Positions 1 to 64,000 of a DNA stretch of 64,000 nucleotides are shown piece by piece. The notes under the pieces are model-generated. The model was not told the origin of the DNA, searched no databases, and saw only the letters and a list, made by a program, of their open reading frames with translations. Origin of the DNA: a virus. Both the position numbers and the translations under genes were made by a program. The stretch lies in the IMG/VR virus record IMGVR_UViG_3300045988_125866. One strand, written 5' to 3'. Position 1 is the stretch's first letter, and the number at the start of each line of letters is the position of its first letter.

Positions 1-177
1 TCGCTTATCTTACGAGAATACGATATAACCATATATCAAAGATATTAGGTGTATCGCCCCTTGCGCATATTGTAATGATATGTGCGTGCTTTCCACAATT
101 AGGCATAGACAGAGGGTAGCGATGCACCTTCTTTGTGTATCAACCCTACATTTGTCTAACGTCTAAAATTAATTGTA

Positions 178-984
178 ATGGACGAAAATTTAATTTTAAC
201 AAAGGATAGTGTTCCATCGGACATCGAACGCTACTTCCGCGGTGTGTTGGCATTAGACCAACAAGACAAGGTGTTTTCTGTAAACCTTGATGATGTTTGG
301 CAGTTGGTTTACTCTGAAAAAAGTAAAGCGGTTAGGGCGTTAAAAGCTAACTTTATTGAAAATGTGGACTTTATAGTTATCGCCCAAAATGGCGAAAAAG
401 GAAGACCAGTTGATTTCTATTACCTCACTTCCGCTTGCTTGGAGTACTTCATTGCCCGTAAGGTTCGCCCAGTATTCGAGGTTTATCGCAGAGTGTTCCA
501 TCATGCAGTTGCGCAAGTTCAGCAGCCATCTTTGCAGGAGCAGATTCAAGCCAACCTCACCTTTGCGGATTGGGCTATCAAGACCCTCAACATCAACGAG
601 GCATCCAAACTTGGATGGGCGAAGAAGATTAGCGACAAGTTCGGTTTGGCTGCCGAATTACCAGATGCAGTAAACGCAGGAACGGAAAAGCCGATCACCC
701 ACGCTGCCACAGACTTATTGAAGTCACACAACGTTGGCATCTCTGCACAAGCTTTCAATCGTATGCTCGAACTCAAAGGAGTGGTAAAGCATGCTACTCG
801 ACCAGGAAAGCACGGAAAAGTGCATAGCTGGTATGTTATCACTCCTGCCTTCGACAAGTACGGACAGAACCAGCAAGACCCGAAGTTCCAACAGCAGACG
901 CAGATACGTTGGTATGACGCAACATTCAACGAATTACTTACAATCGTTGGACTTAACAGACAAACATTATTAAACTTAAAGTAA
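178..984 (+). CDS. phage antirepressor-like protein (KilAC-type C-terminal half)
   Basis: 268-aa ORF. The C-terminal segment ATDLLKSHNVGISAQAFNRMLELKGVV..WYVITPAFDKYG follows the same pattern as the KilAC-like C-terminus of ORF 6214-7020. Motif recognition only. Confidence 0.5.
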   Translation: MDENLILTKDSVPSDIERYFRGVLALDQQDKVFSVNLDDVWQLVYSEKSKAVRALKANFIENVDFIVIAQNGEKGRPVDFYYLTSACLEYFIARKVRPVFEVYRRVFHHAVAQVQQPSLQEQIQANLTFADWAIKTLNINEASKLGWAKKISDKFGLAAELPDAVNAGTEKPITHAATDLLKSHNVGISAQAFNRMLELKGVVKHATRPGKHGKVHSWYVITPAFDKYGQNQQDPKFQQQTQIRWYDATFNELLTIVGLNRQTLLNLK

Positions 985-998
985 AAGGAGATTAAACT

Positions 999-1259
999 AT
1001 GAATGAGAATAATGTAGATTACGACATGCTTGAGAATGTAAAACAGCCAAGACTCGCCAAGACACTCATCAAACTGAGCGAGGTATACAGAGAGTATATG
1101 AAAGAGACAAACATGGCTTGTGAGAAATTAGGAGTTCCATGCGACAGACAGCAGAACAACTTTATCATAAACTACAATAAGTTGACTGCCATCATCACAG
1201 GGACAATAGCTTCAATAATGGACGTAGAGGTAAACGAGGCTGTCAGTATATCAGACTAA
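999..1259 (+). CDS. hypothetical protein
   Basis: 86-aa ORF starting 15 nt after the previous stop and followed by a hairpin plus T-run. No domain recognised. Confidence 0.4.
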   Translation: MNENNVDYDMLENVKQPRLAKTLIKLSEVYREYMKETNMACEKLGVPCDRQQNNFIINYNKLTAIITGTIASIMDVEVNEAVSISD

Positions 1260-1283
1260 GATAGCTCACGTATTTCTGCTTCA

Positions 1284-1318
1284 CCTCGCTTGGCACAAGC
1301 TGTCGAGCGAGGTTTTTT
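1284..1318 (+). terminator. rho-independent terminator
   Basis: Stem CCTCGCT (1284-1290) / AGCGAGG (1306-1312) followed by TTTTTT. Confidence 0.7.
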
Positions 1319-1330
1319 ATTGAAAAAAAT

Positions 1331-1385
1331 CTAAAAATGTTAAAATCTTACTTTTCCAAAAAGCCCCGTAAATATACCTAAATAT
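1331..1385. repeat. inverted-repeat element, copy A (partner 4991-5040)
   Basis: Reads ctaaaaatgt..aaaagccccgtaaata..aaatat. The reverse complement of 4991-5040 shares identical blocks of 10, 16 and 6 nt in the same order. Confidence 0.7.
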
Positions 1386-1437
1386 CAAATACGAAACTTA
1401 TCTATGTCTAAACCTTGTTAATGCAAAAAGTGCCAAA

Positions 1438-1469
1438 TTTGGCGATAAAAAACCTATTGCGTACCTTTG
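1438..1469 (+). promoter_or_regulatory. Bacteroidota-type promoter (-33 TTTG / -7 TAnnTTTG)
   Basis: TTTG at 1438-1441 and TACCTTTG at 1462-1469 with a 20-nt spacer. Predicted transcription start is near 1476. Confidence 0.5.
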
Positions 1470-1475
1470 TAGCGC

Positions 1476-1860
1476 TTATCAGAAATCGCTCGCTGATAAA
1501 TTGAATATGCTTTATCTTAGTGGCTTTTGCCACTCCATGATATACCCTATCCAATACTCGGAGAGCGACTGAGTAGAGGATAGGGTAAATTCTTTTATCC
1601 TATTCCTCGAAGTCAAGGTGGAAGAGACGGCTAAATACACCACGCACACCAAGACTTTAAATGCAAGTGGGACTCATGGCAAAAGTGCAGGGTTTAATCG
1701 CAGAAGGCACGAGAAGGGTGGATGCTACAATCCGAAAGCTGCGACGCTGAAGCACGTGTAGTTCGTGTAGAGGTCGAATGAAGGGTCAATATACTGGGTC
1801 CATGCCATTCGAGGAATCCCACGCCTACAAGTTTTTTCTTGTGGGTAAGGGGGATTCTCT
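1476..1860 (+). ncRNA. candidate structured noncoding RNA or long structured leader, class unknown
   Basis: No ORF of 60 aa or more in any frame across 1260-1932. Helices: 1476-1482/1493-1499, 1519-1524/1529-1534, 1543-1552/1578-1587 (inner 1555-1559/1571-1575), a 10-bp long-range pair 1602-1611/1808-1817, and 1814-1820/1851-1857. Confidence 0.35.
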
Positions 1861-1932
1861 CAATCAGCTATCTGCAACCTGTTCCATATTCTTTAAATAA
1901 TGTAAGTATAAATTTAAATAAAATATTATATC

Positions 1933-2652
1933 ATGGATAAAGATAAAGAAAATAATATTATTATACCCACGCGCGAGGAGTTTGAGGACTTCTGCTCACT
2001 GAAGCTTGGGTATAATGACAGAGAGTTTACATCAGAATTGTGGAAAACCTGCCAAAAAGTTGGTTGGAGGAAGAAAAACGGCGACCCTCCGAAGAGCTGG
2101 CAGATACTGGTTATATGCTATAATGGCATCGTGCTTCCAAAATTCGGTCGCAAACCATACAAACGAGCATCTGTATCAGAAAAAAGCGGAGAAGAGGAGT
2201 TCCCGGATAACGGCATGCACTATATCGCCTATACTGATGGTAGCTGTGAAAACAAATCATCCAGAAAGGCAGGTGGATCCGCCTATGTCCTGATTAAGGA
2301 TGAAGAGGTTGTTAGAGTCAAGAATCACGGCCAACTCAACACTACGAACAATCGTATGGAGCTGCTTGCCATAATTTCTGCGGTCAATGCCTGCCCGGAC
2401 GGCGCCTTTGTTGATGTTTATACTGATAGCAAATATAGCATACTGACCCTTGAGAAGACGTACAAGCCGGATATAAATGGTGACCTGTGGGAACTATACC
2501 AAAAGCATTCTCGCCACGTTGCTGGAGTTCGCTTGCATTGGGTTAAAGGCCACAACGGAGATCATTATAACGAGATGGCAGACGAAATGGCGTACGGAGC
2601 GTATTGCGAGATTTGTGACAAATATGGAATAAAGAAAAGTAATAGACACTAA
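1933..2652 (+). CDS. RNase HI-domain protein with unknown ~95-aa N-terminal extension
   Basis: The C-terminal ~145 aa show the RNase HI catalytic pattern YTDGS .. NNRMEL .. YTDS .. HNGDHYNEMADE. No domain recognised in the N-terminus. Confidence 0.8.
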   Translation: MDKDKENNIIIPTREEFEDFCSLKLGYNDREFTSELWKTCQKVGWRKKNGDPPKSWQILVICYNGIVLPKFGRKPYKRASVSEKSGEEEFPDNGMHYIAYTDGSCENKSSRKAGGSAYVLIKDEEVVRVKNHGQLNTTNNRMELLAIISAVNACPDGAFVDVYTDSKYSILTLEKTYKPDINGDLWELYQKHSRHVAGVRLHWVKGHNGDHYNEMADEMAYGAYCEICDKYGIKKSNRH

Positions 2653-2718
2653 TCTTCTATCCTATATTTCTTATTGGTATAGAGGTGTTATATATATTAC
2701 AATAAAAAAATAGACGCA

Positions 2719-2922
2719 ATGAAGAAAATTAAATGGAAAATCGCCGCATTCGTGGCGTGGGTTGTAATAACCCTCATGGTCGTAGATGTCGGGCTCAGGG
2801 GAGTGAGCAAGGCAGACACAACGACGAACATCGTAAGCGTAGCCATCCTCCTGATATGGCTTCTCGTTTCAATCGCAACGGATTGTTTAACATTCAAAAA
2901 TAAAAAAGATGAAAAAGATTAA
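2719..2922 (+). CDS. small two-helix membrane protein
   Basis: 67-aa ORF with two hydrophobic segments. Its 3' end overlaps the start of the SPFH gene by 14 nt. Confidence 0.5.
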   Translation: MKKIKWKIAAFVAWVVITLMVVDVGLRGVSKADTTTNIVSVAILLIWLLVSIATDCLTFKNKKDEKD

Positions 2923-3694
2923 ATTCGTGTTCATGTTGTCGCTGATTCTTTCAGTGTTGTGTTTAACTTCTTGCAGCGAGCGTATCGACGCAGGTTCTGA
3001 GGGTATCCTGGTGAACCTCTACGGCTCTGACAAGGGCGTTGATGACGTTAGTCTCGTTACAGGCCGCGTGTGGTACAATCCTTTCACGGAGGAGGTCTAT
3101 GAGTACCCAACGTTCGTTCAGACCATTGACTACCCTGCATTCACCATCAACGCCAAGGATGGCTCCGAGTTCACTGTGGACCCTACCGTGTCACTGAAGA
3201 TGGTTGACGGCAATGCGCCGAGAGTGTTCAAGAAGTACCGCAAGGAGTTGAAAGACATCGTTAATGGTACTTTGTTCAACTACGTGAAGGACGCCTTCCG
3301 CATTCAGCTCAACAAGTACACAACTGATCAGATTGTCAGCAACAGGGATTTGGTTGAACGTGCCATCGAGGCGCAGCTCAGCAAGGCTCTCGCCAGGGAG
3401 CACTTCCATCTAGAGCAGTTGACATCAGGCTTGAAGTATCCGAGTTCCATCGTGGAGGCCGTTAATCAGAAAAACAAGGCTATCCAGGAGGCACAGAGAG
3501 CACTCAACGAGGTTGCGGTCAAGAAGGCAGAGGCGGAAAAAATGCTCGTACAGGCGCGTGCAGAACGTGAGGCCAACGAACTCAAGACAGCTTCCCTCAC
3601 TCCTGCTATCTTGAAAAAGATGTGGATTGAGAAATGGGATGGCCGTCTCCCTGTTTACGGGAACGTTCCTCAGATGATGATGACAACCAAGTAG
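2909..3694 (+). CDS. SPFH/Band-7 family lipoprotein
   Basis: Lipoprotein signal MKKIKFVFMLSLILSVLCLTSC. Prohibitin/flotillin-like core followed by an Ala/Glu-rich coiled coil (EAQRALNEVAVKKAEAEKMLVQARAEREANE). Confidence 0.75.
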   Translation: MKKIKFVFMLSLILSVLCLTSCSERIDAGSEGILVNLYGSDKGVDDVSLVTGRVWYNPFTEEVYEYPTFVQTIDYPAFTINAKDGSEFTVDPTVSLKMVDGNAPRVFKKYRKELKDIVNGTLFNYVKDAFRIQLNKYTTDQIVSNRDLVERAIEAQLSKALAREHFHLEQLTSGLKYPSSIVEAVNQKNKAIQEAQRALNEVAVKKAEAEKMLVQARAEREANELKTASLTPAILKKMWIEKWDGRLPVYGNVPQMMMTTK

Positions 3695-3702
3695 ATTACA
3701 GC

Positions 3703-3742
3703 ATCCCCACGCCATTTTACGAATGACGTGGGGATTTTCCTT
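3703..3742. terminator. bidirectional terminator between convergent SPFH and int genes
   Basis: Stem ATCCCCACG (3703-3711) / CGTGGGGAT (3727-3735) followed by TTTCCTTTTT. Confidence 0.7.
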
Positions 3743-3743
3743 T

Positions 3744-4907
3744 TTAACCGTTCAGATAGTCGATGACTTTTCTGTTGGCCTCATCCACCTTTCTTGTGTC
3801 ATATTTTATGTACGTCGAAGTTATCGCATTGTCCCAAAGCGAATGACCAAGAGAACGGCCTATAACCTCCATTGGAATATCCATCTCGCTTGCGATCGTT
3901 GCCCAGGTGTGTCTGCTCCAGTAGCTTGTTATATCCTTCTCGACAGGGTGTATTGTGACATAATAGCTGTGTCGCTCCTTTTCTCCTATTGTACGAAGGT
4001 GTCTTGTCATGTTGTTTGCGAAGGTGTTTGTAAGAGTCGTTCCAGCCTCCTCCAGGAAACTGAGAAGATAGTCCTTCTTCCTGCTCTTATGCCGGCTTAT
4101 TATCTCCATTGCCTCAGGCTCAACCTTGATGTCGTACAATTTTCCTGTCTTGTTGCGCTTGTAGCTTATACGGCCATTCTTCAAAGCCGTCTTTGGAAGG
4201 AACAGCAGGTCGCTTATGTTGATACCGATGAGGTAGAAACATAGCATGAAGCAATCTCTGTACATGGCCTTCTTCCCGGTCAGCCTGAAATCCCTTATCG
4301 CACGCAGCTGTTCAAGGGTCAGGCAGCGCTTTTTGGTCTGCTCCTTTCTCAGCGTGATACCACGGAACGGATACTTGTCCGTCAGTTCGTCGTCTATTGC
4401 CTTGTTGAAGGCGAACTTCATAATCTGAATGTCGGTAGATATTCCGTTCACAGCCCTTCCCTTACTCTTCTCGTGGTCGATATAAGAAAGTACCCACTTC
4501 TTGTCAATAGTGTTAAAGTTACAGTTCTTGTCGTAAGCCTCAATCGTTCTCGCCACTCGCTCGTAATTTCTTCTCGTGTTGTACTTACCCTTCGTTTCTG
4601 CAACTTTAAGTATATACCCAACAAACGAACCTTGATCCGTCTTCTTTGCGCCCTTGACGATTTCCGTTACATGACTTTTTAGCTCATCTGCCGTCTCGTC
4701 CTTGTGGTTTAAAATGTAATCCTCCACGTCCGCATAGAGATTCGCAAGCCTTGCGGTCTTCGCCTTTGCGTTTCGGTCCGACTTCGGGAATATCAACCCG
4801 GAAAACTTTTCAGTTGTCTGCAAACCTGTGTAGACATAGAACCTCTTGTACTTAAAGGTTATAGAAAAGAACACCTTTAGATCCCTTTTGTTTACATAAA
4901 TCTTCAT
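3744..4907 (-). CDS. int: tyrosine site-specific integrase
   Basis: 387-aa ORF. The catalytic C-terminus carries SRHTWATIASE .. IGRSLGH .. STYIKY (R/HxxR/Y pattern). The N-terminal SAM-like region is typical of Bacteroidota phage/CTn integrases. Confidence 0.9.
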   Translation of the reverse strand: MKIYVNKRDLKVFFSITFKYKRFYVYTGLQTTEKFSGLIFPKSDRNAKAKTARLANLYADVEDYILNHKDETADELKSHVTEIVKGAKKTDQGSFVGYILKVAETKGKYNTRRNYERVARTIEAYDKNCNFNTIDKKWVLSYIDHEKSKGRAVNGISTDIQIMKFAFNKAIDDELTDKYPFRGITLRKEQTKKRCLTLEQLRAIRDFRLTGKKAMYRDCFMLCFYLIGINISDLLFLPKTALKNGRISYKRNKTGKLYDIKVEPEAMEIISRHKSRKKDYLLSFLEEAGTTLTNTFANNMTRHLRTIGEKERHSYYVTIHPVEKDITSYWSRHTWATIASEMDIPMEVIGRSLGHSLWDNAITSTYIKYDTRKVDEANRKVIDYLNG

Positions 4908-4961
4908 TGCATGATTTCCTTTCGTTATCTAACGCTTCAGTCCAATCAGCCTGTTTGATTT

Positions 4962-5211
4962 TTGTTTGCATATTGTTTGCATTTTATAATATATTTGGGC
5001 GTATTTACGGGGCTTTTCGGGCTGTTTTTTACATTTTTAGCGTATCAGTTTTAATGTTTATACTATTGAAAATCAGTGAGTTAAGTAGCGCTGTCGCCCA
5101 ATACGTTACAGTTATCATTGCTATCTTTGTAACTTACTGATTATTAATTTATTATGAGTTTTTGAAAATATCTTGTTTGCGTATTGTTTGCAATTTTACT
5201 GCTTGTTTGCA
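4962..5211. repeat. iterated TTGTTTGC(A/G) 9-mers (candidate recombinase or repressor binding sites)
   Basis: Direct copies start at 4962, 4973, 5173, 5184 and 5203. The 20-nt blocks 4962-4981 and 5173-5192 are 19/20 identical. Confidence 0.6.
4991..5040. repeat. inverted-repeat element, copy B (partner 1331-1385)
   Basis: Reads atattt..tatttacggggctttt..acatttttag, the reverse complement of copy A. Immediately preceded by a plus-strand TTTG (4965-4968) / TATATTTG (4990-4997) promoter-like pair. Confidence 0.7.
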
Positions 5212-5663
5212 AGCATATCGAGAAGCTGCTTGATCTGAGCATCTTTGCTTGCAAGTTGTTTGCGCATATCTTTAATCTGTTCGTGGAGTATCCCAATCTC
5301 TTTGTCCTTTAAGGACTCGTCGCCTATAAAGAGATTTGATACTTTAGCAAACGCATTGTCCGGAGTACCCAGTGCTCCTTCGATGGATTTTTCGACATGT
5401 CCACCTATATTTATGTCTCTTCCTACACTATATGTATTGTCGGCATAAACATTTCCTTCTCCACTTTTGAGCCATTTTTGATTTACGCCCATATACTTGC
5501 TTATCTTGAATATGTCTTTGTTCGTTATTCCATACTCGCCCTTTAGCTTCTTTCGAAGATTTCCAGGGTCAATATCAACTTTCTTCGAAAAAGAGTTGGC
5601 ATTGTATCCATTCTCTTCCATAAGATGTTTTATTCGACAAATTAACTCTATATCCTTCTTCAT
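5196..5663 (-). CDS. CI-like repressor (XRE-family HTH plus coiled coil)
   Basis: Start moved to MKKDIELI. HTH segment YNANSFSKKVDIDPGNLRKKLKG. C-terminal heptad region. Divergent from the rightward early operon. Confidence 0.65.
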   Translation of the reverse strand: MKKDIELICRIKHLMEENGYNANSFSKKVDIDPGNLRKKLKGEYGITNKDIFKISKYMGVNQKWLKSGEGNVYADNTYSVGRDINIGGHVEKSIEGALGTPDNAFAKVSNLFIGDESLKDKEIGILHEQIKDMRKQLASKDAQIKQLLDMLANKQ

Positions 5664-5668
5664 AATTA

Positions 5669-5768
5669 CAAATATACAACTAAACACACGATTATTGTAA
5701 AATAACCTTAAAAACACACGATTTCACACGAAATTATTTGGTGTTTTCGAGTGAAAGTAGTACCTTTG
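5669..5768. promoter_or_regulatory. divergent lysogeny-switch promoters with repeated operator-like motif
   Basis: A minus-strand TATATTTG box (5669-5676) lies 5 nt before the repressor ATG. CACACGA repeats start at 5685, 5715 and 5725. Plus-strand TTTG (5737-5740) / TACCTTTG (5761-5768) with a 20-nt spacer. Confidence 0.5.
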
Positions 5769-5925
5769 CAAATGTCAATCAGTTAGAACAACGGAAAGAC
5801 AAAAGCAAGGTGGAACGAGTGGAAGCACTCATCCAACGATTAGACACCGCAAAGATACGTGTTTTACCTCGTTTTACCAAGTTTTTTTAGTTAATAATTT
5901 AAAACGAGTTAGAAAAAGATTTCTT

Positions 5926-6189
5926 ATGAAAGCTAATAAGGTAACTGCCGAAGATATTAAAAACATCGGAATAGGCGGAAAAATCGAAGTCGAGTTGCCA
6001 AACTATCTCGCTTGTGTTGCTGCGAAGGGTGCTGTTACTTATGTAAAGAGAGCATACCCAAGAACGGACGGAAACGTGTATTACACATTCCTCAAAGGCA
6101 ACACTATTACAATCGGTCTTACAGACCCTCACACAAGAGACGTGATTCTCGGTGAGAATGTAAAGTACCGAAAGCGGGTTAAGGCATAA
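5926..6189 (+). CDS. hypothetical protein (first gene of rightward early operon)
   Basis: 87-aa ORF downstream of the plus-strand switch promoter. No domain recognised. Confidence 0.5.
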   Translation: MKANKVTAEDIKNIGIGGKIEVELPNYLACVAAKGAVTYVKRAYPRTDGNVYYTFLKGNTITIGLTDPHTRDVILGENVKYRKRVKA

Positions 6190-6213
6190 TATTAAATGTG
6201 TAGAAGATAAAAA

Positions 6214-7020
6214 ATGAACGAACTAACCAGGAAAGAAACAATGACCTCGTTAGAAATAGCTGAGGCGACAGGAATGCGTCATGCTGACGTAATGAGAAGC
6301 ATTCGAAACATGGAGGAAGCATGGGTGAAAGTATCAGAACGCAATTTTGCGTTGTCATCATACAAGCAACCTCAGCCGAATGGAGGGTACAAAGATGTTC
6401 CTTGTTATATTCTCAGTAAAACCGAATGCCTGTACGTTGCCACAAAGTTCAATGACGAGGCACGAGCAAAGCTTGTGTTGAGGTGGGAAGAGCTTGAATC
6501 GAAAGAGGTGAGCAAGTACCAGGTTCCGCAATCTTTCTCTGAGGCACTCATGTTGGCGGCTAAACAACAGGAGCAAATAGAGAGACAACAGAAACAGCTC
6601 GAAGCGAGTTCAAAGGAAATCGTTGAACTTAACGGTGCGATAGCAGAGATGCAGCCAAAGGTGACATACGTTGATATCATCCTCTCAAGCAAGGAAACAG
6701 TCACAACGACACAGATTGCGCAGGATTATGGTCAGTCTGCAAAGTCATTCAATATCCTGCTTAGGAATTTTGGGCTACAGCGTAAGGTTGGAGGACAGTG
6801 GATATTGTACGCAAAATATCTCCCTTACGGATATGTTCAGTCGGACACTATATCAATAATGCACAAGAATGGTTCTGCCGGTTCGGTTATGCACACAAAA
6901 TGGACACAGAAGGGCCGCTTATTCCTTTACGAGGAATTAAAGAAACACAAAATATTCCCTCTTGTCGAGGGTGGAAAGGAGGCTCAAAATGACACCAAAA
7001 AAGAAGACCGTAATCAATAA
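6214..7020 (+). CDS. Rha-family regulator fused to KilAC antirepressor-type domain
   Basis: The N-terminus TSLEIAEATGMRHADVMRSIRNM is Rha-like. The C-terminus TTTQIAQDYGQSAKSFNILLRNFGLQRKVGGQWILY is KilAC-like. Confidence 0.7.
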   Translation: MNELTRKETMTSLEIAEATGMRHADVMRSIRNMEEAWVKVSERNFALSSYKQPQPNGGYKDVPCYILSKTECLYVATKFNDEARAKLVLRWEELESKEVSKYQVPQSFSEALMLAAKQQEQIERQQKQLEASSKEIVELNGAIAEMQPKVTYVDIILSSKETVTTTQIAQDYGQSAKSFNILLRNFGLQRKVGGQWILYAKYLPYGYVQSDTISIMHKNGSAGSVMHTKWTQKGRLFLYEELKKHKIFPLVEGGKEAQNDTKKEDRNQ

Positions 7021-7195
7021 GGTGGATAAAATATGGCTGTCTGCACAGGAAGCGGCCACCTATATTGGAATGGGCAAGACATACATATCCGATCTACGGA
7101 AGAAAGGTATTCTTCCTCATTGTATGATAGGCAATACAGCGTTTTTCTTGAAAACAGACATAGATAAGATGCTGGAGACGCATAGGGTGTTCTAA
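6989..7195 (+). CDS. excisionase/MerR-type HTH DNA-binding protein
   Basis: Start moved to MTPKKK. WLSAQEAATYIGMGKTYISDLRKKGILP fits the HTH_17/Xis-like pattern. Confidence 0.55.
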   Translation: MTPKKKTVINKVDKIWLSAQEAATYIGMGKTYISDLRKKGILPHCMIGNTAFFLKTDIDKMLETHRVF

Positions 7196-7344
7196 AAAGT
7201 ATGAAAAAAAGCAACAAATAATTATTATGTTTATAGGTGTTTGAAGTTAATGTTAGAATGTTGCCCGTGAGGGTAGGTTTAAAATCTTTTATTGTCGGCA
7301 GCGGCCGAAACGGGACTGGTAAGTTGCATTGCCAGTCCCCACAT

Positions 7345-7417
7345 GGACACATAGCTCAGTGGATAGAGCATTTCCCTCCTAAGGAAAGGGTCGCAGGTTC
7401 GATCCCTGCTGTGTCCG
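7345..7417 (+). tRNA. tRNA-Arg(CCT): tRNA-Arg (anticodon CCT)
   Basis: Manual cloverleaf: acceptor GGACACA/TGTGTCC, D stem GCTC/GAGC, anticodon stem TTTCC/GGAAA with loop CTCCTAA, T arm GCAGG-TTCGATC-CCTGC. No encoded CCA. Confidence 0.85.
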
Positions 7418-7772
7418 CAATGTTTGCTTCGTTGATTTTTAGGTGCAAAGCTAACGTCCTTTAAGCTTATAAAGTAGGTAGCTCGGGCAACTACAATCTT
7501 ACATCTTTTTAAAAACAATAGCAAACAATAGCTCTTTGGCTTAATGGTTGACAACATAGTATGCGTGGAAAAGAAGTAGCCGGATAGCGCAATGAGCGCC
7601 GTGACCTGGTGAAAGGACGCACGACATACGAAAATCCAGCTAATTTCTGCATTAAGTAGTTTGGCGAACCGCATCGGAAAGAAGAATTGTCGATGTAGGC
7701 ACATACGAAAATAATGCAGTCTGGTGATTATATTATAATGAGTTCACATCACTCATAGTTTATATATTCAAA

Positions 7773-7868
7773 GAGGCACGTGGTGTACGAATGTCACGGT
7801 TAGACAACCCAATGATACCTTATCTTATCGTCTGACAGGAATTGGTGTAACTCCAATCGTGTCCTCCA
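7773..7868 (+). other. tRNA-like element ending in CCA (not a canonical tRNA)
   Basis: GAGGCACG (7773-7780) pairs with CGTG-T-CCTC (7858-7866). The arm ATTGG-TGTAACT-CCAAT abuts the 3' strand and the 3' end reads CGTGTCC-T-CCA. There is no canonical anticodon arm and the T-loop is noncanonical. Confidence 0.25.
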
Positions 7869-7915
7869 CTCTTTTGTTTGTTTTAGAATTTTTAATAAGT
7901 TATTATTTATTTTTT

Positions 7916-7951
7916 ACACCACTTATCTGTGAAGAAAGGTGGTGTTTTTTT
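7916..7951 (+). terminator. hairpin plus T-run upstream of tRNA(CAT)
   Basis: Stem ACACCAC (7916-7922) / GTGGTGT (7939-7945) followed by TTTTTTT. Confidence 0.55.
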
Positions 7952-7954
7952 ACA

Positions 7955-8027
7955 GCGGAATAGTAGCAGTTGGTAGCTCGTCAGGCTCATATCCTGAAGG
8001 TCGGTGGTTCGAGTCCACCTTCCGCAA
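7955..8027 (+). tRNA. tRNA-Met(CAT): tRNA with CAT anticodon (Met or Ile2), atypical
   Basis: Anticodon arm TCAGG-CTCATAT-CCTGA and T arm GGTGG-TTCGAGT-CCACC. The acceptor GCGGAA/TTCCGC has only 6 clean pairs, and the D stem has a U10:C25 mismatch. Confidence 0.5.
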
Positions 8028-8111
8028 CGAAATTTATTGCACATGTTAATTTTGCTCGTTAATGTCTCCAGGCGTGGCGTTTTTTTAAATGAATATTAGT
8101 TTTAATGGCTC

Positions 8112-8145
8112 AGCTCTGTCTGTGAAGATAGAGCTCTGTTTTTAA
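8112..8145 (+). terminator. rho-independent terminator after tRNA region
   Basis: Stem 8112-8120 / 8127-8135 (AGCTCTGTC / GATAGAGCT, one G:U pair) followed by CTGTTTTT. Confidence 0.55.
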
Positions 8146-8325
8146 CCTTAAAGCAATTAGGTAATGCGCTTACGCCGCATAGGGCGTATAGGGAAGAAGG
8201 CTCGATACCTTCTAAGGTTACGAATAGATCATATTTCTATTTTGTAGTTGTTGGTTATTATTTGAATGGGAACGGAGGTCGTAAAAAACGCACGGCCTCC
8301 TTCCTTTTTCCAAAACAAGAAAAAA

Positions 8326-8586
8326 ATGAAAGTAATATACACAATAAGAGTTAAGAAAGAGAATATAAACGAACTCTCCAAGCTTGAGGCAGTAGAGAGA
8401 ATATTCAATGACGAGAAAGGCCGCATGGTAGTTCTTCTCAAACAGGATTTCACTGACGGAAAGAGAGAGGTCGCCGAGAACGACTATATTGTTCAGTGGA
8501 AAAGTGGAAAATACCAGAGGTTCGGAGCTGTTGCGTTCGATAACCTCTTTAAAACACCGAGTGAGGAGGGCAAACAATGGCGATAA
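8326..8586 (+). CDS. hypothetical protein
   Basis: Start moved to MKVIYTI, downstream of a GGAGG/CCTCC hairpin at about 8274-8300. No domain recognised. Confidence 0.5.
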   Translation: MKVIYTIRVKKENINELSKLEAVERIFNDEKGRMVVLLKQDFTDGKREVAENDYIVQWKSGKYQRFGAVAFDNLFKTPSEEGKQWR

Positions 8587-9050
8587 AACGGGTGATGAAC
8601 AGAAAGGTCCAGCACGAAGGGCTTGAGTTCGACAGTGGAGAAGAGCTTCGTTACTACATTCTTCTCCTCGATGACAAGAATGTCTCCTGCATTCACAGGC
8701 AGGTTAGGCTGTGCCTTATCAAGCCTCTGTATGTACTCGTGCCAAAAGCCCTAAAGACAAAAGTAAAGTGGGTCAAACGAAGCCTCGTAAAAGGGCATTA
8801 CTATACGGCAGACTTTGTTTTCTTCGAGAACGGCAAGCTCGTCATCTGTGATGTTAAGTCAGAATATACGTCTAAGCTTCGCGAGTTCTCCATTACGATG
8901 AAGAATTGCATATCGCTTATCGTAAAGCATAATCTCAAGCGACATCACGGTGAAGCTAAGGTGATATTCCGAAAGGCGATATACAAAAACAGCAAAACGC
9001 TACGTATTGTCGATTATCCTTCGGATGGCGAAAAAGTCATATACGAATAA
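8577..9050 (+). CDS. DUF1064-like nuclease-fold protein
   Basis: The pattern GLEFDSGEELRYY .. YTADFVFFENGKLVICDVKS matches the phage DUF1064 (RecU/resolvase-like) signature. Confidence 0.6.
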   Translation: MAIKRVMNRKVQHEGLEFDSGEELRYYILLLDDKNVSCIHRQVRLCLIKPLYVLVPKALKTKVKWVKRSLVKGHYYTADFVFFENGKLVICDVKSEYTSKLREFSITMKNCISLIVKHNLKRHHGEAKVIFRKAIYKNSKTLRIVDYPSDGEKVIYE

Positions 9051-9247
9051 CGTGATTATTTAACCATATACATGACTTTACTTGAATCATTTTTTGACAG
9101 TGGCCGCAGTGATGCGCCTGCTGTTTTTTTATTCATTCAAAAAGCCTATGAAAATTATTATAGCATCATTTCTGCTTACAGTGATCGTGTTTCTGTTCGC
9201 AGCTTTTGTGGCAGTTCTTTTTAGAGCCAGCTCTTTTAAAAACGAAG

Positions 9248-10147
9248 ATGATGGAGAAGGAGTTTAGGTTCAACAAGAACAATGTGTGTCTGAACCATAA
9301 CGTCATCGAGGTCTGGGAGAACAACAAGAACACAAAGACGAGGGGTGTCATACCAGGGTTCTACATAAAGACAGCCGTCTTCAACGGAAAGTGGATATAC
9401 GGTTACGATATAACCCTGCATAACGGAGGTATTGGAGAGCCATGTATGCAACGGCCATGCAAAAAAGACTGCGACACCGAGCGTGAAGCTGTATTGGAAG
9501 CATGTAAGGAGGTTAGAGAATACCTTCTTGAGCACAAACGGGCCTCAAGTCCAGACTACTCTCATCACGAGATAGACAACTATTCTCCGAAACTCATCAA
9601 ACTTCTTGACGATCTCATGAGGCCCAGAGCTGTTCAGTTAAGCTTTATCTTAAACATTAAAGATATATTTATGGAGAAGTTAAAATGTAATTCAGGCAAT
9701 TTCTATGTTGTCGCTGTAGCTGTCGTTGAAGACAAGGATGGCGAAGTGAAAAAGGTGCGTAAGACTATTGTTGTCGAAGCGGTCTCTTTTGGTGACGCAG
9801 AGCTCAAGGCGTCCGATTTTATGGGCGATTACAGTGTTGGCGATGTTGAGGTACTCAATATCACTCCTGCCGCATTCAGCGAAGTCTACTCTTCCTGTGA
9901 TAGCGATGACGACAAGTTCTATAAGGGAACCGTCGACTACATCACTGTGAACGAGAATACGGGCAAACCAAAGAAAACCAAGCAGTCGATGCTCATCCAG
10001 GCTAACTGCCTCAACAGGGCCACCCGTTATCTTGACGAGATTATGCGTGGGTCGATGGTAGACTACTCTTCTGTTTCTGTTTCCGAAACTCAGATTTTTG
10101 ACAGTTTCTTTATTCATAAAGTGAAAGCCAATGATCAACAGGGATAG
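9248..10147 (+). CDS. hypothetical two-part protein
   Basis: The long ORF begins at 9206; the MMEKEF start at 9248 is preferred. The C-terminal half resembles Bacteroidota DUF4494-type proteins, from memory only. Confidence 0.45.
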   Translation: MMEKEFRFNKNNVCLNHNVIEVWENNKNTKTRGVIPGFYIKTAVFNGKWIYGYDITLHNGGIGEPCMQRPCKKDCDTEREAVLEACKEVREYLLEHKRASSPDYSHHEIDNYSPKLIKLLDDLMRPRAVQLSFILNIKDIFMEKLKCNSGNFYVVAVAVVEDKDGEVKKVRKTIVVEAVSFGDAELKASDFMGDYSVGDVEVLNITPAAFSEVYSSCDSDDDKFYKGTVDYITVNENTGKPKKTKQSMLIQANCLNRATRYLDEIMRGSMVDYSSVSVSETQIFDSFFIHKVKANDQQG

Positions 10148-10397
10148 TTTGCAGGCAGTATTCGCTCGCCTCACACCACAGGTAGCAGAGGCCGTAATGC
10201 GAAAGAGGACAGAACATAAGTGTCTTATGAATCTTACGAGAAACAACTCTCTTATGGTTCAACAACAAGCCATCTTTCTTAACTACATAGCAGGAGAGGG
10301 CAGACGAAAGTTTGTCATCCCCACTGTTGAGACCGATGCAGACGGAAGACAGAAAGTCGTCGATAAGATTTCGTTCAAATACATTGACCAGAAATGA
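10131..10397 (+). CDS. hypothetical protein
   Basis: 88-aa ORF overlapping the previous stop, in the same-strand early operon. Confidence 0.45.
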   Translation: MINRDSLQAVFARLTPQVAEAVMRKRTEHKCLMNLTRNNSLMVQQQAIFLNYIAGEGRRKFVIPTVETDADGRQKVVDKISFKYIDQK

Positions 10398-10507
10398 AAC
10401 ACGCCTGTATGAGCTGCTTCTGGCGAGGTCAGTGCGACGACAAGAAGTCTGGACGCACATGGGAACACACGTGCGAAAGATGGGAGTTTAGATACGAAAG
10501 TGATTAA
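10394..10507 (+). CDS. small Cys-rich protein (37 aa)
   Basis: ATGA start/stop overlap with the upstream ORF. Sequence MKHACMSCFWRGQCDDKK..HTCERWEF. Below the ORF-track length cutoff. Confidence 0.35.
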   Translation: MKHACMSCFWRGQCDDKKSGRTWEHTCERWEFRYESD

Positions 10508-10527
10508 TTTTTTAAATTTTAGATAAA

Positions 10528-11373
10528 ATGGAAAACGAAAACAACGGATATGAGGTCATGCAGGTTAGCCATGACAATAGTATCATTCAGATGGACCCTG
10601 TAGAGCGTGCAAATGTTGACTCTCAAGTTGCAACAGCAAAGCAATATCCGAGAGATCTTACAAGAAGTGTAAACAACTCCATCGTTATGGCAACAATGGA
10701 CTATGCTACCGCACAGAGCTGTGGTTATGCTCTTCCACGTGGTGGCAAGCCTATTACGGGCCCAAGCGTCCATCTTGCCAAGCTTCTTGTTTCAAATTGG
10801 GGTAACATGCGAGCAGAAGCAAAGGTTGTTCAGATTACCGACAAACAAGTTATCAGTCGCGGTACTTGTTGGGATTTGGAGAACAATGTAGCTACAGCAT
10901 TTGAGGTAAGACGCTCTATCGTCGGGAAGAATGGTAATCGATTCTCTGACGATATGATTACTGTTACTGGTAATGCTGCAAATGCTATCGCTTATCGTAA
11001 TGCGGTATTCTCTGTTATTCCGAAGGCGATTGTAGATAAGGTATATCAGGCTGCACAGCGGTGCATTACAGGCGACCTCTCTGACGAAGAAAAAGTAATT
11101 TCGCGCAGAAAGAAGTGTATCGACTTCTTTAAGGATGAGTATGGTATCAACGAGCAGGAGGTTGTTATGCTCTGTGGCAAGCAGACGGTCAACCAGATTA
11201 AGGCAGATCAAATAGCACTGCTTCTTGGTATCACTCAGTCGTTAAAAGATGGCGATACAACGGTCGACGAACTGATGAAGCCGTACCGTAAGGAAGAAAA
11301 CAAGAAGACTGTTGCTGCTATGGCCGCTGACGCTGCGAAGGCTGATGCCGCAAAGAAGGAGGATAAGAAATGA
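10528..11373 (+). CDS. putative single-strand annealing/recombination protein
   Basis: 281-aa ORF with ATGA coupling to the downstream YqaJ-like exonuclease. The family could not be assigned from sequence alone. Confidence 0.4.
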   Translation: MENENNGYEVMQVSHDNSIIQMDPVERANVDSQVATAKQYPRDLTRSVNNSIVMATMDYATAQSCGYALPRGGKPITGPSVHLAKLLVSNWGNMRAEAKVVQITDKQVISRGTCWDLENNVATAFEVRRSIVGKNGNRFSDDMITVTGNAANAIAYRNAVFSVIPKAIVDKVYQAAQRCITGDLSDEEKVISRRKKCIDFFKDEYGINEQEVVMLCGKQTVNQIKADQIALLLGITQSLKDGDTTVDELMKPYRKEENKKTVAAMAADAAKADAAKKEDKK

Positions 11374-12062
11374 TTACCGACAATGTAGAACAGCGCAGCT
11401 TAGAATGGCACAGGATGCGATGTGGCTGCATAACTGGTTCTAAGGTTGCCGACATCATGAAGTCTGGTCGCAAGAAAGATGAGGTTTTTTCCGACACGGC
11501 AAAAGCGTATCTCTTCCAGGTTGCAGGCGAACGTATGTTTAATCCTGCATTCTTGAATGATGATGATATTTTTCAAGACTACATCGACCAAGTTTCTGTC
11601 AATACTAAGGCTATGCAGTGGGGAGCCGACCAGGAGGATGCAGCTAAGGCTCTCTATATGCAGATGAACTTCCCTGAAGGAGAGATGGCGGAGCTGTCGT
11701 CTTGTAAGCACGACACAATACCTTACTTCGCAGCTTCTCCCGACGGTGCAATATATTGTCGCGATGGCGAAGACCTCAAAATCATCGAGGTCAAGTGCCC
11801 AAACATCAACACATATATGAAGTACCGAACTCTCATTCACGACGCAGCTTCGCTCAAAGAAACAGAACCGAAGTACTACTGGCAAATGATGGCGGAGATG
11901 AGTTGTACTGGCGCTAAAGGCGGAGTTTTCATCGTGTATTGCCCTTGGCTGACGAAGCCTATTCACTGGGCTGAGATCGAAAGAGTTGAGGATGATATTA
12001 ATCTTATGGAACAGAGGGTAATCCTCGCAAACGATTTTATTAACAAAATTATAGACAGTTAA
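11370..12062 (+). CDS. YqaJ/lambda-exonuclease-like recombination exonuclease
   Basis: Motifs EQRSLEWHRMRCGCITGSKVADIM, ASPDG and IIEVKCP, typical of the YqaJ viral recombinase family. Confidence 0.7.
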   Translation: MITDNVEQRSLEWHRMRCGCITGSKVADIMKSGRKKDEVFSDTAKAYLFQVAGERMFNPAFLNDDDIFQDYIDQVSVNTKAMQWGADQEDAAKALYMQMNFPEGEMAELSSCKHDTIPYFAASPDGAIYCRDGEDLKIIEVKCPNINTYMKYRTLIHDAASLKETEPKYYWQMMAEMSCTGAKGGVFIVYCPWLTKPIHWAEIERVEDDINLMEQRVILANDFINKIIDS

Positions 12063-12512
12063 ATGGAGCTACAAGGAAAGGTTATTGCCGTTTTACCTGA
12101 AAGAAGCGGCATTTCGGCAAGAGGCGAGTGGAAATGTCAGACTTATGTAATAGAAACACAAGAGCAATACCCTAAGAAGATGGCTTTTGATGTTTTTGGA
12201 GCTGATAGAATTGTCAATTTTGGCATTCAGGTTGGCATGGTTGTCGATGTTAGCTTTGACATTGATGCGCATGAATATCAAGGTAGATATTTTAACCAGA
12301 TTCGTGCTTGGGATGTTAAGAATGTGGCGCAGCAAAATCCTGCGCAGGGTGTGAATTATAACGGCAATGCTCATGCAGGCGCCCAGGCAGCCCAGGCAGC
12401 ACAACAGGCAGCTATGGCCGGAGCGCCAAACCCGATGAATCCAAACAATCCGTTTCCTCCAGCACAACAGCCAGGAGCGCCAGCAGGGAAATCCGATGAC
12501 CTTCCATTCTGA
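12063..12512 (+). CDS. DUF3127-type OB-fold single-stranded DNA-binding protein
   Basis: N-terminus MELQGKVIAVLPERSGISARGEWKCQTYVIE, a Gln/Ala/Pro-rich linker, and the acidic SSB-like tip DDLPF at the C-terminus. Confidence 0.6.
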   Translation: MELQGKVIAVLPERSGISARGEWKCQTYVIETQEQYPKKMAFDVFGADRIVNFGIQVGMVVDVSFDIDAHEYQGRYFNQIRAWDVKNVAQQNPAQGVNYNGNAHAGAQAAQAAQQAAMAGAPNPMNPNNPFPPAQQPGAPAGKSDDLPF

Positions 12513-12563
12513 TCTGGATGATAAGGTGAAACTTATACAAAAAGCATTTAATGCTGTAATAGT

Positions 12564-13001
12564 ATGATGTACAACACAAGCAACCCTCTTGAGGCACAGA
12601 ACTTGAGGCTTCGTGTCGACAAGCTGATAGAACGCGGAGAGATGGTGGAACTGATAAGCAAGAAGCCACGGTCACTCAAGGCCAATGCTTATCTTCATGC
12701 CATCCTCTCATACTTCGGCTTGCAGACAGGTAACACGCTCGACGAAGTCAAAAGTTACTACTTCAAGAGGGTTGTCAATAGTGATCTGTTTGTGAGGCAC
12801 AAACACGATGATATTCTTGGTGACGACAGAATATATCTTCAGTCTACCACAAAGCTGACACAGGAAGAACTTTCGCTTGCCATAGACCGTTTCCGAAACT
12901 GGTCTGCCGACAAGGCTGGTATCTACATTCCGTCATCAGAAGAATATATCGCACTTCTTCACATACAGCACGACATTGACAATGCTAAAAATTATCTCTA
13001 A
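12564..13001 (+). CDS. hypothetical protein
   Basis: 145-aa ORF in the early operon. No domain recognised. Confidence 0.5.
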   Translation: MMYNTSNPLEAQNLRLRVDKLIERGEMVELISKKPRSLKANAYLHAILSYFGLQTGNTLDEVKSYYFKRVVNSDLFVRHKHDDILGDDRIYLQSTTKLTQEELSLAIDRFRNWSADKAGIYIPSSEEYIALLHIQHDIDNAKNYL

Positions 13002-13416
13002 GCAAATGATATTACCCAAAAAGATAAGAAATAAGTCTGACGAGTTGTTCCCCGACAACCATGAGGCTCACAAGGCATTTCTGATGGGAGCCGCGATGGC
13101 ACTTGGATACGACCTGTCCGACTTTCAGAGCGACGAACAGTCCTGCTGTGATGATTATCCCTGCAAGGAAGCTCTCGAAGCATGGCTTGCATACAAGAAA
13201 GAAAAACGTCAGACTTACAAGCCACGTGGGTTAGAAGCTCTTAAAAAGAAACTTCTACAGTTGTCAAACGGAAATCCTGAATACGCAAAGGTTATCGTTG
13301 AGTATTCTATGGGCAACAACTACACTGGGTTGTTCGCTCCTAAAAACAATGGTGTAAACAGCTATGAACAACAGCAACGAACTTTCAACAAGATTAATTC
13401 AATCCTTGCCGACTGA
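12976..13416 (+). CDS. hypothetical protein
   Basis: 146-aa ORF. The start is ambiguous, with an alternative Met at 13006. Confidence 0.45.
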   Translation: MTMLKIISKQMILPKKIRNKSDELFPDNHEAHKAFLMGAAMALGYDLSDFQSDEQSCCDDYPCKEALEAWLAYKKEKRQTYKPRGLEALKKKLLQLSNGNPEYAKVIVEYSMGNNYTGLFAPKNNGVNSYEQQQRTFNKINSILAD

Positions 13417-14038
13417 ATATAGTCAAGCGGTATCAAAATATGGTGAACAATATGCGCTATTCTTGGAGAAATATCCTACTCTGCAAAATCGCACGGACAC
13501 TATAACTTCCATATACGATTCTGTCGATAGAGGCGGTATGTCCTTTGTTGAAGTTGACAAATACTTCAAAGATGGTGCAAGCGAGTTCTGGATTAAGGTA
13601 ATGCTTATTGATTTGTTTATGGTTGTTGGAGCTATCGACTCAACTACCTCTTACCAGTTCAAGGCTATGGCGCAGCGCATCAGACAAGAATACTATCACC
13701 TTACTCCAAGCGAGCTTACCAGATTCTTCTACGAGTTTTCTATTGGCGAGTATGGTGAAATCTATGTCGGCAAGACCGTGAATCCTCAGATACTTTTTAT
13801 AGCCCTCGACAAGTATATGTGCAAGGTATACGAAAAGAGAGCCGAAATTGACGGACAGAGAAACCGCGACAAGCAGAAGATAGAGGATGAGAAGGCTAAG
13901 GCGAACGCTATATCCTACGAAGAGTATTGTTTAAGGAAAGGTGTTGATCCGAAACAATCCCCTCTTTTCGAGCTAAAACAAAAATTTCAAAAAGAATCAA
14001 AACGTAATAAAGATGGAAACTCCAGGGAAATGCAGTGA
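13364..14038 (+). CDS. hypothetical protein
   Basis: 224-aa ORF with a basic, coiled C-terminus. Confidence 0.5.
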   Translation: MNNSNELSTRLIQSLPTEYSQAVSKYGEQYALFLEKYPTLQNRTDTITSIYDSVDRGGMSFVEVDKYFKDGASEFWIKVMLIDLFMVVGAIDSTTSYQFKAMAQRIRQEYYHLTPSELTRFFYEFSIGEYGEIYVGKTVNPQILFIALDKYMCKVYEKRAEIDGQRNRDKQKIEDEKAKANAISYEEYCLRKGVDPKQSPLFELKQKFQKESKRNKDGNSREMQ

Positions 14039-14195
14039 ATGGACGAGGAGAAGGTGTAAACATCAGCCTCGTCTTTACGGCGCAGCAAATGTGTGCGCAG
14101 AATGTGTTGAAGAACAGTGCTTTGCCCCGAACGCTTTTTATTACACGAGTAAATTGCGTGATAATTATGAATGCGATGACGAAGAAGACACTTAA
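14013..14195 (+). CDS. small Cys-rich (zinc-ribbon-like) protein
   Basis: 60 aa with CSEW..RRC .. CAEC..C spacing. Preferred over the overlapping first half of ORF 14035-14304. Confidence 0.4.
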   Translation: METPGKCSEWTRRRCKHQPRLYGAANVCAECVEEQCFAPNAFYYTSKLRDNYECDDEEDT

Positions 14196-14304
14196 CCAGC
14201 TTAAGAAAGAGTGGCTGTCCGCGCACCCGGATGCCACCGTAGAGCAGGCTTTCGATGCAGGAGCCTTCGCTGAGACATGGCTGTGGTGTAACCAAACCAA
14301 GTAA
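14167..14304 (+). CDS. hypothetical small protein
   Basis: An internal Met (MNAMTKKTLNQLKKEW..) of ORF 14035-14304. Only this part looks protein-like. Confidence 0.35.
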   Translation: MNAMTKKTLNQLKKEWLSAHPDATVEQAFDAGAFAETWLWCNQTK

Positions 14305-14315
14305 ATTTTAGAATT

Positions 14316-14591
14316 ATGACACAGAAAGAACGTATTGAGAACGCTACCACAAAGCAGGCGGTAGTGTTCATCGGAGTTTATTCTTGGGGTATCGTCAGAA
14401 ACCTGGGAAGAGCAATCAATAAGGCAGTATACCGACTTCCCTGGCTCTTCATAACACTAACGGTTATCATTTCCTTTATCGTTAGCTTTATCCTTATCTC
14501 CAAGGCACGTGCCGAACGTGACAGATACGATAAGGATATGGAGCATATATCTCAACAACTCGACAGCTACAAGGCTGTTTACGATAAGTAA
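14316..14591 (+). CDS. membrane-anchored hypothetical protein
   Basis: 91 aa with a central hydrophobic helix WLFITLTVIISFIVSFILI. Confidence 0.45.
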   Translation: MTQKERIENATTKQAVVFIGVYSWGIVRNLGRAINKAVYRLPWLFITLTVIISFIVSFILISKARAERDRYDKDMEHISQQLDSYKAVYDK

Positions 14592-14606
14592 TTTAATCAC
14601 GCAGAA

Positions 14607-14765
14607 ATGAGAAAATACAAACATACAATCATCATATTACTGATCGTTGTTGCAACGGCTATACTCTGCCTCAGCTTCCTCTGCTTCATGGTCCATCATT
14701 ACATTCTCGCCTCAGTGGCGCTGGTGTGTATTTTTGGGGTGTTCTTTGTCGAAAGGGAGGTCTGA
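14607..14765 (+). CDS. small membrane protein (52 aa)
   Basis: Sequence MRKYKHTIIILLIVVATAILCLSF... Its stop lies 1 nt before the next ATG. Below the ORF-track cutoff. Confidence 0.35.
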   Translation: MRKYKHTIIILLIVVATAILCLSFLCFMVHHYILASVALVCIFGVFFVEREV

Positions 14766-14766
14766 T

Positions 14767-15720
14767 ATGCAGTGGAAACCAAACAGATCAAAACCATTAA
14801 TAGCAGGTATCCCTCTGAAAAGACCATCACAGGAACAGGTCAACAAGGCTTACATGCTTTTCTACTCCATGATAGGAGGTTTCGCCTCTGTGGTCCAGAC
14901 ACAGATTACTGATGTATACAACTATGCGCGACAGGATAAAAAACTGTTCCGAATGGAGGCAAAAAAGCGGCTTACGGAGGCGAAACGATGTTCTGACGAA
15001 CTTGTTGAATCTTTCATGTTCTACATGGGCAAGATTGGTATGCAGCAGATATGGCTCGACCTAACAGATGCTATCGAGGAGGATATTAGGCCCGATATAC
15101 AGAAATGCTTTTATGCTCTCGATAACCAGTTCTTGAAGTTCGGTATTAAGCAGCATAAACTCTACACCCTAATTCTCATGGCCGAAATTTTATCAAGAAT
15201 GCTTTGTAAGTCTGTGGATGAGTTCTCGTCTGTTATGCAGAAGAACTACGGCATGACAGCATTTACCGTTGGCAGCCGGTTCACTATGCCGGTCAAGGGC
15301 GTTTATGCAAGGATACGCAACGTGATGGAACTTCTTTATCCTGTTTCTATAGACAACAATGTGTTTTCGGAATGCAAAGACAAGTTTAATCTTGGCTTCG
15401 AGATTATCGGTCTTAAAATTCTTGATTGCCATCGTGCTGGCGAAGCCTTATCCAAGGCATGCGAACTTAACGGCGTTAATATAACACAAGACGGGTCTGA
15501 TAAGAAAAATCAGATCGTCAACACCGGCACACCTTGGAATGAGGCTCAGATAAGGGCGCTTACTATAGGGTTCCCGGATTCTCCTACAAAAGAAGTCGCA
15601 CATATTGTAGGCCGCAGCGTTTATGAGGTAAACAAGAAAGCCAAGGAGCTTGGATTGAAAAAATCTCCTAAATACCTCAAAGCTATAAGAACAGCAAACC
15701 TTAAAAAGAAAACAAAATGA
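14767..15720 (+). CDS. hypothetical protein with C-terminal HTH-like segment
   Basis: Start moved to MQWKPN. The C-terminus reads PWNEAQIRALTIGFPDSPTKEVAHIVGRSVYEVNKKAKELG (Myb/sigma-region-4-like). Confidence 0.45.
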   Translation: MQWKPNRSKPLIAGIPLKRPSQEQVNKAYMLFYSMIGGFASVVQTQITDVYNYARQDKKLFRMEAKKRLTEAKRCSDELVESFMFYMGKIGMQQIWLDLTDAIEEDIRPDIQKCFYALDNQFLKFGIKQHKLYTLILMAEILSRMLCKSVDEFSSVMQKNYGMTAFTVGSRFTMPVKGVYARIRNVMELLYPVSIDNNVFSECKDKFNLGFEIIGLKILDCHRAGEALSKACELNGVNITQDGSDKKNQIVNTGTPWNEAQIRALTIGFPDSPTKEVAHIVGRSVYEVNKKAKELGLKKSPKYLKAIRTANLKKKTK

Positions 15721-16130
15721 AAAAGATTCCAAAGTTATACACAAAGAATAATAAAGGTCGCTACGAGGAATATAAGATTCCCGAATGTGACACATCTGAT
15801 ACATTTTATCAGAAGATAAATGGAAGGTACGAACCCGCATGTATGCTCTTGCATGACTCTCTACCAGAGGGCGTGTGGGTAATCACTCGACATCGTTCTT
15901 CTACAGAGTATATCAGAGGGGCATACCTTCGTGAGCGCTTCCGTCTTGATAAGGTCTCTGATATTGAGCGTTTTCCTCTGTCAAAGATGGGACATATAAA
16001 CAAGGTGTCTGATCGCATCATGAGTGAATTAAAACTAAGTAATACCGATTCTAAGCCTATGACCAATCGCGAACTTGTTGATGCTGTTGTTGGGCTTGTA
16101 TACAAGATTAACGAGGAGGATAGCTTATGA
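15717..16130 (+). CDS. hypothetical protein
   Basis: 137-aa ORF with ATGA coupling on both sides. Confidence 0.5.
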   Translation: MKKIPKLYTKNNKGRYEEYKIPECDTSDTFYQKINGRYEPACMLLHDSLPEGVWVITRHRSSTEYIRGAYLRERFRLDKVSDIERFPLSKMGHINKVSDRIMSELKLSNTDSKPMTNRELVDAVVGLVYKINEEDSL

Positions 16131-16327
16131 TGTCAGAAAAGCAATATCGAGTAGCCAGAAAGGGTATTGTCGAGCAAATTAAGTTAGCTCAGAAGCTACA
16201 CTGCGTCAACATTGAAAAGAAGCACAGAGCCGCGTTAAAGAAGTTGGAGCTACGTTTCTTAAAACCCGACGCAACGGGTTGTTTTGATTGGGGGGCAAGA
16301 GTGTCGAGTAGTCGTTATCATTTATAA
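16127..16327 (+). CDS. hypothetical protein
   Basis: 66-aa basic ORF coupled to the upstream gene. Confidence 0.4.
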   Translation: MMSEKQYRVARKGIVEQIKLAQKLHCVNIEKKHRAALKKLELRFLKPDATGCFDWGARVSSSRYHL

Positions 16328-16339
16328 ATTACCGAGCTT

Positions 16340-16960
16340 ATGGAGAGAAAGATTGGAGAAACCTTTGAGTACCAAGGTAAGACTTATAAGGTAGCAGAAT
16401 TTGACGATTGTAGAAATTGCGCATTTATACATATTAATTGTTCTTCTTTAAGGTCTATTACAGGTAATTGTATGGACTTTTTGAGGAATGATGGCGCTAA
16501 TGTTAAATTTGAAGAAGTTAAAGATATGGAAATCAAAGATAACAAACTTACTATAAATATCCCTGATGGGATGGAGATAGACTTACAGAATAGCAACTTT
16601 GATACTGGCGTTATCAAGTTCAAGAAGAAAGAATTGACCTATGAAGATATAAAGGCTTCTTTAAGACTCAATGAAAACATGACAGTTATAGACGTTGCTG
16701 ACGAAAACGCAAATAGACTTTATGCTATTAATCGACTTATGTGTATAGCTAAGTTCTATAATGGTAACTGGAAACCTAATTGGAATAGTGTAGAATCTAA
16801 ATATTGTATTCTATATAGTAATCGTGCCCAATGCTATATAACAGATTATCGTACTTGTTTTGCTGCCGATACGGTATATTTCAAACGCGAAAAAGATGCT
16901 CAGGCTGTCATAGACAGCCCTAACTTCCGAGAAATCTTGGATGCAATTTACAAAGACTAA
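16340..16960 (+). CDS. hypothetical protein with N-terminal Cys-rich module
   Basis: The N-terminus (..CRNCAF..C..C..DGANVKFEEVK) is paralogous to the N-terminus of ORF 17970-18302. Confidence 0.5.
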   Translation: MERKIGETFEYQGKTYKVAEFDDCRNCAFIHINCSSLRSITGNCMDFLRNDGANVKFEEVKDMEIKDNKLTINIPDGMEIDLQNSNFDTGVIKFKKKELTYEDIKASLRLNENMTVIDVADENANRLYAINRLMCIAKFYNGNWKPNWNSVESKYCILYSNRAQCYITDYRTCFAADTVYFKREKDAQAVIDSPNFREILDAIYKD

Positions 16961-16971
16961 ACAATACGATT

Positions 16972-17973
16972 ATGGAAAAAGAAATTAACATAGCGGAAAT
17001 CCTGAAGGATAAACCGCAAGGTACTAAATTATATGATTGGCTGTATAATGTAGATGTAGAGTTAGATACAATCAGCAATACAGATACAGAAACAGTAGTT
17101 TGGTGTACAAATAAGACCGATAATAATACTACTTGCCATCGTGGTTATTCCCGAATTGGTACAGTAAGAGGATGTCCTGATGGTTTACAGATCCTTCTTC
17201 CTTCAAAATCAATGCGAGATTGGTCTAAGCTCGCCTGGAAGATAGGTGATTTACTTACCAATGAATGTGGATTTCAGTGCATTTTCAAAGAATGGGCATC
17301 TGATGATTACACGAAGTTCAATGGATGTTATTCTAATAGTAGGGATGGTTATGAAGATGTGTTAAATACCGAAACCGCTAAGTTTGAGAAGTTAGATGAC
17401 AATATTGCACATGATTATATCAAAGAAATTGAAAGAAAATTGGGTGGTAAGCTTAACCTTGAGACTTTGGAGATTGAAAAGCAGCCTGAGTTCAAGGATG
17501 GGGATATACTTAGCATCCAAGAAGATGAAGAATATTATCATACAATTTTAATCTTCAAAGGAGGTGCAGATGTCTATGTGTATTTTGATTGTTTTCATAG
17601 GGTTTTAACCTATGGTACAAAAGTAGATGGAAACGAGAAATCTATATATCACCTTGCTACAGAAGAAGAGAAACAACAACTCTTTACCGCTCTTGCAAAG
17701 GAAGGCAAGGCTTGGGATGCTGAGAAGAAACAGATTGTTGATTTGAAGCCAAAGTGGACTCCAAAGCCATTTGACAGATGTATTTGGAAGATACGGAATT
17801 GTGAAGGCTCTATATGGCAAGCAAGTTTCGTTTCTTATGTTGATGAGTATGGTGCTACTCCAATGGGTATGTCTATAGATGAAGATTTGGTTAACTTAAT
17901 TATCCTTCCTTATAACGACCAGACTAAGCTCATCGTGGGTACTACAGATGAAGGGGAAGGAGGTGAGCAATGA
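16972..17973 (+). CDS. hypothetical protein
   Basis: 333-aa ORF. No domain recognised. Confidence 0.5.
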   Translation: MEKEINIAEILKDKPQGTKLYDWLYNVDVELDTISNTDTETVVWCTNKTDNNTTCHRGYSRIGTVRGCPDGLQILLPSKSMRDWSKLAWKIGDLLTNECGFQCIFKEWASDDYTKFNGCYSNSRDGYEDVLNTETAKFEKLDDNIAHDYIKEIERKLGGKLNLETLEIEKQPEFKDGDILSIQEDEEYYHTILIFKGGADVYVYFDCFHRVLTYGTKVDGNEKSIYHLATEEEKQQLFTALAKEGKAWDAEKKQIVDLKPKWTPKPFDRCIWKIRNCEGSIWQASFVSYVDEYGATPMGMSIDEDLVNLIILPYNDQTKLIVGTTDEGEGGEQ

Positions 17974-18302
17974 AAGAACTTAAAGTTGGAGAAAGAATAA
18001 TTTTGGAGGTGGTTGAAGCAACAAGTTTTTCTTGCCAAGACTGCTTCTTCGCAAAGGAAGGGTATGCTTGCCCAGACTACTGCTATAACCGCTTAGACGG
18101 CAAGAATGTAATCTTTAAAGAAGTTAAGGTTCAAAAAAGAAAAATGAAAGAAGACAAATATTCATTAAAGATAAGCCGTAACTCTGGTGATACTACTCTT
18201 GATGGTTATCCAATAGCTACATATTCAAATGATGAATTGAAAATCCTAAAAAGACTGCTTACAAAGGTTTTGGGTGAAGTAAATGAATATATAAAAGAAT
18301 AA
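17970..18302 (+). CDS. hypothetical protein with N-terminal Cys-rich module
   Basis: SCQDCFFAKEGYACPDYCYNRLDGKNVIFKEVK parallels ORF 16340-16960. Confidence 0.5.
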   Translation: MKELKVGERIILEVVEATSFSCQDCFFAKEGYACPDYCYNRLDGKNVIFKEVKVQKRKMKEDKYSLKISRNSGDTTLDGYPIATYSNDELKILKRLLTKVLGEVNEYIKE

Positions 18303-18304
18303 GC

Positions 18305-18637
18305 ATGAATAAAATGGCATTTGGTAAATATAAAGGACAGAATGTTACAAGTGTTCTAAGAAATAACCCATGTTATTTTGAATGGTGTAAAAATAATGTT
18401 CATTGGTTCAAATTCTCTAAAAGAGATTATGAAATATACTTAGAATGGCTGCGAATACATCAAAATCATTTACAATTTACAGGATATGCAGATAATGAGA
18501 AAATTATGGAATTCCTTTTTGAAAAAGTAAAAGAAGGTAAGTTTAATACTTACTCTGATACAGAATATCTTACTAAAGAGACGTGTAGTGAATATCTAAA
18601 AAGTACAAAAGAACATTATTTTAGCAAACGTGTTTAA
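18305..18637 (+). CDS. DUF3820-like protein
   Basis: The N-terminus FGKYKGQNVTSVLRNNPCYFEWC matches the FGKYKG...YL.W signature of DUF3820. Confidence 0.45.
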   Translation: MNKMAFGKYKGQNVTSVLRNNPCYFEWCKNNVHWFKFSKRDYEIYLEWLRIHQNHLQFTGYADNEKIMEFLFEKVKEGKFNTYSDTEYLTKETCSEYLKSTKEHYFSKRV

Positions 18638-18664
18638 CCGCCTTCGGGCATAAATATATAGATT

Positions 18665-18970
18665 ATGACAAAAGAAGACTTAGATGAAAAAGTAGAGGAA
18701 CAACAAAGTATTATTGAACATGCAGAAAATCAGATTTGTTCCTATGTAACACAATACATTGAAACCCTTCCATACAAGGTAGGCGACAAAGTAAGCTGCC
18801 GCAGATGTGATGTATGCTGGATAGCAAGTATTGTTCCTGAGAAATATAGAAACCATTTCACTGGCAATATTGAGGTAAGAGTCAATCCTGCAAAGAAAGA
18901 TGGTACTCGCTCTAATAGAGAGTTCGTACTTTACTATGGAGAAATTGATAGTATCAATAAAATTAACTAA
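18665..18970 (+). CDS. hypothetical protein
   Basis: 101-aa ORF. No domain recognised. Confidence 0.45.
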   Translation: MTKEDLDEKVEEQQSIIEHAENQICSYVTQYIETLPYKVGDKVSCRRCDVCWIASIVPEKYRNHFTGNIEVRVNPAKKDGTRSNREFVLYYGEIDSINKIN

Positions 18971-19001
18971 CCATCCTGCAAAGGATATAAATAGATAGAA
19001 T

Positions 19002-19934
19002 ATGAGTAAAAAAGTAATCAAATCGTACAAGGCATTCGACAAGAATATGCAATGCCGAGGATTCCAGTACGAAGTTGGAAAAGAGTATGAAATGGACGGA
19101 GAAATCAAGTGTTGTAAACGAGGTTTCCATGCTTGCAAGTCTCCTTTGGAAGTATGGGACCACTACGATATGCTTAGCTCTCGCTTTGCAGAGGTAGAGC
19201 AATCTGGTAAGATTGAGGAAGAAGGAAATTCAACAAAGGTTTGTTCTTCACATATCAAGATTAAGGCTGAGTTGAAGCTGGCAGACATCATTAAGATCGG
19301 TGTCGAGTGGTTGAAAGATATTACCTCACCGTCAAAGGTTAAGACAGATATTGCGAAGAATGATAACGGAGGCGACTCTGCTAAGATTGGCTCATCAGGC
19401 TACTCTGCTAAGATTGGCTCATCAGGCGACTTTGCTAAGATTGGCTCATCAGGCGACTCTGCTAAGATTGGCTCATCAGGCTACTATGCTCAGATTGGCT
19501 CATCAGGCGACTATGCTAAGATTGGCTCATCAGGCGACTCTGCTCAGATTGGCTCATCAGGCGACTCTGCTAAGATTGGCTCATCAGGCGACTATGCTAA
19601 GATTGGCTCATCAGGCTACTATGCTCAGATTGGCTCATCAGGCGACTCTGCTAAGATTGGCTCATCAGGCGACTATGCTCAGATTGGCTCATCAGGCGAC
19701 TCTGCTAAGATTAATAGCACTGGAGAAGATTCTGTTATCATGTGTGCTGGCAATAAATCCAGAGCGAAAGCAAAGGTTGGCTCATGGATAACGCTTGCAG
19801 AATGGGAATGGAATGACGAGAAGAACCATTATGTTCCAGTGTGCGTTAAGACAGAGTACGTTGATGGAAATAATATCAAGGCTGATACTTGGTATCAACT
19901 CAAAAACGGAGAATTCGTTGAAGTAACTAAGTAA
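19002..19934 (+). CDS. repeat protein (nonapeptide GSSGD[SY]A[KQ]I array)
   Basis: 310 aa. The conserved N-terminal module is KAFDKNMQCRGFQYEVGKEYE..CKRGFHAC. The central part is 12 near-identical 9-aa repeats. Confidence 0.6.
   Translation: MSKKVIKSYKAFDKNMQCRGFQYEVGKEYEMDGEIKCCKRGFHACKSPLEVWDHYDMLSSRFAEVEQSGKIEEEGNSTKVCSSHIKIKAELKLADIIKIGVEWLKDITSPSKVKTDIAKNDNGGDSAKIGSSGYSAKIGSSGDFAKIGSSGDSAKIGSSGYYAQIGSSGDYAKIGSSGDSAQIGSSGDSAKIGSSGDYAKIGSSGYYAQIGSSGDSAKIGSSGDYAQIGSSGDSAKINSTGEDSVIMCAGNKSRAKAKVGSWITLAEWEWNDEKNHYVPVCVKTEYVDGNNIKADTWYQLKNGEFVEVTK
19371..19712 (+). repeat. 27-bp tandem repeat, 12 full copies plus a partial one
   Basis: Unit ggcgactctgctaagattggctcatca in strict 27-nt register from 19371. 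Variation is confined to 3-4 positions per unit. Confidence 0.9.
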
Positions 19935-19980
19935 CTAACCACCCTCTCCTGTAAAAGGGAGAGGGTAAAAAGAAGAGGAT

Positions 19981-20448
19981 ATGAAGAAAAGGATATTAGA
20001 TATGTGCTGCGGCTCACGTATGTTTTATTTCGACAAGCAAGACCCCAATGTACTTTTCGCAGATATAAGAGAAGTTCATGATACTTTGTGTGATGGCAGG
20101 AAATTGGATGTGATGCCCGATATAATTGCCGATTGCACTAATTTGCCATTTGAAGATGAAGCATTTGATATGGTAGTTTTTGACCCTCCTCATCTGTTAA
20201 AAGTAGGTCAGAACTCCTGGCTATGCAAGAAATATGGTAAGCTGCCCGAAAACTGGCAAGCATTCATCAACGACTCAATCCACGAAGGTATGAGAGTACT
20301 AAAAACAAATGGAACGCTAATATTCAAGTGGAACGAAAATCAGATAAAGGTTCACGACATACTCAATGCGATTACTGATTATAAGCCGATATTCGGGCAT
20401 CGCACTACGTCTAAGAATCAAACTGTTTGGATGGCGTTCTTAAAGTAA
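19981..20448 (+). CDS. SAM-dependent methyltransferase (probable DNA MTase, DPPH motif)
   Basis: Motif I-like ILDMCCGS and motif IV-like VVFDPPHL. Small (155 aa) orphan enzyme. Confidence 0.55.
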   Translation: MKKRILDMCCGSRMFYFDKQDPNVLFADIREVHDTLCDGRKLDVMPDIIADCTNLPFEDEAFDMVVFDPPHLLKVGQNSWLCKKYGKLPENWQAFINDSIHEGMRVLKTNGTLIFKWNENQIKVHDILNAITDYKPIFGHRTTSKNQTVWMAFLK

Positions 20449-20480
20449 TTATAATAATACAAAGAGCTGGAGGATTGATT

Positions 20481-20885
20481 ATGACAAGAGAAGAAGTGAA
20501 ACAGCTATTGCCTATTTGGGTAGCTTTTGCCGAAGGAAAGGTAATTGAGTGTAGGGCAAAACCAGGAACTATAAGCGCCGGTATTCCGAATGAATGGACC
20601 GAAATGAAAGAAATTGGTTTTTGGAATGGTATAGAGTATCGTATCAAGCCAGAGTCAAAGTATCGTCCATTCAAGAACGCAGAAGAGTGTTGGCTGGAAA
20701 TGCTGAAGCATCAACCTTTTGGATATACGTATGATAGGTTTAATAATATAAGAGATTGTATCACAAAGGTGGCTACTACTGGTGTTTCGTACGATTCGCC
20801 AACTGTTGTTATATCTTTCGAAGAGGTTTTCGATAGATTTGTTTTTGCTGACGGAGTTCCTTTTGGCGTAAAAGTGGAGGAATAA
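20481..20885 (+). CDS. hypothetical protein
   Basis: Start moved to MTREEVKQ. No domain recognised. Confidence 0.45.
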   Translation: MTREEVKQLLPIWVAFAEGKVIECRAKPGTISAGIPNEWTEMKEIGFWNGIEYRIKPESKYRPFKNAEECWLEMLKHQPFGYTYDRFNNIRDCITKVATTGVSYDSPTVVISFEEVFDRFVFADGVPFGVKVEE

Positions 20886-20934
20886 TATAGCTTGGTGTTT
20901 TTGCGATAAGACCGAGATTAAAACCAAAAAAATT

Positions 20935-21744
20935 ATGGAAGAATCTTTAGCTAAAAAAATAGATGCTGCGATAAAATTGCTTCAATCAACATGCAAAAAT
21001 GAAGTCGTTGAGCTTTGCTATTCGGGGGGAAAAGACTCTGATGTGATACTTATGCTCGCAAAATTGGCTGGTATTAAATATCGTGCTATATATAGATGTA
21101 CTACCATAGACCCTCCTGGAACCATTGCGCATTGCATCGAAAATAATGTTGAAATAATTAGACCTTCAAAATCTTTTTTGAATCTTATAAGAGAAAAAGG
21201 ATTTCCAACCCGAAGGGTAAGATTTTGTTGCGAGAAACTGAAAGAATACAAAATTTTAGATAGGGCAATACAAGGCATAAGAAGATGTGAAAGTTATAAA
21301 AGAGCAAAAAATTACAAAGAGCCTACAATATGCAGAATATATGGTTCTAAGAAAAATTGCGTTGAAGTTATATTGCCAATATTAAATTTTTCAGATAAAG
21401 ATATTGAAAACTTTATAATTGAATACAAGATTAAATTGCATCCATTATATTACAATGCCGATGGAAGCTTAAATATAAAAAAAAGATTAGGTTGTATGGG
21501 TTGCCCATTAGCTTCTGATAAAGGATTGTCAGATTTCAAAAGCTATCCTTTGCTTGTTAAAGCATGGATAAGAAATGGGTTAATTTGGTGGAATAACCAT
21601 CCTAAAGCAGCTTGTCATAAGAAATACGAATCTATATACGAACTTTTCGTGTCTAACGTATTTTTTAAATCGTTGGCAGAAACAAAACTTGCTATAGATG
21701 GTGGTTTATTCGGAGAAAAAAATAGACTGCAAGAAATTTCTTGA
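20935..21744 (+). CDS. PAPS-reductase-like PP-loop protein
   Basis: PP-loop SGGKDS in ELCYSGGKDSDVIL, plus a Cys-rich C-terminal half (RFCCEKLKE, LGCMGCPLA). Confidence 0.7.
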   Translation: MEESLAKKIDAAIKLLQSTCKNEVVELCYSGGKDSDVILMLAKLAGIKYRAIYRCTTIDPPGTIAHCIENNVEIIRPSKSFLNLIREKGFPTRRVRFCCEKLKEYKILDRAIQGIRRCESYKRAKNYKEPTICRIYGSKKNCVEVILPILNFSDKDIENFIIEYKIKLHPLYYNADGSLNIKKRLGCMGCPLASDKGLSDFKSYPLLVKAWIRNGLIWWNNHPKAACHKKYESIYELFVSNVFFKSLAETKLAIDGGLFGEKNRLQEIS

Positions 21745-21872
21745 AGATTATTTTAATATTAAATTTGAATAGTATGGCGTATTGTTTGTGTGATTTTTGC
21801 GATTACAAGGATAAGTGTAAGTACTATCGAAAGGTAGTTGTTTGTCCTTATTTGAAAGAGGAGGAATAGTAT

Positions 21873-22058
21873 ATGAACCAAGAATATATAATACACAAAG
21901 AGCTGAAAGATATGCTTGTATATTGGTTTGAGGACATTGAGGAACTTAGTAGTAAGCTAACAAGTGGAAATGTTTCTCATCAAGGAGCAACTATTAGAAA
22001 CAAGGCTATAAGATGTTCTAAGTTTATCAAGGAGTTTTGTAAAACTAAGGAGGATTAG
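21873..22058 (+). CDS. hypothetical protein
   Basis: 61-aa ORF in the early operon. Confidence 0.4.
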   Translation: MNQEYIIHKELKDMLVYWFEDIEELSSKLTSGNVSHQGATIRNKAIRCSKFIKEFCKTKED

Positions 22059-22060
22059 TT

Positions 22061-22261
22061 ATGGCATGGGTAGCAGTTAATAGGTATGGTGACGAATACA
22101 TCTATGAAGCAATGCCAGAACGTTTTTATTGTGTATGGGCGCCAACATTTTGTGAATACGAAAATAGAGTGTACGACTACGTAGAACTTCCCAAAGGCAG
22201 CATTAAGAAGCTCATCGGAAGAGAATTATCCTGGAACGATGAGCCAGTAGAACTTAAATAA
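22061..22261 (+). CDS. hypothetical protein
   Basis: 66-aa ORF starting 2 nt after the previous stop. Confidence 0.45.
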   Translation: MAWVAVNRYGDEYIYEAMPERFYCVWAPTFCEYENRVYDYVELPKGSIKKLIGRELSWNDEPVELK

Positions 22262-22270
22262 TTATAGCTT

Positions 22271-22411
22271 ATGAAAAGTATATTCTCTATGTTTGCTTAT
22301 TGGGATAGGGTACATCAATTCCAAGACGGACATATCAAAGTGGAAAGAAACCTTGCTTGGAGAAGAAAGTATCTTCATGTTCGTAATAGTAATAAACAAT
22401 TAATCTTTTAG
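22271..22411 (+). CDS. hypothetical small protein (46 aa)
   Basis: ATG at 22271. The junction motif ttagtgtATG is repeated at the next gene. Below the ORF-track cutoff. Confidence 0.3.
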   Translation: MKSIFSMFAYWDRVHQFQDGHIKVERNLAWRRKYLHVRNSNKQLIF

Positions 22412-22414
22412 TGT

Positions 22415-22591
22415 ATGAAAGAAGAAACAAGAAAAGTTGTAGTTCTCGATTGGGAAGATAAAATCAAGCTACAACAAGTTATCAAGGACTTGGAACAAGT
22501 TGCTGATACCTATCAAAGCCCCTGCAAGGAGCTTACTGGTATCAACAATACACTTTACTATCTCAAAACGATTGAGGAGAAAATTAATTAG
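22415..22591 (+). CDS. hypothetical small protein (58 aa)
   Basis: Sequence MKEETRKVVVLDWEDKIKLQQVIKDLEQ... Tightly packed between neighbouring genes. Confidence 0.35.
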   Translation: MKEETRKVVVLDWEDKIKLQQVIKDLEQVADTYQSPCKELTGINNTLYYLKTIEEKIN

Positions 22592-22594
22592 TGT

Positions 22595-22951
22595 ATGGAA
22601 AGACAAATAACAATTAGCATAGAAGAGTATAATAAGCTCATTGATATGCACACAAAAAGAGAGGAACTTCCCAAAAAGATAGAAGTAAAGAAGTATACCT
22701 CAAAGTGGTGGAGATGTATTAAACATGCATCGTATTCACTCTTTCATTATAACAAGAATGTGGAGCAACAAAAGCTCATCAAGTATTGCATCAATGAAAT
22801 GTCAAGAGTAATACTCGCTAATCTGTATGGTTATTGGCGAGGCGATTTATCTGATTATCTCAAAAATAGAGACAATTTAGAGTATTTTATGAGAAGTTAT
22901 AAAGATAGTGCCTATCATAACATAATGGAATGGTTAGATAAAAAGAAGTAG
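22595..22951 (+). CDS. hypothetical protein
   Basis: 118-aa ORF. Confidence 0.45.
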   Translation: MERQITISIEEYNKLIDMHTKREELPKKIEVKKYTSKWWRCIKHASYSLFHYNKNVEQQKLIKYCINEMSRVILANLYGYWRGDLSDYLKNRDNLEYFMRSYKDSAYHNIMEWLDKKK

Positions 22952-22954
22952 CGT

Positions 22955-23128
22955 ATGAAGAAGATAAGTTTTAATCTCAAATATCTTATAACCAAATACG
23001 ATTGGTGCATTTATTTCATTCCAAGTTTAATCGTATGGAAGCCTTATAGTGGTGTTTATGAAATTAATGTAGCCTTTCTGCTTTGGGAGTTTAATATTAA
23101 ATATCAATTAAAAAGAAATAAGAAATGA
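22955..23128 (+). CDS. hypothetical small membrane protein (57 aa)
   Basis: MKKISFNLKYLITKYDWCIYFIPSLIVW... ATGA overlap with the next gene. Confidence 0.3.
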   Translation: MKKISFNLKYLITKYDWCIYFIPSLIVWKPYSGVYEINVAFLLWEFNIKYQLKRNKK

Positions 23129-23319
23129 AGAAGGAAATATTTGACTTCTCAGAGGCTTTAAAGCGTATGAGAAAAGGAAAGCTCGTAAAGCGTGAAAATG
23201 GGCTTTATCCGTTTGGTATTGACGAGGAAGGAATATTCTATCATTATGGGCATCATATATTCAAGGAAGAAAGAATGCTCTCAGAGGATATACTTGCAAC
23301 AGACTGGGAGGAGGTGTAA
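23125..23319 (+). CDS. short DUF2829-family (Tad2-like) protein
   Basis: The N-terminus FDFSEALKRMRKGKLVKRE and the C-terminus LSEDILATDWEEV match the two signature ends of DUF2829. At 64 aa it is shorter than typical members. Confidence 0.5.
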   Translation: MKKEIFDFSEALKRMRKGKLVKRENGLYPFGIDEEGIFYHYGHHIFKEERMLSEDILATDWEEV

Positions 23320-23321
23320 AG

Positions 23322-23699
23322 ATGGAGAAGAAAACATTGACCCTCAACGTCAGCAAGCAATGGTTCGATATGATAGTATCGGGCGAAAAGACCGAGGAAT
23401 ATCGAGTTATTAAGCCATATTGGGTAGTACGATTTTTCCAAAATAACAACAATACTGTTGACGTGAAAGATTTAGCTTCGTGTTTGGCTGGGAGAACAGA
23501 TTTGCTTAAAGGATATATTAATACGCAAAGAATTATATTGAAGCCATATACCCACGTTCTCTTCGTAAAAGGCTATCCGAAAGGTAATAAGCCGTCCGTT
23601 GAGAAGGAGATTGATAGTATATCAATCGGTAAGCCGAAGAGGGGTTTATGTCCTGATAAGTGGCTTGATACAGAGTTTTTCATAATTAAGTTTAAGTAG
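23322..23699 (+). CDS. ASCH-domain protein
   Basis: LTLNVSKQWFDMIVSGEKTEEYRVIKPYW fits the ASCH fold signature. Confidence 0.55.
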   Translation: MEKKTLTLNVSKQWFDMIVSGEKTEEYRVIKPYWVVRFFQNNNNTVDVKDLASCLAGRTDLLKGYINTQRIILKPYTHVLFVKGYPKGNKPSVEKEIDSISIGKPKRGLCPDKWLDTEFFIIKFK

Positions 23700-23702
23700 C
23701 GT

Positions 23703-23939
23703 ATGACAAATAAAGAATTTTTTAATGCGCATTGTGGAGAGCCTGTTCTTTATAAAGGTAAGGACATTGGCGCATACGTGGCAGGGTATATAGAAGAAAA
23801 GTATATCATCTTAGGTTTTGATGATTATACAGGCTGCATTCAGTTCTTCACATCTAAAGTGCATAAAACGCTTGGTGGAATATATAACTCATACCGATTC
23901 GCAAAATTGAAGTATTTGGAAGTGATAAAACATCGGTAA
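23703..23939 (+). CDS. hypothetical protein
   Basis: 78-aa ORF. Confidence 0.45.
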   Translation: MTNKEFFNAHCGEPVLYKGKDIGAYVAGYIEEKYIILGFDDYTGCIQFFTSKVHKTLGGIYNSYRFAKLKYLEVIKHR

Positions 23940-24087
23940 TATGGAAAAATAAGAAAAATGTTGCGGCAACTGCCTTTGGATGGGATGCGAAGACATCTTA
24001 GGCAATGGATGGTGCTCCAAAAAAGATTGCGAAACATCTTGTGATAAGGTTTGCAAGAAACATGAATTTTAAACTTTAAATATTAAA

Positions 24088-24459
24088 ATGGAAAATAAAG
24101 AATTGACTCTTAATGAGTATCAGAAGGCAGCAATGACTACTTGCATGTCTAGTTGTGAGAACTTTAGCTACATGGTCCTTAATCTTATGGGTGAACTTGG
24201 AGAGTTTACTTCAAAGATTGGTAAGCTTATCAGAAAAGGAAAAGCTCACATCGAAAACAACAAGTTAGTGGTTCACGACGATGTTGAGTGTGTAGATTTT
24301 GAGGCAATCCGCGCAGAACTCGGTGACTGTTTTTGGCAGTTAAACGGAATCTGTTCTGTATTAGGATATAACGTAAATTCTATATGCAGGGAAAACTTAA
24401 AAAAACTTGCATCTCGAAAGGATAGAGGCAAGATAGACGGTAATGGTGATTTTAGATAG
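24088..24459 (+). CDS. MazG-like nucleotide pyrophosphohydrolase
   Basis: LTLNEYQKAAMTT .. LMGELGEF .. ELGDCFWQL matches the all-alpha NTP-PPase (MazG) motifs. Confidence 0.6.
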   Translation: MENKELTLNEYQKAAMTTCMSSCENFSYMVLNLMGELGEFTSKIGKLIRKGKAHIENNKLVVHDDVECVDFEAIRAELGDCFWQLNGICSVLGYNVNSICRENLKKLASRKDRGKIDGNGDFR

Positions 24460-24540
24460 CCTATGAACGTGAAAGAAGCACTACAAGACAGAGTACGGCA
24501 TTAGCTTCCTCCATGGAAGCTGAAGATTATCTATACGCTT

Positions 24541-24580
24541 AGGGGTGGCTACACGTTATGTGCGGTCACCCCTTTTTTTG
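24541..24580. terminator. bidirectional terminator at the early/lysis convergence
   Basis: Stem AGGGGTG (24541-24547) / CACCCCT (24567-24573) followed by TTTTTTT. Confidence 0.7.
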
Positions 24581-24631
24581 TTTGTAAATCAACTAATAAC
24601 CAATAAAAACATCAGAAAAAACTAAGAACGT

Positions 24632-25219
24632 TTAATGTAGCTTTAATTTCCAGTAAATCCAACCTAAAAACGCGAGAACGCCTATAAAAAGACAAGCTGA
24701 TGCAATCTTACCTATATTCAAGAAAACTCTGTCTGTCTTTGATAGTTGTTTCTCGACATATACTTTATCTTTCGATATTTTACTTATCACTGAGATTAAG
24801 GAGTCGCACTTGCTATGATACATCGTCGTACTATCCTTGTATTCTTTAAGGCTCGAAATACTATCTCTCAGTATCTGTACATCTTCCTGTGATAGCTCGT
24901 GATATTCGTAGTGAAATCTGTCTTCGCCGACTTTGTTTCCGTTCGCATCGTACTTCGAAGCTGTGCTGTCCCTTATATGCGTCTTCTCTTTTGTGGTGGA
25001 TTTAACGGATTCATTATGCGATGCTTTATAAGATTCCAGTTCCTTAATAAGCCTTGCGTTAAAGAGCGAATCCCACTTAGCCTCGTTACGTTTATCAGAG
25101 ATGTATGTCTGTTTTTCTATCACGCGCTCTTTCGCCTTACATCTACAGAACATTGATAGAATCAGCATTGCTACTGCAATAGCAATTACAACTCTTGTTA
25201 TCTTATCAACCAGTTTCAT
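24632..25219 (-). CDS. membrane-anchored coiled-coil protein (spanin-position)
   Basis: N- and C-terminal hydrophobic helices flank a long charged helix. Last gene of the lysis cluster. Confidence 0.3.
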   Translation of the reverse strand: MKLVDKITRVVIAIAVAMLILSMFCRCKAKERVIEKQTYISDKRNEAKWDSLFNARLIKELESYKASHNESVKSTTKEKTHIRDSTASKYDANGNKVGEDRFHYEYHELSQEDVQILRDSISSLKEYKDSTTMYHSKCDSLISVISKISKDKVYVEKQLSKTDRVFLNIGKIASACLFIGVLAFLGWIYWKLKLH

Positions 25220-25222
25220 AAG

Positions 25223-25657
25223 CTACTGAATTACAATCGTTACTTTTTCCTTTTTATCCCAAGCAGTCTTCATGGTCTGAATGAGCTTGCTTGTCCAGAA
25301 TCTGGAATCGCTAACCCATCCTTTCTTATCGTTTTTACCGACAAGAATACACCCCTCAGTGTCTTTTGCAGAGTTACCGCTATGTATGCGTACCCCACCA
25401 AATCCTTTGACGTTCAGAAGCAATGGCAACATCTTCTTGAACCGGTTAGAGTAGGTGTATACACATTCGTAGCTGCCGCTTGGTATCGCAGTCTGCCCAT
25501 ACACCTTTTTGTTCTTGATTTTGTTCAATTCCATTTCTTGATTCAGCCCTCTGTCTGTATCCTCAAGAGTGTTGCATCCGAACAAATTACCATTCACGTA
25601 CAGACGACTGATAGTATAGTCGTCCTTTTTCCAGGCCCTATCAATTAGTACTTCCAT
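25223..25657 (-). CDS. putative cell-wall hydrolase (DUF5675-like), lysis cassette position
   Basis: The ORF extends to 25684; the MEVLIDRAW start at 25657 is preferred. The motif VRIHSGNSAKDTEGCILVGKN is recalled from DUF5675 phage proteins. Function is inferred from position. Confidence 0.3.
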   Translation of the reverse strand: MEVLIDRAWKKDDYTISRLYVNGNLFGCNTLEDTDRGLNQEMELNKIKNKKVYGQTAIPSGSYECVYTYSNRFKKMLPLLLNVKGFGGVRIHSGNSAKDTEGCILVGKNDKKGWVSDSRFWTSKLIQTMKTAWDKKEKVTIVIQ

Positions 25658-26156
25658 TCTCGTTTTCCTCCTCTTTTTTATCAAACTCCTGACTCAATCT
25701 CTCCAATATCGGCTTCCAATAGCTCGGCAATGCCTTTGCGAACTCAAACCTCAGAATGTAATAAATAACCCTGAATGAGATATTTTTAGGGTATGCCTTA
25801 ATGAGATTTTTAAACGCATTGCATATATACACATAGCAGAATATATACGTGAGCATCTTGATCACAAACAAAGCCTTGCTTCCGTCATTACAACCGACCA
25901 TGATGCCGTATATGACGTAATCAATGGTCAGGTATAGCAACATTTCCAAAATGGCGTTTACGAACTTCGATGCAGAAAAGTTCTTGCACCGCACAACACT
26001 TACACCATCGGCCCTCATTCCGCAGAAGATATTAAAGCCGAAAGCGATTACCAGCGCCAACACGAAACCTTCAGTCGGCGTTGCAAAGGCGAGTATAGCA
26101 GAGAATATTGTCACCGCTATCTGCCGGATTTGGGAAGAATCTAACAAACCTATCAT
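25641..26156 (-). CDS. holin-like multi-pass membrane protein
   Basis: 171 aa with about 4 hydrophobic helices and a charged C-terminus. Immediately upstream of the hydrolase candidate. Confidence 0.45.
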   Translation of the reverse strand: MIGLLDSSQIRQIAVTIFSAILAFATPTEGFVLALVIAFGFNIFCGMRADGVSVVRCKNFSASKFVNAILEMLLYLTIDYVIYGIMVGCNDGSKALFVIKMLTYIFCYVYICNAFKNLIKAYPKNISFRVIYYILRFEFAKALPSYWKPILERLSQEFDKKEEENENGSTN

Positions 26157-26260
26157 AATCGTTATCCTGAATAATTTGTAATAAAAAAAATATAAGTTTC
26201 GGTCTTTTCTGCAAATATAGCAATAAAATCCCGAAACTCAATCAGATAACGATCAAAAAG

Positions 26261-26689
26261 TCAAACTTTTAGGTCATAAAATGGCAATTCTCCGTTAGCG
26301 AGAAACGAAATACACTCATCGAAGATTTTTCTCTCGTAGTCCATAGTGCCTATTTTAGGGAACCACTTCCTTATCTTTTCGTCATTTCTGTTAACCATCT
26401 CTCCCCATAGCACACACCAGTCTGCTATATTGATTTTGTCGTTTTTCACTTCGTGCCAATAGTCTTTTGCTACGTCTTTCGTGTGCAGCTGCCCTATAAG
26501 ACACAGGTGCATATCGGCCATTTCTTCATCATAGTTGCAACAAGACACCTCTCCTTGTATCTGCTTCATCATCTCAAGCATGGCGCTGTTATTCATACCT
26601 ATCTCGCAACTCTCTATCATGATTTGCAGGCAAGCCTTCAACTCTTGCATGTCTTCGCACGACACGACATTCTCAAAAACCTTTTTCAT
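26261..26689 (-). CDS. hypothetical protein
   Basis: 142-aa acidic, Cys-rich ORF. Confidence 0.45.
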   Translation of the reverse strand: MKKVFENVVSCEDMQELKACLQIMIESCEIGMNNSAMLEMMKQIQGEVSCCNYDEEMADMHLCLIGQLHTKDVAKDYWHEVKNDKINIADWCVLWGEMVNRNDEKIRKWFPKIGTMDYERKIFDECISFLANGELPFYDLKV

Positions 26690-26708
26690 TATCTGTTTTT
26701 TTAAATGT

Positions 26709-27209
26709 TTATTTCATAAAATACTCTCTGATATCATATACGCCGTCCTTGTCTTTTAGCAAGTCGACAGCAAGGCTATATGCGTACACCAAAAGATGAT
26801 CATCATCAATGTCGCTCAAACTGTCCTTGCCGAGAATCTTTGCTACGGTTTCTCCATGATCGCTCACCACTTGATTCATGGCCACGTACAAGGCATAGTC
26901 GTTATAGCAAGGGCTGTCTTCTGTGTGTAGATTGTGCTTTTTCATTTCTCCGGACCACACTTGCATATCCCAAGTAGCCTTTGGATCCATTTTCTGAATG
27001 ATGGACAAAGCTTCCTTTTTCGTAAGGTAGTTCTTCCACTTGATGGCACATAGTTTCTCGATATACTCTTGTGCCAGTTCGGGATGCCTGTCCGCCATAT
27101 CCTTCATCATGCAGCGCATGGTATCACCAAACACGCGCATGTATTTCACGTTTGCCGACGTAGCCATTATTCCATATAGCTCATCAAAGTTTTTCATCAA
27201 TTCTTCCAT
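26709..27209 (-). CDS. hypothetical protein
   Basis: 166-aa ORF. Confidence 0.45.
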   Translation of the reverse strand: MEELMKNFDELYGIMATSANVKYMRVFGDTMRCMMKDMADRHPELAQEYIEKLCAIKWKNYLTKKEALSIIQKMDPKATWDMQVWSGEMKKHNLHTEDSPCYNDYALYVAMNQVVSDHGETVAKILGKDSLSDIDDDHLLVYAYSLAVDLLKDKDGVYDIREYFMK

Positions 27210-27216
27210 ATCCGTA

Positions 27217-27648
27217 TTATTCAGTTAATAAATTTTTTAATTCAGCAAAATCGCTCTCTCCAAAACCAATACTCTTCTTGCTCCCGAAAAGAAGTGTCGT
27301 GAAGATATTGTCGGGTAGGTCAATATACAGAGTTCCGCCATCAATCCTACCGCTTATGAATCCAATCTCAAAGCTATAGTTGTCAATGGTTTTTAGCATC
27401 TGCATGGCATCGTCAAAGATGGTATCTACATTAATATCACCATTCTCGTCACCGATAAACAATGCTGCATTATCAATAGTTTTACCTAACTTCTCCTTGT
27501 TGATGGATATGATATTGTGCGCCGCACGTTTCATGTAGACGGAAGGAATTGCCAATGCAGGGTTCTCCTTCACCATGTCACTTATTCTTGCGTCTGCCCA
27601 CAGGTCTAACGATGTAAGCAGCTTCTCTTTAAGTTCCGTTATGTTCAT
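27217..27648 (-). CDS. hypothetical protein
   Basis: 143-aa ORF with ATGA-type overlap with the upstream gene. Confidence 0.45.
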   Translation of the reverse strand: MNITELKEKLLTSLDLWADARISDMVKENPALAIPSVYMKRAAHNIISINKEKLGKTIDNAALFIGDENGDINVDTIFDDAMQMLKTIDNYSFEIGFISGRIDGGTLYIDLPDNIFTTLLFGSKKSIGFGESDFAELKNLLTE

Positions 27649-28139
27649 TTCTTAACTCCTCCTTTCTTTGTTTTGTTGTACCATACGAGGTATTCTTGCC
27701 AAGTTTTGTCGCTGTGGTTAGTCATATAATCGTTGAGCATGGCAGATTTCTGCTCCTCTGCTTGTGCTACTTCTTTTCTCAGTCTTTGCATCAAGGACAA
27801 GTGTTTCTTCAATGCCTCCTGTCCTTGCTGAGTGCTTTCGATACGAGGGCGTATGATACGCAACTCCTCATCTTGCACTAACTTAGACACATATTGCAAG
27901 CTATTGACGTATTCTTGGTTTTGCATCAAGTACTGACGTTGTGCGCCCGTAAGATTGTCCTCTATCTTGTCTATCTCATCCCAAAGTGGTGTGGAAGACT
28001 GCTGCGCTTGCATGTTGATAGATGCTCGCTTCTGCTGTATTGCCTCATACATCTTCTGTAGCTCTGCATCCAACACCTGAGGCTGCTGTTGCTGACTTGT
28101 GCCCATATCAAGCAAAGGGCTGTTTCCAAAATTCATCAT
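27645..28139 (-). CDS. hypothetical coiled-coil protein
   Basis: The ORF extends to 28208; the MMNFGNSPLL start is preferred. Gln-rich helical sequence. Confidence 0.4.
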   Translation of the reverse strand: MMNFGNSPLLDMGTSQQQQPQVLDAELQKMYEAIQQKRASINMQAQQSSTPLWDEIDKIEDNLTGAQRQYLMQNQEYVNSLQYVSKLVQDEELRIIRPRIESTQQGQEALKKHLSLMQRLRKEVAQAEEQKSAMLNDYMTNHSDKTWQEYLVWYNKTKKGGVKK

Positions 28140-28262
28140 AATCAATATCTTTAAGTTGGTGATATATTTTAGAGAGGTGAGAGGGCATCCACCAACGAGG
28201 GCAAACACCCCTCACCAACTCATTTCTTTTTAGTCCTTTTTACAGACTTCCTTGCTGCTCTG

Positions 28263-28994
28263 TTACGCTCCTGTAGTGGGAGTTGAGGGAGTGGAGGGAG
28301 TGGAGGGAGTGGCACAGTTACAGCCGTAGCTGCCGTAACCAGAAACTACTGGCGTAGATGGGAGTACCAACTGACCACGAAGACAGTTACATGTCTTCTC
28401 GTTCACGTAAGCCATCATCAGCTTCTCCTTGTAAGGAGTAAGAGCTTCCATTACGGCCACCTTCTTGTCAAGGTCGCAATACTTTGCTTGCAACGCATCG
28501 TACTGGTCTCTCTGATTCTTGTACAGACCGAAGTCCGCATCAATCTGAGACTTGTACAGACCGAACTCAGCCTGCATTGCACGGCGGTTCTCAGCGTTGA
28601 TAGCATCTGTAGCACCCTTGTACATAGAGAACTTCTCAGCGATGTCTGTCTCGCGCATAGCGTAGAACTTATTATCAGTGTCGAGCTTCAAGCCGAACAT
28701 GTCGGTAAGCAACTTCACCTCATCAGCGCATTCCTTCTCCATTACCTGCAATGCGGTTGGCTGATTTGAGCTTGAGTTAGCTCCGTAAGTGTTGATGTTT
28801 ACGTTCTCAGGCATATTGCTGCCACCGAGAGAGCCGAATATACCACGACCATTGCCGTTGAGCAAAGCTAAAGCCAAGCCACCGATACCAATGCCAAGTG
28901 CGGTTCCTGCCAGACCCTTGCTGGCATACTCATCGTGCTTCTTTCCCTCTTCGTAGATTTTCTTCTCTACGACCTTTGCATCTGTCATTTCCAT
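28263..28994 (-). CDS. hypothetical membrane-associated protein with PST-repeat tail
   Basis: Gly-rich hydrophobic segment GLAGTALGIGIGGLALALL, internal duplication FGLYKSQIDADFGLYKNQRD, and C-terminus PSTPSTPSTPTTGA. A minus-strand TACCTTTG box lies upstream. Confidence 0.45.
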   Translation of the reverse strand: MEMTDAKVVEKKIYEEGKKHDEYASKGLAGTALGIGIGGLALALLNGNGRGIFGSLGGSNMPENVNINTYGANSSSNQPTALQVMEKECADEVKLLTDMFGLKLDTDNKFYAMRETDIAEKFSMYKGATDAINAENRRAMQAEFGLYKSQIDADFGLYKNQRDQYDALQAKYCDLDKKVAVMEALTPYKEKLMMAYVNEKTCNCLRGQLVLPSTPVVSGYGSYGCNCATPSTPSTPSTPTTGA

Positions 28995-29246
28995 AATACA
29001 ATCTTTTGAAATCCTTAATATTAACTAACACTATTGTAACGTTACGATGCAAAGGTACAGCGAATTAATAAGAACAAATATAACTCTATCACACTTTCTT
29101 TTATTGGTTGATTATCAGTGTTTTAAGGTGATAGTAGGTAATATCATTTTGAGCTAATATAGGGGGAATAAAAATCTTTTCCAATCTTGCAAACATTGGA
29201 AAGGATTGAAAACAAAAAGAGAGGCAATCACTTACCTCTCTTTAGC

Positions 29247-29453
29247 TTATAAGAAACAATTAAAATACAGATACAGTCCAACTCCGAGCCACATTGTCAA
29301 TATCATAGTTGACATCGTTACCCAAGCCAGGAAGAACTTATCGACCTTCTCGTACTCATGCGTAATGTATAGGTATGCAATGAACGTGCAATTAATGACG
29401 ACTATCATTGCTACTATAATCAAAGTCTGAAACACAAAGTCCATAATACTCAT
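29247..29453 (-). CDS. small two-helix membrane protein
   Basis: 68 aa and strongly hydrophobic. Followed on the minus strand by the hairpin AGAGAGG/CCTCTCT plus a T-run. Confidence 0.45.
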   Translation of the reverse strand: MSIMDFVFQTLIIVAMIVVINCTFIAYLYITHEYEKVDKFFLAWVTMSTMILTMWLGVGLYLYFNCFL

Positions 29454-29493
29454 ACATACTCGCTTATCCGTGATGCGATAGGGCTTTCATACG

Positions 29494-29865
29494 TTATAAT
29501 TTTCTCTTACTCTTAATGTAGTGCAGAATATCCCACTTCTTAAAATATCGGGTGTGACCTCGTTTCTTGCACTCGCCATTCGGAATATCACCCCTTGCCA
29601 CCATTCTATTAAGGGTAGCATCAGAAACGTGCAGTTTCTCCTTGACTTCCTCGGTGCTCATCATCGGGTTGAGCATATCAGGAATAATATCACACAGTCT
29701 ATCCAGGTCCTCATCGCTCATCCCGCAAGCGGTAATCTTTTCACCATTTCGCTGCTGCTCGTCTGCCTTAAAGCAAGCGTCACTCAGCGACTTCAAAGCC
29801 GTGCCGAGCAACTTATAATTTAGTATCTTTCCCATATTACCTTTGTTTTTACGAAAAATTCTCAA
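29494..29865 (-). CDS. HTH (excisionase-type) DNA-binding protein
   Basis: The C-terminus LHVSDATLNRMVARGDIPNGECKKRGHTRYFKKWDILHYI is HTH_17-like. Confidence 0.45.
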   Translation of the reverse strand: MRIFRKNKGNMGKILNYKLLGTALKSLSDACFKADEQQRNGEKITACGMSDEDLDRLCDIIPDMLNPMMSTEEVKEKLHVSDATLNRMVARGDIPNGECKKRGHTRYFKKWDILHYIKSKRKL

Positions 29866-29874
29866 AAATCGCCT

Positions 29875-30381
29875 TTATGCGCAGATTTTACGTCCTAATT
29901 TGGTTCGACTAATGAACATATCAAAAAATCCGTATATATAAAACATTGCCGTTACTATCATGACAGTAAAACACGAATCAATCATATCTTGAGTTGTGTA
30001 CCAACTCCACTCTACAATATGGGCAGCGTTGATACCGAAGAAGTAGAAAAATGGTATTCTATATCTCCAACAAAGGAAAAAGAATCGGCTTGCTAATATC
30101 AAAACCATAGGTAAAATATAAACCATAAAATAGATGAATAAATAGCAGGGAAAATTCTCATTATTAGTTATGAACATTTCCCTTGGATGCTGACTAAAAT
30201 CCCACATTCCATAAGCGTGTAAGCACATAATAATTATTGGAACGTACTTACAGAACCAGCAAAAGAATTTCAGAATCCTTCTGCTATACCGATTTCCGTG
30301 CTTCATCAGCAAGTTCATCACTTCACTTACGTCTTTGTCTTGCAACCACCTTAATAAGTCGCCTTCGTCTTCTTTATTCAT
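29875..30381 (-). CDS. multi-pass membrane protein
   Basis: 168 aa with 4-5 hydrophobic helices. A minus-strand TAACTTTG box lies at 30417-30424. Confidence 0.5.
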   Translation of the reverse strand: MNKEDEGDLLRWLQDKDVSEVMNLLMKHGNRYSRRILKFFCWFCKYVPIIIMCLHAYGMWDFSQHPREMFITNNENFPCYLFIYFMVYILPMVLILASRFFFLCWRYRIPFFYFFGINAAHIVEWSWYTTQDMIDSCFTVMIVTAMFYIYGFFDMFISRTKLGRKICA

Positions 30382-30403
30382 AATTTTCGGTTTTAAGATT
30401 CAA

Positions 30404-30493
30404 AATAAGATGGTTGCAAAGTTACATTTCTGTTGTAATAACGCAAGAAAAATGTCAGATTGCTATTGTTAAACTTTGCTAAACCATCTTATT
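30404..30493. repeat. long imperfect inverted repeat / extended hairpin
   Basis: aataagatggttgcaaagtt (30404-30423) pairs with aactttgc-ta-aaccatcttatt (30472-30493), giving 20 bp with one 2-nt bulge and a 48-nt spacer. Confidence 0.8.
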
Positions 30494-30517
30494 GTTACCA
30501 ATAACGGCGTTTTACTA

Positions 30518-31042
30518 TCAATTTGTTATCCAGTACGTCACGAATACGTCCAGAAACCCTGCAACCTCTGCCATATACCACACAGGCTTATATCCTTCGT
30601 CATCGTCCGAACAGCTTACGAGTAGCAGATAGATAAGAGCTATTACAGCCGTTGGTACCCAGCACACCGACAGACACCAGCCTACACACCCTGCCGCAGC
30701 TATAAGCGCACCTCCTTTGTGAATAGGGTAGGCATCAGCATCGAGATAGTTGGGTGCTGCACCTACAAACATCAGTCCTGCGCAACCTATGAAGGCGAGA
30801 CACTGTATGCCCTTACCTATGGTGAGCATACATATCATCATCAGTACCGCACACGTAACCATTACTGCCGTGAATAGCCAACCATAATTCCGTTTGCGGT
30901 TGTCTCCGATGATTTCACTACCAGTACAACCCTGTAGCTGATAGTACACGTCACTCACCATAGCTGGCACACCGAAGCGCATAGCTGATAACAACAGAAA
31001 TCCTCCAAGCAAGAGGAATGAAATCAATGAAAATATCCACAT
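30518..31042 (-). CDS. multi-pass membrane protein
   Basis: 174 aa with about 5 hydrophobic helices. Confidence 0.5.
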   Translation of the reverse strand: MWIFSLISFLLLGGFLLLSAMRFGVPAMVSDVYYQLQGCTGSEIIGDNRKRNYGWLFTAVMVTCAVLMMICMLTIGKGIQCLAFIGCAGLMFVGAAPNYLDADAYPIHKGGALIAAAGCVGWCLSVCWVPTAVIALIYLLLVSCSDDDEGYKPVWYMAEVAGFLDVFVTYWITN

Positions 31043-31064
31043 AATACTTAACTTTTTAATCGTT

Positions 31065-31658
31065 CTACAACTTCATTTCGAGTTGCTTTGGATAGTCGGC
31101 AGTCACATCGAATGCCTCTACCTCTTTGATGGTCTTCAGCTCAGCCACGTCAGCCTTGTGCTTGGCAGTGACATTGAAGCATTCCAGGGCATACATTTCC
31201 AGCGCACTCAGCAACTGGATAGCCTTATCACAATCCACCTCCAGCTTAACGTCTCCAAGCCAAAGCGTAGTAGTCTGCTGACCTGCTGCCTTGGCGATGG
31301 TGGTGGAGTTCATCAAACCCACTCTCGTAGCCTTGTCAAGCCAAACGGTCATACCATTCAATACAAAGCCATTGACCTTGCTAGAGGTATCATAAGCCTC
31401 AATCTCAGCAACCTTTGAGCGGATGCTATAGGCTAGCTCGGATGCATCGTGCTTGGTTTTCCAAGTCTCGTATTCAGCCTTAACCTCGTCGGCATTGTAA
31501 TCAGTTACTGACACGGAGCATTCCACACACTCGTAGGCACCCATGCCTTCCTTTTCGGCTGGGTCGAAATGGATAAGGTAGATACCACCTTCTACTTCCT
31601 CTTTTTCTTTGTAATCGCTCTTGGCGATAATAGTCTTAACAAATGAAATCTTGCTCAT
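31065..31658 (-). CDS. DUF4376-like protein (tail-fibre-associated family)
   Basis: The C-terminal half GFVLNGMTVWLDKATRVGLMNS .. AIQLLSALEMYALECFNVTAKHK resembles DUF4376. Confidence 0.45.
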   Translation of the reverse strand: MSKISFVKTIIAKSDYKEKEEVEGGIYLIHFDPAEKEGMGAYECVECSVSVTDYNADEVKAEYETWKTKHDASELAYSIRSKVAEIEAYDTSSKVNGFVLNGMTVWLDKATRVGLMNSTTIAKAAGQQTTTLWLGDVKLEVDCDKAIQLLSALEMYALECFNVTAKHKADVAELKTIKEVEAFDVTADYPKQLEMKL

Positions 31659-31666
31659 ATTTATAC

Positions 31667-32875
31667 TTATTTATGATTGTTTCTGATACATATCTTCCGC
31701 ATATTTTGGCAATAGACAACATCCTTGTGCCGCATCATATTCCAAGCCTGCCATCTGATAGCGTAGGTATCACGACGAATCATCAGCCCTAGAAGGGAAT
31801 TACATCTACAAGCAAATACCATTGCATCCTTGCTAGTAGGTTCATCTATCTCGTTCCACCACTTTATCAGTCCAAACAGATGGTCTCTTGTTCGGTTGAT
31901 GGTATAGCACCTATGCGGCTTAATGATTGCGCCTGTCATTTGCACACCCTTCTTAGCCTCTTGGAGATAGACCTTATCAGGATGGAGAGTAAGCCCTAGA
32001 TTTACCTTTAGCCATTTTCTTGCATCCTCCAAGGTATCTAGCAGCAATCGCTTGTCACGACTTATGCAGACAAAATCATCAACATACCTTCCATAGCCCG
32101 AACCATCGCCCATCCTAGCCATTATCCACTTGTCGAAGATGCCCATCAGCAGATTGGCGAGTATCTGACTAGGTAAATTGCCAATCGGTAATCCCTTGCC
32201 TTTCTCGTTCGTGAATAACGACTTATTCTTAGGCAGCTTGGCAAAGAGCGACAAATCTCCAACCTTGATGCAATTTTTGGTAGGGTCGTGGAGGACGACT
32301 TTCTTCCATAACCATAACCAAAACTCTATATCGTTCTCGTGATACTCCTTTCGGATAATGTCCCCTACGATGTTATAGAGTCGTTGGCGGTTAATGCTCA
32401 TAAAGAAGCCACTTAGGTCACACCTCAATATCCAGGCCTCCAAGGCATAATCTCCACTGATAGCCTCTATCTGACCTATAAGATGATTGATACCATAATC
32501 AACACCCTTACCCTTGCGACAAGCATAGGCGTTATCGGTCATATATTGCTCGAAGATAGACAAGAACTTGATAGCTAATATGTGATGTACTATTCTGTCC
32601 TTGAAGGTAGCACACCATACTTCCCGAAGCTTCGGGCGAGTGACACAGAAAGCCTTGCTCTGACCTATCTCGTAGGTCATACTATTCAGCTCCAGATATA
32701 GCTGGTAGTTATTGGTGAGGAAGTTCATCTTATACTCGATGCAACCCCAAGTACTGCCCTTATGCTTGCAGCAGTCTCGAAAGCCTTCATCTACAAGTTC
32801 TATCGGCACATATTCCCTCGCTATGTCGGTAGTCGTATTCTCTTCATAATCGGTCATTATATCAAATTTAAGCAT
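31667..32875 (-). CDS. DGR reverse transcriptase
   Basis: 402 aa with FKDRIVHH, SGFFMSI, GLPIGNLPSQILANL and YGRYVDDFVCIS motifs. Begins 31 nt downstream of the template repeat. Confidence 0.9.
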   Translation of the reverse strand: MLKFDIMTDYEENTTTDIAREYVPIELVDEGFRDCCKHKGSTWGCIEYKMNFLTNNYQLYLELNSMTYEIGQSKAFCVTRPKLREVWCATFKDRIVHHILAIKFLSIFEQYMTDNAYACRKGKGVDYGINHLIGQIEAISGDYALEAWILRCDLSGFFMSINRQRLYNIVGDIIRKEYHENDIEFWLWLWKKVVLHDPTKNCIKVGDLSLFAKLPKNKSLFTNEKGKGLPIGNLPSQILANLLMGIFDKWIMARMGDGSGYGRYVDDFVCISRDKRLLLDTLEDARKWLKVNLGLTLHPDKVYLQEAKKGVQMTGAIIKPHRCYTINRTRDHLFGLIKWWNEIDEPTSKDAMVFACRCNSLLGLMIRRDTYAIRWQAWNMMRHKDVVYCQNMRKICIRNNHK

Positions 32876-32906
32876 ACAGAAAATCTTATCGTCACTAAGT
32901 GATAAT

Positions 32907-32997
32907 CGAAAACTGGCAGGACATAGTAGCTATTGTTCTTGTTGTTGTTGTTCGCCTGAGAATTGTAGTACCAAGCGTTCGTGGCATTGTTCTGCGT
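32907..32997 (-). repeat. DGR template repeat (TR)
   Basis: 91 bp aligning without gaps to 33570-33660 (80/91 identical). The sense strand is rich in AAC/AAT codons (AAC AAC AAC AAC AAG AAC AAT). Confidence 0.9.
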
Positions 32998-33087
32998 TTA
33001 CGGCTTCACTGACTTATTCCTAGCAACTCCATCCCTCAGAGGATGGCTGATTGCGGAAGCCCCTTGTCACATTTAGTGACGGCTCTC

Positions 33088-33468
33088 TTACCTTGCCGTA
33101 GCTCGGTAACTCTCACCTTTGCGATTCCTTGTCGATTTCAGCCAGCCATATCCCTCTTGCAATACCTTGTCAACTACATAGTTTAGGTTGGTTGCCGCCT
33201 TCACGCTCAAAAACTGCGCTTCGGCAAAGAGGGTGATTCTAGACTTGACCTCTGATAGACAAAGGATGAACTCGTTCAGATTGCGCTCACGGTCTTCAAA
33301 GGATGAGTTAATCCTTCTCACCAAGTCCAAGGCTGTGCAAGCCTTGCTTATCGCTACCTCGAACTGTCCGTACCTCACTATCTTGCTAATAGTCTTAGAA
33401 TAGTTCAATAGTAGCTTGCACAAGGTGAACGTGTCCTTGTATATCTGTAGATTCTCTGTATATGCCAT
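33088..33468 (-). CDS. avd: Avd-like accessory variability determinant (helical bundle, basic)
   Basis: 126-aa helical ORF positioned between the target gene and TR, as in BPP-1-type DGRs. Confidence 0.7.
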   Translation of the reverse strand: MAYTENLQIYKDTFTLCKLLLNYSKTISKIVRYGQFEVAISKACTALDLVRRINSSFEDRERNLNEFILCLSEVKSRITLFAEAQFLSVKAATNLNYVVDKVLQEGYGWLKSTRNRKGESYRATAR

Positions 33469-33561
33469 GGTTATTTATTCTAAAAATTGCATACTTGCTT
33501 GCTTATCTTGCTTGCCACCTCCCTTCCGTGGAAGAGATAAAGAGGCAAAGAGATAAAGAGG

Positions 33562-35493
33562 TCAGCAAGCGAAAACTGGCAGGACATAGCCGCTACTGCC
33601 CTTGCTGCTGTAGTTCGCCTGAGAATAGTAGAACCAAGCGTTCCTGGCATTGTTCTGCGTACTAGTCCATCTATTCTGACCATTCACGAACTTATAGTAA
33701 GCGTCAGCCACGCTATCCCCGAAGAGTGTTCTCAACACTTCTCGGATGGTGCCAGCATTACTGATATGTACGTACTCCTGACCTACTGACATAAGGAAGC
33801 CATTCAGTTTCTCACCGCCAATCTCTAAGCTCTGACCATAGGCGAAGGAAAATGCAGGTACACTAAGACTTCGCTCCTCAGCCTCTTGTCGAACCAAGAA
33901 GGACGATTGCTCTCCGTTCCAATAGTTAGGGTCAGACGATGTATTGCCATTGAGGGCGATTGAGGTAAATTGTAGATTCTGCGTACACCACTGATACTTT
34001 TGCAGCTTCGTCATATCCTTTAAGTCGGTGCAGCGGATGATGAAGGTACCTCTGTTAAGGCGAAGGTTCTGGTCTGACACCTTGATGGCGATAGCTTCCT
34101 CGGCAGTCTTGCCAGCAGCCACCCAGTCCTCGATGTAGTACTCAGTTGCATCAGAATCAAGCACGTAGATACCTGTCTTGAACTGGTACATATTGACTTG
34201 AATAAGTCGCTGAGCTACCCTTGATGTGTAGGTACGAGAGTTCTTGTTAAAGCGAACATAGTAGCCATCCTCGTCATCAACCCTCACGGTGTACTCCTTG
34301 AGATACGGAACATAGATGGTCGCCTGTCCCTTATCATCGGTGGTGTAGGTTGTTGCCTTATTGTCGATGGTTACAATCACGTCCTTTCCTTCCCAAGGCG
34401 TGCCATTGCCATCGGTGTATTTGGTGACAGTCACGATAACTTTCTCGCTTGCCTCCTCATCATAAGGCTCGTAGCTAAACGTGATGGTCTTGCTCACGCC
34501 CACAGAGGTAAAGCCTATTGGAGACAAGGGCTGAGCGTTGGCATACTCGGGGACGGCTACTTGGTAGTACACACCTCGGCTGACCTTGAATGTGGTCTTG
34601 CCCTCTGAGTCGGTGGTGTAGGTCTGAGGAGTCTTGCCGTTATTGAGAAATACGTTAATCTTGATACCAGCCACCTTGATAGAGTCAACAGAAGAGGCAA
34701 TTGTGACAGTCACTTCCTCATCAGTGTTGATAACATCTACCGATTTGGTTTCTCCGTTGCGGTTTGTCACAGAGATAGTCGAACCCGACATCTCTATATC
34801 GCAGGTTTCCGCACCTGTCGTGGCGGCCTCTGCGTCTTTGATGGCAGTAGTGAAATCTTTCTCACGCTTTGTTTCTGCGTCCACACGAGATTGCTCTGCT
34901 TCTACTCTTGCATCTTCTGCGGCAGCTCTGTCTGTCTCTGCCTGCTTGCGAGTTATTTCTGCATCAACACGTTCTTTCTCAGCAGATACTCTCTGCGTCT
35001 CGGCTTCCTTTCTCGCTTCCTCATTCGCATTGAGGGTATCGTTTATCTCCTTGTTGTTTTTCAGAACCTCATTCGCCTTATCAATTAGGTCACTCAACTC
35101 AACAGAAGGAGGCAGAATAACCATAGCCGTATCCATCTCTACGCTGTTGTCGCCCTCATCAGTAGTCCCAAACTCAGTATCAGCATCGGCATTGTTGGCC
35201 ACGATGGCAAACTGAGGGTATTCGTTGCTTCGCCAGTCATTGCCGAATATCTTACCCTTTACCTCGATAGCATACGTGCCGAGGCTCATCTTATCACCCT
35301 CTACTCTCGCAAGGAGAACATTATCCTCCTTTACATCAATCGTAAATGCAAGAGGTATGCGTTTGAATTGATTACACACCTGTACCACCACGTCCGTACA
35401 GGCTGGCAAGGGGAAAGCCTTCGCTTGCCCCTCCACCATCTTCATCACTGGAATCCTCAGCGTGAAGTCATTACCTTTAACGATTTTCTTCAT
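33562..35493 (-). CDS. DGR target: receptor-binding/tail-fibre protein with C-terminal variable region
   Basis: 643 aa: N-terminal beta domain, Glu/Ala/Arg coiled coil (EEARKEAETQRVSAEKERVDAEITRKQAETDRAAAEDARVEAEQSRVDAE), repeated beta-sandwich-like segments, and a C-terminus ending in the VR (..NAWFYYSQANYSSKGSSGYVLPVFAC). Confidence 0.85.
   Translation of the reverse strand: MKKIVKGNDFTLRIPVMKMVEGQAKAFPLPACTDVVVQVCNQFKRIPLAFTIDVKEDNVLLARVEGDKMSLGTYAIEVKGKIFGNDWRSNEYPQFAIVANNADADTEFGTTDEGDNSVEMDTAMVILPPSVELSDLIDKANEVLKNNKEINDTLNANEEARKEAETQRVSAEKERVDAEITRKQAETDRAAAEDARVEAEQSRVDAETKREKDFTTAIKDAEAATTGAETCDIEMSGSTISVTNRNGETKSVDVINTDEEVTVTIASSVDSIKVAGIKINVFLNNGKTPQTYTTDSEGKTTFKVSRGVYYQVAVPEYANAQPLSPIGFTSVGVSKTITFSYEPYDEEASEKVIVTVTKYTDGNGTPWEGKDVIVTIDNKATTYTTDDKGQATIYVPYLKEYTVRVDDEDGYYVRFNKNSRTYTSRVAQRLIQVNMYQFKTGIYVLDSDATEYYIEDWVAAGKTAEEAIAIKVSDQNLRLNRGTFIIRCTDLKDMTKLQKYQWCTQNLQFTSIALNGNTSSDPNYWNGEQSSFLVRQEAEERSLSVPAFSFAYGQSLEIGGEKLNGFLMSVGQEYVHISNAGTIREVLRTLFGDSVADAYYKFVNGQNRWTSTQNNARNAWFYYSQANYSSKGSSGYVLPVFAC
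33570..33660 (-). repeat. DGR variable repeat (VR)
   Basis: Lies at a constant 663-bp offset from TR. Of 11 mismatches, 9 fall at TR sense-strand adenines. Covers the last 30 codons of the target ORF. Confidence 0.9.
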
Positions 35494-35511
35494 ATAGCTA
35501 TACTATTTTAA

Positions 35512-38500
35512 TTAGTACTGTCTGTTAATTATTCTCGCAAGATATGGCTGTGTAAAACCTTCGAGTGTGTAAGACTTGTCGGGGTTATACATCAACAGAA
35601 ATTCATAAGAGTCTCCTGCCGCCATATCAAAATCAGCCCAATAGCCACCGTTCCAGTGTGTAATAAGCGGGAGGCCTTTAGTGTTCCATCGCGCCACATT
35701 TGCGCCGTCTTTTGTTGTGCATCTTCCTCTCATGGCGATGGACTCGCTGCCAATATCCATCACGATTGTAAGCCTTACGCAGAACTTGTCATCGACATGC
35801 TGCGAACCGAACAGTATCTGCTTGATCGTCCCGAGAGTGGGCAGCGCAAGCGCAAGATAATTTTTCGAGCTGACTATCAGGGTAAGCGAATCTATTTTCT
35901 GTACTTCGTTATAAGTAGTTCCTCTAAACAAACCTGTATTATCAAGGAATACATCCTTGGTAGTCATATTTATCATCGTGTACTTATATCCGTATACTCC
36001 ACCGTTGACCGATACGTCACCAATACCGCGCAGCGCATAGTTCTGCACGCCGTTCTTCGCTTCCGCAAAGTAGCACACGTTGCTATGGTAGCCGTCAGTT
36101 GTATCGATGGCATCTACCCTCATCTTCGCACTGAGGTAAGTTCCAGGGCCAGGAACAGCGAGGGTCTGGTCCGTGTCGATGAATATAGCACTCCGCCCCT
36201 CTGCCTTGATCAGCTGAAAACGAGTATCTGTCAACATCATGCTGTCTTCCTTGAATAAAGCACCACTCGACAGACCTTCGCCCGTTATCTCGAACCGTCC
36301 GAACTTCTTTCGTGTACCACTGTCCTCATCTTCGTAATATCTCACACCGAAAGCACCCTTGTCGGCATACATGTAGCCATCCTTAGAGACACGGAACGGA
36401 GAGTCGGCGGCTGTCGACGAACCTACCCAGAGAGGATATTGCTTTCCGTCTTCATCCTTCGCCTCATCTATATCGTAGTTGCCGAAGTGAGCGAGCGTAT
36501 TTTGGTTATTACCATCTTTCGCCCAAACATGGTGAACATTGATGGTGTCAGCATCTATCAGGTCGGCATTAAGCTTGCCGTCCTGAAACATTGCAGTGGT
36601 AGTGCCGTTATTGCTTACCTTCACCTTGTCGCCATACAGCTCCACACCATCTGCTGTAATATTTAAGCCCGCAGCCTTGGCTGTCGCCTTGTCGATGAGG
36701 TCAGTCTTCTTCTCTGTGTACTCTGTCATCAGAGCACCTTCCTCCAACTTCGGCTTAGCCACCCAAGCCTCACAGCCGTCAACAGCTCGCAGCAGTACCG
36801 ACTGAGGTAACACAGTTTCGCCATCACCCGTATAAAGGTCTATACGCCAGTGTACCCAGTATCGCTTCCATTCGCTCGTCAGTGTGAAGTTCGATGCTCC
36901 GTCGGCCACATTCTCCGTCACCTTTCCCTGGCTGTTCTCTGCGTAGATATTCACGTGAACGCTGTCCTTATACAGGTGTGCTCTCAGAGTTCCGCTTCCC
37001 TTCGCAAGGAACGAGAATACATAATTCTTCCTCAGCTCGAAGTTAAGAATCCTTCCGTTCTCTCCGTTGAATCTCAGGAAGTCACACATATTATTGTTAC
37101 TGCTGTCTGCCTTTCCGTGAACTACGGCATACGCACCCTCGTAGGTGTCCTGTGCCACCTCATTGGCCGTATAAAGGTTGCTCAACTGTCCGCTCGCAAC
37201 AAGCGTCCTCGTGTCGTCGAGCATATTTCCGCCAAGGTAGTCGTAGTCCGTTTCCGCAGGAGTCCAGCCTGTGTACTCGCTTCCTTCCTCCAGCATTGGC
37301 ATACATATCCATCCGTTACCAGAGGCAGTATAACCAAATGTTCCGTCCACGGTTATGCCATTGTAGACAAAGATATTCACCTCGATAAACTCTGCGTCGC
37401 CCGAGTTGAAAGTGTAGTTCACCTGCCTCCATTGGTTCACCTCGTTCTCCTTCGTTATCCACTGCATGTTACCCGAGGTGGCAGTAATTTGGTCCCCTCT
37501 ATTGCCATTCAGCGCAGCCATCTTGAACACCTCCGAATGAATCTGTAAGTCCTTCGTGTCGCACTTTATCCATGCGGAAAATGTATAATCGGTGTTCTTC
37601 TTCACAGCGATGCCGTTGATGGTCAGTCCCCAGAAAAGTCCCTTGTACTGAGGCGTTCCGTTACCCGTCACCGAGAAGCGGATGGCATTATGGCCGTTCA
37701 CGCCCTGTGTTATCGTAGGCTGGAAGAGGCCGTCCGAATAATATATATCACCCTTCCTTGTCAATGACGTATCTCGCAGTAGGTTGTGCCGTCCTTGCTG
37801 GTTCTGAGTCACGCTGAGAGTAATCTCCTTTGCTGTCTGCTTGATAGTAGATGTGTAGGCGTTGAGAACGGTAGGATTACTTCCTTTCAGGTCTTTCTCC
37901 AGTGCCTCAAATTTCGACTGGTACTGCTTGGCCGTAGCCTTTACACTGCCCATGTACTTTGTCACATTCACAGAGAATGGAACCTGTGTACTGTAGCTCT
38001 TCCCTCCGAGAGAGAATGTGATTGTGACAAATCCCTCGCTCACCGACACCTTGTCTCCGCTCGCCAGAGTGATAGTGTTCACAGAATTGAGCTTCACCTT
38101 TATGTATCCTGTAGCCAAGCTTGCCGCAGCCGTACAGTTCTGCATATAGCTCACCCTTACGTCTGAGCACTCGTTAGTAACATTCTCGCCACCTCTCATC
38201 ACCATTACTCGTCCTTCTGCCGTGGTGTCCGACACGATGCCGTCATCGTTAGTGTCGAGCACGATGGGCTGTACGAGAAGTATGCTCACTCCGTCCTCTC
38301 CGTCATTTCCGTTCACACCAGGAGTACCTTGTTCTCCTTTCTCGCCCTGTGGTCCCTGTGCGCCCGTTTCGCCCTGCGCACCTGTTTCTCCTTTAGGTCC
38401 CTGTGGCCCTTCGTCACCTCTATCTCCCTTTTCGCCTTTGTCTCCTTTGCCTCCCTTTTCTCCCGACAACACCTTCTGCCAGTCGCTGTTTGCGTCCGAA

Positions 38501-41500
38501 GGCTCTTGACTTGTTCCGTTCTCGTTGATACAAGTCCACAGGGCGTTGTTATGGTTCACTTGGTCGTAGTAGTCATAGCTTCCTGCCTTCCACTCACCTC
38601 TGTAGTTCACCATGTGCATAGCATCCCCAGTCGAAGATACCCACTCAAAGATACCGCTATTAAGCCTTATCTTGTCAGGCGAAAGCACGAATACCTCCTT
38701 GCCATCGTGTGTATATCTGTCTACACCCTTGAAGCCTACGATGCGAGGTGTGTTCTCGCCAGTACTCTCCAGTATCAGCACACCTTTTCTGCTATCATCG
38801 TCAACAATTTGTCCTCCAACAAAAACAGCTCTATGTCCGTCAAGCACAATAGTGTCTCCTGCTTCAGGAATACCACCTATCTCTGCCGTTGCAAACTCCT
38901 CAGTCATTGAGTCTAACGACAAAGAATGTTTGCCGATTACTATCCATGAGAACATCTGTCCTCCATACAGTTCGTTGCCATATCCGTCATATATCTTCTC
39001 GTTCACACTCGATACGCCGTGCTCAGGGATTGTTCGCCAGTAGCTCTTGTTGCTTGCGTTCGTGGTTCCAGTAGCCAGCGTTCCGATGGTCTTGCACCTC
39101 ACTTGGTCTCCCTCTCTCCACAGGTTTTGTGTAGCCGTAGTTCCGTCATCCGCCAAGAGATAACAGAGCCAGCCTTTGCATTTATCTACAGAGGTCTCTA
39201 TCCATTCACTGCTCTCGCTTTCCCATGTTACAGGCACGACCTTCACTATCTTGCTTCCTGCGCCCGAGAGATACACATTACCGCCTGCATACGACAGTTT
39301 TCTTACCTCCAGTTGATTAAAGATAGCCTTTCCCCAAATGGTGAGGTTGGTGATAAAGCCGTTGTATTTCCCGTTTTCCTTCTTGACAGCGAAACCTTGC
39401 TCTGCTTCATTGTCGTAGTCGATGGACTGCAACGACTCCAAGATGGCCCGTCCTGCCTCGTCTATCAACGCTCCGCCCTTACCAAAGTAAGCACCTCCGT
39501 TCAACTTCACTAAAGCCTCGCTTACCAGTCCTTTGATGAAGGTAATCACGCCTTGTGCGGTGTCATCCTTTAGCTTCGACAGAAAGTGTTTTGAAGCTTC
39601 ATTGATAGTCGAGTCGGTTATCTGTTTCGATGTCTCGCTACTTACCTTTCCGTTTCCAGACTCAAGGGATGAAATCTGCTGCTTTATCTTAGCCATCGTT
39701 CCGACTTCTACATCGTTCCTCAGAGTTACTTCATAGGTTGGTATGCCTCCTTCGTTTTCTCTTATAACGAGCTGGTCGATGGTCACCTTGCCTCCTATGT
39801 GTAAGTCGCCATCGTCAAACTCCATGATGTCGCCGGCCTTCAACGTGTCGTGAAGGCTCTTGATGGTTCCGGTTTTATCTTCAGTCGCTTGGTCGTTTTG
39901 TCTCGCCATAAACACTTCGTCTACCTTGGGCTGGTACACATACCTTGTGTAGTCGTTCTTGTCTATGTAGGCAATGGCGTATTTCAGAAGCTTTAGTGAT
40001 GCTGCGTTCACATAAGAGTCGGGCAGGGTGATACCTGTCAGTACAAAGTGATCTCCTTTTCTGATAGGATAGTCTTTGTATGGGAACCACAGCTCCAAGG
40101 CATCGTCCTTTACTCTCTGTATGGTCAACCTCCATCTGCCGTTCTCTTTTACCGATGATGCTACCTTAAAGGTTCTTCCTCCACACATGCCATCCTTCAT
40201 GGCGATAGAGAAATCACTGTCCTTCAGGTCGTTGATATCGAAGTCGATAGACGGATTCAGGTAGATGTCAACATTGTTTACGGTTTGTCCGTCTTCAAAC
40301 CTTCCGTTGTCATTTGGTGCAACGCCCTCGTCAATCTCATCAACACGCACACCACCGATAACCATTTCTTCGATTGTAGGGTATATCTCTACGATACCGT
40401 TGGTCTTGTCATCGTTATCAAAATATTGCGATGCGGAACGAAGACCAATCTGCTGTATGTTCACAGAGTCAATATAGGGCCTGTATGGATTCGTCGAAAA
40501 GATATGTTCCTTGCCCGTTGGGTTTACATATTCCTTATCAGCCTTACTCAGCGAGTTGTAGTAGTCGTTAAGTGAAACATGAGGGAATCCTGGCAACATC
40601 AGCCTGTTGATAGACATGTTGTTGGGAAGATTCTGCGCATACTCCTTCATTGACGATGGCACTGCCTTAGTGTTCAGGCCGCCAGTTATATACAACTTTC
40701 TGTTTCCTGCGTTTACTTGTGCGATAAACCTGTCAAGATTTTCTTTTGACGGCTCGTCTCCGTTGTCTTCCATGTTGTTCTTCACTTTCGAGTATAACAT
40801 TACGGCCTGCCCGCTGCTCAAAGCTGTCACAACACAGGTGATGACCGTCTGAAAGTCAAACGTCACCTTCAGGACGTATCCGTATGTCTGTTCTTTACCA
40901 GTCCCGTCATTAGGTACGAAAACTCTTGGGATGGTGAAATAATTGTCAATGTACTCCATGTCGATATACACTGACAGATAACTTGTTGCAGTGTTCACCT
41001 CTGTGATGTTACAGAAGTACTTTGTGCCAAGGTCTGCGTAGTAGTGAGATGGGAGGTTCTTTTCTGAACCGTAAGCTCTTAGCCTTGTCACGATTTGCTG
41101 TTCTGAGTCTGCATTTTGGATCAACTCACTCAAACCTTTTCCAAGCCCGTACTTGAAGATATTTTTTGCGAGCACGCCTGCCGTTCCAACGTACACATTC
41201 CGACCTCTTACGATGAAGTTTACGTCCCACTCGCTATTTACTAAGGCCAAAGCTTCCCAACAGGTCTTTCCGTCAACGGTGATAGACTTGGATTCGATAT
41301 CGTTCTTAGGTGTTCCTCCTCCATAAACATTCGTCCAGTCCGCATCCGAACAGCCTCTCTGCAAAGACCTTTTCTTGTTGCGTGAGTACACTTTCCACAC
41401 ACCCTTGCCGATCTGTTCGTCAAGGTTGGCTTGTATTCTGTCGAGAAGGTCGTCAAGTGTCTCTACGTAGAACGAAAACTTCGGCAGGGCAGTATAATGC

Positions 41501-41841
41501 AGTTCGTTGTCGTTCAGAACCACGTCGAGAAACTCCGATCTCGACAACTCGTCCTGCAACGCATTGAACTTTACGCTGTCATACACGAATCCCTCTCCGT
41601 ATGTGTTTAGCCTTGCTTTTTTGTCCTTTCCCGGCTCATAGTTCAACTCGAAGCGCTCTCCTCTGTATATGATGTAGTCGCCTATCTTAAAGTTGATTGG
41701 AGCGTTGTTTTTGAAGTCAATGGTAAGGAAGCAGTCTCCCATCCATTTGTCTGAGTACTGCAATCCGTGAACGACAACCTCGTCATCGTTCACGTCTGTA
41801 AGCTTTGTTCCGTCCTTATGATATATGTTCCACCTACTCAT
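35512..41841 (-). CDS. giant tail fibre / tail-tip host-specificity protein
   Basis: 2109-aa ORF directly after the Dit-position gene. Contains a collagen-like G-X-Y tract and several beta-rich modules. Confidence 0.7.
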   Translation of the reverse strand: MSRWNIYHKDGTKLTDVNDDEVVVHGLQYSDKWMGDCFLTIDFKNNAPINFKIGDYIIYRGERFELNYEPGKDKKARLNTYGEGFVYDSVKFNALQDELSRSEFLDVVLNDNELHYTALPKFSFYVETLDDLLDRIQANLDEQIGKGVWKVYSRNKKRSLQRGCSDADWTNVYGGGTPKNDIESKSITVDGKTCWEALALVNSEWDVNFIVRGRNVYVGTAGVLAKNIFKYGLGKGLSELIQNADSEQQIVTRLRAYGSEKNLPSHYYADLGTKYFCNITEVNTATSYLSVYIDMEYIDNYFTIPRVFVPNDGTGKEQTYGYVLKVTFDFQTVITCVVTALSSGQAVMLYSKVKNNMEDNGDEPSKENLDRFIAQVNAGNRKLYITGGLNTKAVPSSMKEYAQNLPNNMSINRLMLPGFPHVSLNDYYNSLSKADKEYVNPTGKEHIFSTNPYRPYIDSVNIQQIGLRSASQYFDNDDKTNGIVEIYPTIEEMVIGGVRVDEIDEGVAPNDNGRFEDGQTVNNVDIYLNPSIDFDINDLKDSDFSIAMKDGMCGGRTFKVASSVKENGRWRLTIQRVKDDALELWFPYKDYPIRKGDHFVLTGITLPDSYVNAASLKLLKYAIAYIDKNDYTRYVYQPKVDEVFMARQNDQATEDKTGTIKSLHDTLKAGDIMEFDDGDLHIGGKVTIDQLVIRENEGGIPTYEVTLRNDVEVGTMAKIKQQISSLESGNGKVSSETSKQITDSTINEASKHFLSKLKDDTAQGVITFIKGLVSEALVKLNGGAYFGKGGALIDEAGRAILESLQSIDYDNEAEQGFAVKKENGKYNGFITNLTIWGKAIFNQLEVRKLSYAGGNVYLSGAGSKIVKVVPVTWESESSEWIETSVDKCKGWLCYLLADDGTTATQNLWREGDQVRCKTIGTLATGTTNASNKSYWRTIPEHGVSSVNEKIYDGYGNELYGGQMFSWIVIGKHSLSLDSMTEEFATAEIGGIPEAGDTIVLDGHRAVFVGGQIVDDDSRKGVLILESTGENTPRIVGFKGVDRYTHDGKEVFVLSPDKIRLNSGIFEWVSSTGDAMHMVNYRGEWKAGSYDYYDQVNHNNALWTCINENGTSQEPSDANSDWQKVLSGEKGGKGDKGEKGDRGDEGPQGPKGETGAQGETGAQGPQGEKGEQGTPGVNGNDGEDGVSILLVQPIVLDTNDDGIVSDTTAEGRVMVMRGGENVTNECSDVRVSYMQNCTAAASLATGYIKVKLNSVNTITLASGDKVSVSEGFVTITFSLGGKSYSTQVPFSVNVTKYMGSVKATAKQYQSKFEALEKDLKGSNPTVLNAYTSTIKQTAKEITLSVTQNQQGRHNLLRDTSLTRKGDIYYSDGLFQPTITQGVNGHNAIRFSVTGNGTPQYKGLFWGLTINGIAVKKNTDYTFSAWIKCDTKDLQIHSEVFKMAALNGNRGDQITATSGNMQWITKENEVNQWRQVNYTFNSGDAEFIEVNIFVYNGITVDGTFGYTASGNGWICMPMLEEGSEYTGWTPAETDYDYLGGNMLDDTRTLVASGQLSNLYTANEVAQDTYEGAYAVVHGKADSSNNNMCDFLRFNGENGRILNFELRKNYVFSFLAKGSGTLRAHLYKDSVHVNIYAENSQGKVTENVADGASNFTLTSEWKRYWVHWRIDLYTGDGETVLPQSVLLRAVDGCEAWVAKPKLEEGALMTEYTEKKTDLIDKATAKAAGLNITADGVELYGDKVKVSNNGTTTAMFQDGKLNADLIDADTINVHHVWAKDGNNQNTLAHFGNYDIDEAKDEDGKQYPLWVGSSTAADSPFRVSKDGYMYADKGAFGVRYYEDEDSGTRKKFGRFEITGEGLSSGALFKEDSMMLTDTRFQLIKAEGRSAIFIDTDQTLAVPGPGTYLSAKMRVDAIDTTDGYHSNVCYFAEAKNGVQNYALRGIGDVSVNGGVYGYKYTMINMTTKDVFLDNTGLFRGTTYNEVQKIDSLTLIVSSKNYLALALPTLGTIKQILFGSQHVDDKFCVRLTIVMDIGSESIAMRGRCTTKDGANVARWNTKGLPLITHWNGGYWADFDMAAGDSYEFLLMYNPDKSYTLEGFTQPYLARIINRQY
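38291..38463 (-). repeat. collagen-like G-X-Y repeat tract inside the tail fibre
   Basis: Encodes GEKGGKGDKGEKGDRGDEGPQGPKGETGAQGETGAQGPQGEKGEQGTPGVNGNDGEDG. Confidence 0.85.
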
Positions 41842-41848
41842 GTCTGCA

Positions 41849-42337
41849 TCAGGTTAAGTTCGTTATGTTTCCGTCCGCACCCATCACTGGCTTAATGTCT
41901 GTCACGGGGTCATTAAACTTAAAGGTAACACTCATCACCAATAAGTCTTCATTCTCTGGGTCCCTGTACAGCACAGGGTCTATGCTTTTCAGCCTCACGT
42001 GCTGCCTGCCAATCTTATTGAAGTCGCAATACATCTTCATCATACCTGTTGTTCGGAGATAATTCACAAAGCTCCTGCATTTCTCGTTCGCCCCATAAAC
42101 TTTTCCCTTAAACAGGAACTTTACCTTATTTTCGTAAGCTGCCATATACAGGCCGTCTTTGCCTATATATTCATCGTCTCCGTGCTCGTCATACCAGCTC
42201 CTCTTTACTGGTTCTTTCACTGCGTCGCATGGTTTGAACGGACTCTCGCTTACGTACATACCGAAATCGGTTATAGTGTCCATTACCTTGGCACCATCAC
42301 CTTCTTTCTGCATATAAATTCTGAAATAATCTTTCAT
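41849..42337 (-). CDS. putative distal tail protein (Dit position)
   Basis: 162-aa ORF between the tape measure and the tail-tip/fibre gene. The call is by synteny only. Confidence 0.4.
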   Translation of the reverse strand: MKDYFRIYMQKEGDGAKVMDTITDFGMYVSESPFKPCDAVKEPVKRSWYDEHGDDEYIGKDGLYMAAYENKVKFLFKGKVYGANEKCRSFVNYLRTTGMMKMYCDFNKIGRQHVRLKSIDPVLYRDPENEDLLVMSVTFKFNDPVTDIKPVMGADGNITNLT

Positions 42338-42469
42338 AACTCAAAATCACTTATTTATGATGCAAATATACAATTAATTGTATAATTATACAAGTAAAAT
42401 GAAAATATCAATGTATATTTATGCAATTAAGGGCGCGAATAGCACTTCATCACGCCCTTAATCATTACA

Positions 42470-45400
42470 TTATCTTACCTTGATAGACTTAACTCCGTTG
42501 ATAACCATGTTGAAATTACTGCTATACTCCTCGAATACGCGCTCTATTCGCTCTGCTGCTTCAGCGTTTCTTAGGGTGTTGGCAGATATGAAGTTCAACT
42601 GTGTTAGTTGCGACTTGGCTATCTCGTTCGATTCCGACATACATTTCACTTGCTCCTCTCTTATTACTGACACATCAAGACGTATGCTATTGAGGTAACT
42701 GGCAATCAGGTCTCCTGTCTCTTCCGTTATCCCTTTTACAGAATTTGTAAGAGAAGAACTGCTGTTGTCGCTCCATCCGTAGTACCGCTTGATATAATCT
42801 CTTGATGCCTCTATCCGCTTTGTCACGTCAGCAAGGTCTTTGCCTATCTCATCCATCTCTGTGTCGGTGTACTCGGACATTACTTTTCCCGTTGCTGTGT
42901 CAAGCTTCTTTTCCGTACCGCCATTAGGGTCGCCATACTTCTTGGTCTTCTCTATCAGAGCTTTTATCTTCTCTCCATAAAGGTTCTCTATCATGGATTT
43001 CAAGATAACATTCCTTAGATTTTCCTCGAAATGGTCCACAAGGTTGTCAGATGTGTTCGACATCGTGGCCATTGCGTCACCCCAGGCGGAAACGAGGTCG
43101 GAATACTTGTTGCCGGTAAGCTTCTCAGTCAGAGACTCTATCATATCCTCCGACTTCTCGCCGTACTCTATCAGTTTGTCAAGATAGGTCCTTGAGTCCT
43201 CATCAAGGTTGGCCCAAAGCTCCGCGTAGTCCTTCTTTATCTGCTGAAGCACCTTGTAGTCTATATCCAAGATATCAGTCATGCTGTCAAACTTCACGCC
43301 GTATCTCTTGGATATTTCGGGGGCAGCTTCTTTCCACCCGCGCTTCTCCCAGTCTCTCACCTTGATAGAGTGACTTCCTGCCGAAGCACCTGAGTTGAAG
43401 TTCTTCATGGCGATCACCTTCGTCTGCTTTATCTCAGCTTCCAGCATCTCCTGGGCTTCCTTTGAGGCGTTTGCAGCCTCAGTACCCCAGTGAATGTTCA
43501 TGTACTCCGACTTCTTGGAGATGAGAGAATCCCAGATCGAAGAAAGCGTTTCGTACTTCTGCTTCGCTTTGTTGTACTCTGAATAATCTGCTCCAAAAGC
43601 CCCTATCAGAGAACTTGCAACGCTTAACCCCGCACCAACAGCAGCTCCATAAGGAGCAAGGTTACCAAGACCCAAAGCATTCAGTCCACCAGACACCTGC
43701 GATGCCGCACCAAGTGCATTGCTTGCGCCTCCCGTTATCTGCCCGAGAATGGAATCTTCTTCACCCATTGCCTTAAACAAACCTATCACTGGATCAAGAG
43801 CGCTTTCCAATGCCTTAAACTTTCCTGCAAGCGCATTGATGGCATTCGACGAGTCTGCATACTTTCCTTTCTGTTTGCTCGCAAGCTCATTTTTGCTATA
43901 CCCGGCAGCACTCCATTCTATGCCCATCTTCTTGGCTTGTTCTGCGGTAGGCACATACTTTTTGCCATTCATGTACTGCGCACCGAGGTCACCTTTCAAG
44001 TATCCTCCTATAGCGTTTCCTTGATTTACGGCCCCGAAGATGTATGGCAGTGGGTTTCTGTCAATATCCTCTTTTCTTAGCTTGTCGAGGGCATCCCTCA
44101 GCTGTTTCACTACTTCTACCGACAATCCCGTCGTTCTCGAAAAATCGTCTATCTTCTCGATCATAGAGTTGATTGTTGCCGAAGATACCCTGTCAAGATC
44201 ATCGAAGATGGCAACCCAGTCCGACTCCTGCTTGAACTGCTCGAACTGAAGCTTCGCAACGTTCTCGTTATGAGTCTTTGTGGCTCCTGCCTTGGCTCTG
44301 TCTCTCATCTGTGGGTCTTCGATGCCCTTGATGAGTTCAAGCTGTCTCTCGTATTTTCGGTTCTCGTCCTCAATCTGCTGTGAGATGGTGGCATTCTTCT
44401 CAATCAGGTTAGCCATCAAATCGATGGTCTCCTTCTTGATCTTGTTGTTCTCATCTTCCAGCTTCTTGCGGATATCATAAACACGGGTCTCTTCACCATA
44501 CTTATCCTTGACATTTTCAAGACTCATATCCTTAACCTCATCCGTAGTCAAGTTAAGACCGGACTGAATGTTATCGTGCCTTACCGCAATATCGAGCTGC
44601 TCCTCCAGGAACTTTTTGTAAGTGTCAAACTGAACAATTCCACCGAAAGCTATATTCTGAGCACCTTTCTTGTTTCCGGTCAGCTCGTATATTTTCTTAT
44701 ACGTCTCATACTGCTCAGATATAGTATCAAGCTGCTTATTGAGTACATTCAGCTCATCTCTCCGCTGGGCTTCGAGAAGTTTTCGGTTTTCAGTCTGAAT
44801 ACCTGCCTTCTCGTTTGCGGCGTAGTCCAATCTGTCCTTCGTTGACGCAGGGAGAGTATTCAAGAGCTCCTTGATGGAAGTCTCGTAGTTGGTATAGTCA
44901 GAGATAGGGAACCTCTTCTTGTCACCAAAGATAGCCTCAAACTCTCCGTCATTAGCAAGCTGACCAAGAGCACCTTCTCCATAAAGCTCCTTAAACTTCT
45001 TGATTTCAGCATACATCTTCTTGTATAAGTCGATGCGCTTCCTCAAATCTTCAAGAGCCTTATCTGTCTGCGCGCCTTTTGATCTACGGCCACCGGTTTT
45101 CTTGTTTTTCTTCTTGTCGTCACCAGTAAACCATTCGCCCCAGTTATCATGATAAGCCTGCATCTTAAGTTCGTATTCCTTCTGCTTCTGTGTAAACTCA
45201 TCGAGAGAAAGATTGCCCAGCGCAAGCATCTTCTTTCTGGTGTTGAGTTCCTTTTTGGCAGCAGTAATGTCCGACTCAGCGTTGCTCTTTGCTTTATCGT
45301 AGTCGTCTCCGGCATCCTTTCCCCAACTCTTGACGTACTTGTTCTTCTCATGATAGTCGTAACCACTACCCTTGAGATTCTTTTCGAGCTGCTGGGTGAG

Positions 45401-48400
45401 ATCCGAGTCATCGTTCCTGAATACGAGATGAATGACAGCCTCGAATCTATCAGCCGCAAGCATTCGCTTCAATGCGTCTGATGCAAAAGGATAGTCTTTC
45501 TGAACCTGAGCCGCAGCATCCTTCATCATGTTTGAAACCTGGACCTTCTCTGCATCTGTCAATTCCTGGTTGTTGCGAATCTTGTCACCAATCCAAGGAA
45601 ACGAAGTGTTTACTGCGTTATCGAGAGCATCCTTGAATTTATTCTCGTAGAAGCCAGTTTCAACACCCATCGCATTAAGAACGTCAGCACGGAACTGATC
45701 AGAAACATCCTGGTTCCATCCCTGCTTTGCAAAGAATGACGAAAGAATCTGATTAGCCTTACCCTGTAACTTTGGGCTGTTGCTGATATCTCCAAGCTCA
45801 TCAATGAGATAATCGCGCATAGCTTTCACCTCATTCTTATATTTTTCTTCCCAGGAGTTGAAGCTAGCGAAGTCGGATTGTGTGGCATTAATCATATTCG
45901 CCTTTGCGGATGCTGAAGAGAACGCTTCTGCTATCTCCTTTGCAGAAGACAGTTTCTCGTCGAATCCCTTATAGGTATCCTCGTTAGAAAGAGAGTTCTG
46001 AGTGCTCTCCTCAACCTGTTTGAGAAGGATGAGCTGTTCTTTGAGATACTTAAGTCTATCCTCATTCGATTTCTTTTCGAGAAGGCTCATTGTGAAAGCA
46101 TTTTCCTTTTCAGGAGCAATCTCCTTCAGCTTTTCCTTATATGCGTCAATAAGGTTTTCTATCTCTTTCTCATCGCCGTCCTTAATGGCTTTATCCGCAT
46201 CGTTATCGCGAAGGAACTCGCCAATCTTAGTGTATCTGTCTTTTAGTTCGTCAGCCGTAGTCTCCATGTCTTGCTTCAGCTGCTGATGCTTCTGCCAGTA
46301 GTATGCAAAGATTGCAGATCCGGCAGAGATAGCGATTCCAGGAAGACCGCCAAGAAAACCGATGATAGAACTAAATCCGGACTTCAAGCCTCCGAGAAGC
46401 AAACCTCCTGCTGCTCCCCATTTGCTAGGGCTAGCCAATCCCTTCAGAACTCCACCAAGGGAGATTCTGTTTACCTGCCCCTCCTGCTTTGTGAGAGCCA
46501 TACCTTGCTTGTACATCTCCTTGGTTATCTGTCCGGTAACATACAAGCGTCTTAGCTCAGCTTTTGTTATCGCATTTGCCTTTGCGAGTGCCTGGATATC
46601 CTGAATCCGAATCTGATTTTTATACTGAAGAATCTGTTTCTCCACGGGAGTTATTTTTTCTCCACGCAAAAGCTTGAGTTCAGCTTCTTTCGCGATATTT
46701 CCCTTTGAGTTCAGTATTCTTTTCCCGATTCCGCCCTCCAAGGTCTTTACTCCACGCATAAGAGCAGGTCCGGCGAATGCTGCAACCATAGCAGGACCTA
46801 AGACGTGAATTTGCTGCACGAGATTGGTAACAACATCAAGGATACCCTTGAAGGTTCCACCTATAACATTCTTACCGTTAGCAAAGTCAGCAAGCATGAT
46901 TTCCCAGGCATCCTTCAATTTATTGTAGCGTCCGAGCAAAGTCTCACTCAGAACCTGCTGCATATTATAGAACTGACCACCTGCATCAGTCATCTGCCAG
47001 AAGATAGACTTCACATCATCAAAACTTACATCTCTGCTTGATATACGAGTCTTAATCTCTGATGTAGAGATATTTCGACCCTCTTGCTTAGAGTAGAACT
47101 CAGATAACTTTTCAAGCAGAGGAATACCTGCATAAGCAATCTGGCGGAGTTCCTTACCATCGAGCCAGCCACGAGCCTGAACCTGACCAAACGCCAATGC
47201 GATACGGTCAAAGCTAACACCAAGACCGGAAGACATATCCGCAAGCCTCTTGGTTGTGTCATAGAGCTGGTCGTACTCAACTCCATACGCAGCCAACTGC
47301 TTAACGTCTCGGTTCAGCTCGGAGAACGTAAATGGAGAATTGAGAGCAAGTTCCTTAATCTGGTTAAACATGGTGTTCGCATTCTGCATATCGCCAAGGA
47401 TTGACTGGAGAGCAATATGCTGCTTCTCCATCTCGCCACCAGTGGTAATGATGCTCATAGCAAACTGCTGGGCACCGAACACAAGACCTCCCTGCAAGAA
47501 AAGTGACTTCAAATCCTGCACGGTTGAATTCAGCTTTCCTGCATGACTGTTGGCTCTCTCGAAGCCACGGACCAAATCAGACTGAACCTTTGCGGCCGTC
47601 TGAGCAATCTCCTGCTGACGCTTCCGCTCAAGCTCAATGCCTCTTTGAACCTCTTGGTTTACAGCCTTCTGGTCTTGAAGAACCCTCGATGCCAATGTGG
47701 TATCATGACCGCTTCCCATATTGCCAAGCGCACCGAGGCTGTTCTTCCAGTTCCCTGAATAAAGTTCTCCCCTGATATCTCTAAGGGTTCTCATTAAAGC
47801 AAGGAGTCTGTTAATCTCGCCTTCTGCCTTGCTTACATCTGCGCCGATGGAGATACCTCTGCTGTATTCTGAACGAAGCTGGCGTACTTTATTGCCGAGA
47901 GAATCGTATCGGCGTTCGGTATTCTTCAACTCAGTCTGGCGCTGCTTCTCGGCTGCAATATCTTCACGCTTCGCCATGGCAGCGTCTCTTGTAGCCTGAG
48001 CCTCAGCCTTCCTGTTTGCTTTATCTTGCGCAGAGTTCAGTTCTCTTTGAGCTTGTGTTGCATTTGTGAGGCTTGACGAAAGTTTGTTCACCTGTTCTGC
48101 ATAAGACGAATAGGATGGTCTGCCACCTTTACCCATAAGGGCAATGTTAGCATCTTCAATTCTTTTCTTAAGTTCGGATGCTTCAGAAAGAGCTTTCTCC
48201 AGGGTACTTGTGTTTACGCCGAGTTCAAGACTTCTCATACCGGCACGCTCACCTCTACCGATTACAAGCGACATTTTCGCATAGAGTCTCGACATTCTGT
48301 CTGTATCAGCTTCTATACGCCTCGCTTCCGCTTCGGATTGTCTTTTTCTTTCGTCTGAAGCTCGCATTTCCGCCTTTCTCTTAGCCTCTTGCAATGCCAT

Positions 48401-49366
48401 GTAGCGCTTTGCATAATCAGACAAAGCTTTAAGCTCCGCATCATTATCCTTGGCGCTCAACTTTGAAGCTGCCGCAAACTCTCTCTCCTGCGCAATGACT
48501 TTTCCCTTTTCTCGCCCGTATGCCTGGGTCGCAGCGGTTGCTTTTGTCATTTCTACAGCAACATCGGAAAGAAGATTCTTCATCTGCGCAGCATCAGTGA
48601 GGATTGATTTGTTGCCAGATGCTGACTGCAATCTGGCAAGAATCTTGTCAAGCTCAGTGATACTACCACCAAGCATGTTGGTATTATAACCCTTTAACGA
48701 ACCCTCTGCCATGAGGTCTCGCATTTTGGCAAGCTTTTCAGTTACTCTTGCAATGTCAGCTTCAACCTTTGCTGCTCCACCGGAAAAGGCAGAAAGAGGG
48801 TTCTCCTTTTTGAATTGATCGGTAATCTGCTTTACATCACGGAACGTCATTTGGAGAACCTTAGCATAGTCTTGCAAAACGTTTGCATAGTCTACGCCGC
48901 CACCTCCGCCGCCTTGTGCTTTATTCTGTAATCTATAAAGCTGATTATTGACATTTTCAAGCATCAACTCTGCTTCCTTAAGCTTCGAGGTATCAACATT
49001 TGGGTTAAGTGAACGCAACTCCGAAATCTTACTGCGTTCTATGTTGATTCTCTGTAGCATATCGAGATAGGAGAGGGCGTTTTTTACCGCCATCTGCAAA
49101 TCTTTAGCTTCATCGCTCTTGTCGCTTTTTTTGAGTTTGGAAATCCTTCTGTTTATCTCATTGAGAACATCGGCAAACTCTTTGGCTTTTTCTGCCTGCT
49201 CCTTGAACCCGGACTTCTTAGTTCCGAATCCCTGGAGAGCACGAAGAAGTGAGTTTGCAGCGTCGTCTCCTGTCTTAAGCTTGTCGATGATTTTTTGAAG
49301 TTCCTTAGATGTATTATCCTTCACACCAAGCTGAAACCACAAGTCACCTAAATTTCCACCTGCCAT
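42470..49366 (-). CDS. tail tape measure protein (2298 aa)
   Basis: Long helical ORF with a conserved TMP core (..MEKQHIALQSILGD..NSPFTFSELNRDVKQLAAYGV..FGQVQARGWLDGKELRQ..). Positioned after the frameshifted chaperones. Confidence 0.85.
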   Translation of the reverse strand: MAGGNLGDLWFQLGVKDNTSKELQKIIDKLKTGDDAANSLLRALQGFGTKKSGFKEQAEKAKEFADVLNEINRRISKLKKSDKSDEAKDLQMAVKNALSYLDMLQRINIERSKISELRSLNPNVDTSKLKEAELMLENVNNQLYRLQNKAQGGGGGGVDYANVLQDYAKVLQMTFRDVKQITDQFKKENPLSAFSGGAAKVEADIARVTEKLAKMRDLMAEGSLKGYNTNMLGGSITELDKILARLQSASGNKSILTDAAQMKNLLSDVAVEMTKATAATQAYGREKGKVIAQEREFAAASKLSAKDNDAELKALSDYAKRYMALQEAKRKAEMRASDERKRQSEAEARRIEADTDRMSRLYAKMSLVIGRGERAGMRSLELGVNTSTLEKALSEASELKKRIEDANIALMGKGGRPSYSSYAEQVNKLSSSLTNATQAQRELNSAQDKANRKAEAQATRDAAMAKREDIAAEKQRQTELKNTERRYDSLGNKVRQLRSEYSRGISIGADVSKAEGEINRLLALMRTLRDIRGELYSGNWKNSLGALGNMGSGHDTTLASRVLQDQKAVNQEVQRGIELERKRQQEIAQTAAKVQSDLVRGFERANSHAGKLNSTVQDLKSLFLQGGLVFGAQQFAMSIITTGGEMEKQHIALQSILGDMQNANTMFNQIKELALNSPFTFSELNRDVKQLAAYGVEYDQLYDTTKRLADMSSGLGVSFDRIALAFGQVQARGWLDGKELRQIAYAGIPLLEKLSEFYSKQEGRNISTSEIKTRISSRDVSFDDVKSIFWQMTDAGGQFYNMQQVLSETLLGRYNKLKDAWEIMLADFANGKNVIGGTFKGILDVVTNLVQQIHVLGPAMVAAFAGPALMRGVKTLEGGIGKRILNSKGNIAKEAELKLLRGEKITPVEKQILQYKNQIRIQDIQALAKANAITKAELRRLYVTGQITKEMYKQGMALTKQEGQVNRISLGGVLKGLASPSKWGAAGGLLLGGLKSGFSSIIGFLGGLPGIAISAGSAIFAYYWQKHQQLKQDMETTADELKDRYTKIGEFLRDNDADKAIKDGDEKEIENLIDAYKEKLKEIAPEKENAFTMSLLEKKSNEDRLKYLKEQLILLKQVEESTQNSLSNEDTYKGFDEKLSSAKEIAEAFSSASAKANMINATQSDFASFNSWEEKYKNEVKAMRDYLIDELGDISNSPKLQGKANQILSSFFAKQGWNQDVSDQFRADVLNAMGVETGFYENKFKDALDNAVNTSFPWIGDKIRNNQELTDAEKVQVSNMMKDAAAQVQKDYPFASDALKRMLAADRFEAVIHLVFRNDDSDLTQQLEKNLKGSGYDYHEKNKYVKSWGKDAGDDYDKAKSNAESDITAAKKELNTRKKMLALGNLSLDEFTQKQKEYELKMQAYHDNWGEWFTGDDKKKNKKTGGRRSKGAQTDKALEDLRKRIDLYKKMYAEIKKFKELYGEGALGQLANDGEFEAIFGDKKRFPISDYTNYETSIKELLNTLPASTKDRLDYAANEKAGIQTENRKLLEAQRRDELNVLNKQLDTISEQYETYKKIYELTGNKKGAQNIAFGGIVQFDTYKKFLEEQLDIAVRHDNIQSGLNLTTDEVKDMSLENVKDKYGEETRVYDIRKKLEDENNKIKKETIDLMANLIEKNATISQQIEDENRKYERQLELIKGIEDPQMRDRAKAGATKTHNENVAKLQFEQFKQESDWVAIFDDLDRVSSATINSMIEKIDDFSRTTGLSVEVVKQLRDALDKLRKEDIDRNPLPYIFGAVNQGNAIGGYLKGDLGAQYMNGKKYVPTAEQAKKMGIEWSAAGYSKNELASKQKGKYADSSNAINALAGKFKALESALDPVIGLFKAMGEEDSILGQITGGASNALGAASQVSGGLNALGLGNLAPYGAAVGAGLSVASSLIGAFGADYSEYNKAKQKYETLSSIWDSLISKKSEYMNIHWGTEAANASKEAQEMLEAEIKQTKVIAMKNFNSGASAGSHSIKVRDWEKRGWKEAAPEISKRYGVKFDSMTDILDIDYKVLQQIKKDYAELWANLDEDSRTYLDKLIEYGEKSEDMIESLTEKLTGNKYSDLVSAWGDAMATMSNTSDNLVDHFEENLRNVILKSMIENLYGEKIKALIEKTKKYGDPNGGTEKKLDTATGKVMSEYTDTEMDEIGKDLADVTKRIEASRDYIKRYYGWSDNSSSSLTNSVKGITEETGDLIASYLNSIRLDVSVIREEQVKCMSESNEIAKSQLTQLNFISANTLRNAEAAERIERVFEEYSSNFNMVINGVKSIKVR

Positions 49367-49384
49367 ATCCTGAATATTTTAAAA

Positions 49385-50112
49385 TTAGAGTTCATTGTTT
49401 AAGTAATCAGCAAGACTTATCTTCTTGCCAACGAGGCTTCCCTCATTCTTCTTTTTCTCCATCCATCTGTCATAGAGGTCGTCCATCTCCTTCTTGGTGT
49501 GCTTCTTCGGACCGCCTTCCTTCTTGGTCTTTGGATAGACGACAAGAGGCTGGTCTGCAACCATGAGGTCAATCTGCGCCGACGAATAGCCCCACCAGTA
49601 GTCGTAGGCTGCGATGAAGTACTTACGATGAAAGAGAAAACCAAACTTCTCCGCTAACGAGAAGGCTGCTCCCCAGCTGGTTCTGCTTGGATAGCTTTTG
49701 CTTCGCTCCTCGTCATCGTCATCATCACGTCCGTCATCCCGGTCGCTAATATGGTAGCCAGTGAGAATGCGTTCGATGGAATTTTTTTTTTAGAAACATC
49801 GAGGACTTTCAGCACCTCTACCACATCTACATCCTTGATGTAGTAGAGCCAACGCCAGTAAAGCCAGTAGAAGGCTCGTATCTTCCAGATGTTGTTGAGG
49901 AGGATGCAGACGCAAATCTTGACGTTGCGCTTCCATTCGTTCTTCTCCTTCATCTTGATATGGGTGCATCTTCTCATTGTTCCCTTTCTGAGCCATCCTA
50001 TATGGTGTTTCTTGCCACGGAACACTACTTCCGTAGGTGTGTCACCGATAACGCTGTCAAGCATCTCCTGCAAGTCCACCGTAGGCTGCTCTATTTTCTT
50101 TTCTTCTGCCAT
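49385..50112 (-). CDS. tail assembly chaperone, -1 frameshift-extended product (GT-like)
   Basis: The -1 frame opens exactly at the A10 run and stays open for about 134 codons (KKNSIERILTGYH..FIAAYDYWWGYSSAQIDLMVADQP..LADYLNNEL*), ending 18 nt before the TMP start. It has no start codon of its own. Confidence 0.6.
49654..50112 (-). CDS. tail assembly chaperone (G-like, zero-frame product)
   Basis: 152-aa ORF between the major tail protein and the tape measure. Contains the slippery run. Confidence 0.6.
   Translation of the reverse strand: MAEEKKIEQPTVDLQEMLDSVIGDTPTEVVFRGKKHHIGWLRKGTMRRCTHIKMKEKNEWKRNVKICVCILLNNIWKIRAFYWLYWRWLYYIKDVDVVEVLKVLDVSKKKIPSNAFSLATILATGMTDVMMTMTRSEAKAIQAEPAGEQPSR
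49782..49791 (-). other. slippery A10 run for programmed -1 ribosomal frameshifting
   Basis: T10 on the plus strand. Zero frame reads TCT AAA AAA AAA ATT. The -1 frame has TAA immediately upstream and is open downstream. Confidence 0.6.
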
Positions 50113-50217
50113 GATTGTATGATTTTTTAAACGAAGAAGGGCGGCACGGCTGTTATCATAAGCCTGCCGCCCAACGGTTGTTATCCTGAATCTAATTACC
50201 TATAGACTTCTCTTTAA

Positions 50218-50820
50218 TTAGCCTCCAATACCAGAAGCTTGAGCCTTAGTAAGCCAAGCAATACTGCGCATGCCTGCACCCTCGATAGAACCGGCGAACT
50301 TGAATGCAACTGGCTTTGAGCCTGTGTCATCCCACTGCAACGTTGCATAGAGGGCAATGTTTGTCACGATCATAAGGTTCTCCTTCTCGTCGTCAACGAT
50401 GACGATAGTACCCTTGATCTTGAACTTCTTAGGCTCAACTGCAACGCCGGTAAAACCGGTAGTAGCATCGAGAGTCGCGTCACCAGTACTCTTCAAGGTA
50501 ACCTTGGTCAACTCTGTGATTGCATCCTCACCGAACATGATTTTCAACAAGTCCTTTGCCTTGGAAGGAACAACGAACTCTACGTTGAAGTCACCGAGTT
50601 CTGCGGTAGTTGCCCAGTCACCGGCAAGGCCGATAACCTTGTAGTGATTGATGGTCGGATCCTCCATGGTTGCCTTAAGAGAATCAACCTCCACAGGAAG
50701 CTCAATCTCTGGTGTGATGTCAACTGAAGCCTTGCTCAAGTCTGTGATAGCCTTTGAGTAGAGCAAAGTCTTAGGACCATTGAAAATGTCCTTCATCTTG
50801 TCAATAGTTGTCATAGCCAT
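50218..50820 (-). CDS. major tail protein
   Basis: 200-aa beta-rich ORF directly upstream of the chaperone pair. The call is by synteny. Confidence 0.55.
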   Translation of the reverse strand: MAMTTIDKMKDIFNGPKTLLYSKAITDLSKASVDITPEIELPVEVDSLKATMEDPTINHYKVIGLAGDWATTAELGDFNVEFVVPSKAKDLLKIMFGEDAITELTKVTLKSTGDATLDATTGFTGVAVEPKKFKIKGTIVIVDDEKENLMIVTNIALYATLQWDDTGSKPVAFKFAGSIEGAGMRSIAWLTKAQASGIGG

Positions 50821-50855
50821 AATCTAAAATATTTTTAATTGTTATACCTGAATAC

Positions 50856-51269
50856 TTATTTTGTTCTCAATCGTCCTTGTATGATGGTGACAGAGTAACC
50901 GTCTCCGTCATCTGTCTGCATGGTTATCATCGGATTTGTTACGATGATGTTTTTGGTGGAGATAGGAAACTTATCCATGACGGCCTTCACCTTCTCGTCC
51001 ACAATGGTCACATCAAGCGTATTGGGATTGTCTGCCGAAACCTTGTCCTTCACATACACTTCTATCTGTAGGGTGGTAGAGTAGTCGTTATACGCACCGT
51101 CAGAGTTCATCTCGTTGTTGTATATGGAAGATGGAAAGAAGACAACGATATAACTGTTTATCTTCTTGTCAACAGCCTTCGGGCGGTTGCGTGGGAACAC
51201 CCTGTCACATACGCCTTTCATGGCGTTGCCCACATCAAAGTATAATGTCTTAATACTTATCATAATCAC
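50856..51269 (-). CDS. tail completion/terminator-position protein
   Basis: 137-aa ORF. The call is by synteny only. Confidence 0.35.
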   Translation of the reverse strand: MIMISIKTLYFDVGNAMKGVCDRVFPRNRPKAVDKKINSYIVVFFPSSIYNNEMNSDGAYNDYSTTLQIEVYVKDKVSADNPNTLDVTIVDEKVKAVMDKFPISTKNIIVTNPMITMQTDDGDGYSVTIIQGRLRTK

Positions 51270-51799
51270 ACCTTCTTAAAGTATCTGACTAAATAATCTC
51301 TGAGCGACGTGATAACATCGTGACCCTTCTTTGCCTCAACGAATCTTGCATAATCAACTCCGGCAACAAGCAACATTTGCCAAGTGGAATCATACTTTCC
51401 ATTGCCATGTTCGTTGTACAAGAGTTCATCTTCTGCCGTTGCAGGGCCGTTCTGTCCACCTTCTCCATATTCACCCTTATAAGGCCTACGTCCGCTATCT
51501 TTGAACGAAAACGAACTACGATAGTACCTGTCAAGATTGTATCTCTCTCCTTCTGCAAGGGTGGGGCGTGTTGGCTCAGGGCCTGGGGCGTAGTGTATCG
51601 ACTGCAAGGAGCCTTTGTAGTATGTACCTATAGCGGTTGATTTATACAGGTTACCTGTAACGTCATTATAGTCACGTGACTCATCTGCCGCCTTCATTGT
51701 CATTTCTGCTGCGTGGTCCATCTTCTGCTGCATCTTTGCTACAGCCATCTGACGGATTTTCTTTTCTATTTCCACGAACTGATCTGCCAAACTCCCCAT
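51266..51799 (-). CDS. HK97 gp10-like head-tail joining protein
   Basis: The N-terminal helix followed by DVTGNLYKS resembles the gp10 family TGNL motif. Confidence 0.5.
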   Translation of the reverse strand: MGSLADQFVEIEKKIRQMAVAKMQQKMDHAAEMTMKAADESRDYNDVTGNLYKSTAIGTYYKGSLQSIHYAPGPEPTRPTLAEGERYNLDRYYRSSFSFKDSGRRPYKGEYGEGGQNGPATAEDELLYNEHGNGKYDSTWQMLLVAGVDYARFVEAKKGHDVITSLRDYLVRYFKKV

Positions 51800-51802
51800 A
51801 GC

Positions 51803-52219
51803 CTAAACTCTTATATATTCCCAGTAAACCACAGTCCTGTTATTGTCCGGTTCGCAGTCCTTGACCATACCTACCTCGGTGTTTTTGCCGACAGTGGAAT
51901 AAATTGTGTCTCCGTCAAGAGGACATCTGCCAGCACCCCATTCGTCATATCTGACAGGAATCGATGCTTTCCTCTTGTTCTGGTCTACATATTTATCGCC
52001 TACAGTGGTAGTGTCCGTATAACTGCGGCCTTCACCGTTATAGAGAATGATTTCCTTGTCCTCACCTACGGGAGCGTCATCATCGGCGAATGGGTCATCA
52101 GGGTCGGCTTTTCCGACGACCTTCCTCACGATCTTGATGATGTGAGGGTATCTTGGGTTTCTGATGTTTTCCTTTTCCATAAGCCTTATTTGATGATGTG
52201 AGGGAGATGTTCTCCCCAA
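51803..52219 (-). CDS. head closure-position protein
   Basis: 138-aa ORF. The call is by synteny only. Confidence 0.35.
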   Translation of the reverse strand: MGRTSPSHHQIRLMEKENIRNPRYPHIIKIVRKVVGKADPDDPFADDDAPVGEDKEIILYNGEGRSYTDTTTVGDKYVDQNKRKASIPVRYDEWGAGRCPLDGDTIYSTVGKNTEVGMVKDCEPDNNRTVVYWEYIRV

Positions 52220-52620
52220 GGAGAATAATTCGCCCTCTTTACTCCGTGGGATGTCACCCGGAAGGTGGATTTTTTCTTGAGCATCGAGTCGGGCTCAAGC
52301 TTTTGGTAGATAGCATTAGCCTCCGCCTTCATTGCACTGATATCCTCGTCCGAAATCTCATATCCTCCTCCAGAGTGCGTCCAACCATTGTCGGAATCAG
52401 AGGTGTTGTTCACCTTGCTTGGGCCAAGACAAAACCACTTCAATGTATCGGCGTATGCTAAACTCAGCATGTCAGCATCACAGTCACACATCAGCGACTC
52501 CGGCTGTATGCCGCGGGTAAGCATGATTCCCAACATGGTCTTCTTTGGCACCTCAAACTTCACCTTGTTGATAAGGTAGTCGTATGCAGTGTAAACTTCC
52601 ATCTCCGATTCCATAACCAT
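52186..52620 (-). CDS. head-tail adaptor-position protein
   Basis: 144-aa ORF directly after the major capsid gene. The call is by synteny only. Confidence 0.35.
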   Translation of the reverse strand: MVMESEMEVYTAYDYLINKVKFEVPKKTMLGIMLTRGIQPESLMCDCDADMLSLAYADTLKWFCLGPSKVNNTSDSDNGWTHSGGGYEISDEDISAMKAEANAIYQKLEPDSMLKKKSTFRVTSHGVKRANYSPWGEHLPHIIK

Positions 52621-52655
52621 ACAATCTAATTACGTTAATAGTTCCAAGACCGAAA

Positions 52656-53837
52656 TTAATCAGTCTTGGTAATGTCCATAATGCAATGGTCTGGGAAGTC
52701 GATGAGAGCTGGGCAAGCAGAGAACATGATGTCTGTGTGCCACTCCATGTACTTACCGTTAGGAACCGTTGAGTTCATCAACAGACCGAGACCATCGTTG
52801 GTTGTACCGAACAAGGTAGAGATAGCCTTGTTGCCAGCATACTCAATCAGCTTTTTGTCGAGGCTGTCTGTACGCTCGAACTCACAGGCATCACCGGCAG
52901 GACGGAGAACGACGATGTTGTCTGCCCAACCCTGCTTGTACTCATCGGTTGTATGAGTAACGTTGCGCTCCTTCTCTGTCACAATCTCGATAGGAGATAC
53001 ACCCTCGAAGTCAACGAATGCCTTGATGAACTGTTCCTTGCTGATAGGCATTGTCTTAGTAGAGGCAATGTAGTTCAGCTGACGGTAATTGGTAACGAGC
53101 TCGCGGACCTCTGCGTTCTTCAAGAATACATTATAGAATGTATTGCGAGTCATCTGCCAGATCAAAGCACCATCGAAACCACCGCGGGTCTCACGATACT
53201 TAGCCTCCTTCTCCTTCATGTAGGTAAGGATGGTAGCAGTAGGGTCAGCCCATTTCTTAGCACCACCATTGATGAAGTTGTCGCCATACTCGATAGGGTT
53301 GATAGCCCTGTGCAATGGGGTAGAGATACCACGGCCAATGCCTGAGTAGTCAATCTTACCGGTAGACATCAACTGAGCGGTCATAAAGTTCATTGTGGCA
53401 TCAACAGAGTCGATACGGGTCTGAACCTCATCACACCAGTCTGCCAAGATATCGGCATCGTTACCGAACTCCTCGAACTGCTTGATGCGTGCATAGCGCT
53501 CAACTGCGGTCTCAACGTAACCAGGAGTGATGAAGTCAGGGATAGAAGCGGTGTAAAACTTGTGTCCGTTCTTGTCCATCTGGTTAGAATCGCCGAGAGG
53601 AGCACGGAGGTCAGCCATAGGAGCTGCCTTCAACTTGCGTGCCTTGACGTTGAATGTTGCCAAGCCATAGTTGTCGGTAGCTGTCAGGAACGAAGCGTTG
53701 TGTCCCTGTGTCTTGTACCAACCGTAGTTAGTGAAGAAGATTTCCTTTTTGTCAAGGAAACTCTGCAAATATGCCGCATTCTCCTGAGAACCGAAGAACT
53801 TGGCAAGTCGCGAATTATTAAAATCAAATTTTGCCAT
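52656..53837 (-). CDS. major capsid protein (lambda gpE-like family suspected)
   Basis: 393-aa ORF after the scaffold and accessory genes. Size and position are typical. The family assignment is from memory of E-like capsid sequences. Confidence 0.7.
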   Translation of the reverse strand: MAKFDFNNSRLAKFFGSQENAAYLQSFLDKKEIFFTNYGWYKTQGHNASFLTATDNYGLATFNVKARKLKAAPMADLRAPLGDSNQMDKNGHKFYTASIPDFITPGYVETAVERYARIKQFEEFGNDADILADWCDEVQTRIDSVDATMNFMTAQLMSTGKIDYSGIGRGISTPLHRAINPIEYGDNFINGGAKKWADPTATILTYMKEKEAKYRETRGGFDGALIWQMTRNTFYNVFLKNAEVRELVTNYRQLNYIASTKTMPISKEQFIKAFVDFEGVSPIEIVTEKERNVTHTTDEYKQGWADNIVVLRPAGDACEFERTDSLDKKLIEYAGNKAISTLFGTTNDGLGLLMNSTVPNGKYMEWHTDIMFSACPALIDFPDHCIMDITKTD

Positions 53838-53866
53838 AATCCTGAATCAATCTTTAAGGTTAATAA

Positions 53867-54625
53867 TTAGAGATGGAACCATCCGTTAACGCGACTCTTG
53901 TTGAGAGCCTTGATTGCAGGAGGGATTGGAGACATCCTGTCGATATACATAACGGTGTCATCGTTAGCAAGGAATGGGGTAAGCATATAGCGAGCACCAT
54001 CCTCGAAATCTTCACCTGGGGTGAACAGGAAGTCGTAGTCGCACTGAGCATAACCGTTAGGGTTGGTTACCATAGGCTTCTGTTTCGCGCCGGCAGCTGC
54101 TGCCTCAACGAGTACCGCATCCTTCGCTACAACACCGAGTGTTGCTGACAAAGTAAGCTTCCATACGTCTGCGCCAGCCTCGGTTGTCTTCTCAACACCC
54201 GTAACCGTAACTGCTGTACCTGTGCCATCGAGAGCGTCAGGAGCAACCATGATATTGTCTCCAATGAACGGAATGTGCTTGTAGCCATCACGTACAATAA
54301 GGAGAGTTGTGTCAGTAGCACCGGTATTCTTTGCACACTGGTAAGACTTAACAATCTTAACAGTTGCGCCTGCGTTGCCATAGATGCCAGGATCATACTC
54401 CAGGAAGTCACCGGCGTAAATCTTTGCAGGACCCTTGAAAGGGTTGAGCAACTTACCACCAATTGTTGGAGTACGGAAAGCATCCTTTGCGGCGCCAATC
54501 AACTTGACGAATACATAGCGGATACCGCCGATTTCGCCACGAGCCTGGATGAGGGAACGACCTGGCAAGAAGCCGCTACCATTCATCCTTTCACTGTAAT
54601 AAGGAGAAACTGTTCCCATAATCAA
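53867..54625 (-). CDS. capsid accessory/decoration-position protein
   Basis: 252-aa Gly/Ala/Thr-rich ORF between the scaffold and the capsid gene. Confidence 0.35.
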   Translation of the reverse strand: MIMGTVSPYYSERMNGSGFLPGRSLIQARGEIGGIRYVFVKLIGAAKDAFRTPTIGGKLLNPFKGPAKIYAGDFLEYDPGIYGNAGATVKIVKSYQCAKNTGATDTTLLIVRDGYKHIPFIGDNIMVAPDALDGTGTAVTVTGVEKTTEAGADVWKLTLSATLGVVAKDAVLVEAAAAGAKQKPMVTNPNGYAQCDYDFLFTPGEDFEDGARYMLTPFLANDDTVMYIDRMSPIPPAIKALNKSRVNGWFHL

Positions 54626-54656
54626 TAAATAAATTTGTTATCCTGAATACTAATTG

Positions 54657-55352
54657 TTATTCGTCCTTTGGCTTGTGTCGAGATCTGATAGCTGCAACAT
54701 CATCGAACTCGTGTTCGTCTACGGTTCCGGTTCCTCCGGCTCCGCCACCTCCGCTTCGAGGCTTTGTTTCTGGATTGATACCCGCTTCCTTGAGGTCGGC
54801 ATTGTAAAGAACCTCTGCCTTACCGACAAGATCCTTGATGTCAACTTCACCATCTGGAATCTCAAGCTTATCCAAAGCTGTCTTAACGAAAAACGAATTC
54901 AAAGGAATGTTGGCTTTCTCAAACTTAGCCTTAAGACCTTCTTTAATGGAGTTCACCAACGCCTTCTTTGCGTCAGCTGCTTCCTTTTGCTCTCGCGCCT
55001 CACGCTCCTTCTTGACTTCACCGATGAGCTTTTTAGCCCACTCAGGCATGTCCTCCTCGTTAGGAATTTCCTCAGACCCTTCCTCCTCAGACTCAGTTTC
55101 CTTAGCCTTCTGGCGTTCCCTTGCCTTCTTCTTGTATTCCTTAACTTGCTGAGAAACGTCAGAATGGAGATTGCCGTCCATGCATTTCAAGCGATTTGTA
55201 ACCTTGGTTACCAACTTGGCGTTTACAGCTTCGTCTTCACCAAAATCTTCGAGTACGTCATCAAGTTCTTCATTGATGGTTTTCTCGCTAATTGTCAACT
55301 TGGTACTACCGAGCTCCTTGTTGACCAATGCTAAGAGTTCTTCTCTTGTCAT
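54657..55352 (-). CDS. scaffolding protein
   Basis: 231-aa highly acidic/basic helical ORF (EEDMPEWAKKLIGEVKKEREAREQKEAADAKK) at the head of the late minus-strand operon. Confidence 0.55.
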   Translation of the reverse strand: MTREELLALVNKELGSTKLTISEKTINEELDDVLEDFGEDEAVNAKLVTKVTNRLKCMDGNLHSDVSQQVKEYKKKARERQKAKETESEEEGSEEIPNEEDMPEWAKKLIGEVKKEREAREQKEAADAKKALVNSIKEGLKAKFEKANIPLNSFFVKTALDKLEIPDGEVDIKDLVGKAEVLYNADLKEAGINPETKPRSGGGGAGGTGTVDEHEFDDVAAIRSRHKPKDE

Positions 55353-55427
55353 GTTGTTTTTGATTAAAAATGTTATTCTAAAAGTGGTTCTTCCACTCTA
55401 AAATGTATAAATATACCTTTTATTTTG

Positions 55428-55476
55428 CAAATATATGAATAAGTATGCAATTATCCAAGAAAAATTTATATTTTTG
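55428..55476. promoter_or_regulatory. divergent late promoters
   Basis: A minus-strand TATATTTG box (55428-55435) faces the scaffold gene. A plus-strand TATTTTTG box (55469-55476) lies 20 nt before the terL ATG. Confidence 0.4.
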
Positions 55477-55495
55477 CAATATTAATTGTATTTTT

Positions 55496-57133
55496 ATGCA
55501 GAAAGAAGTACTTTCAGGATTAAATTTGGATAATGGAGAGCCTATTTACACTCAAGAGTATATCCAATCGTTAAGAGACGCCGACAAGAAACATCCCGAC
55601 AAGCTGAAGATTATTGCTCAGCGTGGCGGTCAGGAGGATATGCTCTCAATCGACGCCGATATAAAGATTTGTGGCGGCAGCCGCGGTGGCAGTAAGAGCT
55701 TTAGTTCTCTTATGGAAGTTCTGAAGGATATCAAAAATCCAGATTTTCATGCAACAATTCTTCGTAACGAAAAAGATGACTTGCAGTCCTTGGTAACAGA
55801 CTCTTACAAATTGTTTTCCCAATTTGGAACTTACAATAAGTCACAGAACGATATGACCTGGAACTTCGACAACGGAGGATGGCTCAAATTCTCGTACTAC
55901 GCAGGAGCCTATCAGGATTTCAAGACACGATTTCAGGGTCGCCAGTATGCCTATGTCTGCATCGATGAGGGTACTCAGTGCCCATATAAGAAGTTCAAAT
56001 ACCTCTTGACCAACAACCGAAACGCAGCCCACATTCGAAACCGCTTCTGGATTACCTGTAACCCGGACCCGGAATCTTGGGTGAGAAAGTTCATTGATTG
56101 GTGGGTTACCGACGAAGGATATATAGATCCGGAAAGGAATGGAGTTATTCGTTACTGTTTCATGGACGGCGATACACCTGATTCAATCTACTGGGGCGAT
56201 ACAAGAGAAGAGGTATACGAGCAGTGCAAGGGCATTATCGATAGCCTCTGGAAGGACAGCTATGAGGAGCTCGGATACACAAAGCTCGAAATGTTCATCA
56301 AGTCGGCGACATTCATCCGTGCCGACGTATCAGAGAACATCAAGCTTATCTCTACCGATGTTTCATATCTCGCCAACCTTGCACAGCAGGATGAGGAACA
56401 GCGTATGCGAGACCTGGAAGCAAACTGGAACTGGAAAGCTGCCGGTGATGACATGATCAAGATGGAAGACCTTGAGGAAATCTACGACAACGCAGAACAA
56501 ACAGGAGACGGAAAGCGCAGAGCATCTGCCGATATCGCATTCACTGGCGGCGATAACTTCGTAATGTGGCTTTGGGAAGGATGGCATTGTAAAGACTTGG
56601 TTGTGCTGAGGCTGGACCCTAAGACTCTTGTTTCGGTAGTTGAGGCTAAGCTGAGAGAGTGGGGTGTTGAGGAATGTAACTTCACTTACGATATGCAGGG
56701 CATAGGTCAGTACTTCAAGGGATTCTTCAAGGATGCCGTTCCGTTCAACAACCAGGCGGCGCCTATTGCTCAAAACCACCAAGAAGAGGAAGGTATCAAA
56801 TACCTCTACAAGGACTTGAAATCCCAGTGCGCATGGCTGTTCTATAAGATGATTAAGGATAGAAAAATATCCATTGAATCATCTCTTCTTGAAAGGAAAT
56901 ACTCAGGTAACGGATTCAGCAAAGTTCCTCTTAGGCAAATCTTACAGAAGGAGAGAAAAATGCTACGACGTGACGAGAACAGCGAAGGAAAGGGGTTCAA
57001 GCTATTGCCTAAGAAGGTTGCTAAGAAGTATGTCGGACACTCGCCCGACTTCTTCGAGTCTTGGTTCTACGTAATGATATTCAGTTTAATAAAAAAGAAA
57101 CATAAAAAGGTAAAAGGATTATGGAGAATTTAA
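55496..57133 (+). CDS. terL: terminase large subunit
   Basis: Start moved to MQKEVLSG. Walker A-like CGGSRGGSKSF, a CIDEG Walker B-like motif, and a C-terminal nuclease-size domain. Confidence 0.85.
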   Translation: MQKEVLSGLNLDNGEPIYTQEYIQSLRDADKKHPDKLKIIAQRGGQEDMLSIDADIKICGGSRGGSKSFSSLMEVLKDIKNPDFHATILRNEKDDLQSLVTDSYKLFSQFGTYNKSQNDMTWNFDNGGWLKFSYYAGAYQDFKTRFQGRQYAYVCIDEGTQCPYKKFKYLLTNNRNAAHIRNRFWITCNPDPESWVRKFIDWWVTDEGYIDPERNGVIRYCFMDGDTPDSIYWGDTREEVYEQCKGIIDSLWKDSYEELGYTKLEMFIKSATFIRADVSENIKLISTDVSYLANLAQQDEEQRMRDLEANWNWKAAGDDMIKMEDLEEIYDNAEQTGDGKRRASADIAFTGGDNFVMWLWEGWHCKDLVVLRLDPKTLVSVVEAKLREWGVEECNFTYDMQGIGQYFKGFFKDAVPFNNQAAPIAQNHQEEEGIKYLYKDLKSQCAWLFYKMIKDRKISIESSLLERKYSGNGFSKVPLRQILQKERKMLRRDENSEGKGFKLLPKKVAKKYVGHSPDFFESWFYVMIFSLIKKKHKKVKGLWRI

Positions 57134-58860
57134 ATTTTAGAGAAATACTCGTAAAGAAACCATTCTACGAGCTTAAGCCTGACGGATACATGAGCCATGG
57201 CACTTTCTCCGACAAGGTTGGTGATAGGAGTATGCAGAACATGCCTTACGACCCTTGCGTATGGAGAGTAAAAACCCAGTCCGACTTCCTTCGTGAGTAC
57301 TTCCCAAGCGGACATAGAATCTGGGACAAAAACGCCTACCCGGACATTATTAAGGAAAATCCAGAGTGGGACCCGAAAGATCCTACTACAGGAAACCGCT
57401 ACTACATACAGCCAATCACAAGATGTGCATTTTCCTTCCAGCAGGTTGTCGCAACGAAGCACACCCTACACTTGACAGGAAATGACATTCAGTTTGAGCT
57501 TGCCGACAGCACAGAGGAACTTGATAAGGAAGAGGAATCACAGAAGAATCTTAACATCTTTAAGAAGGGTTGGCTTATGCACAACATGGAGATTGCGTTC
57601 TTCGAAGCAGTAAGCTCATACATGACTGTTGCAGAAACCGCAGCAGTCGGCTATATCGACAAAGGAAAGTTTGGAGTTAAGGTTCTGTCATTCAAGAATG
57701 GCGACTACCTCTATCCGCATTATGACTCGATCACCGGCGAATTATCTGTATTTGCTCGCAAGTATTACGACTTGGATGAAGACGGAAACGCTCAGATTGA
57801 GTGGGTTGAGGTCTGGGATGATACCTATTATTATAGGTTTAGAAATGATGTCGGCAAAAAGAGTGTAAAAGAGAAAGCTATAAATCTCATTAAGGGGTTG
57901 TTCGGAATGAACGGATATGCTCTTGTTGAAAAGAAGGAACATCACTTCAATTCAATACCGGTTGCATATATCCGAAATGACGAGGGACCTTGCTGGTCCA
58001 ATGTTCAGAAGAACATCGAAGATTACGAGGAGGCATTCTCGTATCTTTGCGAGAACAACAAGGCATACGCTTTCCCTGTATTCTACGTAAAGGGTGATGG
58101 TGATGAGATTACCATTTCAGGCGACGATATGACTGGAGCAGCCAAGGTTATCGCTATGAACAGCAAGGATAACGATGCAGGATTCCTCAATGGAACCGAC
58201 GCGTCAGATGCTTTTGCGACTCAGCTTAACAAGTCGTATGACCTCATCTATGAGCTGTCATTTACTGTAAAGCCACCTGAGTTGAAGTCTGGTGACCTCC
58301 CTGGTGTAGCCATCAAGCTTCTCTATTCTCCTGCATTGGAGGTAGCTATGAATGATTCCCAGAAGTTGCAGCCATTCCTTGATAAGCTGGTAGAAATTGC
58401 CAAGTTTGGAATCGGCCACGAAAACAATGCGACGGCTTCTATTGTTGGCCTCGATATTAACGCATGGATTGAGCCTTATACGCACCAGAATAAAACTGAG
58501 CTTCTTACAAATCTTGCAACTGCCGTTCAGAATGGATTCCTATCGAAGCAGACTGCATCGGAGCGTTGTCCTGACTTCCCAAAGAATGCTGAGTGGGAGC
58601 GTATCTTACGAGAGAAGAAAGAGGAAGACCAGCAGGACCTCCTTATGGATATTCAGCGTGCGGATAACGAGACAGAGAACGCCATCGAGGAGGAGGAAGC
58701 TACAGCACGAATCAATAAACAGCAGGGTGGTAACGACATAAACACCGGCGGTGGCCGCAAGGCAGGGAGGCCAAATCGCAGTGGCAAGAAATGGGACAAA
58801 AATCACAACAATGACGTGGACGACAAGAACAATTGGAAGCACTACAACCAAACACATTAA
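57121..58860 (+). CDS. portal protein (SPP1 gp6-like)
   Basis: 579-aa ORF overlapping the terL stop. Acidic/basic C-terminal tail. Position and size are typical. Confidence 0.75.
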   Translation: MENLNFREILVKKPFYELKPDGYMSHGTFSDKVGDRSMQNMPYDPCVWRVKTQSDFLREYFPSGHRIWDKNAYPDIIKENPEWDPKDPTTGNRYYIQPITRCAFSFQQVVATKHTLHLTGNDIQFELADSTEELDKEEESQKNLNIFKKGWLMHNMEIAFFEAVSSYMTVAETAAVGYIDKGKFGVKVLSFKNGDYLYPHYDSITGELSVFARKYYDLDEDGNAQIEWVEVWDDTYYYRFRNDVGKKSVKEKAINLIKGLFGMNGYALVEKKEHHFNSIPVAYIRNDEGPCWSNVQKNIEDYEEAFSYLCENNKAYAFPVFYVKGDGDEITISGDDMTGAAKVIAMNSKDNDAGFLNGTDASDAFATQLNKSYDLIYELSFTVKPPELKSGDLPGVAIKLLYSPALEVAMNDSQKLQPFLDKLVEIAKFGIGHENNATASIVGLDINAWIEPYTHQNKTELLTNLATAVQNGFLSKQTASERCPDFPKNAEWERILREKKEEDQQDLLMDIQRADNETENAIEEEEATARINKQQGGNDINTGGGRKAGRPNRSGKKWDKNHNNDVDDKNNWKHYNQTH

Positions 58861-58866
58861 TAGCCT

Positions 58867-59643
58867 ATGGATGAATTAAAACGTTCTGTCGATTACAGCA
58901 GGAAGCGCTTGCAGGCAATCCGAAACTGCGAGAGCCATATTGCAGATATTCTCTGGAAATCAACACAGAAGGTAATTGCCGCAAGTAAGCGATACAGAGG
59001 TGCGGGCAGGCTCACAAACGAGTCAGCCCTGCTCTCTTACGCCAAGAATGTTACGGCCGGGGCAGAGGAGAGTATCAACAGCTACATCTCTGCCTACTCA
59101 AAGGCTTCATGCAAGATTCTCGGGATTGACAGCGAGAACATTGAATCGTTTCTCGTCAGCGACATATACGGAAAGACAACATCCGAAAGAAACGCCGTCT
59201 ATCTCGGTAACTTTGCTGAAGACATCGTGAGGATGATCAAGGCAGGAACCATGATGGGATATTCTGACCAGCAGCTCCTATCTTCCATCCGTACCGGCTA
59301 CAAGGACCCATACAACACATCTGTCATCACCAAGGCGAAGAGAAAGGACATCAACATCGATGTTCCATCTTACGGAAAAGGCTATTACAGAAATGCCTAT
59401 CAGAACATTGTAAGAAACGCTTCTCAGGTGATTGCTTTAGCGTGGGGACAGGCAGAGCAGGAGTATGGGCAGGAGAATAAGGCTATCGGATTCTATGTCA
59501 AGAGAGGAAGCGACTTCCCGTGCTTGATTTGTCAAAACGAAGCCGATGCCGGACTCCATTCTTTCAAAGATCCATACCCACCATTCCATGTTTCGTGTCA
59601 ATGTTACACTTTATTTGCATTCAAGGATATAAAAAAGAAATAA
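58867..59643 (+). CDS. head morphogenesis protein (SPP1 gp7 / Mu F-like)
   Basis: The C-terminal motif PYPPFHVSCQC corresponds to the P-hPNCRC signature of this family. Follows the portal gene. Confidence 0.7.
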   Translation: MDELKRSVDYSRKRLQAIRNCESHIADILWKSTQKVIAASKRYRGAGRLTNESALLSYAKNVTAGAEESINSYISAYSKASCKILGIDSENIESFLVSDIYGKTTSERNAVYLGNFAEDIVRMIKAGTMMGYSDQQLLSSIRTGYKDPYNTSVITKAKRKDINIDVPSYGKGYYRNAYQNIVRNASQVIALAWGQAEQEYGQENKAIGFYVKRGSDFPCLICQNEADAGLHSFKDPYPPFHVSCQCYTLFAFKDIKKK

Positions 59644-59647
59644 GATT

Positions 59648-60184
59648 ATGATTGAAGAAACAAAAGGATACACGTTATCCGTCGATATTTACAAAAAGGT
59701 AAAGGCTCTCAAGATGAAAGACCCTCGCTATTACATCTACGCCAGCCTCCGTGGCTCAGGAATGTCTATCCGTGACAGTTGGGCTGTTGCCTTTCAAGGG
59801 GAAGGGTTCAACTGGCCCAAAGACACATTAGAGCGAGAAATGAATAAGCTCGAATCCCTGGAGTCTGTTCAGACAAGAATCGCAGAGGTGCAGGGTAAGA
59901 AAGCGAAGAACGAGAGCGCCGATGAGCTTTCTCCTGAAGAGTTGGCAAAAGCTACTTCCAAGGAGCAGATTCTCACAGACCTCGTAATTGCAAGACGAAG
60001 GATGAAAGAGGGCACAAAGGAGTGGACAGAACAAACACGACTTATAGCAGAGTACGCAAGAATTAAACAGGACGAGCTTCAAACTGAGGATTCGACCGTA
60101 CATTTTTACCTCCCAATAAATTATCCAACCGGCAAGAATGACTGCTTGTTGTTTAAGAATGGACTCTGTAAGGGTGGCAAATAG
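59648..60184 (+). CDS. terminase small subunit-like protein
   Basis: HTH-like N-terminus (ASLRGSGMSIRDSWAVAF) followed by a helical oligomerisation-like region (EQILTDLVIARRRMKEG). The location after the head genes is unusual. Confidence 0.4.
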   Translation: MIEETKGYTLSVDIYKKVKALKMKDPRYYIYASLRGSGMSIRDSWAVAFQGEGFNWPKDTLEREMNKLESLESVQTRIAEVQGKKAKNESADELSPEELAKATSKEQILTDLVIARRRMKEGTKEWTEQTRLIAEYARIKQDELQTEDSTVHFYLPINYPTGKNDCLLFKNGLCKGGK

Positions 60185-60309
60185 TTAAATTCGTGTTAAA
60201 ACAACTTCGATATACCATAAATCCAACAAAACCAAGTACCTTTGCAAACAGATTATGTTCACAGATTCTTTCTGCTGTTCGTAATTCTAAAATTTTTTTG
60301 GTTAAAAAG

Positions 60310-60337
60310 GGGGTGATATCTTTTCAGATACCACCCC
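60310..60337. terminator. bidirectional terminator
   Basis: Stem GGGGTG-A-TATC / GATA-C-CACCCC with an A-run upstream and a T-rich tail downstream. Lies between convergent units. Confidence 0.6.
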
Positions 60338-60378
60338 TTACTTTTATATAAATGAAGTAGAAGAAAATATACGATATA

Positions 60379-60567
60379 TCACGAATATTTCTCTCCTGTG
60401 ACAAGCTCAAGGGCTATCCTAAGCCGATCATCAAGAAAAGAGTCGTTAAATGTAGGAAGAAGGCCGTATGGAGGCAGTTTCTTTGTCTCTGCGGCCTCCA
60501 AAATGAATTGGAGTGCCTGTACCAGGGAATTGTGGTCCTCGACTATCTCAATCAATTTATCACTCAT
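60379..60567 (-). CDS. hypothetical small protein
   Basis: Start moved to MSDKLIEIV. ATGAGTGA overlap with the upstream gene. Confidence 0.4.
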   Translation of the reverse strand: MSDKLIEIVEDHNSLVQALQFILEAAETKKLPPYGLLPTFNDSFLDDRLRIALELVTGEKYS

Positions 60568-61111
60568 GCTGGCCTCCTTCCTTCTTAATCTGTTCTGCCA
60601 TATCAAGGAGAGTGTCTGCGTGCTTGTCTCGATCAACAACCTCCTGTACGGCCTCATCACTCTCTTTGCGAAGTTGCTCTTCTGTCTTACCCTTGTCGGC
60701 AGCAGCGTTTCTTCTTGCAGCCTCACGAGCAATGTATTCGTCACGGAGCTTCAACTTGCCTGCCGTGTATTCTGCATCGCCAGGCAACGATGTATCCGCA
60801 TACATAAGCTGGGCAAATGCCTCGATGATGTTTCCATTATCCTTGGAGAACTCGTAATGGTCTCCTACAGCCACAGGAACACATTCATCGAGTGCAGCGT
60901 ACATGGATGTACCGATAGAGTATTCAACACCCCATGTGCCGGCAATGTCTGCAATCTTGATGAAAGGCAACGAGCCTCTCTGTAAATGCTTCTTGATCTC
61001 AGCAGGAATATCCTCTCTGAGTGAAGCAACCTCTTTCTTCGACAAACTCTTACTGAACTTCAGTACAGTGAAGTGTCTTGTCTTGATAGTCTTTCCAAAT
61101 GGTAATGCCAT
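60560..61111 (-). CDS. hypothetical protein
   Basis: 183-aa ORF. Confidence 0.5.
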   Translation of the reverse strand: MALPFGKTIKTRHFTVLKFSKSLSKKEVASLREDIPAEIKKHLQRGSLPFIKIADIAGTWGVEYSIGTSMYAALDECVPVAVGDHYEFSKDNGNIIEAFAQLMYADTSLPGDAEYTAGKLKLRDEYIAREAARRNAAADKGKTEEQLRKESDEAVQEVVDRDKHADTLLDMAEQIKKEGGQHE

Positions 61112-61123
61112 GATAACAATATT

Positions 61124-61273
61124 TTAAAGTTCAACTTTTATTTCCTTATACTCGAAATCTGTGCAAGCATCATCATCTTCCGAAACGTCTCTCCCGAAGC
61201 GTTCTTCTTTACACTCCCACACACCGTTGTCAAAGAAGAAGCAGTCCTTGCAAGTGTAATCAGTCTGTGCCAT
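61124..61273 (-). CDS. small Cys-rich protein (49 aa)
   Basis: Sequence MAQTDYTCKDCFFFDNGVWECKEERFG..ACTDFEY. Overlaps the upstream stop. Below the ORF-track cutoff. Confidence 0.35.
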   Translation of the reverse strand: MAQTDYTCKDCFFFDNGVWECKEERFGRDVSEDDDACTDFEYKEIKVEL

Positions 61274-61751
61274 GTTCCAATAATTTTATTTCGTCCTGGA
61301 TATAAAACACCGCCTTACGCAAGTCTTCGATACGCTTCTCGGTCTTTGTTTTGTTGCCATCCACCTTATCCTTGCGCAGGAGATACTTGATAGCATTTCC
61401 AGTATTAAAGTCAAGATATCTGCAAATATCCAAAGGCTCAACACCGCACAAATCCCTCAGCCACGCATAATGGGATGGGTGAGATACTTGCTCTGCCTTT
61501 TTGTCTGTAAATTCGTTCACGAAGACGGAAACATTAGCTAATTTATCCATATTTACACCAATGGTTTCATTTCTTTTAGGAAATGATATTACACACGATC
61601 CATCAACCATATCAACGACTTTAATGGCAAAGGAGTCATATATATTGTTAGGGTCTATAATCTTGATAAATCCAGAACTAGTAATATCTTCCAAATCAGA
61701 CTTTCTAATCTGCAAGAACGAACCAACCTTAATATCTTCTTTCTTAATCAT
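61260..61751 (-). CDS. DUF3310-domain protein
   Basis: The C-terminal half VSHPSHYAWLRDLCGVEPLDICRYLDFNTGNAIKYLLR matches the DUF3310 signature. Confidence 0.55.
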   Translation of the reverse strand: MIKKEDIKVGSFLQIRKSDLEDITSSGFIKIIDPNNIYDSFAIKVVDMVDGSCVISFPKRNETIGVNMDKLANVSVFVNEFTDKKAEQVSHPSHYAWLRDLCGVEPLDICRYLDFNTGNAIKYLLRKDKVDGNKTKTEKRIEDLRKAVFYIQDEIKLLEHGTD

Positions 61752-61754
61752 AAT

Positions 61755-62147
61755 CTATTTCTCCTTATCTTTAATTTCAACGAAATCGCCAATGCCCAAA
61801 CGAGACTTGTTGATGCAAGACGCAATCCAGCCTATCAAGTAAGCTGAAGACTCGCCTCCGTGCTTCATATCGATAGCATTCTCAATAGCATCACAGGCGT
61901 GAGAAGCCTCGTGGCAGCAGACGTTCATAGTCATATCCTTCAGGCATTTAAAGGAAACAAGAACACCATACGAGTCATTATCCTTCCTTGTCGCTGCATC
62001 ATAAGTGGCACCGCAGTAATCCACATCTGAATAATCACACCCATCAAAGCAGGAGTCTATCACTTCGTTTAGGTCCCTACCAATATGAACCCACAGCTTC
62101 CTTGGATAAATACCGTTACTGTATTCGTAATATCCTTTCTTCTTCAT
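61755..62147 (-). CDS. putative zinc metallopeptidase (HExxH)
   Basis: A single HEASH motif sits in a helix context (NVCCHEASHACDAIENA). The family is not assignable. Confidence 0.35.
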   Translation of the reverse strand: MKKKGYYEYSNGIYPRKLWVHIGRDLNEVIDSCFDGCDYSDVDYCGATYDAATRKDNDSYGVLVSFKCLKDMTMNVCCHEASHACDAIENAIDMKHGGESSAYLIGWIASCINKSRLGIGDFVEIKDKEK

Positions 62148-62154
62148 ATCTCAA

Positions 62155-62490
62155 CTATTTCTGTTTTAAAATATTTCCACAAGCTAAGTTAGTTTTAAAA
62201 AGGAAATCTCTTGCAGGAATAACGATGGCTCCATCATCCCGAAAGCCTTCCGATTTACTTATCTGGGTATTGAATGGCCTCAGTATCGCATCCTGATCCT
62301 TTATCTCTACCAAAAACGGTGTTGGAGTATCATCCAATGTCTTCCACCATATATTCTTAAATTCATGAAGAAAGCATCCGGAATCTACCGATATAACCTT
62401 GTCAATAAGAAAGAATAAAAGACCTTCCTCGATTATGTCACACATAGACCTGATTCTTTTTTTATATTTCCAAGAGTATCTACCTTTCAT
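62155..62490 (-). CDS. hypothetical protein
   Basis: The ORF extends to 62562. The MKGRYSW start at 62490 lies just after the upstream stop. Confidence 0.4.
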   Translation of the reverse strand: MKGRYSWKYKKRIRSMCDIIEEGLLFFLIDKVISVDSGCFLHEFKNIWWKTLDDTPTPFLVEIKDQDAILRPFNTQISKSEGFRDDGAIVIPARDFLFKTNLACGNILKQK

Positions 62491-62494
62491 AAGC

Positions 62495-62716
62495 TCATTG
62501 TTTGTGTAACCTACCAATATGCCACTTTGAACAAACCTTGCACAAGTAAGGATGCCAACCAAGTGCCTTTAACCTCGGATTCTGATTCAGAAACTCCCAA
62601 GCATCATCCTCCGTCTCATAGGCAACCTTCGCCTTCCATGAATGAACCTTCCTGGTCCAATGCTCGTGGTTGGGCTTAAGCGGAGGAACTTTATTAGGAT
62701 TGTGATGTCTTCTCAT
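62495..62716 (-). CDS. hypothetical basic protein
   Basis: 73-aa ORF with CKVC..H near the C-terminus. Confidence 0.4.
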   Translation of the reverse strand: MRRHHNPNKVPPLKPNHEHWTRKVHSWKAKVAYETEDDAWEFLNQNPRLKALGWHPYLCKVCSKWHIGRLHKQ

Positions 62717-63117
62717 TCTAAATCTTTTACGAATATCGTTTTTCTAATTTGCTCCAAACGATCTTGCATCAAAAAGAACTCTTCCTGTCTTCTGTCAAGA
62801 CTTTTGTATATCTGTTCTAATCTAAACACCAATAAGTCGCCATCAGAAGCTTTCCACATCTTCTCCAGCCACTCGTTATTGAGACGCTCTATGGTCCTCC
62901 TGATTCTGTCGCCGTAGAGAATTTCGAGCATCATCTTGTCAAAACCACCTTCCGGCTCAAAGCTCACGTCAAGCGTTATGCTGTGATCCTTGTATCGGCA
63001 AGACGACATCTTGATACCAGACTCGAACGCTTTGTCCACAACATCATGAATAGATCTGCGAATTCTGTAACCATCCATAAAGGCATCAGATATACAAAAC
63101 ATAAGTTTTTCCCCCAT
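62713..63117 (-). CDS. hypothetical protein
   Basis: 134-aa ORF with ATGA-type coupling. Confidence 0.45.
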   Translation of the reverse strand: MGEKLMFCISDAFMDGYRIRRSIHDVVDKAFESGIKMSSCRYKDHSITLDVSFEPEGGFDKMMLEILYGDRIRRTIERLNNEWLEKMWKASDGDLLVFRLEQIYKSLDRRQEEFFLMQDRLEQIRKTIFVKDLE

Positions 63118-63120
63118 AAG

Positions 63121-63333
63121 CTACAAACATTTAAATGAAACACTATTCAACGTCCTGTTCACCGCAATCTCCCTCTCGTTACACATGGTCCTCATGCGCT
63201 CCAGGACATCCTCGCGAATGGTTGTAATAATCTCCTGCATTGAAGCGGTGGCGGGAACCATATTCTTCTCGGCCTTAAGATTCGTGATACGGGAGATAAC
63301 CTCCTTGACATATTCCTTGTCTATCATATTCAT
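63121..63333 (-). CDS. hypothetical protein
   Basis: 70-aa ORF. Confidence 0.4.
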   Translation of the reverse strand: MNMIDKEYVKEVISRITNLKAEKNMVPATASMQEIITTIREDVLERMRTMCNEREIAVNRTLNSVSFKCL

Positions 63334-63341
63334 ATAGATAT

Positions 63342-64000
63342 TTAATCGTCGCCTTTGATAAAGCTCTCGGGCTCATCGTTGTCCTCCTCGCCCTTACAGA
63401 CCTCATTGATGAGGATGTCCTGCTTCAGGTCCGCCTCCGTGACACCAAACATCTGATAGGCATTGCCCTCCTTCGTGCGCTTCTTGAAGAAGCCATATTT
63501 GGCCCACATATCCCTACCAAACTTGTTCATTGACGGAATATCCTTCTCGTCAACGTCGTTGATAACACAAAACCTGCGCATACTGTCATAAAGCATGGTA
63601 GAGTTAAGAAGACATGAAATCTCTCCCTTAGCCTGAGCATCGCTCCTTATTCCGTAAGCACGAATCCAGGCGTATATGGGTTGAGAGCCCAGAAGGGACA
63701 GGAGAAGCTGTTTGGCACTTCCTTCGGCGGCAGGAAAACGGTACTTACGCTTCCTCAACTCCTGCGCACCCCGCATGACCCAGTTGAACACTCCACTAAG
63801 CTCCCTCCTTATAATCTTACTCGAAAGCTCCGGGTCCTGACGTTCCTTGGGTACGGTAACATCAAAGCTTACATACTGTAAACGTCTGATAAAGCCAAGC
63901 GACGCGTCCTCTGGGAACGGAAGCTCGTTGAGGTTAAAGATGAGGTACGGGATATTGTTGGCCTCAAGAACATTCCTGCCAAGCTCTCGCATAGGGACAG
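63342..64000 (-). CDS. P4/D5-family primase-helicase, C-terminal part (truncated by window edge)
   Basis: The frame is open to the window end. SGVFNWVMRGAQELRKRKYRFPAAEGSAKQ matches the C-terminal domain signature of phage/plasmid P4-type primases. Confidence 0.6.
   Translation of the reverse strand, partial: VPMRELGRNVLEANNIPYLIFNLNELPFPEDASLGFIRRLQYVSFDVTVPKERQDPELSSKIIRRELSGVFNWVMRGAQELRKRKYRFPAAEGSAKQLLLSLLGSQPIYAWIRAYGIRSDAQAKGEISCLLNSTMLYDSMRRFCVINDVDEKDIPSMNKFGRDMWAKYGFFKKRTKEGNAYQMFGVTEADLKQDILINEVCKGEEDNDEPESFIKGDD

Follow-up and report, generated by a model that had tools for sequence, protein, structure and literature searches.

Two copies of an inverted repeat of about 55 bp bracket the integrase and accessory genes of the window, by which is meant the whole 64,000-nt stretch of viral DNA analysed here, and the question raised by this arrangement is what function the repeats serve. 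Judged from its sequence, the window contains the circular (attP) form of a temperate Prevotella phage. Copy A (1331–1385, plus strand) consists of the generic A-tract block CTAAAAATGT at 1331–1340 followed by three roughly phased CC..AAA boxes at 1356–1385, with a conserved core of CCCCGTA (1364–1370) and TAAATAT (1379–1385). Copy B (4991–5040, minus strand) has the same block at 5031–5040 and the boxes CCCGAAAA, GCCCCGTAAATA and CGCCCAAATAT running from 5022 to 4991. Across sequences of the copy-B class (CCCGAAAA / CCCCGTAAA / CCCAAAT) the box starts are irregular, 9–13 bp apart, and the boxes loosely similar.

The inverted copies are genuine and conserved. Repeat searching returned inverted arms of 30 nt (1356–1385/4991–5020, 87%) and 15 nt (1331–1345/5026–5040, 93%). 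Aligned locally in this orientation, the two intergenic regions scored 49, compared with 21.9 ± 3.4 for dinucleotide shuffles, and 0 of 2000 shuffles reached 49. The blocks of ten, 16 and six nucleotides (ctaaaaatgt, AAAAGCCCCGTAAATA and aaatat) described in an earlier sequence-only reading were observed in identical order in both copies, with spacers differing by 4 nt. With up to three mismatches allowed, the sole sites of the 16-mer in the 64 kb are at 1359 (plus) and 5002 (minus). The pair had also been held to be too structured for a chance 16-mer match. The collinear blocks and the conservation uphold this, but the 16-mer itself does not, since another exact inverted 16-mer pair exists within the 64 kb (24312/50589). 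At this length an inverted 16-mer pair alone is not rare, so it is the collinearity of the blocks and, most of all, their conservation among relatives that carry the weight. Sequences of the closest lineage vary too little to reveal selection.

Each copy heads one of two convergent units, as had been proposed, with one positioned beside the integrase and the other before a cargo operon. The cargo operon (1470–3694, plus) comprises a structured leader/ncRNA candidate, an RNase H (1933–2652), a 67-aa membrane protein and an SPFH protein (2909–3694), while the opposing unit encodes a tyrosine integrase (3744–4907, minus) with Phage_int_SAM_5 and Phage_integrase domains, assigned to PHROG 1. The gene content of this 3.6-kb segment is as first described. 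A hairpin is present between the convergent units (3703–3735), although the bidirectional terminator placed there is only partly borne out, the T-run being found on the plus strand only. As read by eye, both copies are C-rich, G-poor and sense-oriented toward their own unit. The inverted orientation of A and B follows from this equal polarity toward the downstream unit together with the convergence of the units.

What had escaped the earlier reading is that copy B forms part of attP. The 15-bp attP core, AATGATAACTGTAAC (5105–5119, minus), is identical to attB and coincides with the start codon region of an ABC-F gene in the host. An empty attB with AATGATAACTGTAAC was found in Prevotella sp. 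B2-R-102, and the homology of prophage contigs to the window ends at 5119. The core occurs once in the window and is absent from copies A and B. The integrase-proximal arm carries the arm-type repeats ATCAAAC, TGCAAAC and TGCAAAC (4953–4981, minus). On the other arm are CGCAAAC and TGCAAAC (5175–5192, minus), with further arm-type copies at 5205–5211 and 5247–5264, both within the 3'-terminal part of the cI-like gene. Copy B is situated between the core and the integrase-proximal repeats, separated from the core by a conserved near-palindrome, CTGATTTTCA (5067–5076, minus), that takes the form CTGAT(T/A)(T/A)TCA(G) where the integrase is of family 1, 2 or 4. The arm repeats vary in step with the integrase family (TGCAAAC, TGCGAAC, TGCAAG(T/C), TGTGAGTA), and in five of the integrase families, as counted by eye, the CCCCGTA of copy B starts 31 bp before the first of these repeats. 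Integrase families 1–3 share the target core ATGAT(A/T)AC(A/T)GTAAC and, given this common target, probably use the same host gene in similar hosts. For int, no promoter of consensus type was found; its transcription appears to come from the cI-like gene in the attP form or from the host promoter in the prophage. In lysogens, the host ABC-F promoter would read through copy B toward int.

A candidate recombination directionality factor for both copies is a 68-aa excisionase-like protein encoded in the early rightward operon (6989–7195, plus). The protein matches Pfam HTH_17 (2.8e-10) and PHROG 66 ('excisionase and transcriptional regulator'), with a weak, sub-threshold match to Phage_Cox (E 0.024), and its structure model, of moderate confidence (pLDDT 74), resembles RdfS, Pukovnik Xis and BldC at a TM of about 0.6 with non-significant E-values. 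When relatives were compared over about ±6 kb of each locus, the copy-B-type sequence tracked the class of this protein and not the integrase, though a protein encoded beyond that span might co-vary as well. The recognition helix GMGK[ST][YF]I pairs with CCC[GT]AAAANCCCCG[TA]A in 24 of 24 loci, which span integrases 99, 81–82, 53–54 and 50% identical to that of the window. For the helix GMSTGY[IV]H the partner is GGTACAAAAWCGTGCAT, again in 8 of 8 loci; L061 and L233, the integrase of which is 79–86% like those of families 1 and 2, are among them. In 12 loci a third protein class accompanies 3x GGTAAT spaced cleanly by 10 bp, a regularity that the boxes of the window's class lack. Exceptions number zero among the 32 loci of the first two classes, or among about 45 with the third class, a count that overstates independence given that many of the loci are closely related. 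The recombinant loci L038 and L061 fit the association. The protein classes are only moderately separated (63–66% identity within, 51–60% between), and a generic C(T/A)AAAA block occurs in the att arms of all excisionase classes.

Copy A is located between a terminator and a promoter. The upstream operon (orf178 and an 86-aa ORF) ends at an intrinsic terminator with a 13-bp stem and T-run (1283–1321, plus) that is kept at the equivalent position in all related lineages. The cargo-operon promoter (1438–1469, plus) has the full Bacteroidota consensus, with the −33 element TTTG at 1438–1441, N20, and the −7 element TACCTTTG at 1462–1469, and is one of only five full-consensus sites on both strands of the 64 kb. 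Copy A is positioned behind the terminator and upstream of this promoter, outside its transcript and 67–89 bp from the −33 TTTG. As it is clear of both the −33 and −7 elements, a simple occlusion mechanism does not apply. An inverted second copy, CCCCGTA-N8-9-TAAAT, is present in all seven lineages of the window's protein class that have enough flank, always after a terminator and before the cargo promoter. The window itself has only two sites of this kind. The core of copy A is conserved in these lineages though their flanks cannot be aligned. The distance from CCCCGTA to the −7 box is 98 bp in the window and 97/98, 108 or 119 bp across four sequence contexts, stepping by about one helical turn. 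L061, which has a different class of the 68-aa protein, is without copy A even though it has orf178, the leader RNA, RNase H and the same integrase type. No clear second copy of the respective att-arm motif was seen in the two other protein classes, so possession of two arrays is not a general feature.

A segment with a tyrosine recombinase gene lying between inverted repeats has the geometry of an inverton, and it had been put forward that the enclosed enzyme inverts the whole 3.6-kb block. This is highly improbable. The inverted orientation was sought in IMG/VR and metagenome assemblies, and the flanks were parental in all 16 copies of A and 18 of B (9 A and 9 B in IMG/VR, 7 A and 9 B in metagenomes), with recombinant flanks in 0 of about 34. 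Every related locus is collinear and none has the inverted arrangement. The att core and arm-type integrase sites were looked for in copy A and neither was found, the integrase has a defined attP and attB elsewhere, and the 4-nt difference between the block spacers of A and B likewise counts against inversion. The copies could instead be the termini of an inserted cassette, as had also been suggested, or what remains of an old duplication or module fusion, with copy A now functionless. Such an origin would suit a highly mosaic region, and the low diversity of the closest lineage leaves room for it. The cargo operon is indeed mosaic and exchangeable among relatives, but the exchange breakpoints (~1460–1477, 1613, 2658–2707 and 3766) fall at or directly after the cargo promoter and between genes, away from the repeats, and phages of other excisionase classes hold the same block without them. 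Insertion by a tyrosine recombinase would, moreover, leave direct and not inverted repeats. Together with the core kept in seven lineages with unalignable flanks and the helical register maintained to the promoter, this makes a cassette or relic unlikely.

Phased A-tracts in both copies raise the possibility that the repeats are intrinsically curved DNA or sites for host HU/IHF-like proteins, one bending the attP arm and the other forming an upstream element for the cargo promoter, with no phage-specific protein involved. In a wedge model, the predicted curvature at copy B (5020) and at the left edge of copy A (1324) ranked fourth and eighth strongest in the 64 kb, and the C(T/A)AAAA block shared by the att arms of all classes also fits this account. 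However, curvature needs no exact conservation of CCCCGTA, and the specific core switches with the excisionase-like protein class while integrase families 1–3 target the same att core, which leaves this explanation rather unlikely, though the most credible of the rivals. An element acting in RNA, whether as a nut-like antitermination, Rho loading or processing site, would agree with the strand sense and base composition of the copies and with the host promoter reading through copy B toward int in lysogens. The proposed analogy to lambda nutL/nutR breaks down at copy A, which follows a terminator and precedes the promoter of its own unit. Neither copy forms a hairpin, their folds (−0.8 and −0.7 kcal/mol for A and B) are no better than those of shuffles, and no Rfam family was matched; a role in RNA is accordingly very unlikely. 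Finally, the end of copy B may mainly be part of a candidate outward-facing promoter (4965–4997, plus; TTTG, N21, TATATTTG) under integrase and excisionase control in this lineage. This full-consensus site, one of the five in the 64 kb, overlaps the arm repeats with its −33 and the copy B boxes from its −7 to about +20, including the 'aaatat' end of the copy. Nevertheless L058, L060 and L038 keep copy B with no TAnnTTTG box there, as read by eye, and copy A has TATATTTA, which is not consensus. It is unlikely that a promoter is the main role of this end; it could be an additional function, and leaves the pair unexplained.

The explanation favoured here, with slightly more confidence than doubt, is that A and B are dual operator arrays of the 68-aa protein, which would act as a recombination directionality factor in the manner of 186 Apl or P2 Cox. 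Among the three alternatives offered by the sequence-only reading, a shared operator is the best fit. The anatomy of attP, the conservation of the copies, their co-variation with protein class and their spacing are direct observations. From them we infer that the 68-aa protein binds and bends A and B and has a regulatory effect there. In copy B, about three boxes in rough helical phase stand between the 15-bp core and the arm repeats; the winged-helix protein would bind and bend the DNA there and help the integrase to build an excisive complex at attR. Copy A, which lies outside att and keeps a fixed helical register with the cargo promoter downstream of it, would serve this protein as its second array. 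On induction, derepression of the early operon would allow the protein to bind both arrays, promoting excision at copy B and modulating transcription of the cargo operon at copy A, with repression being a guess. More tentatively, the phage family may possess a 'cargo slot' composed of a terminator, an excisionase operator, a helically phased promoter and a swappable leader RNA with cargo, in which a single 68-aa protein couples excision to cargo control. The excisionase could then be the induction signal that switches conversion or defence cargo off (or on) as the prophage excises, and bridging of the two arrays might form a loop enclosing int and the cargo.

Several known systems resemble this locus in part. 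Bacteroidota invertons also combine inverted repeats with a nearby tyrosine recombinase, whereas here the other orientation was found in no locus, the enzyme is a phage integrase with its own attP and attB, and the repeats are 3–7 kb apart without core-type sites. The prophage of Bacteroides phage BV01 (Salyersviridae) inserts so that it parts the tspO ORF from its promoter (PMC8354205), and the att core here similarly sits in the start of a host gene, ABC-F. This likeness is restricted to att context and does not extend to the repeat; the host gene and the phage differ. In KplE1 TorI/IntS and P4 Vis, where the directionality factor also controls transcription, its sites in an att arm overlap a promoter, as the candidate outward promoter at 4965–4997 overlaps copy B and the arm repeats; the promoter regulated in KplE1 is that of int, for which none of consensus type was found here. 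In lambda, the adjacent Xis sites X1, X1.5 and X2 lie between the core and the arm-type Int site P2 at a fixed spacing suggestive of cooperative Xis–Int contact, comparable to the 31 bp kept in five integrase families. Lambda Xis is not known to have a further array beyond att. The present array also differs from that of lambda in occupying the int-proximal arm, with int transcribed away from attP. Published directionality factors recognize direct repeats spaced by one helical turn, require around three sites and bend DNA, and some of them, Apl and Cox, also bind promoter regions (PMC7498355, PMC3936717). These two small winged-helix proteins bind cooperatively to, and bend, arrays in an att arm and in a promoter region, and an att array is likewise accompanied here by an array near a promoter (PMC7498355, PMC3936717). 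In contrast to 186 and P2, the second array here does not overlap the promoter, and the protein is of HTH_17 type with a sub-threshold Phage_Cox match and a Bacteroidota host. The second array is also placed away from the lysis–lysogeny switch, 67–89 bp upstream of the −33 element of a swappable lysogenic-conversion (cargo) operon.

The structured repeat pair described in the sequence-only reading was borne out. Copy A, the repeat at 1331-1385 (+), has the layout ctaaaaatgt-N17-aaaagccccgtaaata-N6-aaatat, and copy B, its inverted partner (5040-4991, -), carries the same three blocks in the same order with spacers of 13 and 5 nt. A repeat search of the window recovered two inverted arm pairs, one of 30 nt at 87% (1356-1385/4991-5020) and one of 15 nt at 93% (1331-1345/5026-5040). 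Gapped local alignment of the A and B intergenic regions scored 49, against 21.9±3.4 for dinucleotide shuffles, none of 2000 reaching 49. With three mismatches allowed, the 16-mer aaaagccccgtaaata has no site beyond copies A and B in 64 kb, and the whole window holds only two sites of the copy-A/B type. The repeat pair is genuine and shows more structure than expected by chance. Between the copies, gene content also matches the earlier description. An exact 27-mer found no match among one-genome-per-species bacterial contigs, so this is not a motif spread widely among hosts. Within the lineage there was too little polymorphism to outline a clear footprint. A small ORF kept across both copies was rejected (by eye, copy A is a 14-codon ORF and copy B reads ATG-TAA), as was a decayed terminator hairpin, the complementary arm being missing from both copies; many unrelated matches to the 16-mer are terminators. 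The sole other exact inverted 16-17-mer pair in the window lies at 24312-24328 / 50589-50605 (CGCAGAACTCGGTGACT), and a tandem array (19370-19712; 27-nt period, ~12 copies, 94-96% identity) lies within ORF 19002-19934.

To place copy B, 80 loci found via the integrase were compared by BLAST. Similarity to the window ends exactly at 5119 in many prophage contigs; in the window, L048, L131, L132 and L134 the sequence runs on past 5119 into the cI-like gene. The empty site in Prevotella sp. B2-R-102 has the sequence ...aagtt AATGATAACTGTAAC caattt..., which together with the loss of homology at 5119 indicates that the window holds attP. The 15-bp core shared with that site, AATGATAACTGTAAC (5105-5119), coincides with the beginning of a host ABC-F ATPase gene (538 aa), covering its start codon and first four codons. 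Read in the int orientation, attP consists of the stop codon of the cI-like gene, the repeats CGCAAAC/TGCAAAC (5175-5192), the core, a conserved CTGATTTTCA (5067-5076), copy B, the repeats TGCAAAC, TGCAAAC and ATCAAAC (4981-4953) and finally the int ATG at 4907. The heptamers change with integrase family (TGCAAAC, TGCGAAC, TGCAAG(T/C), TGTGAGTA) and are therefore assigned as arm-type integrase sites. Judged by this layout, copy B belongs to the interior of the int-proximal attP arm.

The insertion point, seen in L141, L140, L127 and L055, separates the host ABC-F gene from its own promoter. In the prophage state attR, copy B and int would be transcribed from the host promoter, and transcription of the cI-like gene (5196-5663, -) would continue across attL into the ABC-F ORF, a promoter swap that can be likened to that of BV01 at tspO. 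From its N-terminal sequence, the divergent host neighbour looks like an RluA-type pseudouridine synthase. The L139 prophage junction is unlike all others (…aatgcttg|ctgtaacg…, 8 nt into the core, with homology beginning CTGTAAC) and may represent a secondary attachment site or an imprecise event. L140, labelled 'Clostridia bacterium', carries a Prevotella attB region almost identical to that of Prevotella sp. B2-R-102 and is probably a mis-binned contig. Loci of integrase family 4 (L112-L115, L124) have a tRNA 3' end within attP and their own inverted 15-mer, TCACCA(C/T)TAAAAACA, in the post-terminator region and the att arm, a positional counterpart of the CTAAAAATGT block.

Upstream of int, where copy B lies in the window, relatives show one of three alternative sequence types: type 1, CCC[GT]AAAANCCCCG[TA]A; type 2, GGTACAAAAWCGTGCAT; and type 3, three GGTAAT boxes at exactly 10-bp spacing. 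These types do not track the integrase, since the L038 integrase is only 54% identical to that of the window and has TGCAAGT arms, yet the locus is type 1, and L061, whose integrase has 79-86% identity to those of families 1 and 2 and whose arms are TGCGAAC, is nonetheless type 2. The types instead follow the class of the small excisionase-like protein. Type 1 occurs with proteins bearing the helix GMGK[ST][YF]I, type 2 with proteins bearing GMSTGY[IV]H (present in L061 and family 4), and the GGTAAT type with a third class. A protein-anchored search gave 24/24 and 8/8 protein-site matches with zero exceptions, the 24 loci spanning integrases of 99, 81-82, 53-54 and 50% identity. In type 1, the spacing from the start of CCCCGTA to the first arm repeat, counted by eye, is exactly 31 bp in each of five integrase families, resembling lambda Xis beside the P2 arm site.

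The early rightward operon of the window encodes its member of the first class, a 68-aa protein (6989-7195) with matches to Pfam HTH_17 (2.8e-10) and to PHROG 66 ('excisionase and transcriptional regulator'). A single-sequence structure prediction of moderate confidence (pLDDT 74) resembled the RdfS excisionase, Pukovnik Xis, Tn916 Xis and BldC at TM ~0.6 with E-values that were not significant, and a PDB sequence search returned TorI only at E = 0.85. Genes for tRNA-Arg(CCT) and tRNA-Met(CAT) lie just downstream (7345-7418 and 7954-8028). Other candidate binding partners were set aside. On a reading of the sequence the cI-like repressor was rejected, as the repeats beside its gene (ACACACGAT, ~5690-5740) are unrelated to copies A and B and motif-sharing phages differ in cI family. 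The products of orf178, the 86-aa ORF, Rha/ANT and orf5926 are absent from motif lineages or do not co-vary with the motif.

A second inverted copy matching the degenerate core GAAAANCCCCGTA was present in every first-class lineage with enough flank, namely those of the window, L056, L057, L058/L152, L038/L025, L163 (a further integrase family) and L060, where it reads ctCCCCGTAtctctactTAAATAT. The second and third protein classes showed no clear second copy of their own motif, which makes the duplication specific to the first class. L061 resembles the window in orf178, leader RNA, RNase H and integrase type; its protein is of the second class, and neither position carries the motif. A recurrent inverted 12-mer in integrase family 3 (GCAATAGTAGTA) lies inside a membrane-protein ORF and was dismissed as chance.

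The copies had been proposed to stand at the heads of their transcription units; copy A does so only in that it lies upstream of its unit's promoter, directly behind an intrinsic terminator (1283-1321). Likewise, the 'bidirectional terminator' between the units is present as a hairpin (3703-3735) but has a T-run on the + strand only. The cargo promoter (TTTG 1438-1441, N20, TACCTTTG 1462-1469) is one of only five full-consensus sites in the window by a TTTG/TAnnTTTG scan for Bacteroidota, to which a sigma-70 scan is not applicable. Across lineages the order of terminator, copy A, consensus promoter, structured leader and cargo is constant, while the cargo varies and copies A and B lie 2.9 to 6.9 kb apart. 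The flanks of copy A are unalignable between lineages, with (G)AAAANCCCCGTA-N8-9-TAAAT retained. From CCCCGTA to the -7 box the distance is 97/98, 108 or 119 bp over four unrelated intervening sequences, that is, in steps of one helical turn (chance ~0.02 by our rough estimate).

The cargo leaders (~1470-1932 in the window; also L056, L057, L060 and L021) are long and structured, stand at the head of their operons and exist in at least three exchangeable variants. The window's has a 5' hairpin, GCTTATCAGAAATCGCTCGCTGATAA, and a stem at 1540-1590, and no Rfam match. Module 1460-2707 is 93-97% identical in phages whose integrases are 47-60% identical, and exchange breakpoints fall right after the -7 box. 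A ~130-nt structured RNA (…cagccctgccgttggtgctcaatggtggggc…) forms a promoter-to-terminator unit before copy A in L058, L057, L038, L056, L060 and L163; the window has an 86-aa ORF there. The SPFH gene (2909-3694) has 66-68% nucleotide identity to prohibitin-like genes of crAss-like phages (IAS virus, cr85_1, PhiCrAssBcn1-3), and so seems mobile across widely differing groups of gut phages.

Inversion of the block by the enclosed recombinase, with the repeats as recombination sites, is disfavoured: 16 A-type and 18 B-type copies from IMG/VR and metagenome assemblies (34 in all) have parental flanks, every locus is collinear, and copy A is missing core and arm sites. That the repeats are the termini of an inserted cassette is likewise disfavoured, given exchange breakpoints at the promoter and between genes, away from the repeats. 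An RNA role is disfavoured by the position of copy A, with a terminator before it and a promoter after it, and by the absence of structure; Rfam gave no relevant match under either the gathering or the E-value threshold.

Bending by a host protein, or curvature of the DNA itself, is a possible alternative, most of all for the generic CTAAAAA block. Copy B is the 4th strongest predicted curvature peak in the window by a wedge model, a rank taken as supporting evidence only. This alternative does not account for class-specific cores in phages that share one host attB core. A further role is possible for the end of copy B. From its 'aaatat' end and the arm repeats, a full promoter consensus, TTTG-N21-TATATTTG (4965-4997, +), is formed in the window's lineage, directed outward from int across the att core; it too is among the five full-consensus sites of the window. 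The box is missing, by eye, in L058, L060 and L038, so this may be an added, lineage-specific function.

On the sequence evidence, two arrays for one recombination directionality factor (RDF) appear the most economical reading. Copy B would be the excisionase array of attR/attP, and copy A a second array from which the 68-aa protein would act on the cargo promoter from a fixed helix face upon derepression of the early operon. As to the direction of the effect, we tentatively favour shut-off of lysogenic-conversion or defence cargo at induction. The inverted orientation would follow from equal polarity of each array toward its own unit, the units being convergent.

To our knowledge, very little is known about the control of excision and accessory genes in temperate phages of Prevotella and gut Bacteroidota, and a second array at a cargo operon in Prevotella phages has not been described. 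If the protein binds both arrays, operator, attP architecture and attB would all be defined by sequence alone, and excision and cargo regulation in an abundant gut prophage group would be directly testable, the fixed distances to the arm site (31 bp) and to the promoter (98, 108 or 119 bp) offering clear mutational tests. An RDF connected to a lysogenic-conversion operon instead of the lysis-lysogeny switch would broaden the roles known for RDFs.

Known RDFs bind direct repeats one helical turn apart, require ~3 adjacent sites, and do so cooperatively and with DNA bending; some of them (186 Apl, P2 Cox, TorI, Vis) control promoters as well, via a second set of sites (PMC7498355, PMC3936717). 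The arrangement proposed for the 68-aa protein would be of this dual-site kind, with the difference that here the second array heads an exchangeable cargo operon, in register with its promoter.

What the first reader, a model, noticed from the sequence alone, without database searches (positions are those of the whole stretch)
1438..1932. Promoter-driven, densely structured ~385-nt RNA candidate upstream of a phage RNase HI gene
The 670-bp stretch 1260-1932 has no ORF of 60 aa or more in any frame. It contains a full-consensus Bacteroidota promoter: TTTG at 1438, a 20-nt spacer, then TACCTTTG at 1462. Many nested helices follow:
- 1476-1482/1493-1499
- 1519-1524/1529-1534
- a 10+5 bp hairpin 1543-1587
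- a perfect 10-bp long-range pairing attcctcgaa (1602-1611) / ttcgaggaat (1808-1817) closing a ~200-nt domain
- a terminal hairpin 1814-1857 with a T6 loop

There are also mutually exclusive pairings: ggataggg (1578-1585) can pair either with 1544-1552 or with 1599-1608, and gaat (1814-1817) is shared by two helices. That is switch-like behaviour. I could not match it to RNase P, tmRNA, 6S, SRP or common riboswitch consensus sequences from memory. It may be a new large leader or riboregulator of the RNase H-SPFH operon, or an independent phage ncRNA.
Basis: partly seen in the sequence, partly recalled or inferred. Interest (0 to 1): 0.65.

Follow-up and report, generated by a model that had tools for sequence, protein, structure and literature searches.

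The report
New structured RNA in Prevotella phages
The gap in front of a phage RNase H gene encodes a real, strongly conserved, roughly 400-base folded RNA with its own promoter that matches no described RNA family; it probably acts as a regulatory switch at the end of prophages of the human gut bacterium Prevotella.

Summary
Window 1438-1469 carries a full Bacteroidota promoter (4 in the window, 0.72 expected by chance). Bases 1470-1885 have no conserved ORF and are more conserved (98-99% nt) than the adjacent RNase H gene (92-95%).

Homologues from more than 60 Prevotella/Segatella phage contigs show two modules that recombine independently.
- **D1 (1470-1598):** three hairpins. The third looks like an intrinsic terminator (hairpin plus T-run). 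Its apical loop pairs with the loop of hairpin 1. This kissing pair exists in at least 15 sequence versions that always stay complementary.
- **D2 (1608-1885):** about 10 helices, including two pseudoknots, with 15/21 and 23/46 pairs showing compensatory changes.

No Rfam 15 family matches.

The RNA is not tied to RNase H. One relative places it before an antirepressor gene, one before no gene, and one has D1 alone.

Best reading: a promoter-proximal attenuator/small-RNA module with a self-recognition loop code. It works like IsrK, P4 CI or P1 c4, and gates read-through into a large pseudoknotted domain of unknown function and into variable cargo genes. The existence and fold are shown. The mechanism is inferred.

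The parts
1283..1313 (+). Intrinsic terminator of the upstream 86-aa gene. It marks the start of an independent transcription unit.
   Evidence: Terminator scan: 13-bp stem followed by TTTTTATT.
1438..1469 (+). Bacteroidota-type promoter: -33 TTTG (1438-1441), 20-nt spacer, -7 TACCTTTG (1462-1469). The predicted start lies at about 1473-1478.
   Evidence: 4 matches in the window against 0.72 expected. Conserved with the same spacing in relatives whose upstream DNA is otherwise unrelated. The start site is inferred, not mapped.
1476..1499 (+). D1 hairpin P1 (1476-1482/1493-1499) with loop L1 (1483-1492).
   Evidence: Predicted in 14 divergent relatives. Compensatory changes on the class A alignment. 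GTCAA/TTGAC becomes GTTAA/TTAAC in L143 and L152.
1486..1491 (+). L1 half of the kissing-loop pairing (UCGCUC). It pairs with 1563-1568.
   Evidence: Class A: 6 pairs, 100% paired, 5 of 6 compensatory. Classes B and C: 91.7% paired against 24-55% for slid partners. Cognate duplexes average -11.4 kcal/mol against -4.6 for non-cognate, permutation p<=1e-5. L153 against L137 shows a clean double change.
1519..1534 (+). D1 hairpin P2 (1519-1524/1529-1534).
   Evidence: Its sequence differs among classes (AGUGGC/GCCACU, AGGGGC/GCCCC, AAGGC/GCCUU).
1544..1586 (+). D1 hairpin P3: outer stem 1544-1552/1578-1586, inner stem 1556-1561/1569-1574, apical loop L3.
   Evidence: The outer stem is nearly invariant within class A but has a different sequence in each class.
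1563..1568 (+). L3 half of the kissing-loop pairing (GAGCGA).
   Evidence: Same as for 1486-1491.
1587..1598 (+). T-rich tract after P3 (AAAUUCUUUUAU). Together with P3 it looks like an intrinsic terminator.
   Evidence: A T-run follows P3 in every class (sequences). The simple terminator scanner does not call it, because P3 has internal loops and a long apical loop. Termination itself is not shown.
1599..1606 (+). Segment D (CCUAUUCC), a near copy of the P3 5' strand. It can pair with the P3 3' strand (1578-1585) as an alternative to P3.
   Evidence: Cognate duplexes of -10 to -17 kcal/mol in classes A and B; weaker (-7 to -8) in L081, L100, L147 and L200. One compensatory change, L023 ACUCGGGG/CCCUGAGU against L025 ACUUGGGG/CCCAAGU. 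Partial support.
1612..1670 (+). D2 pseudoknot 1: helix H1 (1612-1614/1653-1655 and 1617-1620/1647-1650), plus pairing of its loop (1640-1643) with 1667-1670.
   Evidence: 16 representatives of three D2 types: 97.2% of cells paired against 73.9% shuffled. H1a and the pseudoknot pairing are 100% paired, and the pseudoknot has 3 of 4 pairs compensatory. H1b is 81% paired there because the type II rows sit one column out of register; it is 94% paired on the type I alignment.
1685..1743 (+). D2 pseudoknot 2: Pe (1685-1688/1707-1710) crossing Pb (1699-1703/1739-1743), with hairpin Pc (1720-1723/1730-1733) and the invariant purine strands AGAAGG and GAAAG.
   Evidence: Pe, Pb and Pc are each 100% paired, with 3/4, 3/5 and 3/4 pairs compensatory.
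1752..1768 (+). D2 hairpin Pd (1752-1756/1764-1768).
   Evidence: Micro-covariation among near-identical phages (CACG/CGUG, UACG/CGUA, CAAG/UUUG). The column register differs between clades.
1815..1856 (+). D2 terminal hairpin: outer stem 1815-1820/1851-1856, inner stem 1825-1831/1838-1844. It contains the conserved GGGUAAGGGG (1842-1851).
   Evidence: 96% and 100% paired, with compensatory changes. AAUCC/GGAUU becomes UUCCC/GGGAA (L100) or AAGCC/GGCUU (L025).
1873..1885 (+). Conserved single-stranded tail UGCAACCUGUUCC, followed by an A/U-rich spacer up to the RNase H start codon.
   Evidence: Alignments. No partner was found for it.
1933..2652 (+). Usual downstream gene: an RNase HI with an extra N-terminal three-helix domain. 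It is a neighbour, not an obligatory partner.
   Evidence: PF00075 E=1e-24. AF2 model with pLDDT 88 matching E. coli RNase HI. The RNA occurs without this gene in L160 and L200.

Best explanation
A constitutive-looking Bacteroidota promoter (1438-1469) drives a two-part phage RNA.

**D1 (about 1475-1598)** is a promoter-proximal attenuator that doubles as a small RNA. It has three hairpins. The last, P3 plus a U-tract, stops most transcription by default. The apical loop of P3 makes 6-9 Watson-Crick pairs with the loop of P1.

This kissing pair is the fastest-changing paired element of D1, yet it always stays complementary. That suggests it serves as a specificity code. In cis it pre-organises or stabilises the terminator fold. 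In trans it could let the short terminated D1 RNA recognise only nascent or read-through transcripts of its own phage type.

Read-through transcripts can refold, with the P3 3' strand pairing to segment D (1599-1606). They continue into **D2 (1608-1885)**, a roughly 275-nt double-pseudoknot domain, and then into variable cargo genes. The cargo is RNase HI plus SPFH here and an antirepressor elsewhere.

The logic resembles IsrK of Gifsy-1, CI RNA of P4, c4 of P1/P7 and CA RNA of N15. In those systems a leader-derived RNA acts on its own transcript to gate a prophage operon.

**Shown:** the promoter motif, the fold, the strand, the covariation, the two-module structure and the contexts.
**Inferred:** termination at P3, action in trans, the role of the loops as a code, and any function of D2.
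For: - **Promoter.** Rare in the window and conserved at fixed spacing. Homology with many relatives starts exactly at the -7 box.
- **Selection.** The non-coding stretch is 98-99% identical where the RNase H gene is 92-95%. In L021 the figures are 85% against 75%.
- **Not coding.** The short ORFs are frameshifted or stopped in relatives.
- **D1 fold.** P1, P2 and P3 are predicted in 14 divergent sequences.
- **Kissing loops.**
  - Class A: 100% paired, 5/6 pairs compensatory, while 8/9 pairs of the P3 outer stem never vary.
  - Classes B and C: 91.7% paired, against 24-55% when the partners are slid.
  - Cognate loops are far more stable than non-cognate ones, p<=1e-5.
  - At least 15 versions are known, including a double compensatory change between the near-identical L137 and L153.
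- **Terminator-like end.** A T-run follows P3 in every class.
- **Separable modules.** D1 occurs without D2 in L090. D1 classes and D2 types are recombined.
- **D2 fold.** 97.2% paired with 15/21 pairs compensatory, and 93.6% paired with 23/46 compensatory.
- **Strand.** G.U pairs are frequent; on the other strand they would be A.C mismatches.
- **Context.** The cargo varies. L160 has the RNA in front of a Bro-N/ANT antirepressor.
- **Analogy.** The IsrK, P4 CI and seqA logic is described in PMC4825925.
Against: - No transcript, 5' end or 3' end data are available.
- The simple terminator scanner does not call P3.
- In the window itself three A's separate the stem from the T-run, so termination there may be weak.
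- No trans target of L1 or L3 exists elsewhere in the window beyond chance. There is no second D1 copy either.
- The alternative P3-D pairing is weak in four classes.
- A 275-nt double-pseudoknot domain is far more elaborate than a leader needs to be.
- In L200 the RNA is followed by no co-oriented gene. That fits an independent RNA better than a leader.
- Covariation cannot tell intramolecular from intermolecular loop pairing (preprint 10.1101/2024.12.08.627333).
Confidence: 0.45

Rival explanations
1. The whole 400-nt transcript, or processed D2, is an independent stable ncRNA acting in trans. It would be comparable to other large 'ornate' prophage-associated RNAs. It might bind a protein or assemble with copies of itself, with the L1-L3 pairs as intra- or intermolecular bridges. 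The downstream genes would be incidental neighbours.
For: - It has its own promoter and is preceded by a terminator.
- It is more conserved than the neighbouring gene.
- D2 has about 10 helices, two pseudoknots and invariant purine-rich strands.
- L200 keeps an intact D1+D2, with a 9-bp loop pairing, and no co-oriented gene downstream.
- In GOLLD and ROOL, covarying kissing loops turned out to be intermolecular.
Against: - A conserved terminator-like hairpin sits between the promoter and D2 in every class.
- D1 exists without D2, and the two modules are shuffled.
- In more than 55 loci a gene starts 50-80 nt after D2 on the same strand.
- There is no match to GOLLD, ROOL, OLE or raiA.
Confidence: 0.27
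2. D2 is a ligand- or factor-sensing leader, like a riboswitch or T-box. It would control expression of whatever gene follows, with D1 as an additional attenuator.
For: - It always lies in the 5' UTR position.
- Different genes are placed under it: RNase H and an antirepressor.
- The pseudoknotted core has invariant unpaired nucleotides.
Against: - No terminator or start-codon-sequestering element was seen at the 3' end of D2. An A/U-rich spacer of 50-80 nt intervenes.
- L200 has no regulated gene.
- It resembles no known aptamer.
- It is larger than almost all riboswitch aptamers.
Confidence: 0.12
3. This is a ColE1-like replication origin. The transcript would be a pre-primer that forms an R-loop through its G-rich 3' part (GGGUAAGGGGG) and is cut by the adjacent phage RNase HI. 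The D1 hairpins would act as a copy-control target.
For: - An RNase HI gene lies directly downstream in most loci.
- The 5' end has three stem-loops with kissing loops.
- A conserved G-rich segment is followed by an A/T-rich stretch.
- No replication initiator was recognised among 10 early-region proteins.
Against: - The complementary loops are on the same strand, not on an antisense transcript.
- The elaborate covarying pseudoknots of D2 are not needed for a primer.
- The RNA occurs without RNase H.
- It sits at the prophage end, next to integrase and att, rather than in a replication module.
- No composition signal of an origin was seen.
Confidence: 0.07
4. This is not a functional RNA. It is a decayed protein gene, or structure that arose by chance.
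For: The folding z-score of the single sequence is modest, and the minus strand also folds well.
Against: - The ORFs are not conserved.
- Compensatory changes occur in more than 35 base pairs.
- Conservation is higher than in the adjacent gene.
- The 266-aa ORF that replaces D2 in L090 is an insertion or replacement with no detectable similarity to D2 (nhmmer; sequence read).
Confidence: 0.01

Closest known systems
IsrK sRNA / isrK-orf45-anrP leader of Salmonella prophage Gifsy-1 (PMC4825925)
   Same: - A prophage promoter makes a short RNA that ends at an intrinsic terminator.
- Read-through gives the mRNA for downstream genes, including an antirepressor.
- Alternative structures involve the sRNA part and a downstream segment.
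- The short form acts on the long form of the same strand.
- One relative here (L160) also has an antirepressor downstream.
   Different: - There is no sequence or structure similarity: no hit to any Rfam family, IsrK (held by Rfam, from memory) included.
- IsrK has no loop-loop kissing pair and no 275-nt pseudoknotted domain.
- The host phylum and the way translation is initiated differ.
- Action in trans is only inferred here.
P4 CI RNA with seqA/seqB/seqC, P1/P7 c4 RNA and N15 CA RNA (phage immunity RNAs; P4 as summarised in PMC4825925, the others from memory)
   Same: - Complementary segments lie on the same strand of a leader.
- The complementary segments differ between related phages and change in step, which defines specificity.
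- The outcome is premature termination, or blocked expression, of an operon that often encodes an antirepressor.
   Different: - Those RNAs are cut out of the leader by RNase P and pair with sites outside themselves. Here both partners lie inside the same 125-nt unit, in hairpin loops.
- There is no homology.
- No immunity phenotype has been tested.
ColE1 RNA I/RNA II and R1 CopA/CopT antisense control (from memory)
   Same: - The 5' region has three stem-loops.
- Recognition is by loop-loop kissing.
- Loop sequence acts as a specificity (incompatibility) determinant.
- For ColE1 there is a link with RNase H.
   Different: - Those pairs are transcribed from opposite strands, so their complementarity is automatic. 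Here it is on one strand and must be selected.
- There is no evidence of an origin.
Large ornate prophage-associated RNAs GOLLD and ROOL (preprint 10.1101/2024.12.08.627333)
   Same: - They are large, multi-pseudoknot RNAs often found in prophages, with unknown function.
- They have covarying kissing loops, which may bridge separate molecules.
   Different: - This RNA is not a member (no Rfam hit).
- It is about 400 nt, against roughly 580-800 nt.
- It has a terminator-like hairpin inside it and a gene directly downstream.

Membership tests
Any Rfam 15 family (including RNase P, tmRNA, 6S, SRP, riboswitches, group I/II introns, IsrK, C4, GOLLD, ROOL, HEARO, raiA) | Match to the family covariance model at or near the gathering score. 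| tested here: not met
   At gathering thresholds the window gives only two tRNAs. With E<=10 on 1200-2000, only chance-level hits far below threshold appear. Seven divergent homologous loci give nothing at E<=1.
Bacteroidota sigma-ABfr promoter-driven transcription unit | -33 TTTG and -7 TAnnTTTG separated by 19-21 nt. | tested here: met
   1438-1469. 4 matches in the window against 0.72 expected. Conserved in relatives. The transcription start is not mapped.
Intrinsic (Rho-independent) terminator / attenuator | A stable G+C-rich-based hairpin immediately followed by a U-tract. | tested here: inconclusive
   The P3 hairpin plus a T-run is present in all classes by direct reading. The consensus scanner does not call it, because of internal loops and a long apical loop. 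In the window AAA separates the stem from the T-run.
Intrinsic (Rho-independent) terminator / attenuator | Transcripts actually end there, and read-through is regulated. | not testable with these tools
   Needs Term-seq, Northern blots or in vitro transcription.
IsrK / P4 CI / P1 c4 type self-targeting leader RNA | Complementary segments on the same strand of a prophage leader that covary between related phages. | tested here: met
   L1/L3. At least 15 variants.
IsrK / P4 CI / P1 c4 type self-targeting leader RNA | [quoted passage not shown] | not testable with these tools
   No expression data. No extra trans target was found in the window.
IsrK / P4 CI / P1 c4 type self-targeting leader RNA | Sequence or structure homology to those RNAs. 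| tested here: not met
   No Rfam hit. The claim is analogy only.
ColE1-type primer RNA / origin | An antisense regulator RNA transcribed from the opposite strand of the 5' stem-loops. | tested here: inconclusive
   No Bacteroidota promoter match on the minus strand of this region. The complementarity is within one strand. Transcription was not measured.
ColE1-type primer RNA / origin | Obligatory link with RNase H and with replication functions. | tested here: not met
   The RNA occurs without RNase H in L160 and L200. It lies next to integrase at the prophage end.
Riboswitch | A conserved aptamer followed by an expression platform (terminator or start-site sequestration). | tested here: not met
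   No terminator or sequestering helix lies at the 3' end of D2. L200 has no regulated gene. Ligand binding was not tested.
Type III toxin-antitoxin (ToxI-like RNA antitoxin) | Tandem repeats of a short RNA unit upstream of the toxin gene. | tested here: not met
   No repeat is visible in the sequence or the folds. PADLOC gives no hit for the RNase H. No dedicated tandem-repeat search was run.
Protein-coding gene or pseudogene | A reading frame conserved in relatives. | tested here: not met
   Frameshifts, stops and lost start codons in relatives.

The most novel reading that the evidence does not exclude
Two things would be new if true.

1. The hypervariable but always complementary L1/L3 loops could be an RNA-only self/non-self code. 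It would give related Prevotella prophages private regulatory channels, that is, RNA-based immunity or compatibility types in Bacteroidota phages.
2. D2 could be a new class of large functional RNA: a sensor, a ribozyme or a self-assembling particle. It has a double-pseudoknot core and is widespread in human gut viromes.
Probability: 0.3. Interest if true: 0.85.

Novelty: new variant of a known kind. Interest (0 to 1): 0.68.

Why it matters
Prevotella/Segatella are among the most abundant human gut bacteria, and almost nothing is known about how their prophages are regulated.

This RNA family occurs in many gut-metagenome phage contigs. The associated RNase H family alone has 377 protein clusters, some with hundreds to thousands of members. 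The RNA is under stronger constraint than the gene beside it.

If D1 works as proposed, it would be the first RNA-based, type-specific attenuator/immunity device described in Bacteroidota phages.

D2 adds an uncharacterised multi-pseudoknot RNA of about 275 nt to the short list of large bacterial RNAs of unknown function. Such RNAs have repeatedly led to new biochemistry.

The compensatory-mutation series gives ready-made designs for experiments.

Tried and rejected
- **Rfam.** Gathering thresholds, then permissive E-values on the region, then seven divergent loci. All gave nothing.
- **GenBank phage collection.** Sensitive blastn found no match.
- **tRNA/tmRNA scan.** Only two tRNAs, far away.
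- **Covariance model of class A D1.** It finds all class A copies, but not the other classes at useful E-values. It finds no second copy in the window.
- **MAFFT alignment across D1 classes.** It is structurally wrong. I therefore used class-wise alignments and a cognate against non-cognate duplex test.
- **Trans targets of L1 and L3 in the window.** Only 8-9-mers at chance level.
Not conserved; rejected.
- **A long-range helix 1672-1676/1795-1799.** Only 78% paired; left as doubtful.
- **A GACUUU/AGAGGUC pairing resembling group I intron R/S elements.** Rejected, because L023 compensates the competing helix H1 instead.
- **Resemblance to the P4 helix of RNase P RNA.** Rejected for the same reason.
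- **Short ORFs in D2.** Not conserved.
- **PADLOC and PHROGs on neighbouring genes.** No defence system is recognised around the RNA.
- **The first IMG/VR pattern scan.** It was mis-specified by one N and returned only chance hits. It was corrected.
- **Fold search on the RNase H model.** It only confirms the RNase HI fold. The N-terminal domain stays unassigned.
- **Literature searches.** No description of this RNA was found.
Full report

The region 1260-1932 has no ORF of 60 aa or more; the longest is 48 aa. The upstream 86-aa gene ends with a clear intrinsic terminator at 1283-1313.

TTTG at 1438-1441 and TACCTTTG at 1462-1469 are separated by 20 nt. This is the Bacteroidota -33/-7 promoter consensus as I know it from the Bacteroides literature. 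The full pattern occurs 4 times in the 64-kb window, against 0.72 expected by chance. One of the other three sits in front of the early operon, opposite a CI-like repressor.

The single-sequence folding energy is only moderately unusual: z = -3.2 on the + strand and -2.5 on the - strand. The case therefore had to be made by comparison.

**2. Relatives**

- The RNase H protein (1933-2652; PF00075) brought in 25 IMG/VR loci. All of them also carry the upstream non-coding region.
- In L007-L024 homology begins at about window 1460, at the -7 box. So the RNA plus RNase H unit is a mosaic module.
- Genome hits name the hosts: a Prevotella sp. MAG and Candidatus Segatella violae.
- A protein search gave 377 clusters at E<=1e-20.
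- Contexts of nine diverse members and a second IMG/VR scan gave 53 distinct RNA sequences.
- The RNA is 98-99% identical where the RNase H gene is 92-95% identical. In L021 the figures are 85% against 75%.
- The two short ORFs inside D2 are frameshifted, stopped or lack a start codon in relatives. The region is non-coding and under purifying selection.

**3. Module D1 (about 1470-1598)**

RNAfold finds the same three hairpins in 14 divergent representatives. Window coordinates come:
- P1: 1476-1482/1493-1499.
- P2: 1519-1524/1529-1534.
- P3: outer stem 1544-1552/1578-1586, inner stem 1556-1561/1569-1574.

The key finding is that the loop of P1 (UCGCUC, 1486-1491) is complementary to the apical loop of P3 (GAGCGA, 1563-1568). 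This pair changes from phage to phage while staying complementary.

| Locus | L1 / L3 |
|---|---|
| window | UCGCUC / GAGCGA |
| L021 | UUACGC / GCGUAA |
| L082 | GUCGCAC / GUGCGAC |
| L085 | AUCGCAC / GUGCGAU |
| L160 | CUGCAUU / AAUGCAG |
| L086 | GUUGCGA / UCGCAAC |
| L081, L094 | GUUACGA / UCGUAAC |
| L023, L025, L098 | GUUACGG / CCGUAAC |
| L153 | GUUAUGG / CCAUAAC |
| L127 | GUAGCGG / CCGCUAC |
| L096 | UGGAGG / CCUCCA |
| L100 | AGGAGG / CCUCCU |
| L090 | AAUGGGUAC / GUGCCCAUU |
| L200 | AUAUUCAGA / UCUGAAUAU |

These sequences were read. Wobble variants also occur in L010, L024 and L129.

Quantitative support:
- On the class A alignment the six kissing pairs are 100% paired and five show changes on both sides. 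Eight of the nine P3 outer-stem pairs never vary.
- On classes B and C, 91.7% of cells pair, against 24-55% when the partner is slid. This includes two rows that pair in a different register.
- Cognate loop duplexes average -11.4 kcal/mol, against -4.6 for non-cognate combinations. Permutation gives p<=1e-5.

The single-site changes are U.G wobbles on the + strand; they would be A.C mismatches on the other strand. This points to RNA pairing on the + strand rather than to a DNA-level inverted repeat.

**4. Terminator-like end of D1 and an alternative pairing**

In every class P3 is followed by a T-run. Examples are GGGAC-UUUUUUUG in L085, GGGGGUUC-UUUUUU in L023 and GGGGAC-UUUCUUUUG in L100. 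In the window it is GGGU-AAAUUCUUUUAU. By direct reading this is an intrinsic-terminator arrangement.

The simple scanner does not call it, because P3 has internal loops and an apical loop longer than 8 nt. I therefore treat termination as inferred.

Just after the T-run lies a near copy of the P3 5' strand (segment D, 1599-1606). It can pair with the P3 3' strand. It is strong in classes A and B and weaker in four others. It shows one compensatory change, between L023 and L025.

**5. Module D2 (1608-1885)**

Sixteen representatives of three D2 types align well over the 5' half. For the structure I derived, 97.2% of cells pair, against 73.9% in shuffles and 28-40% when slid. Fifteen of 21 pairs change on both sides.

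The structure contains two pseudoknots:
- **Pseudoknot 1.** Helix H1 (1612-1614/1653-1655 and 1617-1620/1647-1650). Its loop segment 1640-1643 pairs with 1667-1670.
- **Pseudoknot 2.** Pe (1685-1688/1707-1710) crosses Pb (1699-1703/1739-1743). Hairpin Pc (1720-1723/1730-1733) lies in between.

Over the whole of D2 in 13 type I sequences, 93.6% of cells pair, against 83.3% shuffled, and 23 of 46 pairs are compensatory. This adds hairpin Pd (1752-1756/1764-1768) and the terminal hairpin (1815-1820/1851-1856 and 1825-1831/1838-1844). The terminal hairpin holds the conserved GGGUAAGGGG.

A long-range helix 1672-1676/1795-1799 is doubtful at 78% paired. Many pairs are G.U on the + strand.

**6. Two modules, several contexts**

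D1 classes and D2 types are recombined:

| Locus | D1 class | D2 type |
|---|---|---|
| L023 | B | I |
| L098 | B | II |
| L086 | C | II |
| L094 | C | I |

- **L090: D1 without D2.** D1 is intact, but D2 is replaced by a 266-aa ORF of unknown function. The ORF starts right after the T-run.
- **L160: an antirepressor downstream.** A DNA-pattern scan of IMG/VR found this locus, where D1+D2 precedes a Bro-N/ANT antirepressor instead of RNase H.
- **L200: no downstream gene.** The metagenome scan found 33 true copies. All but one precede RNase H. In L200, D1+D2 is followed only by a convergent integrase, and there is no RNase H within 11.8 kb.
- **Position in the prophage.** Cargo downstream of RNase H varies: SPFH plus a small membrane protein here, and a BrxP-like PAPS reductase in L082. 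The cassette is always next to an integrase, and many viral contigs end 600-1100 nt upstream of RNase H. It therefore lies at the prophage end.

**7. What it is not**

- No Rfam 15 family matches the window region or seven divergent relatives.
- There is no match in GenBank phages.
- There is no second D1 in the window and no trans target of the loops.
- PADLOC gives no hit for the RNase H or SPFH genes.
- The RNase H itself is a normal RNase HI fold with an extra N-terminal three-helix domain of unknown function.
- Literature searches found no description of this RNA.

**8. How it most likely works**

*Shown:* a conserved promoter motif; a + strand RNA fold made of two modules; a hypervariable but always complementary loop pair, one partner of which is the apical loop of a terminator-like hairpin; variable downstream genes.

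*Inferred:*
- D1 terminates most transcripts and so yields a small RNA of about 120 nt.
- The kissing pair stabilises or nucleates the terminator fold in cis. It could also let the short RNA recognise long or nascent transcripts of its own type in trans.
- Read-through transcripts refold (P3 3' strand with segment D) and carry D2 and the cargo genes.

The contrast between an invariant P3 stem and a fast-changing loop pair within class A is what one expects of a specificity determinant. It is not what one expects of an ordinary tertiary contact.

The closest functional precedents are IsrK of Gifsy-1 and the P4 CI/seqA/seqC system, both discussed in PMC4825925. P1/P7 c4 and N15 CA are further precedents, cited from memory. 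All of them gate prophage operons that include antirepressors, which fits L160. These are analogies of mechanism, not family membership.

The role of D2 is open. Its complexity and the L200 context keep the 'independent ornate RNA' reading alive. The cryo-EM work on GOLLD and ROOL shows that covarying kissing loops can be intermolecular. A ColE1-like primer/origin reading is attractive because of the RNase H and the G-rich 3' segment. However, it conflicts with the same-strand complementarity, with the copies that lack RNase H, and with the position of the cassette in the prophage.

**9. Verdict**

This is a genuine, strongly constrained, previously undescribed structured RNA family of Prevotella/Segatella temperate phages. 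Existence, strand, boundaries and most of the secondary structure are well supported. The mechanism is a reasoned inference that experiments can test directly, using the natural compensatory variants.

Noticed in passing
window 1-177, continuing upstream in L004:1915-2245: The antirepressor-like gene at 178-984 has its own leader. After a terminator comes a second -7 box, TATCTTTG (L004 about 1988). A short terminator-like hairpin (GCUCUGCUG-CAAAA-CAGCGGGGC plus U7) lies about 50 nt downstream, followed by roughly 170 nt more before the ATG. This phage therefore seems to use the arrangement 'promoter, early terminator, leader, gene' more than once.
   Followed up: partly
L090:1599-2399: A 266-aa ORF with no Pfam, PHROG or PADLOC match takes the place of D2, directly after the D1 T-run. 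It is followed by a longer (274-aa) RNase H. Only a short G-rich remnant (GUAAGGGGAGG) remains before the RNase H.
   Followed up: partly
D1 linker in L023, L025, L098 and L090; loops in L096 and L100: Several D1 classes carry CCUCCUUUC, which is identical to the anti-Shine-Dalgarno end of 16S rRNA, in the linker between P1 and P2. In another class the kissing pair itself is AGGAGG/CCUCCU. This is curious in a phylum that largely does not use SD pairing.
   Followed up: no
window 1933-2220 (RNase H residues 1-95): The RNase HI has a confidently predicted N-terminal three-helix domain (helices 14-24, 30-42, 56-71) with conserved PTREEF and Trp residues. It has no Pfam match. Its function and any link to the RNA are unknown.
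   Followed up: partly
L096:2015-2500 (also L097): Here D1 (class with UGGAGG/CCUCCA loops) is followed by about 330 nt that do not align with any D2 type. This may be a fourth D2 type or a different RNA.
   Followed up: no
L096, L098, L100 and L090, the 100-400 nt upstream of the promoter: Direct repeats occur here, for example CCAUAUCCACACCAUAUC and AGAUACG/CAGAUACAC. In L086 and L090 there is also a stretch that looks like a tRNA 3' end, between the integrase and the RNA promoter. These are probably attP arm sites and core, which would put the RNA promoter right at the prophage boundary.
   Followed up: no
window 5196-5768: A CI-like HTH repressor (5196-5717, minus strand) faces a full-consensus promoter at 5737-5768 (+) that heads the early operon. 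A second antirepressor (Ant/Rha type) lies at 6214-7020.
   Followed up: partly
window 7345-7418 and 7954-8028: Two phage-borne tRNA genes, tRNA-Arg(CCU) and tRNA-Met(CAU), lie in the early region.
   Followed up: no
window 35512-41841 and 42470-49366 (minus strand): Two very large ORFs of 2109 and 2298 aa. They were not examined.
   Followed up: no
L082:4005-5039 and window 20935-21744: PAPS-reductase-like genes: a BrxP-like hit for the L082 cargo gene and a PHROG 'PAPS reductase' hit in the window. This suggests that DNA-modification or defence-type cargo travels with these phages.
   Followed up: no

Follow-up and report, generated by a model that had tools for sequence, protein, structure and literature searches.

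Does the minus strand between positions 31667 and 35493 of the viral DNA analysed here (a stretch of 64 kb, referred to as the window) hold a complete and working system for rewriting the end of one of the phage's own genes, and if so, which kind of protein is being varied? A preliminary description had proposed a diversity-generating retroelement (DGR) acting on a receptor-binding protein. We consider it very probable, at roughly nine chances in ten, that the locus is a complete DGR of the Bordetella phage BPP-1 type. The DGR as such is real and of a well-known kind with many representatives in phages of gut Bacteroidota, and tail-protein-directed DGRs have been reported in 43% of inducible Bacteroidota prophage species (PMC12629997).

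Gene order and the adenine-biased repeat pair

All components are encoded on the minus strand. The target gene (33562-35493, 643 aa) carries the variable region (VR) at its C-terminal end, and is followed by an Avd-like accessory gene (33088-33468, 126 aa, with a basic C-terminus), a non-coding template repeat (TR) of 94 nt (32904-32997) and the gene for a 402-aa reverse transcriptase (RT; 31667-32875). The ORF coordinates thus agree with the order given in the preliminary description, which is indeed that of mtd-avd-TR-brt in BPP-1, and the separate 2109-aa fibre ORF said to adjoin the target is present at 35512-41841, also on the minus strand.

A repeat search recovered a single direct repeat of 94 nt, pairing 32904-32997 with 33567-33660 at an offset of 663, without indels and with 87% identity. 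The gapless alignment and constant offset reported earlier were reproduced base by base, and the 11 mismatches within 32907-32997, nine of them at plus-strand T (A in the sense strand of TR), fell exactly where they had been placed; the two at other bases are 32928 and 32981. The homology extends three bases past the 91-bp TR described initially, which adds one more TR-adenine mismatch, at 32906, bringing the count to 10 of 12 over 94 nt. As A accounts for 33 of the 94 TR bases on the sense strand, this bias is not explained by chance (hypergeometric P = 3.8e-4). The difference at 32906 (GAT in TR, GCT in VR) is however fixed in 29/29 close relatives, and is therefore a difference at the TR/VR boundary rather than a product of mutagenesis. 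Mismatches at bases other than adenine make up 2/12 here, compared with approximately 4% in the RT clade.

The sense strand of TR was confirmed to read AAC AAC AAC AAC AAG AAC AAT, and its translation in the VR frame is TQNNATNAWYYNSQANNNNKNNSYYVLPVF. One detail required correction: the VR had been assigned to the last 30 codons, whereas the peptide quoted for it has 32 residues and the VR takes up the final 32 codons of the target ORF. Fifteen TR codons with A at the first or second position (mostly AAC, AAT or TAC) match the hypervariable residues, with TR itself being constant. Among 29 close homologues the entropy amounts to 2-3 bits at codons with AAC, AAT or TAC as TR counterpart, as opposed to about 0 at A-free codons, and averages 0.17 bits upstream of the VR. 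Mismatches to TR and entropy among homologues together delimit the variable region proper to codons 612-636 (33586-33660, minus strand). No further VR-like copies were found in the 64-kb window, nor in about 19 kb of the same genome outside it.

The VR ends in a segment that is invariant in relatives (33567-33585, minus strand; GTCCTGCCAGTTTTCGCTT). Here, VR and TR share an identical 16-nt core, GTCCTGCCAGTTTTCG, and then diverge into GCTTGCTGA in VR and GATTATCAC in TR, the continuations beyond the core being CTTGCTGA and ATTATCAC, respectively. Within this segment, the CCA codon of Pro639 has a third-position A that could change silently, yet it never varies in relatives, placing it outside the mutagenised zone. 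By its sequence, the VR 3' end qualifies as an IMH-like segment, with a non-identical IMH* counterpart at the 3' end of TR.

Reverse transcriptase, accessory protein and template RNA

The RT translation contains both motifs attributed to it previously, YVDDF and LPIGNLPSQ. Its IGNLPSQ stretch (I231-Q237) aligns with I181-Q187 of bRT and its YVDD lies at 264-267; R84 aligns with R74 of bRT, and the aspartates D153, D266 and D267 are all preserved. Translation may in fact begin at Met7 (32857). Profile searches returned RVT_1 in Pfam (2e-14) and phrog_1423 in PHROG (9e-63), and the best PDB match was the 328-aa RT chain 8ub7_A (E 2e-24, versus 1e-5 for RTs of retrons and group II introns), presumably the Bordetella DGR bRT, given that the residue numbering fits. 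The signature motif of DGR RTs is [I/V/L]GxxxSQ (PMC7826257, PMC3575424). Clade membership was judged by the association of TR/VR pairs with the loci of 80 relatives: in 73 of the 80 loci encoding RT relatives (34-93% identity), VR and TR are paired and arranged as they are here, and TR adenines account for 753 of their 784 mismatches.

Could the enzyme instead be of another class, a retron, group II intron or Abi/DRT defence RT, sitting beside a 94-nt repeat that is an unrelated duplication? Weak sub-threshold matches to NCBIfam and PADLOC models of group II, retron and DRT enzymes do occur, as for any RT, and a separate UG27-class RT is encoded elsewhere in the same phage genome, outside the window. 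However, that other RT matches RT_UG27 at 3e-219, while none of the retron or DRT class-specific models is matched by the RT of the cassette, for which class-specific models stay far from their cut-offs. Its motif conforms to [I/V/L]GxxxSQ and not to QGxxxSP, an Rfam search gave no match to an intron or msr/msd-like RNA family, and the mismatches are adenine-specific both here and in the 73 related loci. Taken together, the DGR motif, the adenine-specific mismatches and the lack of class-model matches effectively refute this alternative.

The 126-aa protein matches phrog_3206, 'Avd protein of DGR', over its full length (E 1e-6), and a colinear hhalign alignment was obtained with the Avds of Bacteroides phages F2 and BS-TP1 (E 1.7e-4, probability 50%), which themselves match Pfam bAvd at 5e-36. 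The protein has no direct match to Pfam (bAvd) or PDB; size and position of the gene are canonical. We therefore hold the sequence-based Avd assignment with moderate confidence.

Around TR, the comparison of cassettes reveals what is, by its covariation, an RNA domain of about 95 nt immediately 5' of the template (32990-33085, minus strand, in the avd-TR spacer), delineated by RNAalifold and a covariance model. It comprises a hairpin, H1, in which 33076-33080 pairs with 33066-33070, next to an AAGGGG box, and a long-range 6-bp stem, P2, in which 33056-33061 (GGCUUC) pairs with 33002-33007 (GAAGCC), enclosing variable inner hairpins and ending 4 nt from TR. According to RNAalifold and pair counts over 14 divergent cassettes, 100% of cells are paired; 30 cells are changed on both sides, versus 8.4 in shuffles (0/500), with slid controls at no more than 57%. 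The covariance model finds one match per cassette and one in the 64-kb window (E 3e-20), and Rfam holds no family matching this spacer domain.

On the other side, a box at and beyond the TR 3' boundary (32885-32908, minus strand), reading CGATTATCAC-TTA-GTGACGATAAG, is conserved across subgroups. It possibly forms a hairpin, a putative element for which covariation support is absent in both registers, and the hairpin after VR is not GC-rich and is missing in one subgroup. The gap between TR and the RT ORF is 28 nt, and the spacer to the RT gene ranges from 28 to 46 nt, as compared with 140 nt in BPP-1. With so short a spacer and a hairpin that does not covary, the priming mechanism of BPP-1 is not simply transferable. 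In BPP-1, the stop duplex is formed by avd pairing with the 3' spacer (10.1101/2023.10.23.563531), whereas in the present cassette the covarying domain of about 95 nt lies 5' of TR, and P2 occupies a position from which it could stop cDNA synthesis or dock the RT-Avd complex. We tentatively raise the idea, to which we give somewhat less than even odds, that the template RNA is organised unlike that of BPP-1, with RT-Avd docking and the cDNA stop both provided by the upstream RNA alone, through an undescribed motif specific to a large group of DGRs in gut Bacteroidota phages.

By analogy with Bordetella, the transcript would run from the 3' end of avd through the structured spacer and TR into the short box beyond, and would be bound by the RT and the Avd-like protein. 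The RT would then copy TR into cDNA faithfully, except for random bases opposite adenines, and the resulting cDNA would take the place of the VR (33586-33660), its homologue in the 3'-terminal part of the target gene, with the invariant GTCCTGCCAGTTTTCG segment as the likely 3' limit of replacement.

The target protein and its place among known systems

The target consists of an N-terminal beta domain, a coiled coil of about 90 residues, Ig/prealbumin-like repeats and a C-terminal domain of 213 aa (residues 431-643) that bears the VR and is modelled as DUF1566/C-type-lectin-like. Structure prediction of the C-terminus, suggested at the outset as a way of finding a C-type-lectin fold, indeed gave such a fold, the AF2 model having a pLDDT of 96.6 and the VR forming its last beta-strands (residues 182-213 of the model). 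Foldseek retrieved DUF1566 and tail-fibre proteins at TM 0.70-0.73, and structural matches in PDB include 4eps and, at probability 0.99, 8q4e (the Lcl C-terminal domain). The VR residues are thus predicted to be displayed on the last beta-strands and loops of a C-type-lectin-like scaffold. Neither this protein nor 80 diverse members of its family, which counts more than 4,100 homologues, has a Pfam match for the C-terminal domain, DUF1566 (PF07603) included, so that the resemblance to DUF1566 is structural only. Weak Big_1/SpaA matches in Pfam are confined to the middle part of the target. Its sequence has no match in PDB, and hence no sequence relation to Mtd, and a tblastn search against deposited phages gave none either.

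In the tail module, the gene order is tape measure, a 162-aa gene, the 2109-aa fibre, the target and a gene of the DUF4376 'tail fiber' family. The place in this module, a modular N-terminus and the fold suggest that the target is a receptor-binding protein. If it is, as seems likely, a fibre-like component of the tail module in a temperate siphophage, VR variation probably retunes ligand or receptor binding. It is less likely, though a serious minority reading, that the DGR acts on something other than a host receptor-binding protein, such as an accessory adhesin that binds glycans (those of mucus, for instance) or a decoration of the virion outside the tail. The sole PHROG match of the target, in its coiled-coil part, is to a 'virion structural protein' family of the head-and-packaging category, the phage is already equipped with a fibre, the 2109-aa protein, that has collagen repeats as well as a carbohydrate-binding module, and DGR-diversified phage lectin proteins have been proposed to bind intestinal or immune cells (PMC10743442). 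The family defined in that work has an N-terminal C-lec domain with Ig domains after it, an order not matched by the target, whose Ig-like repeats precede a C-terminal lectin-like domain. On the other hand, the target gene lies inside the tail module, between the 2109-aa fibre and the DUF4376 gene; its N-terminal 75-190 residues are common to proteins with unrelated C-termini, a modular pattern typical of tail fibres; annotated tail-fibre proteins are among the best structural neighbours of the C-terminal domain; and the DGR targets reported for Bacteroidota prophages are tail proteins (PMC12629997).

Compared with known systems, the cassette resembles the BPP-1 DGR in having its VR at the 3' end of a tail-module gene, an Avd-type gene, an AAC-rich TR, the IGxxxSQ and YxDD motifs of the RT and an IMH-like invariant segment ending the VR; it differs in that the RT is only about 28% identical and the lectin domain of the target resembles that of DUF1566 proteins and not that of Mtd. 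The closest deposited RTs are those of Bacteroides phages F2, F4, Bacuni_F1 and BS-TP1 (35-40% identity). F2 and BS-TP1 share the target-avd-TR-RT order, and BS-TP1 resembles the present cassette further in having a DUF4376 gene after the RT and a TR that translates to the same WS(S/T)T..A..W...NNNNK...V.P pattern. However, the Avds of these phages match Pfam bAvd strongly, which the present one does not, the RNA model for the region 5' of TR does not detect their cassettes, and their host genus differs.

The target is also akin to CLec2/DUF1566-type targets (the Legionella LdtA class; category d of Wu et al. 2018), which likewise have a C-terminal VR, a W-[ST]-S-T ... A..AW ... K ... pattern and a short constant tail, and whose fold is echoed by the predicted similarity to DUF1566-annotated proteins and the Legionella Lcl C-terminal domain. 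Ig-like domains upstream of the lectin domain, as found here, have been described for category d (PMC5758913). Unlike Lcl, whose domain has 131 residues, the domain in the target comprises about 210, and only 79 columns align. Its constant tail, V(L/V)P(V/F)FA(C/Y), also departs from the VRCVR type of DUF1566 proteins.

The nearest backbone is that of LoVEphage and related temperate Bacteroidota siphophages, with a large terminase 58.6% identical; LoVEphage, like the present phage, is temperate and of about 70-85 kb, and is reported to have a tail fibre gene upstream of an RT (PMC8525569). No nucleotide similarity to LoVEphage was found across the DGR region, and the host lineage here is Segatella/Prevotella. 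LoVEphage is a distant, family-level relative at best. The phage itself appears to be a temperate gut siphophage of Segatella/Prevotella.

Activity and loss of the cassette in the lineage

Comparison of two sister phages, L009 with L010, over 8,753 bases shows 16 differences, of which 15 are in the VR and 14 at TR-adenine positions, and TR is identical but the VRs are different in L004, L005, L009, L010 and L011. Judged by these genomes, diversification is ongoing in the lineage, as seen in sister phages only. The exact target protein was found in one sample only, and pattern scans detected no same-strain VR variants; present-day VR diversification in this phage is consequently something we infer.

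These two observations would also fit a fossil DGR, once active and leaving an adenine-biased VR but no longer working in this phage. Drift since the last homing could likewise account for the two non-adenine mismatches, and the lineage does shed the cassette: in 11 relatives nothing lies between the target and the DUF4376 gene after it, and in L015 avd and TR persist although the RT is almost entirely gone. The avd-TR-RT module is thus present or absent among relatives and readily lost. Nevertheless, we regard a fossil as improbable in the present case. None of the three ORFs is disrupted, and the RT has retained the residues for catalysis and for adenine mutagenesis. TR is still rich in AAC codons and lies only 2-3 bases away from the TRs of the diversifying sister phages; the RNA domain flanking it is likewise preserved, with a score on a par with those in other cassettes.

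Aggregated, the locus adds one more tail-targeting DGR to gut viromes in which these are already common, leaving the overall picture unchanged. A previously unannotated family of more than 4,100 sequences, without Pfam match, is now tied to a DGR-diversified, DUF1566-like lectin fold. Moreover, a single Segatella/Prevotella phage lineage offers a natural series of active, cassette-less and RT-deleted relic forms, which could be used to probe the role of DGRs in host range, and the covarying RNA domain beside the template makes the priming and termination of cDNA synthesis in non-Bordetella DGRs directly testable.

Architecture of the retroelement and assignment of its proteins

On the minus strand between 31667 and 35493, a 643-aa target ORF (33562-35493) is followed by a 126-aa Avd-like ORF (33088-33468), a non-coding stretch and a 402-aa reverse transcriptase (RT) ORF (31667-32875), with a 2109-aa ORF (35512-41841, minus strand) just upstream of the target. 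A direct-repeat search yielded a single long pair, the template repeat (TR) at 32904-32997 and the variable region (VR) at 33567-33660, which align gap-free over 94 nt at an offset of 663 and with 87% identity. Read on the sense strand, the copies differ at 12 positions, ten of which are adenines in the TR (six A>G, three A>T and one A>C), the two others lying at plus-strand 32928 and 32981. With 33 A among the 94 bases, at least 10 of 12 mismatches at A corresponds to a hypergeometric P of 3.8e-4. The ORF calls and the repeat search reproduced the coordinates of target, avd, TR and RT and the gap-free alignment at a 663-bp offset of the preliminary description, and the AAC-rich template and the RT motifs YVDDF and LPIGNLPSQ were likewise recovered; the sole slip concerned the VR peptide, described as 30 residues while the quoted peptide holds 32. 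The interpretation as a diversity-generating retroelement (DGR) is thus supported, and the locus is a real and complete one.

The Avd-like protein matches the PHROG family 'Avd protein of DGR' along its whole length (1e-6). It has no match of its own in Pfam or the PDB, and a Pfam domain was detected in 0 of 65 homologues; PDB sequence and profile matches to TPR and designed-helix proteins were rejected as spurious. A profile of 31 homologues is colinear with the Avds of Bacteroides phages F2 and BS-TP1 (E 1.7e-4, probability 50%), which themselves match Pfam bAvd (5e-36). Considering sequence, size and position together, we accept the 126-aa protein as a putative divergent Avd.

The RT matches RVT_1 in Pfam and a phage RT family in PHROG (9e-63). 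In a search against all PDB sequences, the 328-aa RT in entries 8ub7-8ube scores best (E 2e-24), with retron and group II RTs reaching only about 1e-5. The residue numbering fits the bRT of the Bordetella DGR, which we presume this chain to be. On that assumption, R84 aligns to bRT R74, the second residue with a demonstrated promoting effect on adenine mutagenesis, and IGNLPSQ (231-237) aligns to bRT I181-Q187. The motif [I/V/L]GxxxSQ is the signature of DGR RTs, with QGxxxSP found in other RTs (PMC7826257, PMC3575424). D153, D266 and D267 are kept across four divergent homologues. No retron or defence-RT model was specific for this RT, unlike the second RT of the same phage, a 421-aa protein encoded roughly 9-10 kb ahead of window position 1 in this circular genome (L049:1-829, plus strand, and L052:1-1213, minus strand, two fetched loci). 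The latter matches PADLOC RT_UG27 at full length (3e-219), carries QGCSVAA and YSDD instead of the DGR motif, and is a phage-borne UG27-class RT among small early-type genes.

We then considered the surroundings of related RTs, using 80 viral loci (34-93% RT identity) found from a four-RT alignment. A repeat pair occupies the same place in 73 of the 80: the TR is found just before the RT, and the VR as a rule precedes the TR by 600-760 nt. Of the 784 mismatches in these pairs, 753 (96%) fall at an A of the RT-proximal copy. Association as well as motifs consequently argue for membership of the window RT in the DGR clade. Of the deposited RTs, those of Bacteroides phages F2, F4 and Bacuni_F1 come closest (37-40%); a scan of genome contigs with the RT returned no relatives, and megablast of the cassette against 50,697 phage records no match. 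The RT start is ambiguous (32857-32875, minus strand). Since an in-frame stop follows the upstream ATG in a subgroup represented by the related locus L004, the conserved start is probably Met7 (ATGACCGATTATGAAGAG, 32857); with this start the RT would count 396 aa and the TR-RT spacer 46 nt. In phage BS-TP1 (PQ571274.1; L048:4713-4990), the deposited 'reverse transcriptase' CDS runs N-terminally through the template repeat, its first ~90 residues reading ...HWSSTENSAHNSWNVNFNNGNSNNNNKYNANVVRPAV, a DUF1566-type TR translation; this extension is probably an annotation artefact.

The predicted lectin-like variable domain and evidence for its diversification

The full-length AlphaFold2 model of the target was set aside, its C-terminal domain being too poor (pLDDT below 50), and residues 431-643 were instead modelled separately from a more diverse alignment of 79 cluster representatives (pLDDT 96.6, pTM 0.92). 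The preliminary description had proposed looking for a C-type-lectin/FGE fold at this end of the protein; the predicted fold is DUF1566-like. The best viral Foldseek matches are DUF1566-annotated and tail-fibre proteins (TM 0.70-0.73, E 1e-8 to 1e-11), and the best in the PDB are 4eps, a fimbrial protein of Bacteroides ovatus (E 6.5e-3, TM 0.53), and 8q4e, the C-terminal domain of Legionella Lcl (probability 0.99 over 79 columns). In the model, the VR spans the last four to five beta-strands. Residues 431-643, used as query in an exhaustive search without a profile, recovered 134 cluster representatives, the domain forming the protein end in 94 of the 113 with near-full-length matches, and the family motif reads KWTSTQ..A..AW...K..S..V(V/L)P(F/V)FA(Y/C). 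None of 80 members showed a Pfam match for the variable domain, searches of NCBIfam and of PDB sequences with it returned nothing, and tblastn of the target against the 50,697 phage records gave no match. In its mode of action the domain resembles CLec2/DUF1566 targets of DGRs (PMC5758913), but it does not pass the sequence test for that family; membership of the tentaclins (PMC10743442) was ruled out by domain order.

Upstream of the domain lie a coiled coil of about 90 residues and Ig/prealbumin-like repeats, while the N-terminal 75-190 residues recur in other phages with unrelated C-termini. Fold, domain layout, recurring N-terminus and location in the tail module would all fit a fibre or receptor-binding protein. 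A gene of the DUF4376 / 'tail fiber' family (31065-31658, minus strand) always follows the cassette, or the target where the cassette is missing, and in BS-TP1, too, it comes after the RT. Perhaps the two genes are conserved partners, with the DUF4376 product possibly serving in fibre assembly or attachment.

Only assemblies of a single human gut sample contain the exact target protein. Anchored VR patterns with N at the TR-A positions, checked against the window itself, had zero matches among IMG/VR and JGI metagenome contigs, collections to which the window's own contig does not belong. The evidence for diversification in sister phages is direct. Their RTs are about 92% and their variable domains 92% identical to those of the window. 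A comparison of two of them, L009 and L010, over 8,753 aligned bases gives 16 differences; 15 of these lie within the 96-nt VR, 14 of the 15 at TR-adenine positions. Moreover, one TR is common to five contigs, each with a different VR. Across 29 close homologues, entropy amounts to 2-3 bits per residue at codons templated by AAC, AAT or TAC and approximately 0 at A-free codons, with a mean of 0.17 bits over the 181 residues preceding the VR. We infer that the DGR of the window phage is currently active as well.

Lys631 (AAG; 33601-33603) is constant in 27 of the 29 close homologues and Gln613 (CAG; 33655-33657) in all 29, both being kept in at least 90% of 80 distant members, despite template adenines in either codon, which suggests that strong purifying selection maintains scaffold residues within the mutagenised zone. 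In the Pro639 codon CCA, the A is free to change silently, yet never varies among the close homologues, and at residue 642 all relatives show the same fixed GAT/GCT difference. The two observations define an IMH/IMH*-like 3' boundary at GTCCTGCCAGTTTTCG, a feature described for nearly all DGRs (PMC5758913). A DNA hairpin after the VR (z = -1.47, missing in the subgroup of the related locus L019) is not claimed.

A covarying RNA element beside the template

The 90-nt avd-TR spacer harbours two predicted structural elements: H1, a GUCAC/GUGAC hairpin, and P2, a 6-bp long-range stem (33056-33061 with 33002-33007) that follows an invariant AAGGGG box, encloses a variable interior and terminates 4 nt short of the TR. 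Across 14 divergent cassettes, compared with 500 shuffles and slid controls, 100% of the H1 and P2 cells are paired versus 86% in shuffles (0/500), the slid controls reaching 57% or less. Eight of the 11 pairs, including all six of P2, have changed on both sides, with 30 such cells observed against 8.4 expected (0/500). A covariance model finds one match per cassette, always just 5' of the TR, both in the window (32990-33085, E 3e-20) and wherever the RT of a searched locus is at least about 43% identical; more divergent cassettes yield no match. Rfam holds no family for window 31000-36000, this element included. Whole-spacer folding energy is no better than in shuffles (z +0.88); support for the structure comes from covariation only.

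In BPP-1, the cDNA-stop duplex just upstream of the TR pairs avd with a 140-nt 3' spacer (10.1101/2023.10.23.563531), whereas here both strands of P2 lie upstream and the 3' spacer measures no more than 28-46 nt, as is characteristic of the clade throughout. P2 may have a cDNA-stop or docking role. The TR 3' boundary sequence (CGATTATCAC...GTGACGAT) is conserved. For a hairpin right 3' of the TR, neither register displayed covariation or excess pairing, so it is kept as a conserved sequence box only. A promoter and terminator scan revealed no enrichment.

Cassette presence and absence in a temperate phage group

The avd-TR-RT module (~1.9 kb; compared with window 31065-33561) is a presence/absence polymorphism among relatives. 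In 11 related phages (L001-L003, L006, L007, L012-L014, L016, L017 and L021), the DUF4376 gene directly follows the target; the variable domain of cassette-less L003 is 91% identical, and its 'VR' still has a DGR-like look. The related locus L015 (1893-2720) holds a decayed cassette, with avd and TR kept, only four VR-TR mismatches, and the RT deleted to its last ~15 codons, fused just after the TR. L034, which shares only the first 75 target residues, has a VR/TR pair at 321-431 / 696-806 (111 nt, 16/16 mismatches at A) about 5 kb upstream of the gene with the common N-terminus, a DGR whose target in this phage group is a different gene.

The phage genome to which the window belongs is circularly permuted, measures ~84 kb and encodes terminase, portal, major head protein, a 2298-aa tape measure and integrase. 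Its terminase is 58.6% identical to those of Bacteroides LoVEphage and related temperate phages. The integrase gene (3744-4907, minus strand) marks the prophage end, and two tRNA genes, tRNA-Arg(CCU) at 7345-7418 and tRNA-Met(CAU) at 7954-8028, lie on the plus strand. In two other assemblies, L050 and L051, bacterial genes (pseudouridine synthases, EamA, DHDPS, AraC and UxaC) adjoin the same phage region (from about 15100 onward); their identity is 100% to Prevotella sp. B2-R-102 and 94-97% to Segatella copri. Judged from this flank of integrated relatives, the phage is temperate and infects Segatella/Prevotella. Among inducible Bacteroidota prophages, 43% of species are reported to carry tail-protein-targeting DGRs (PMC12629997). 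The locus is a further example of a well-known kind of system, with extra interest residing in the unannotated lectin-domain family, the presence/absence polymorphism of the cassette and the covarying RNA domain beside the template.
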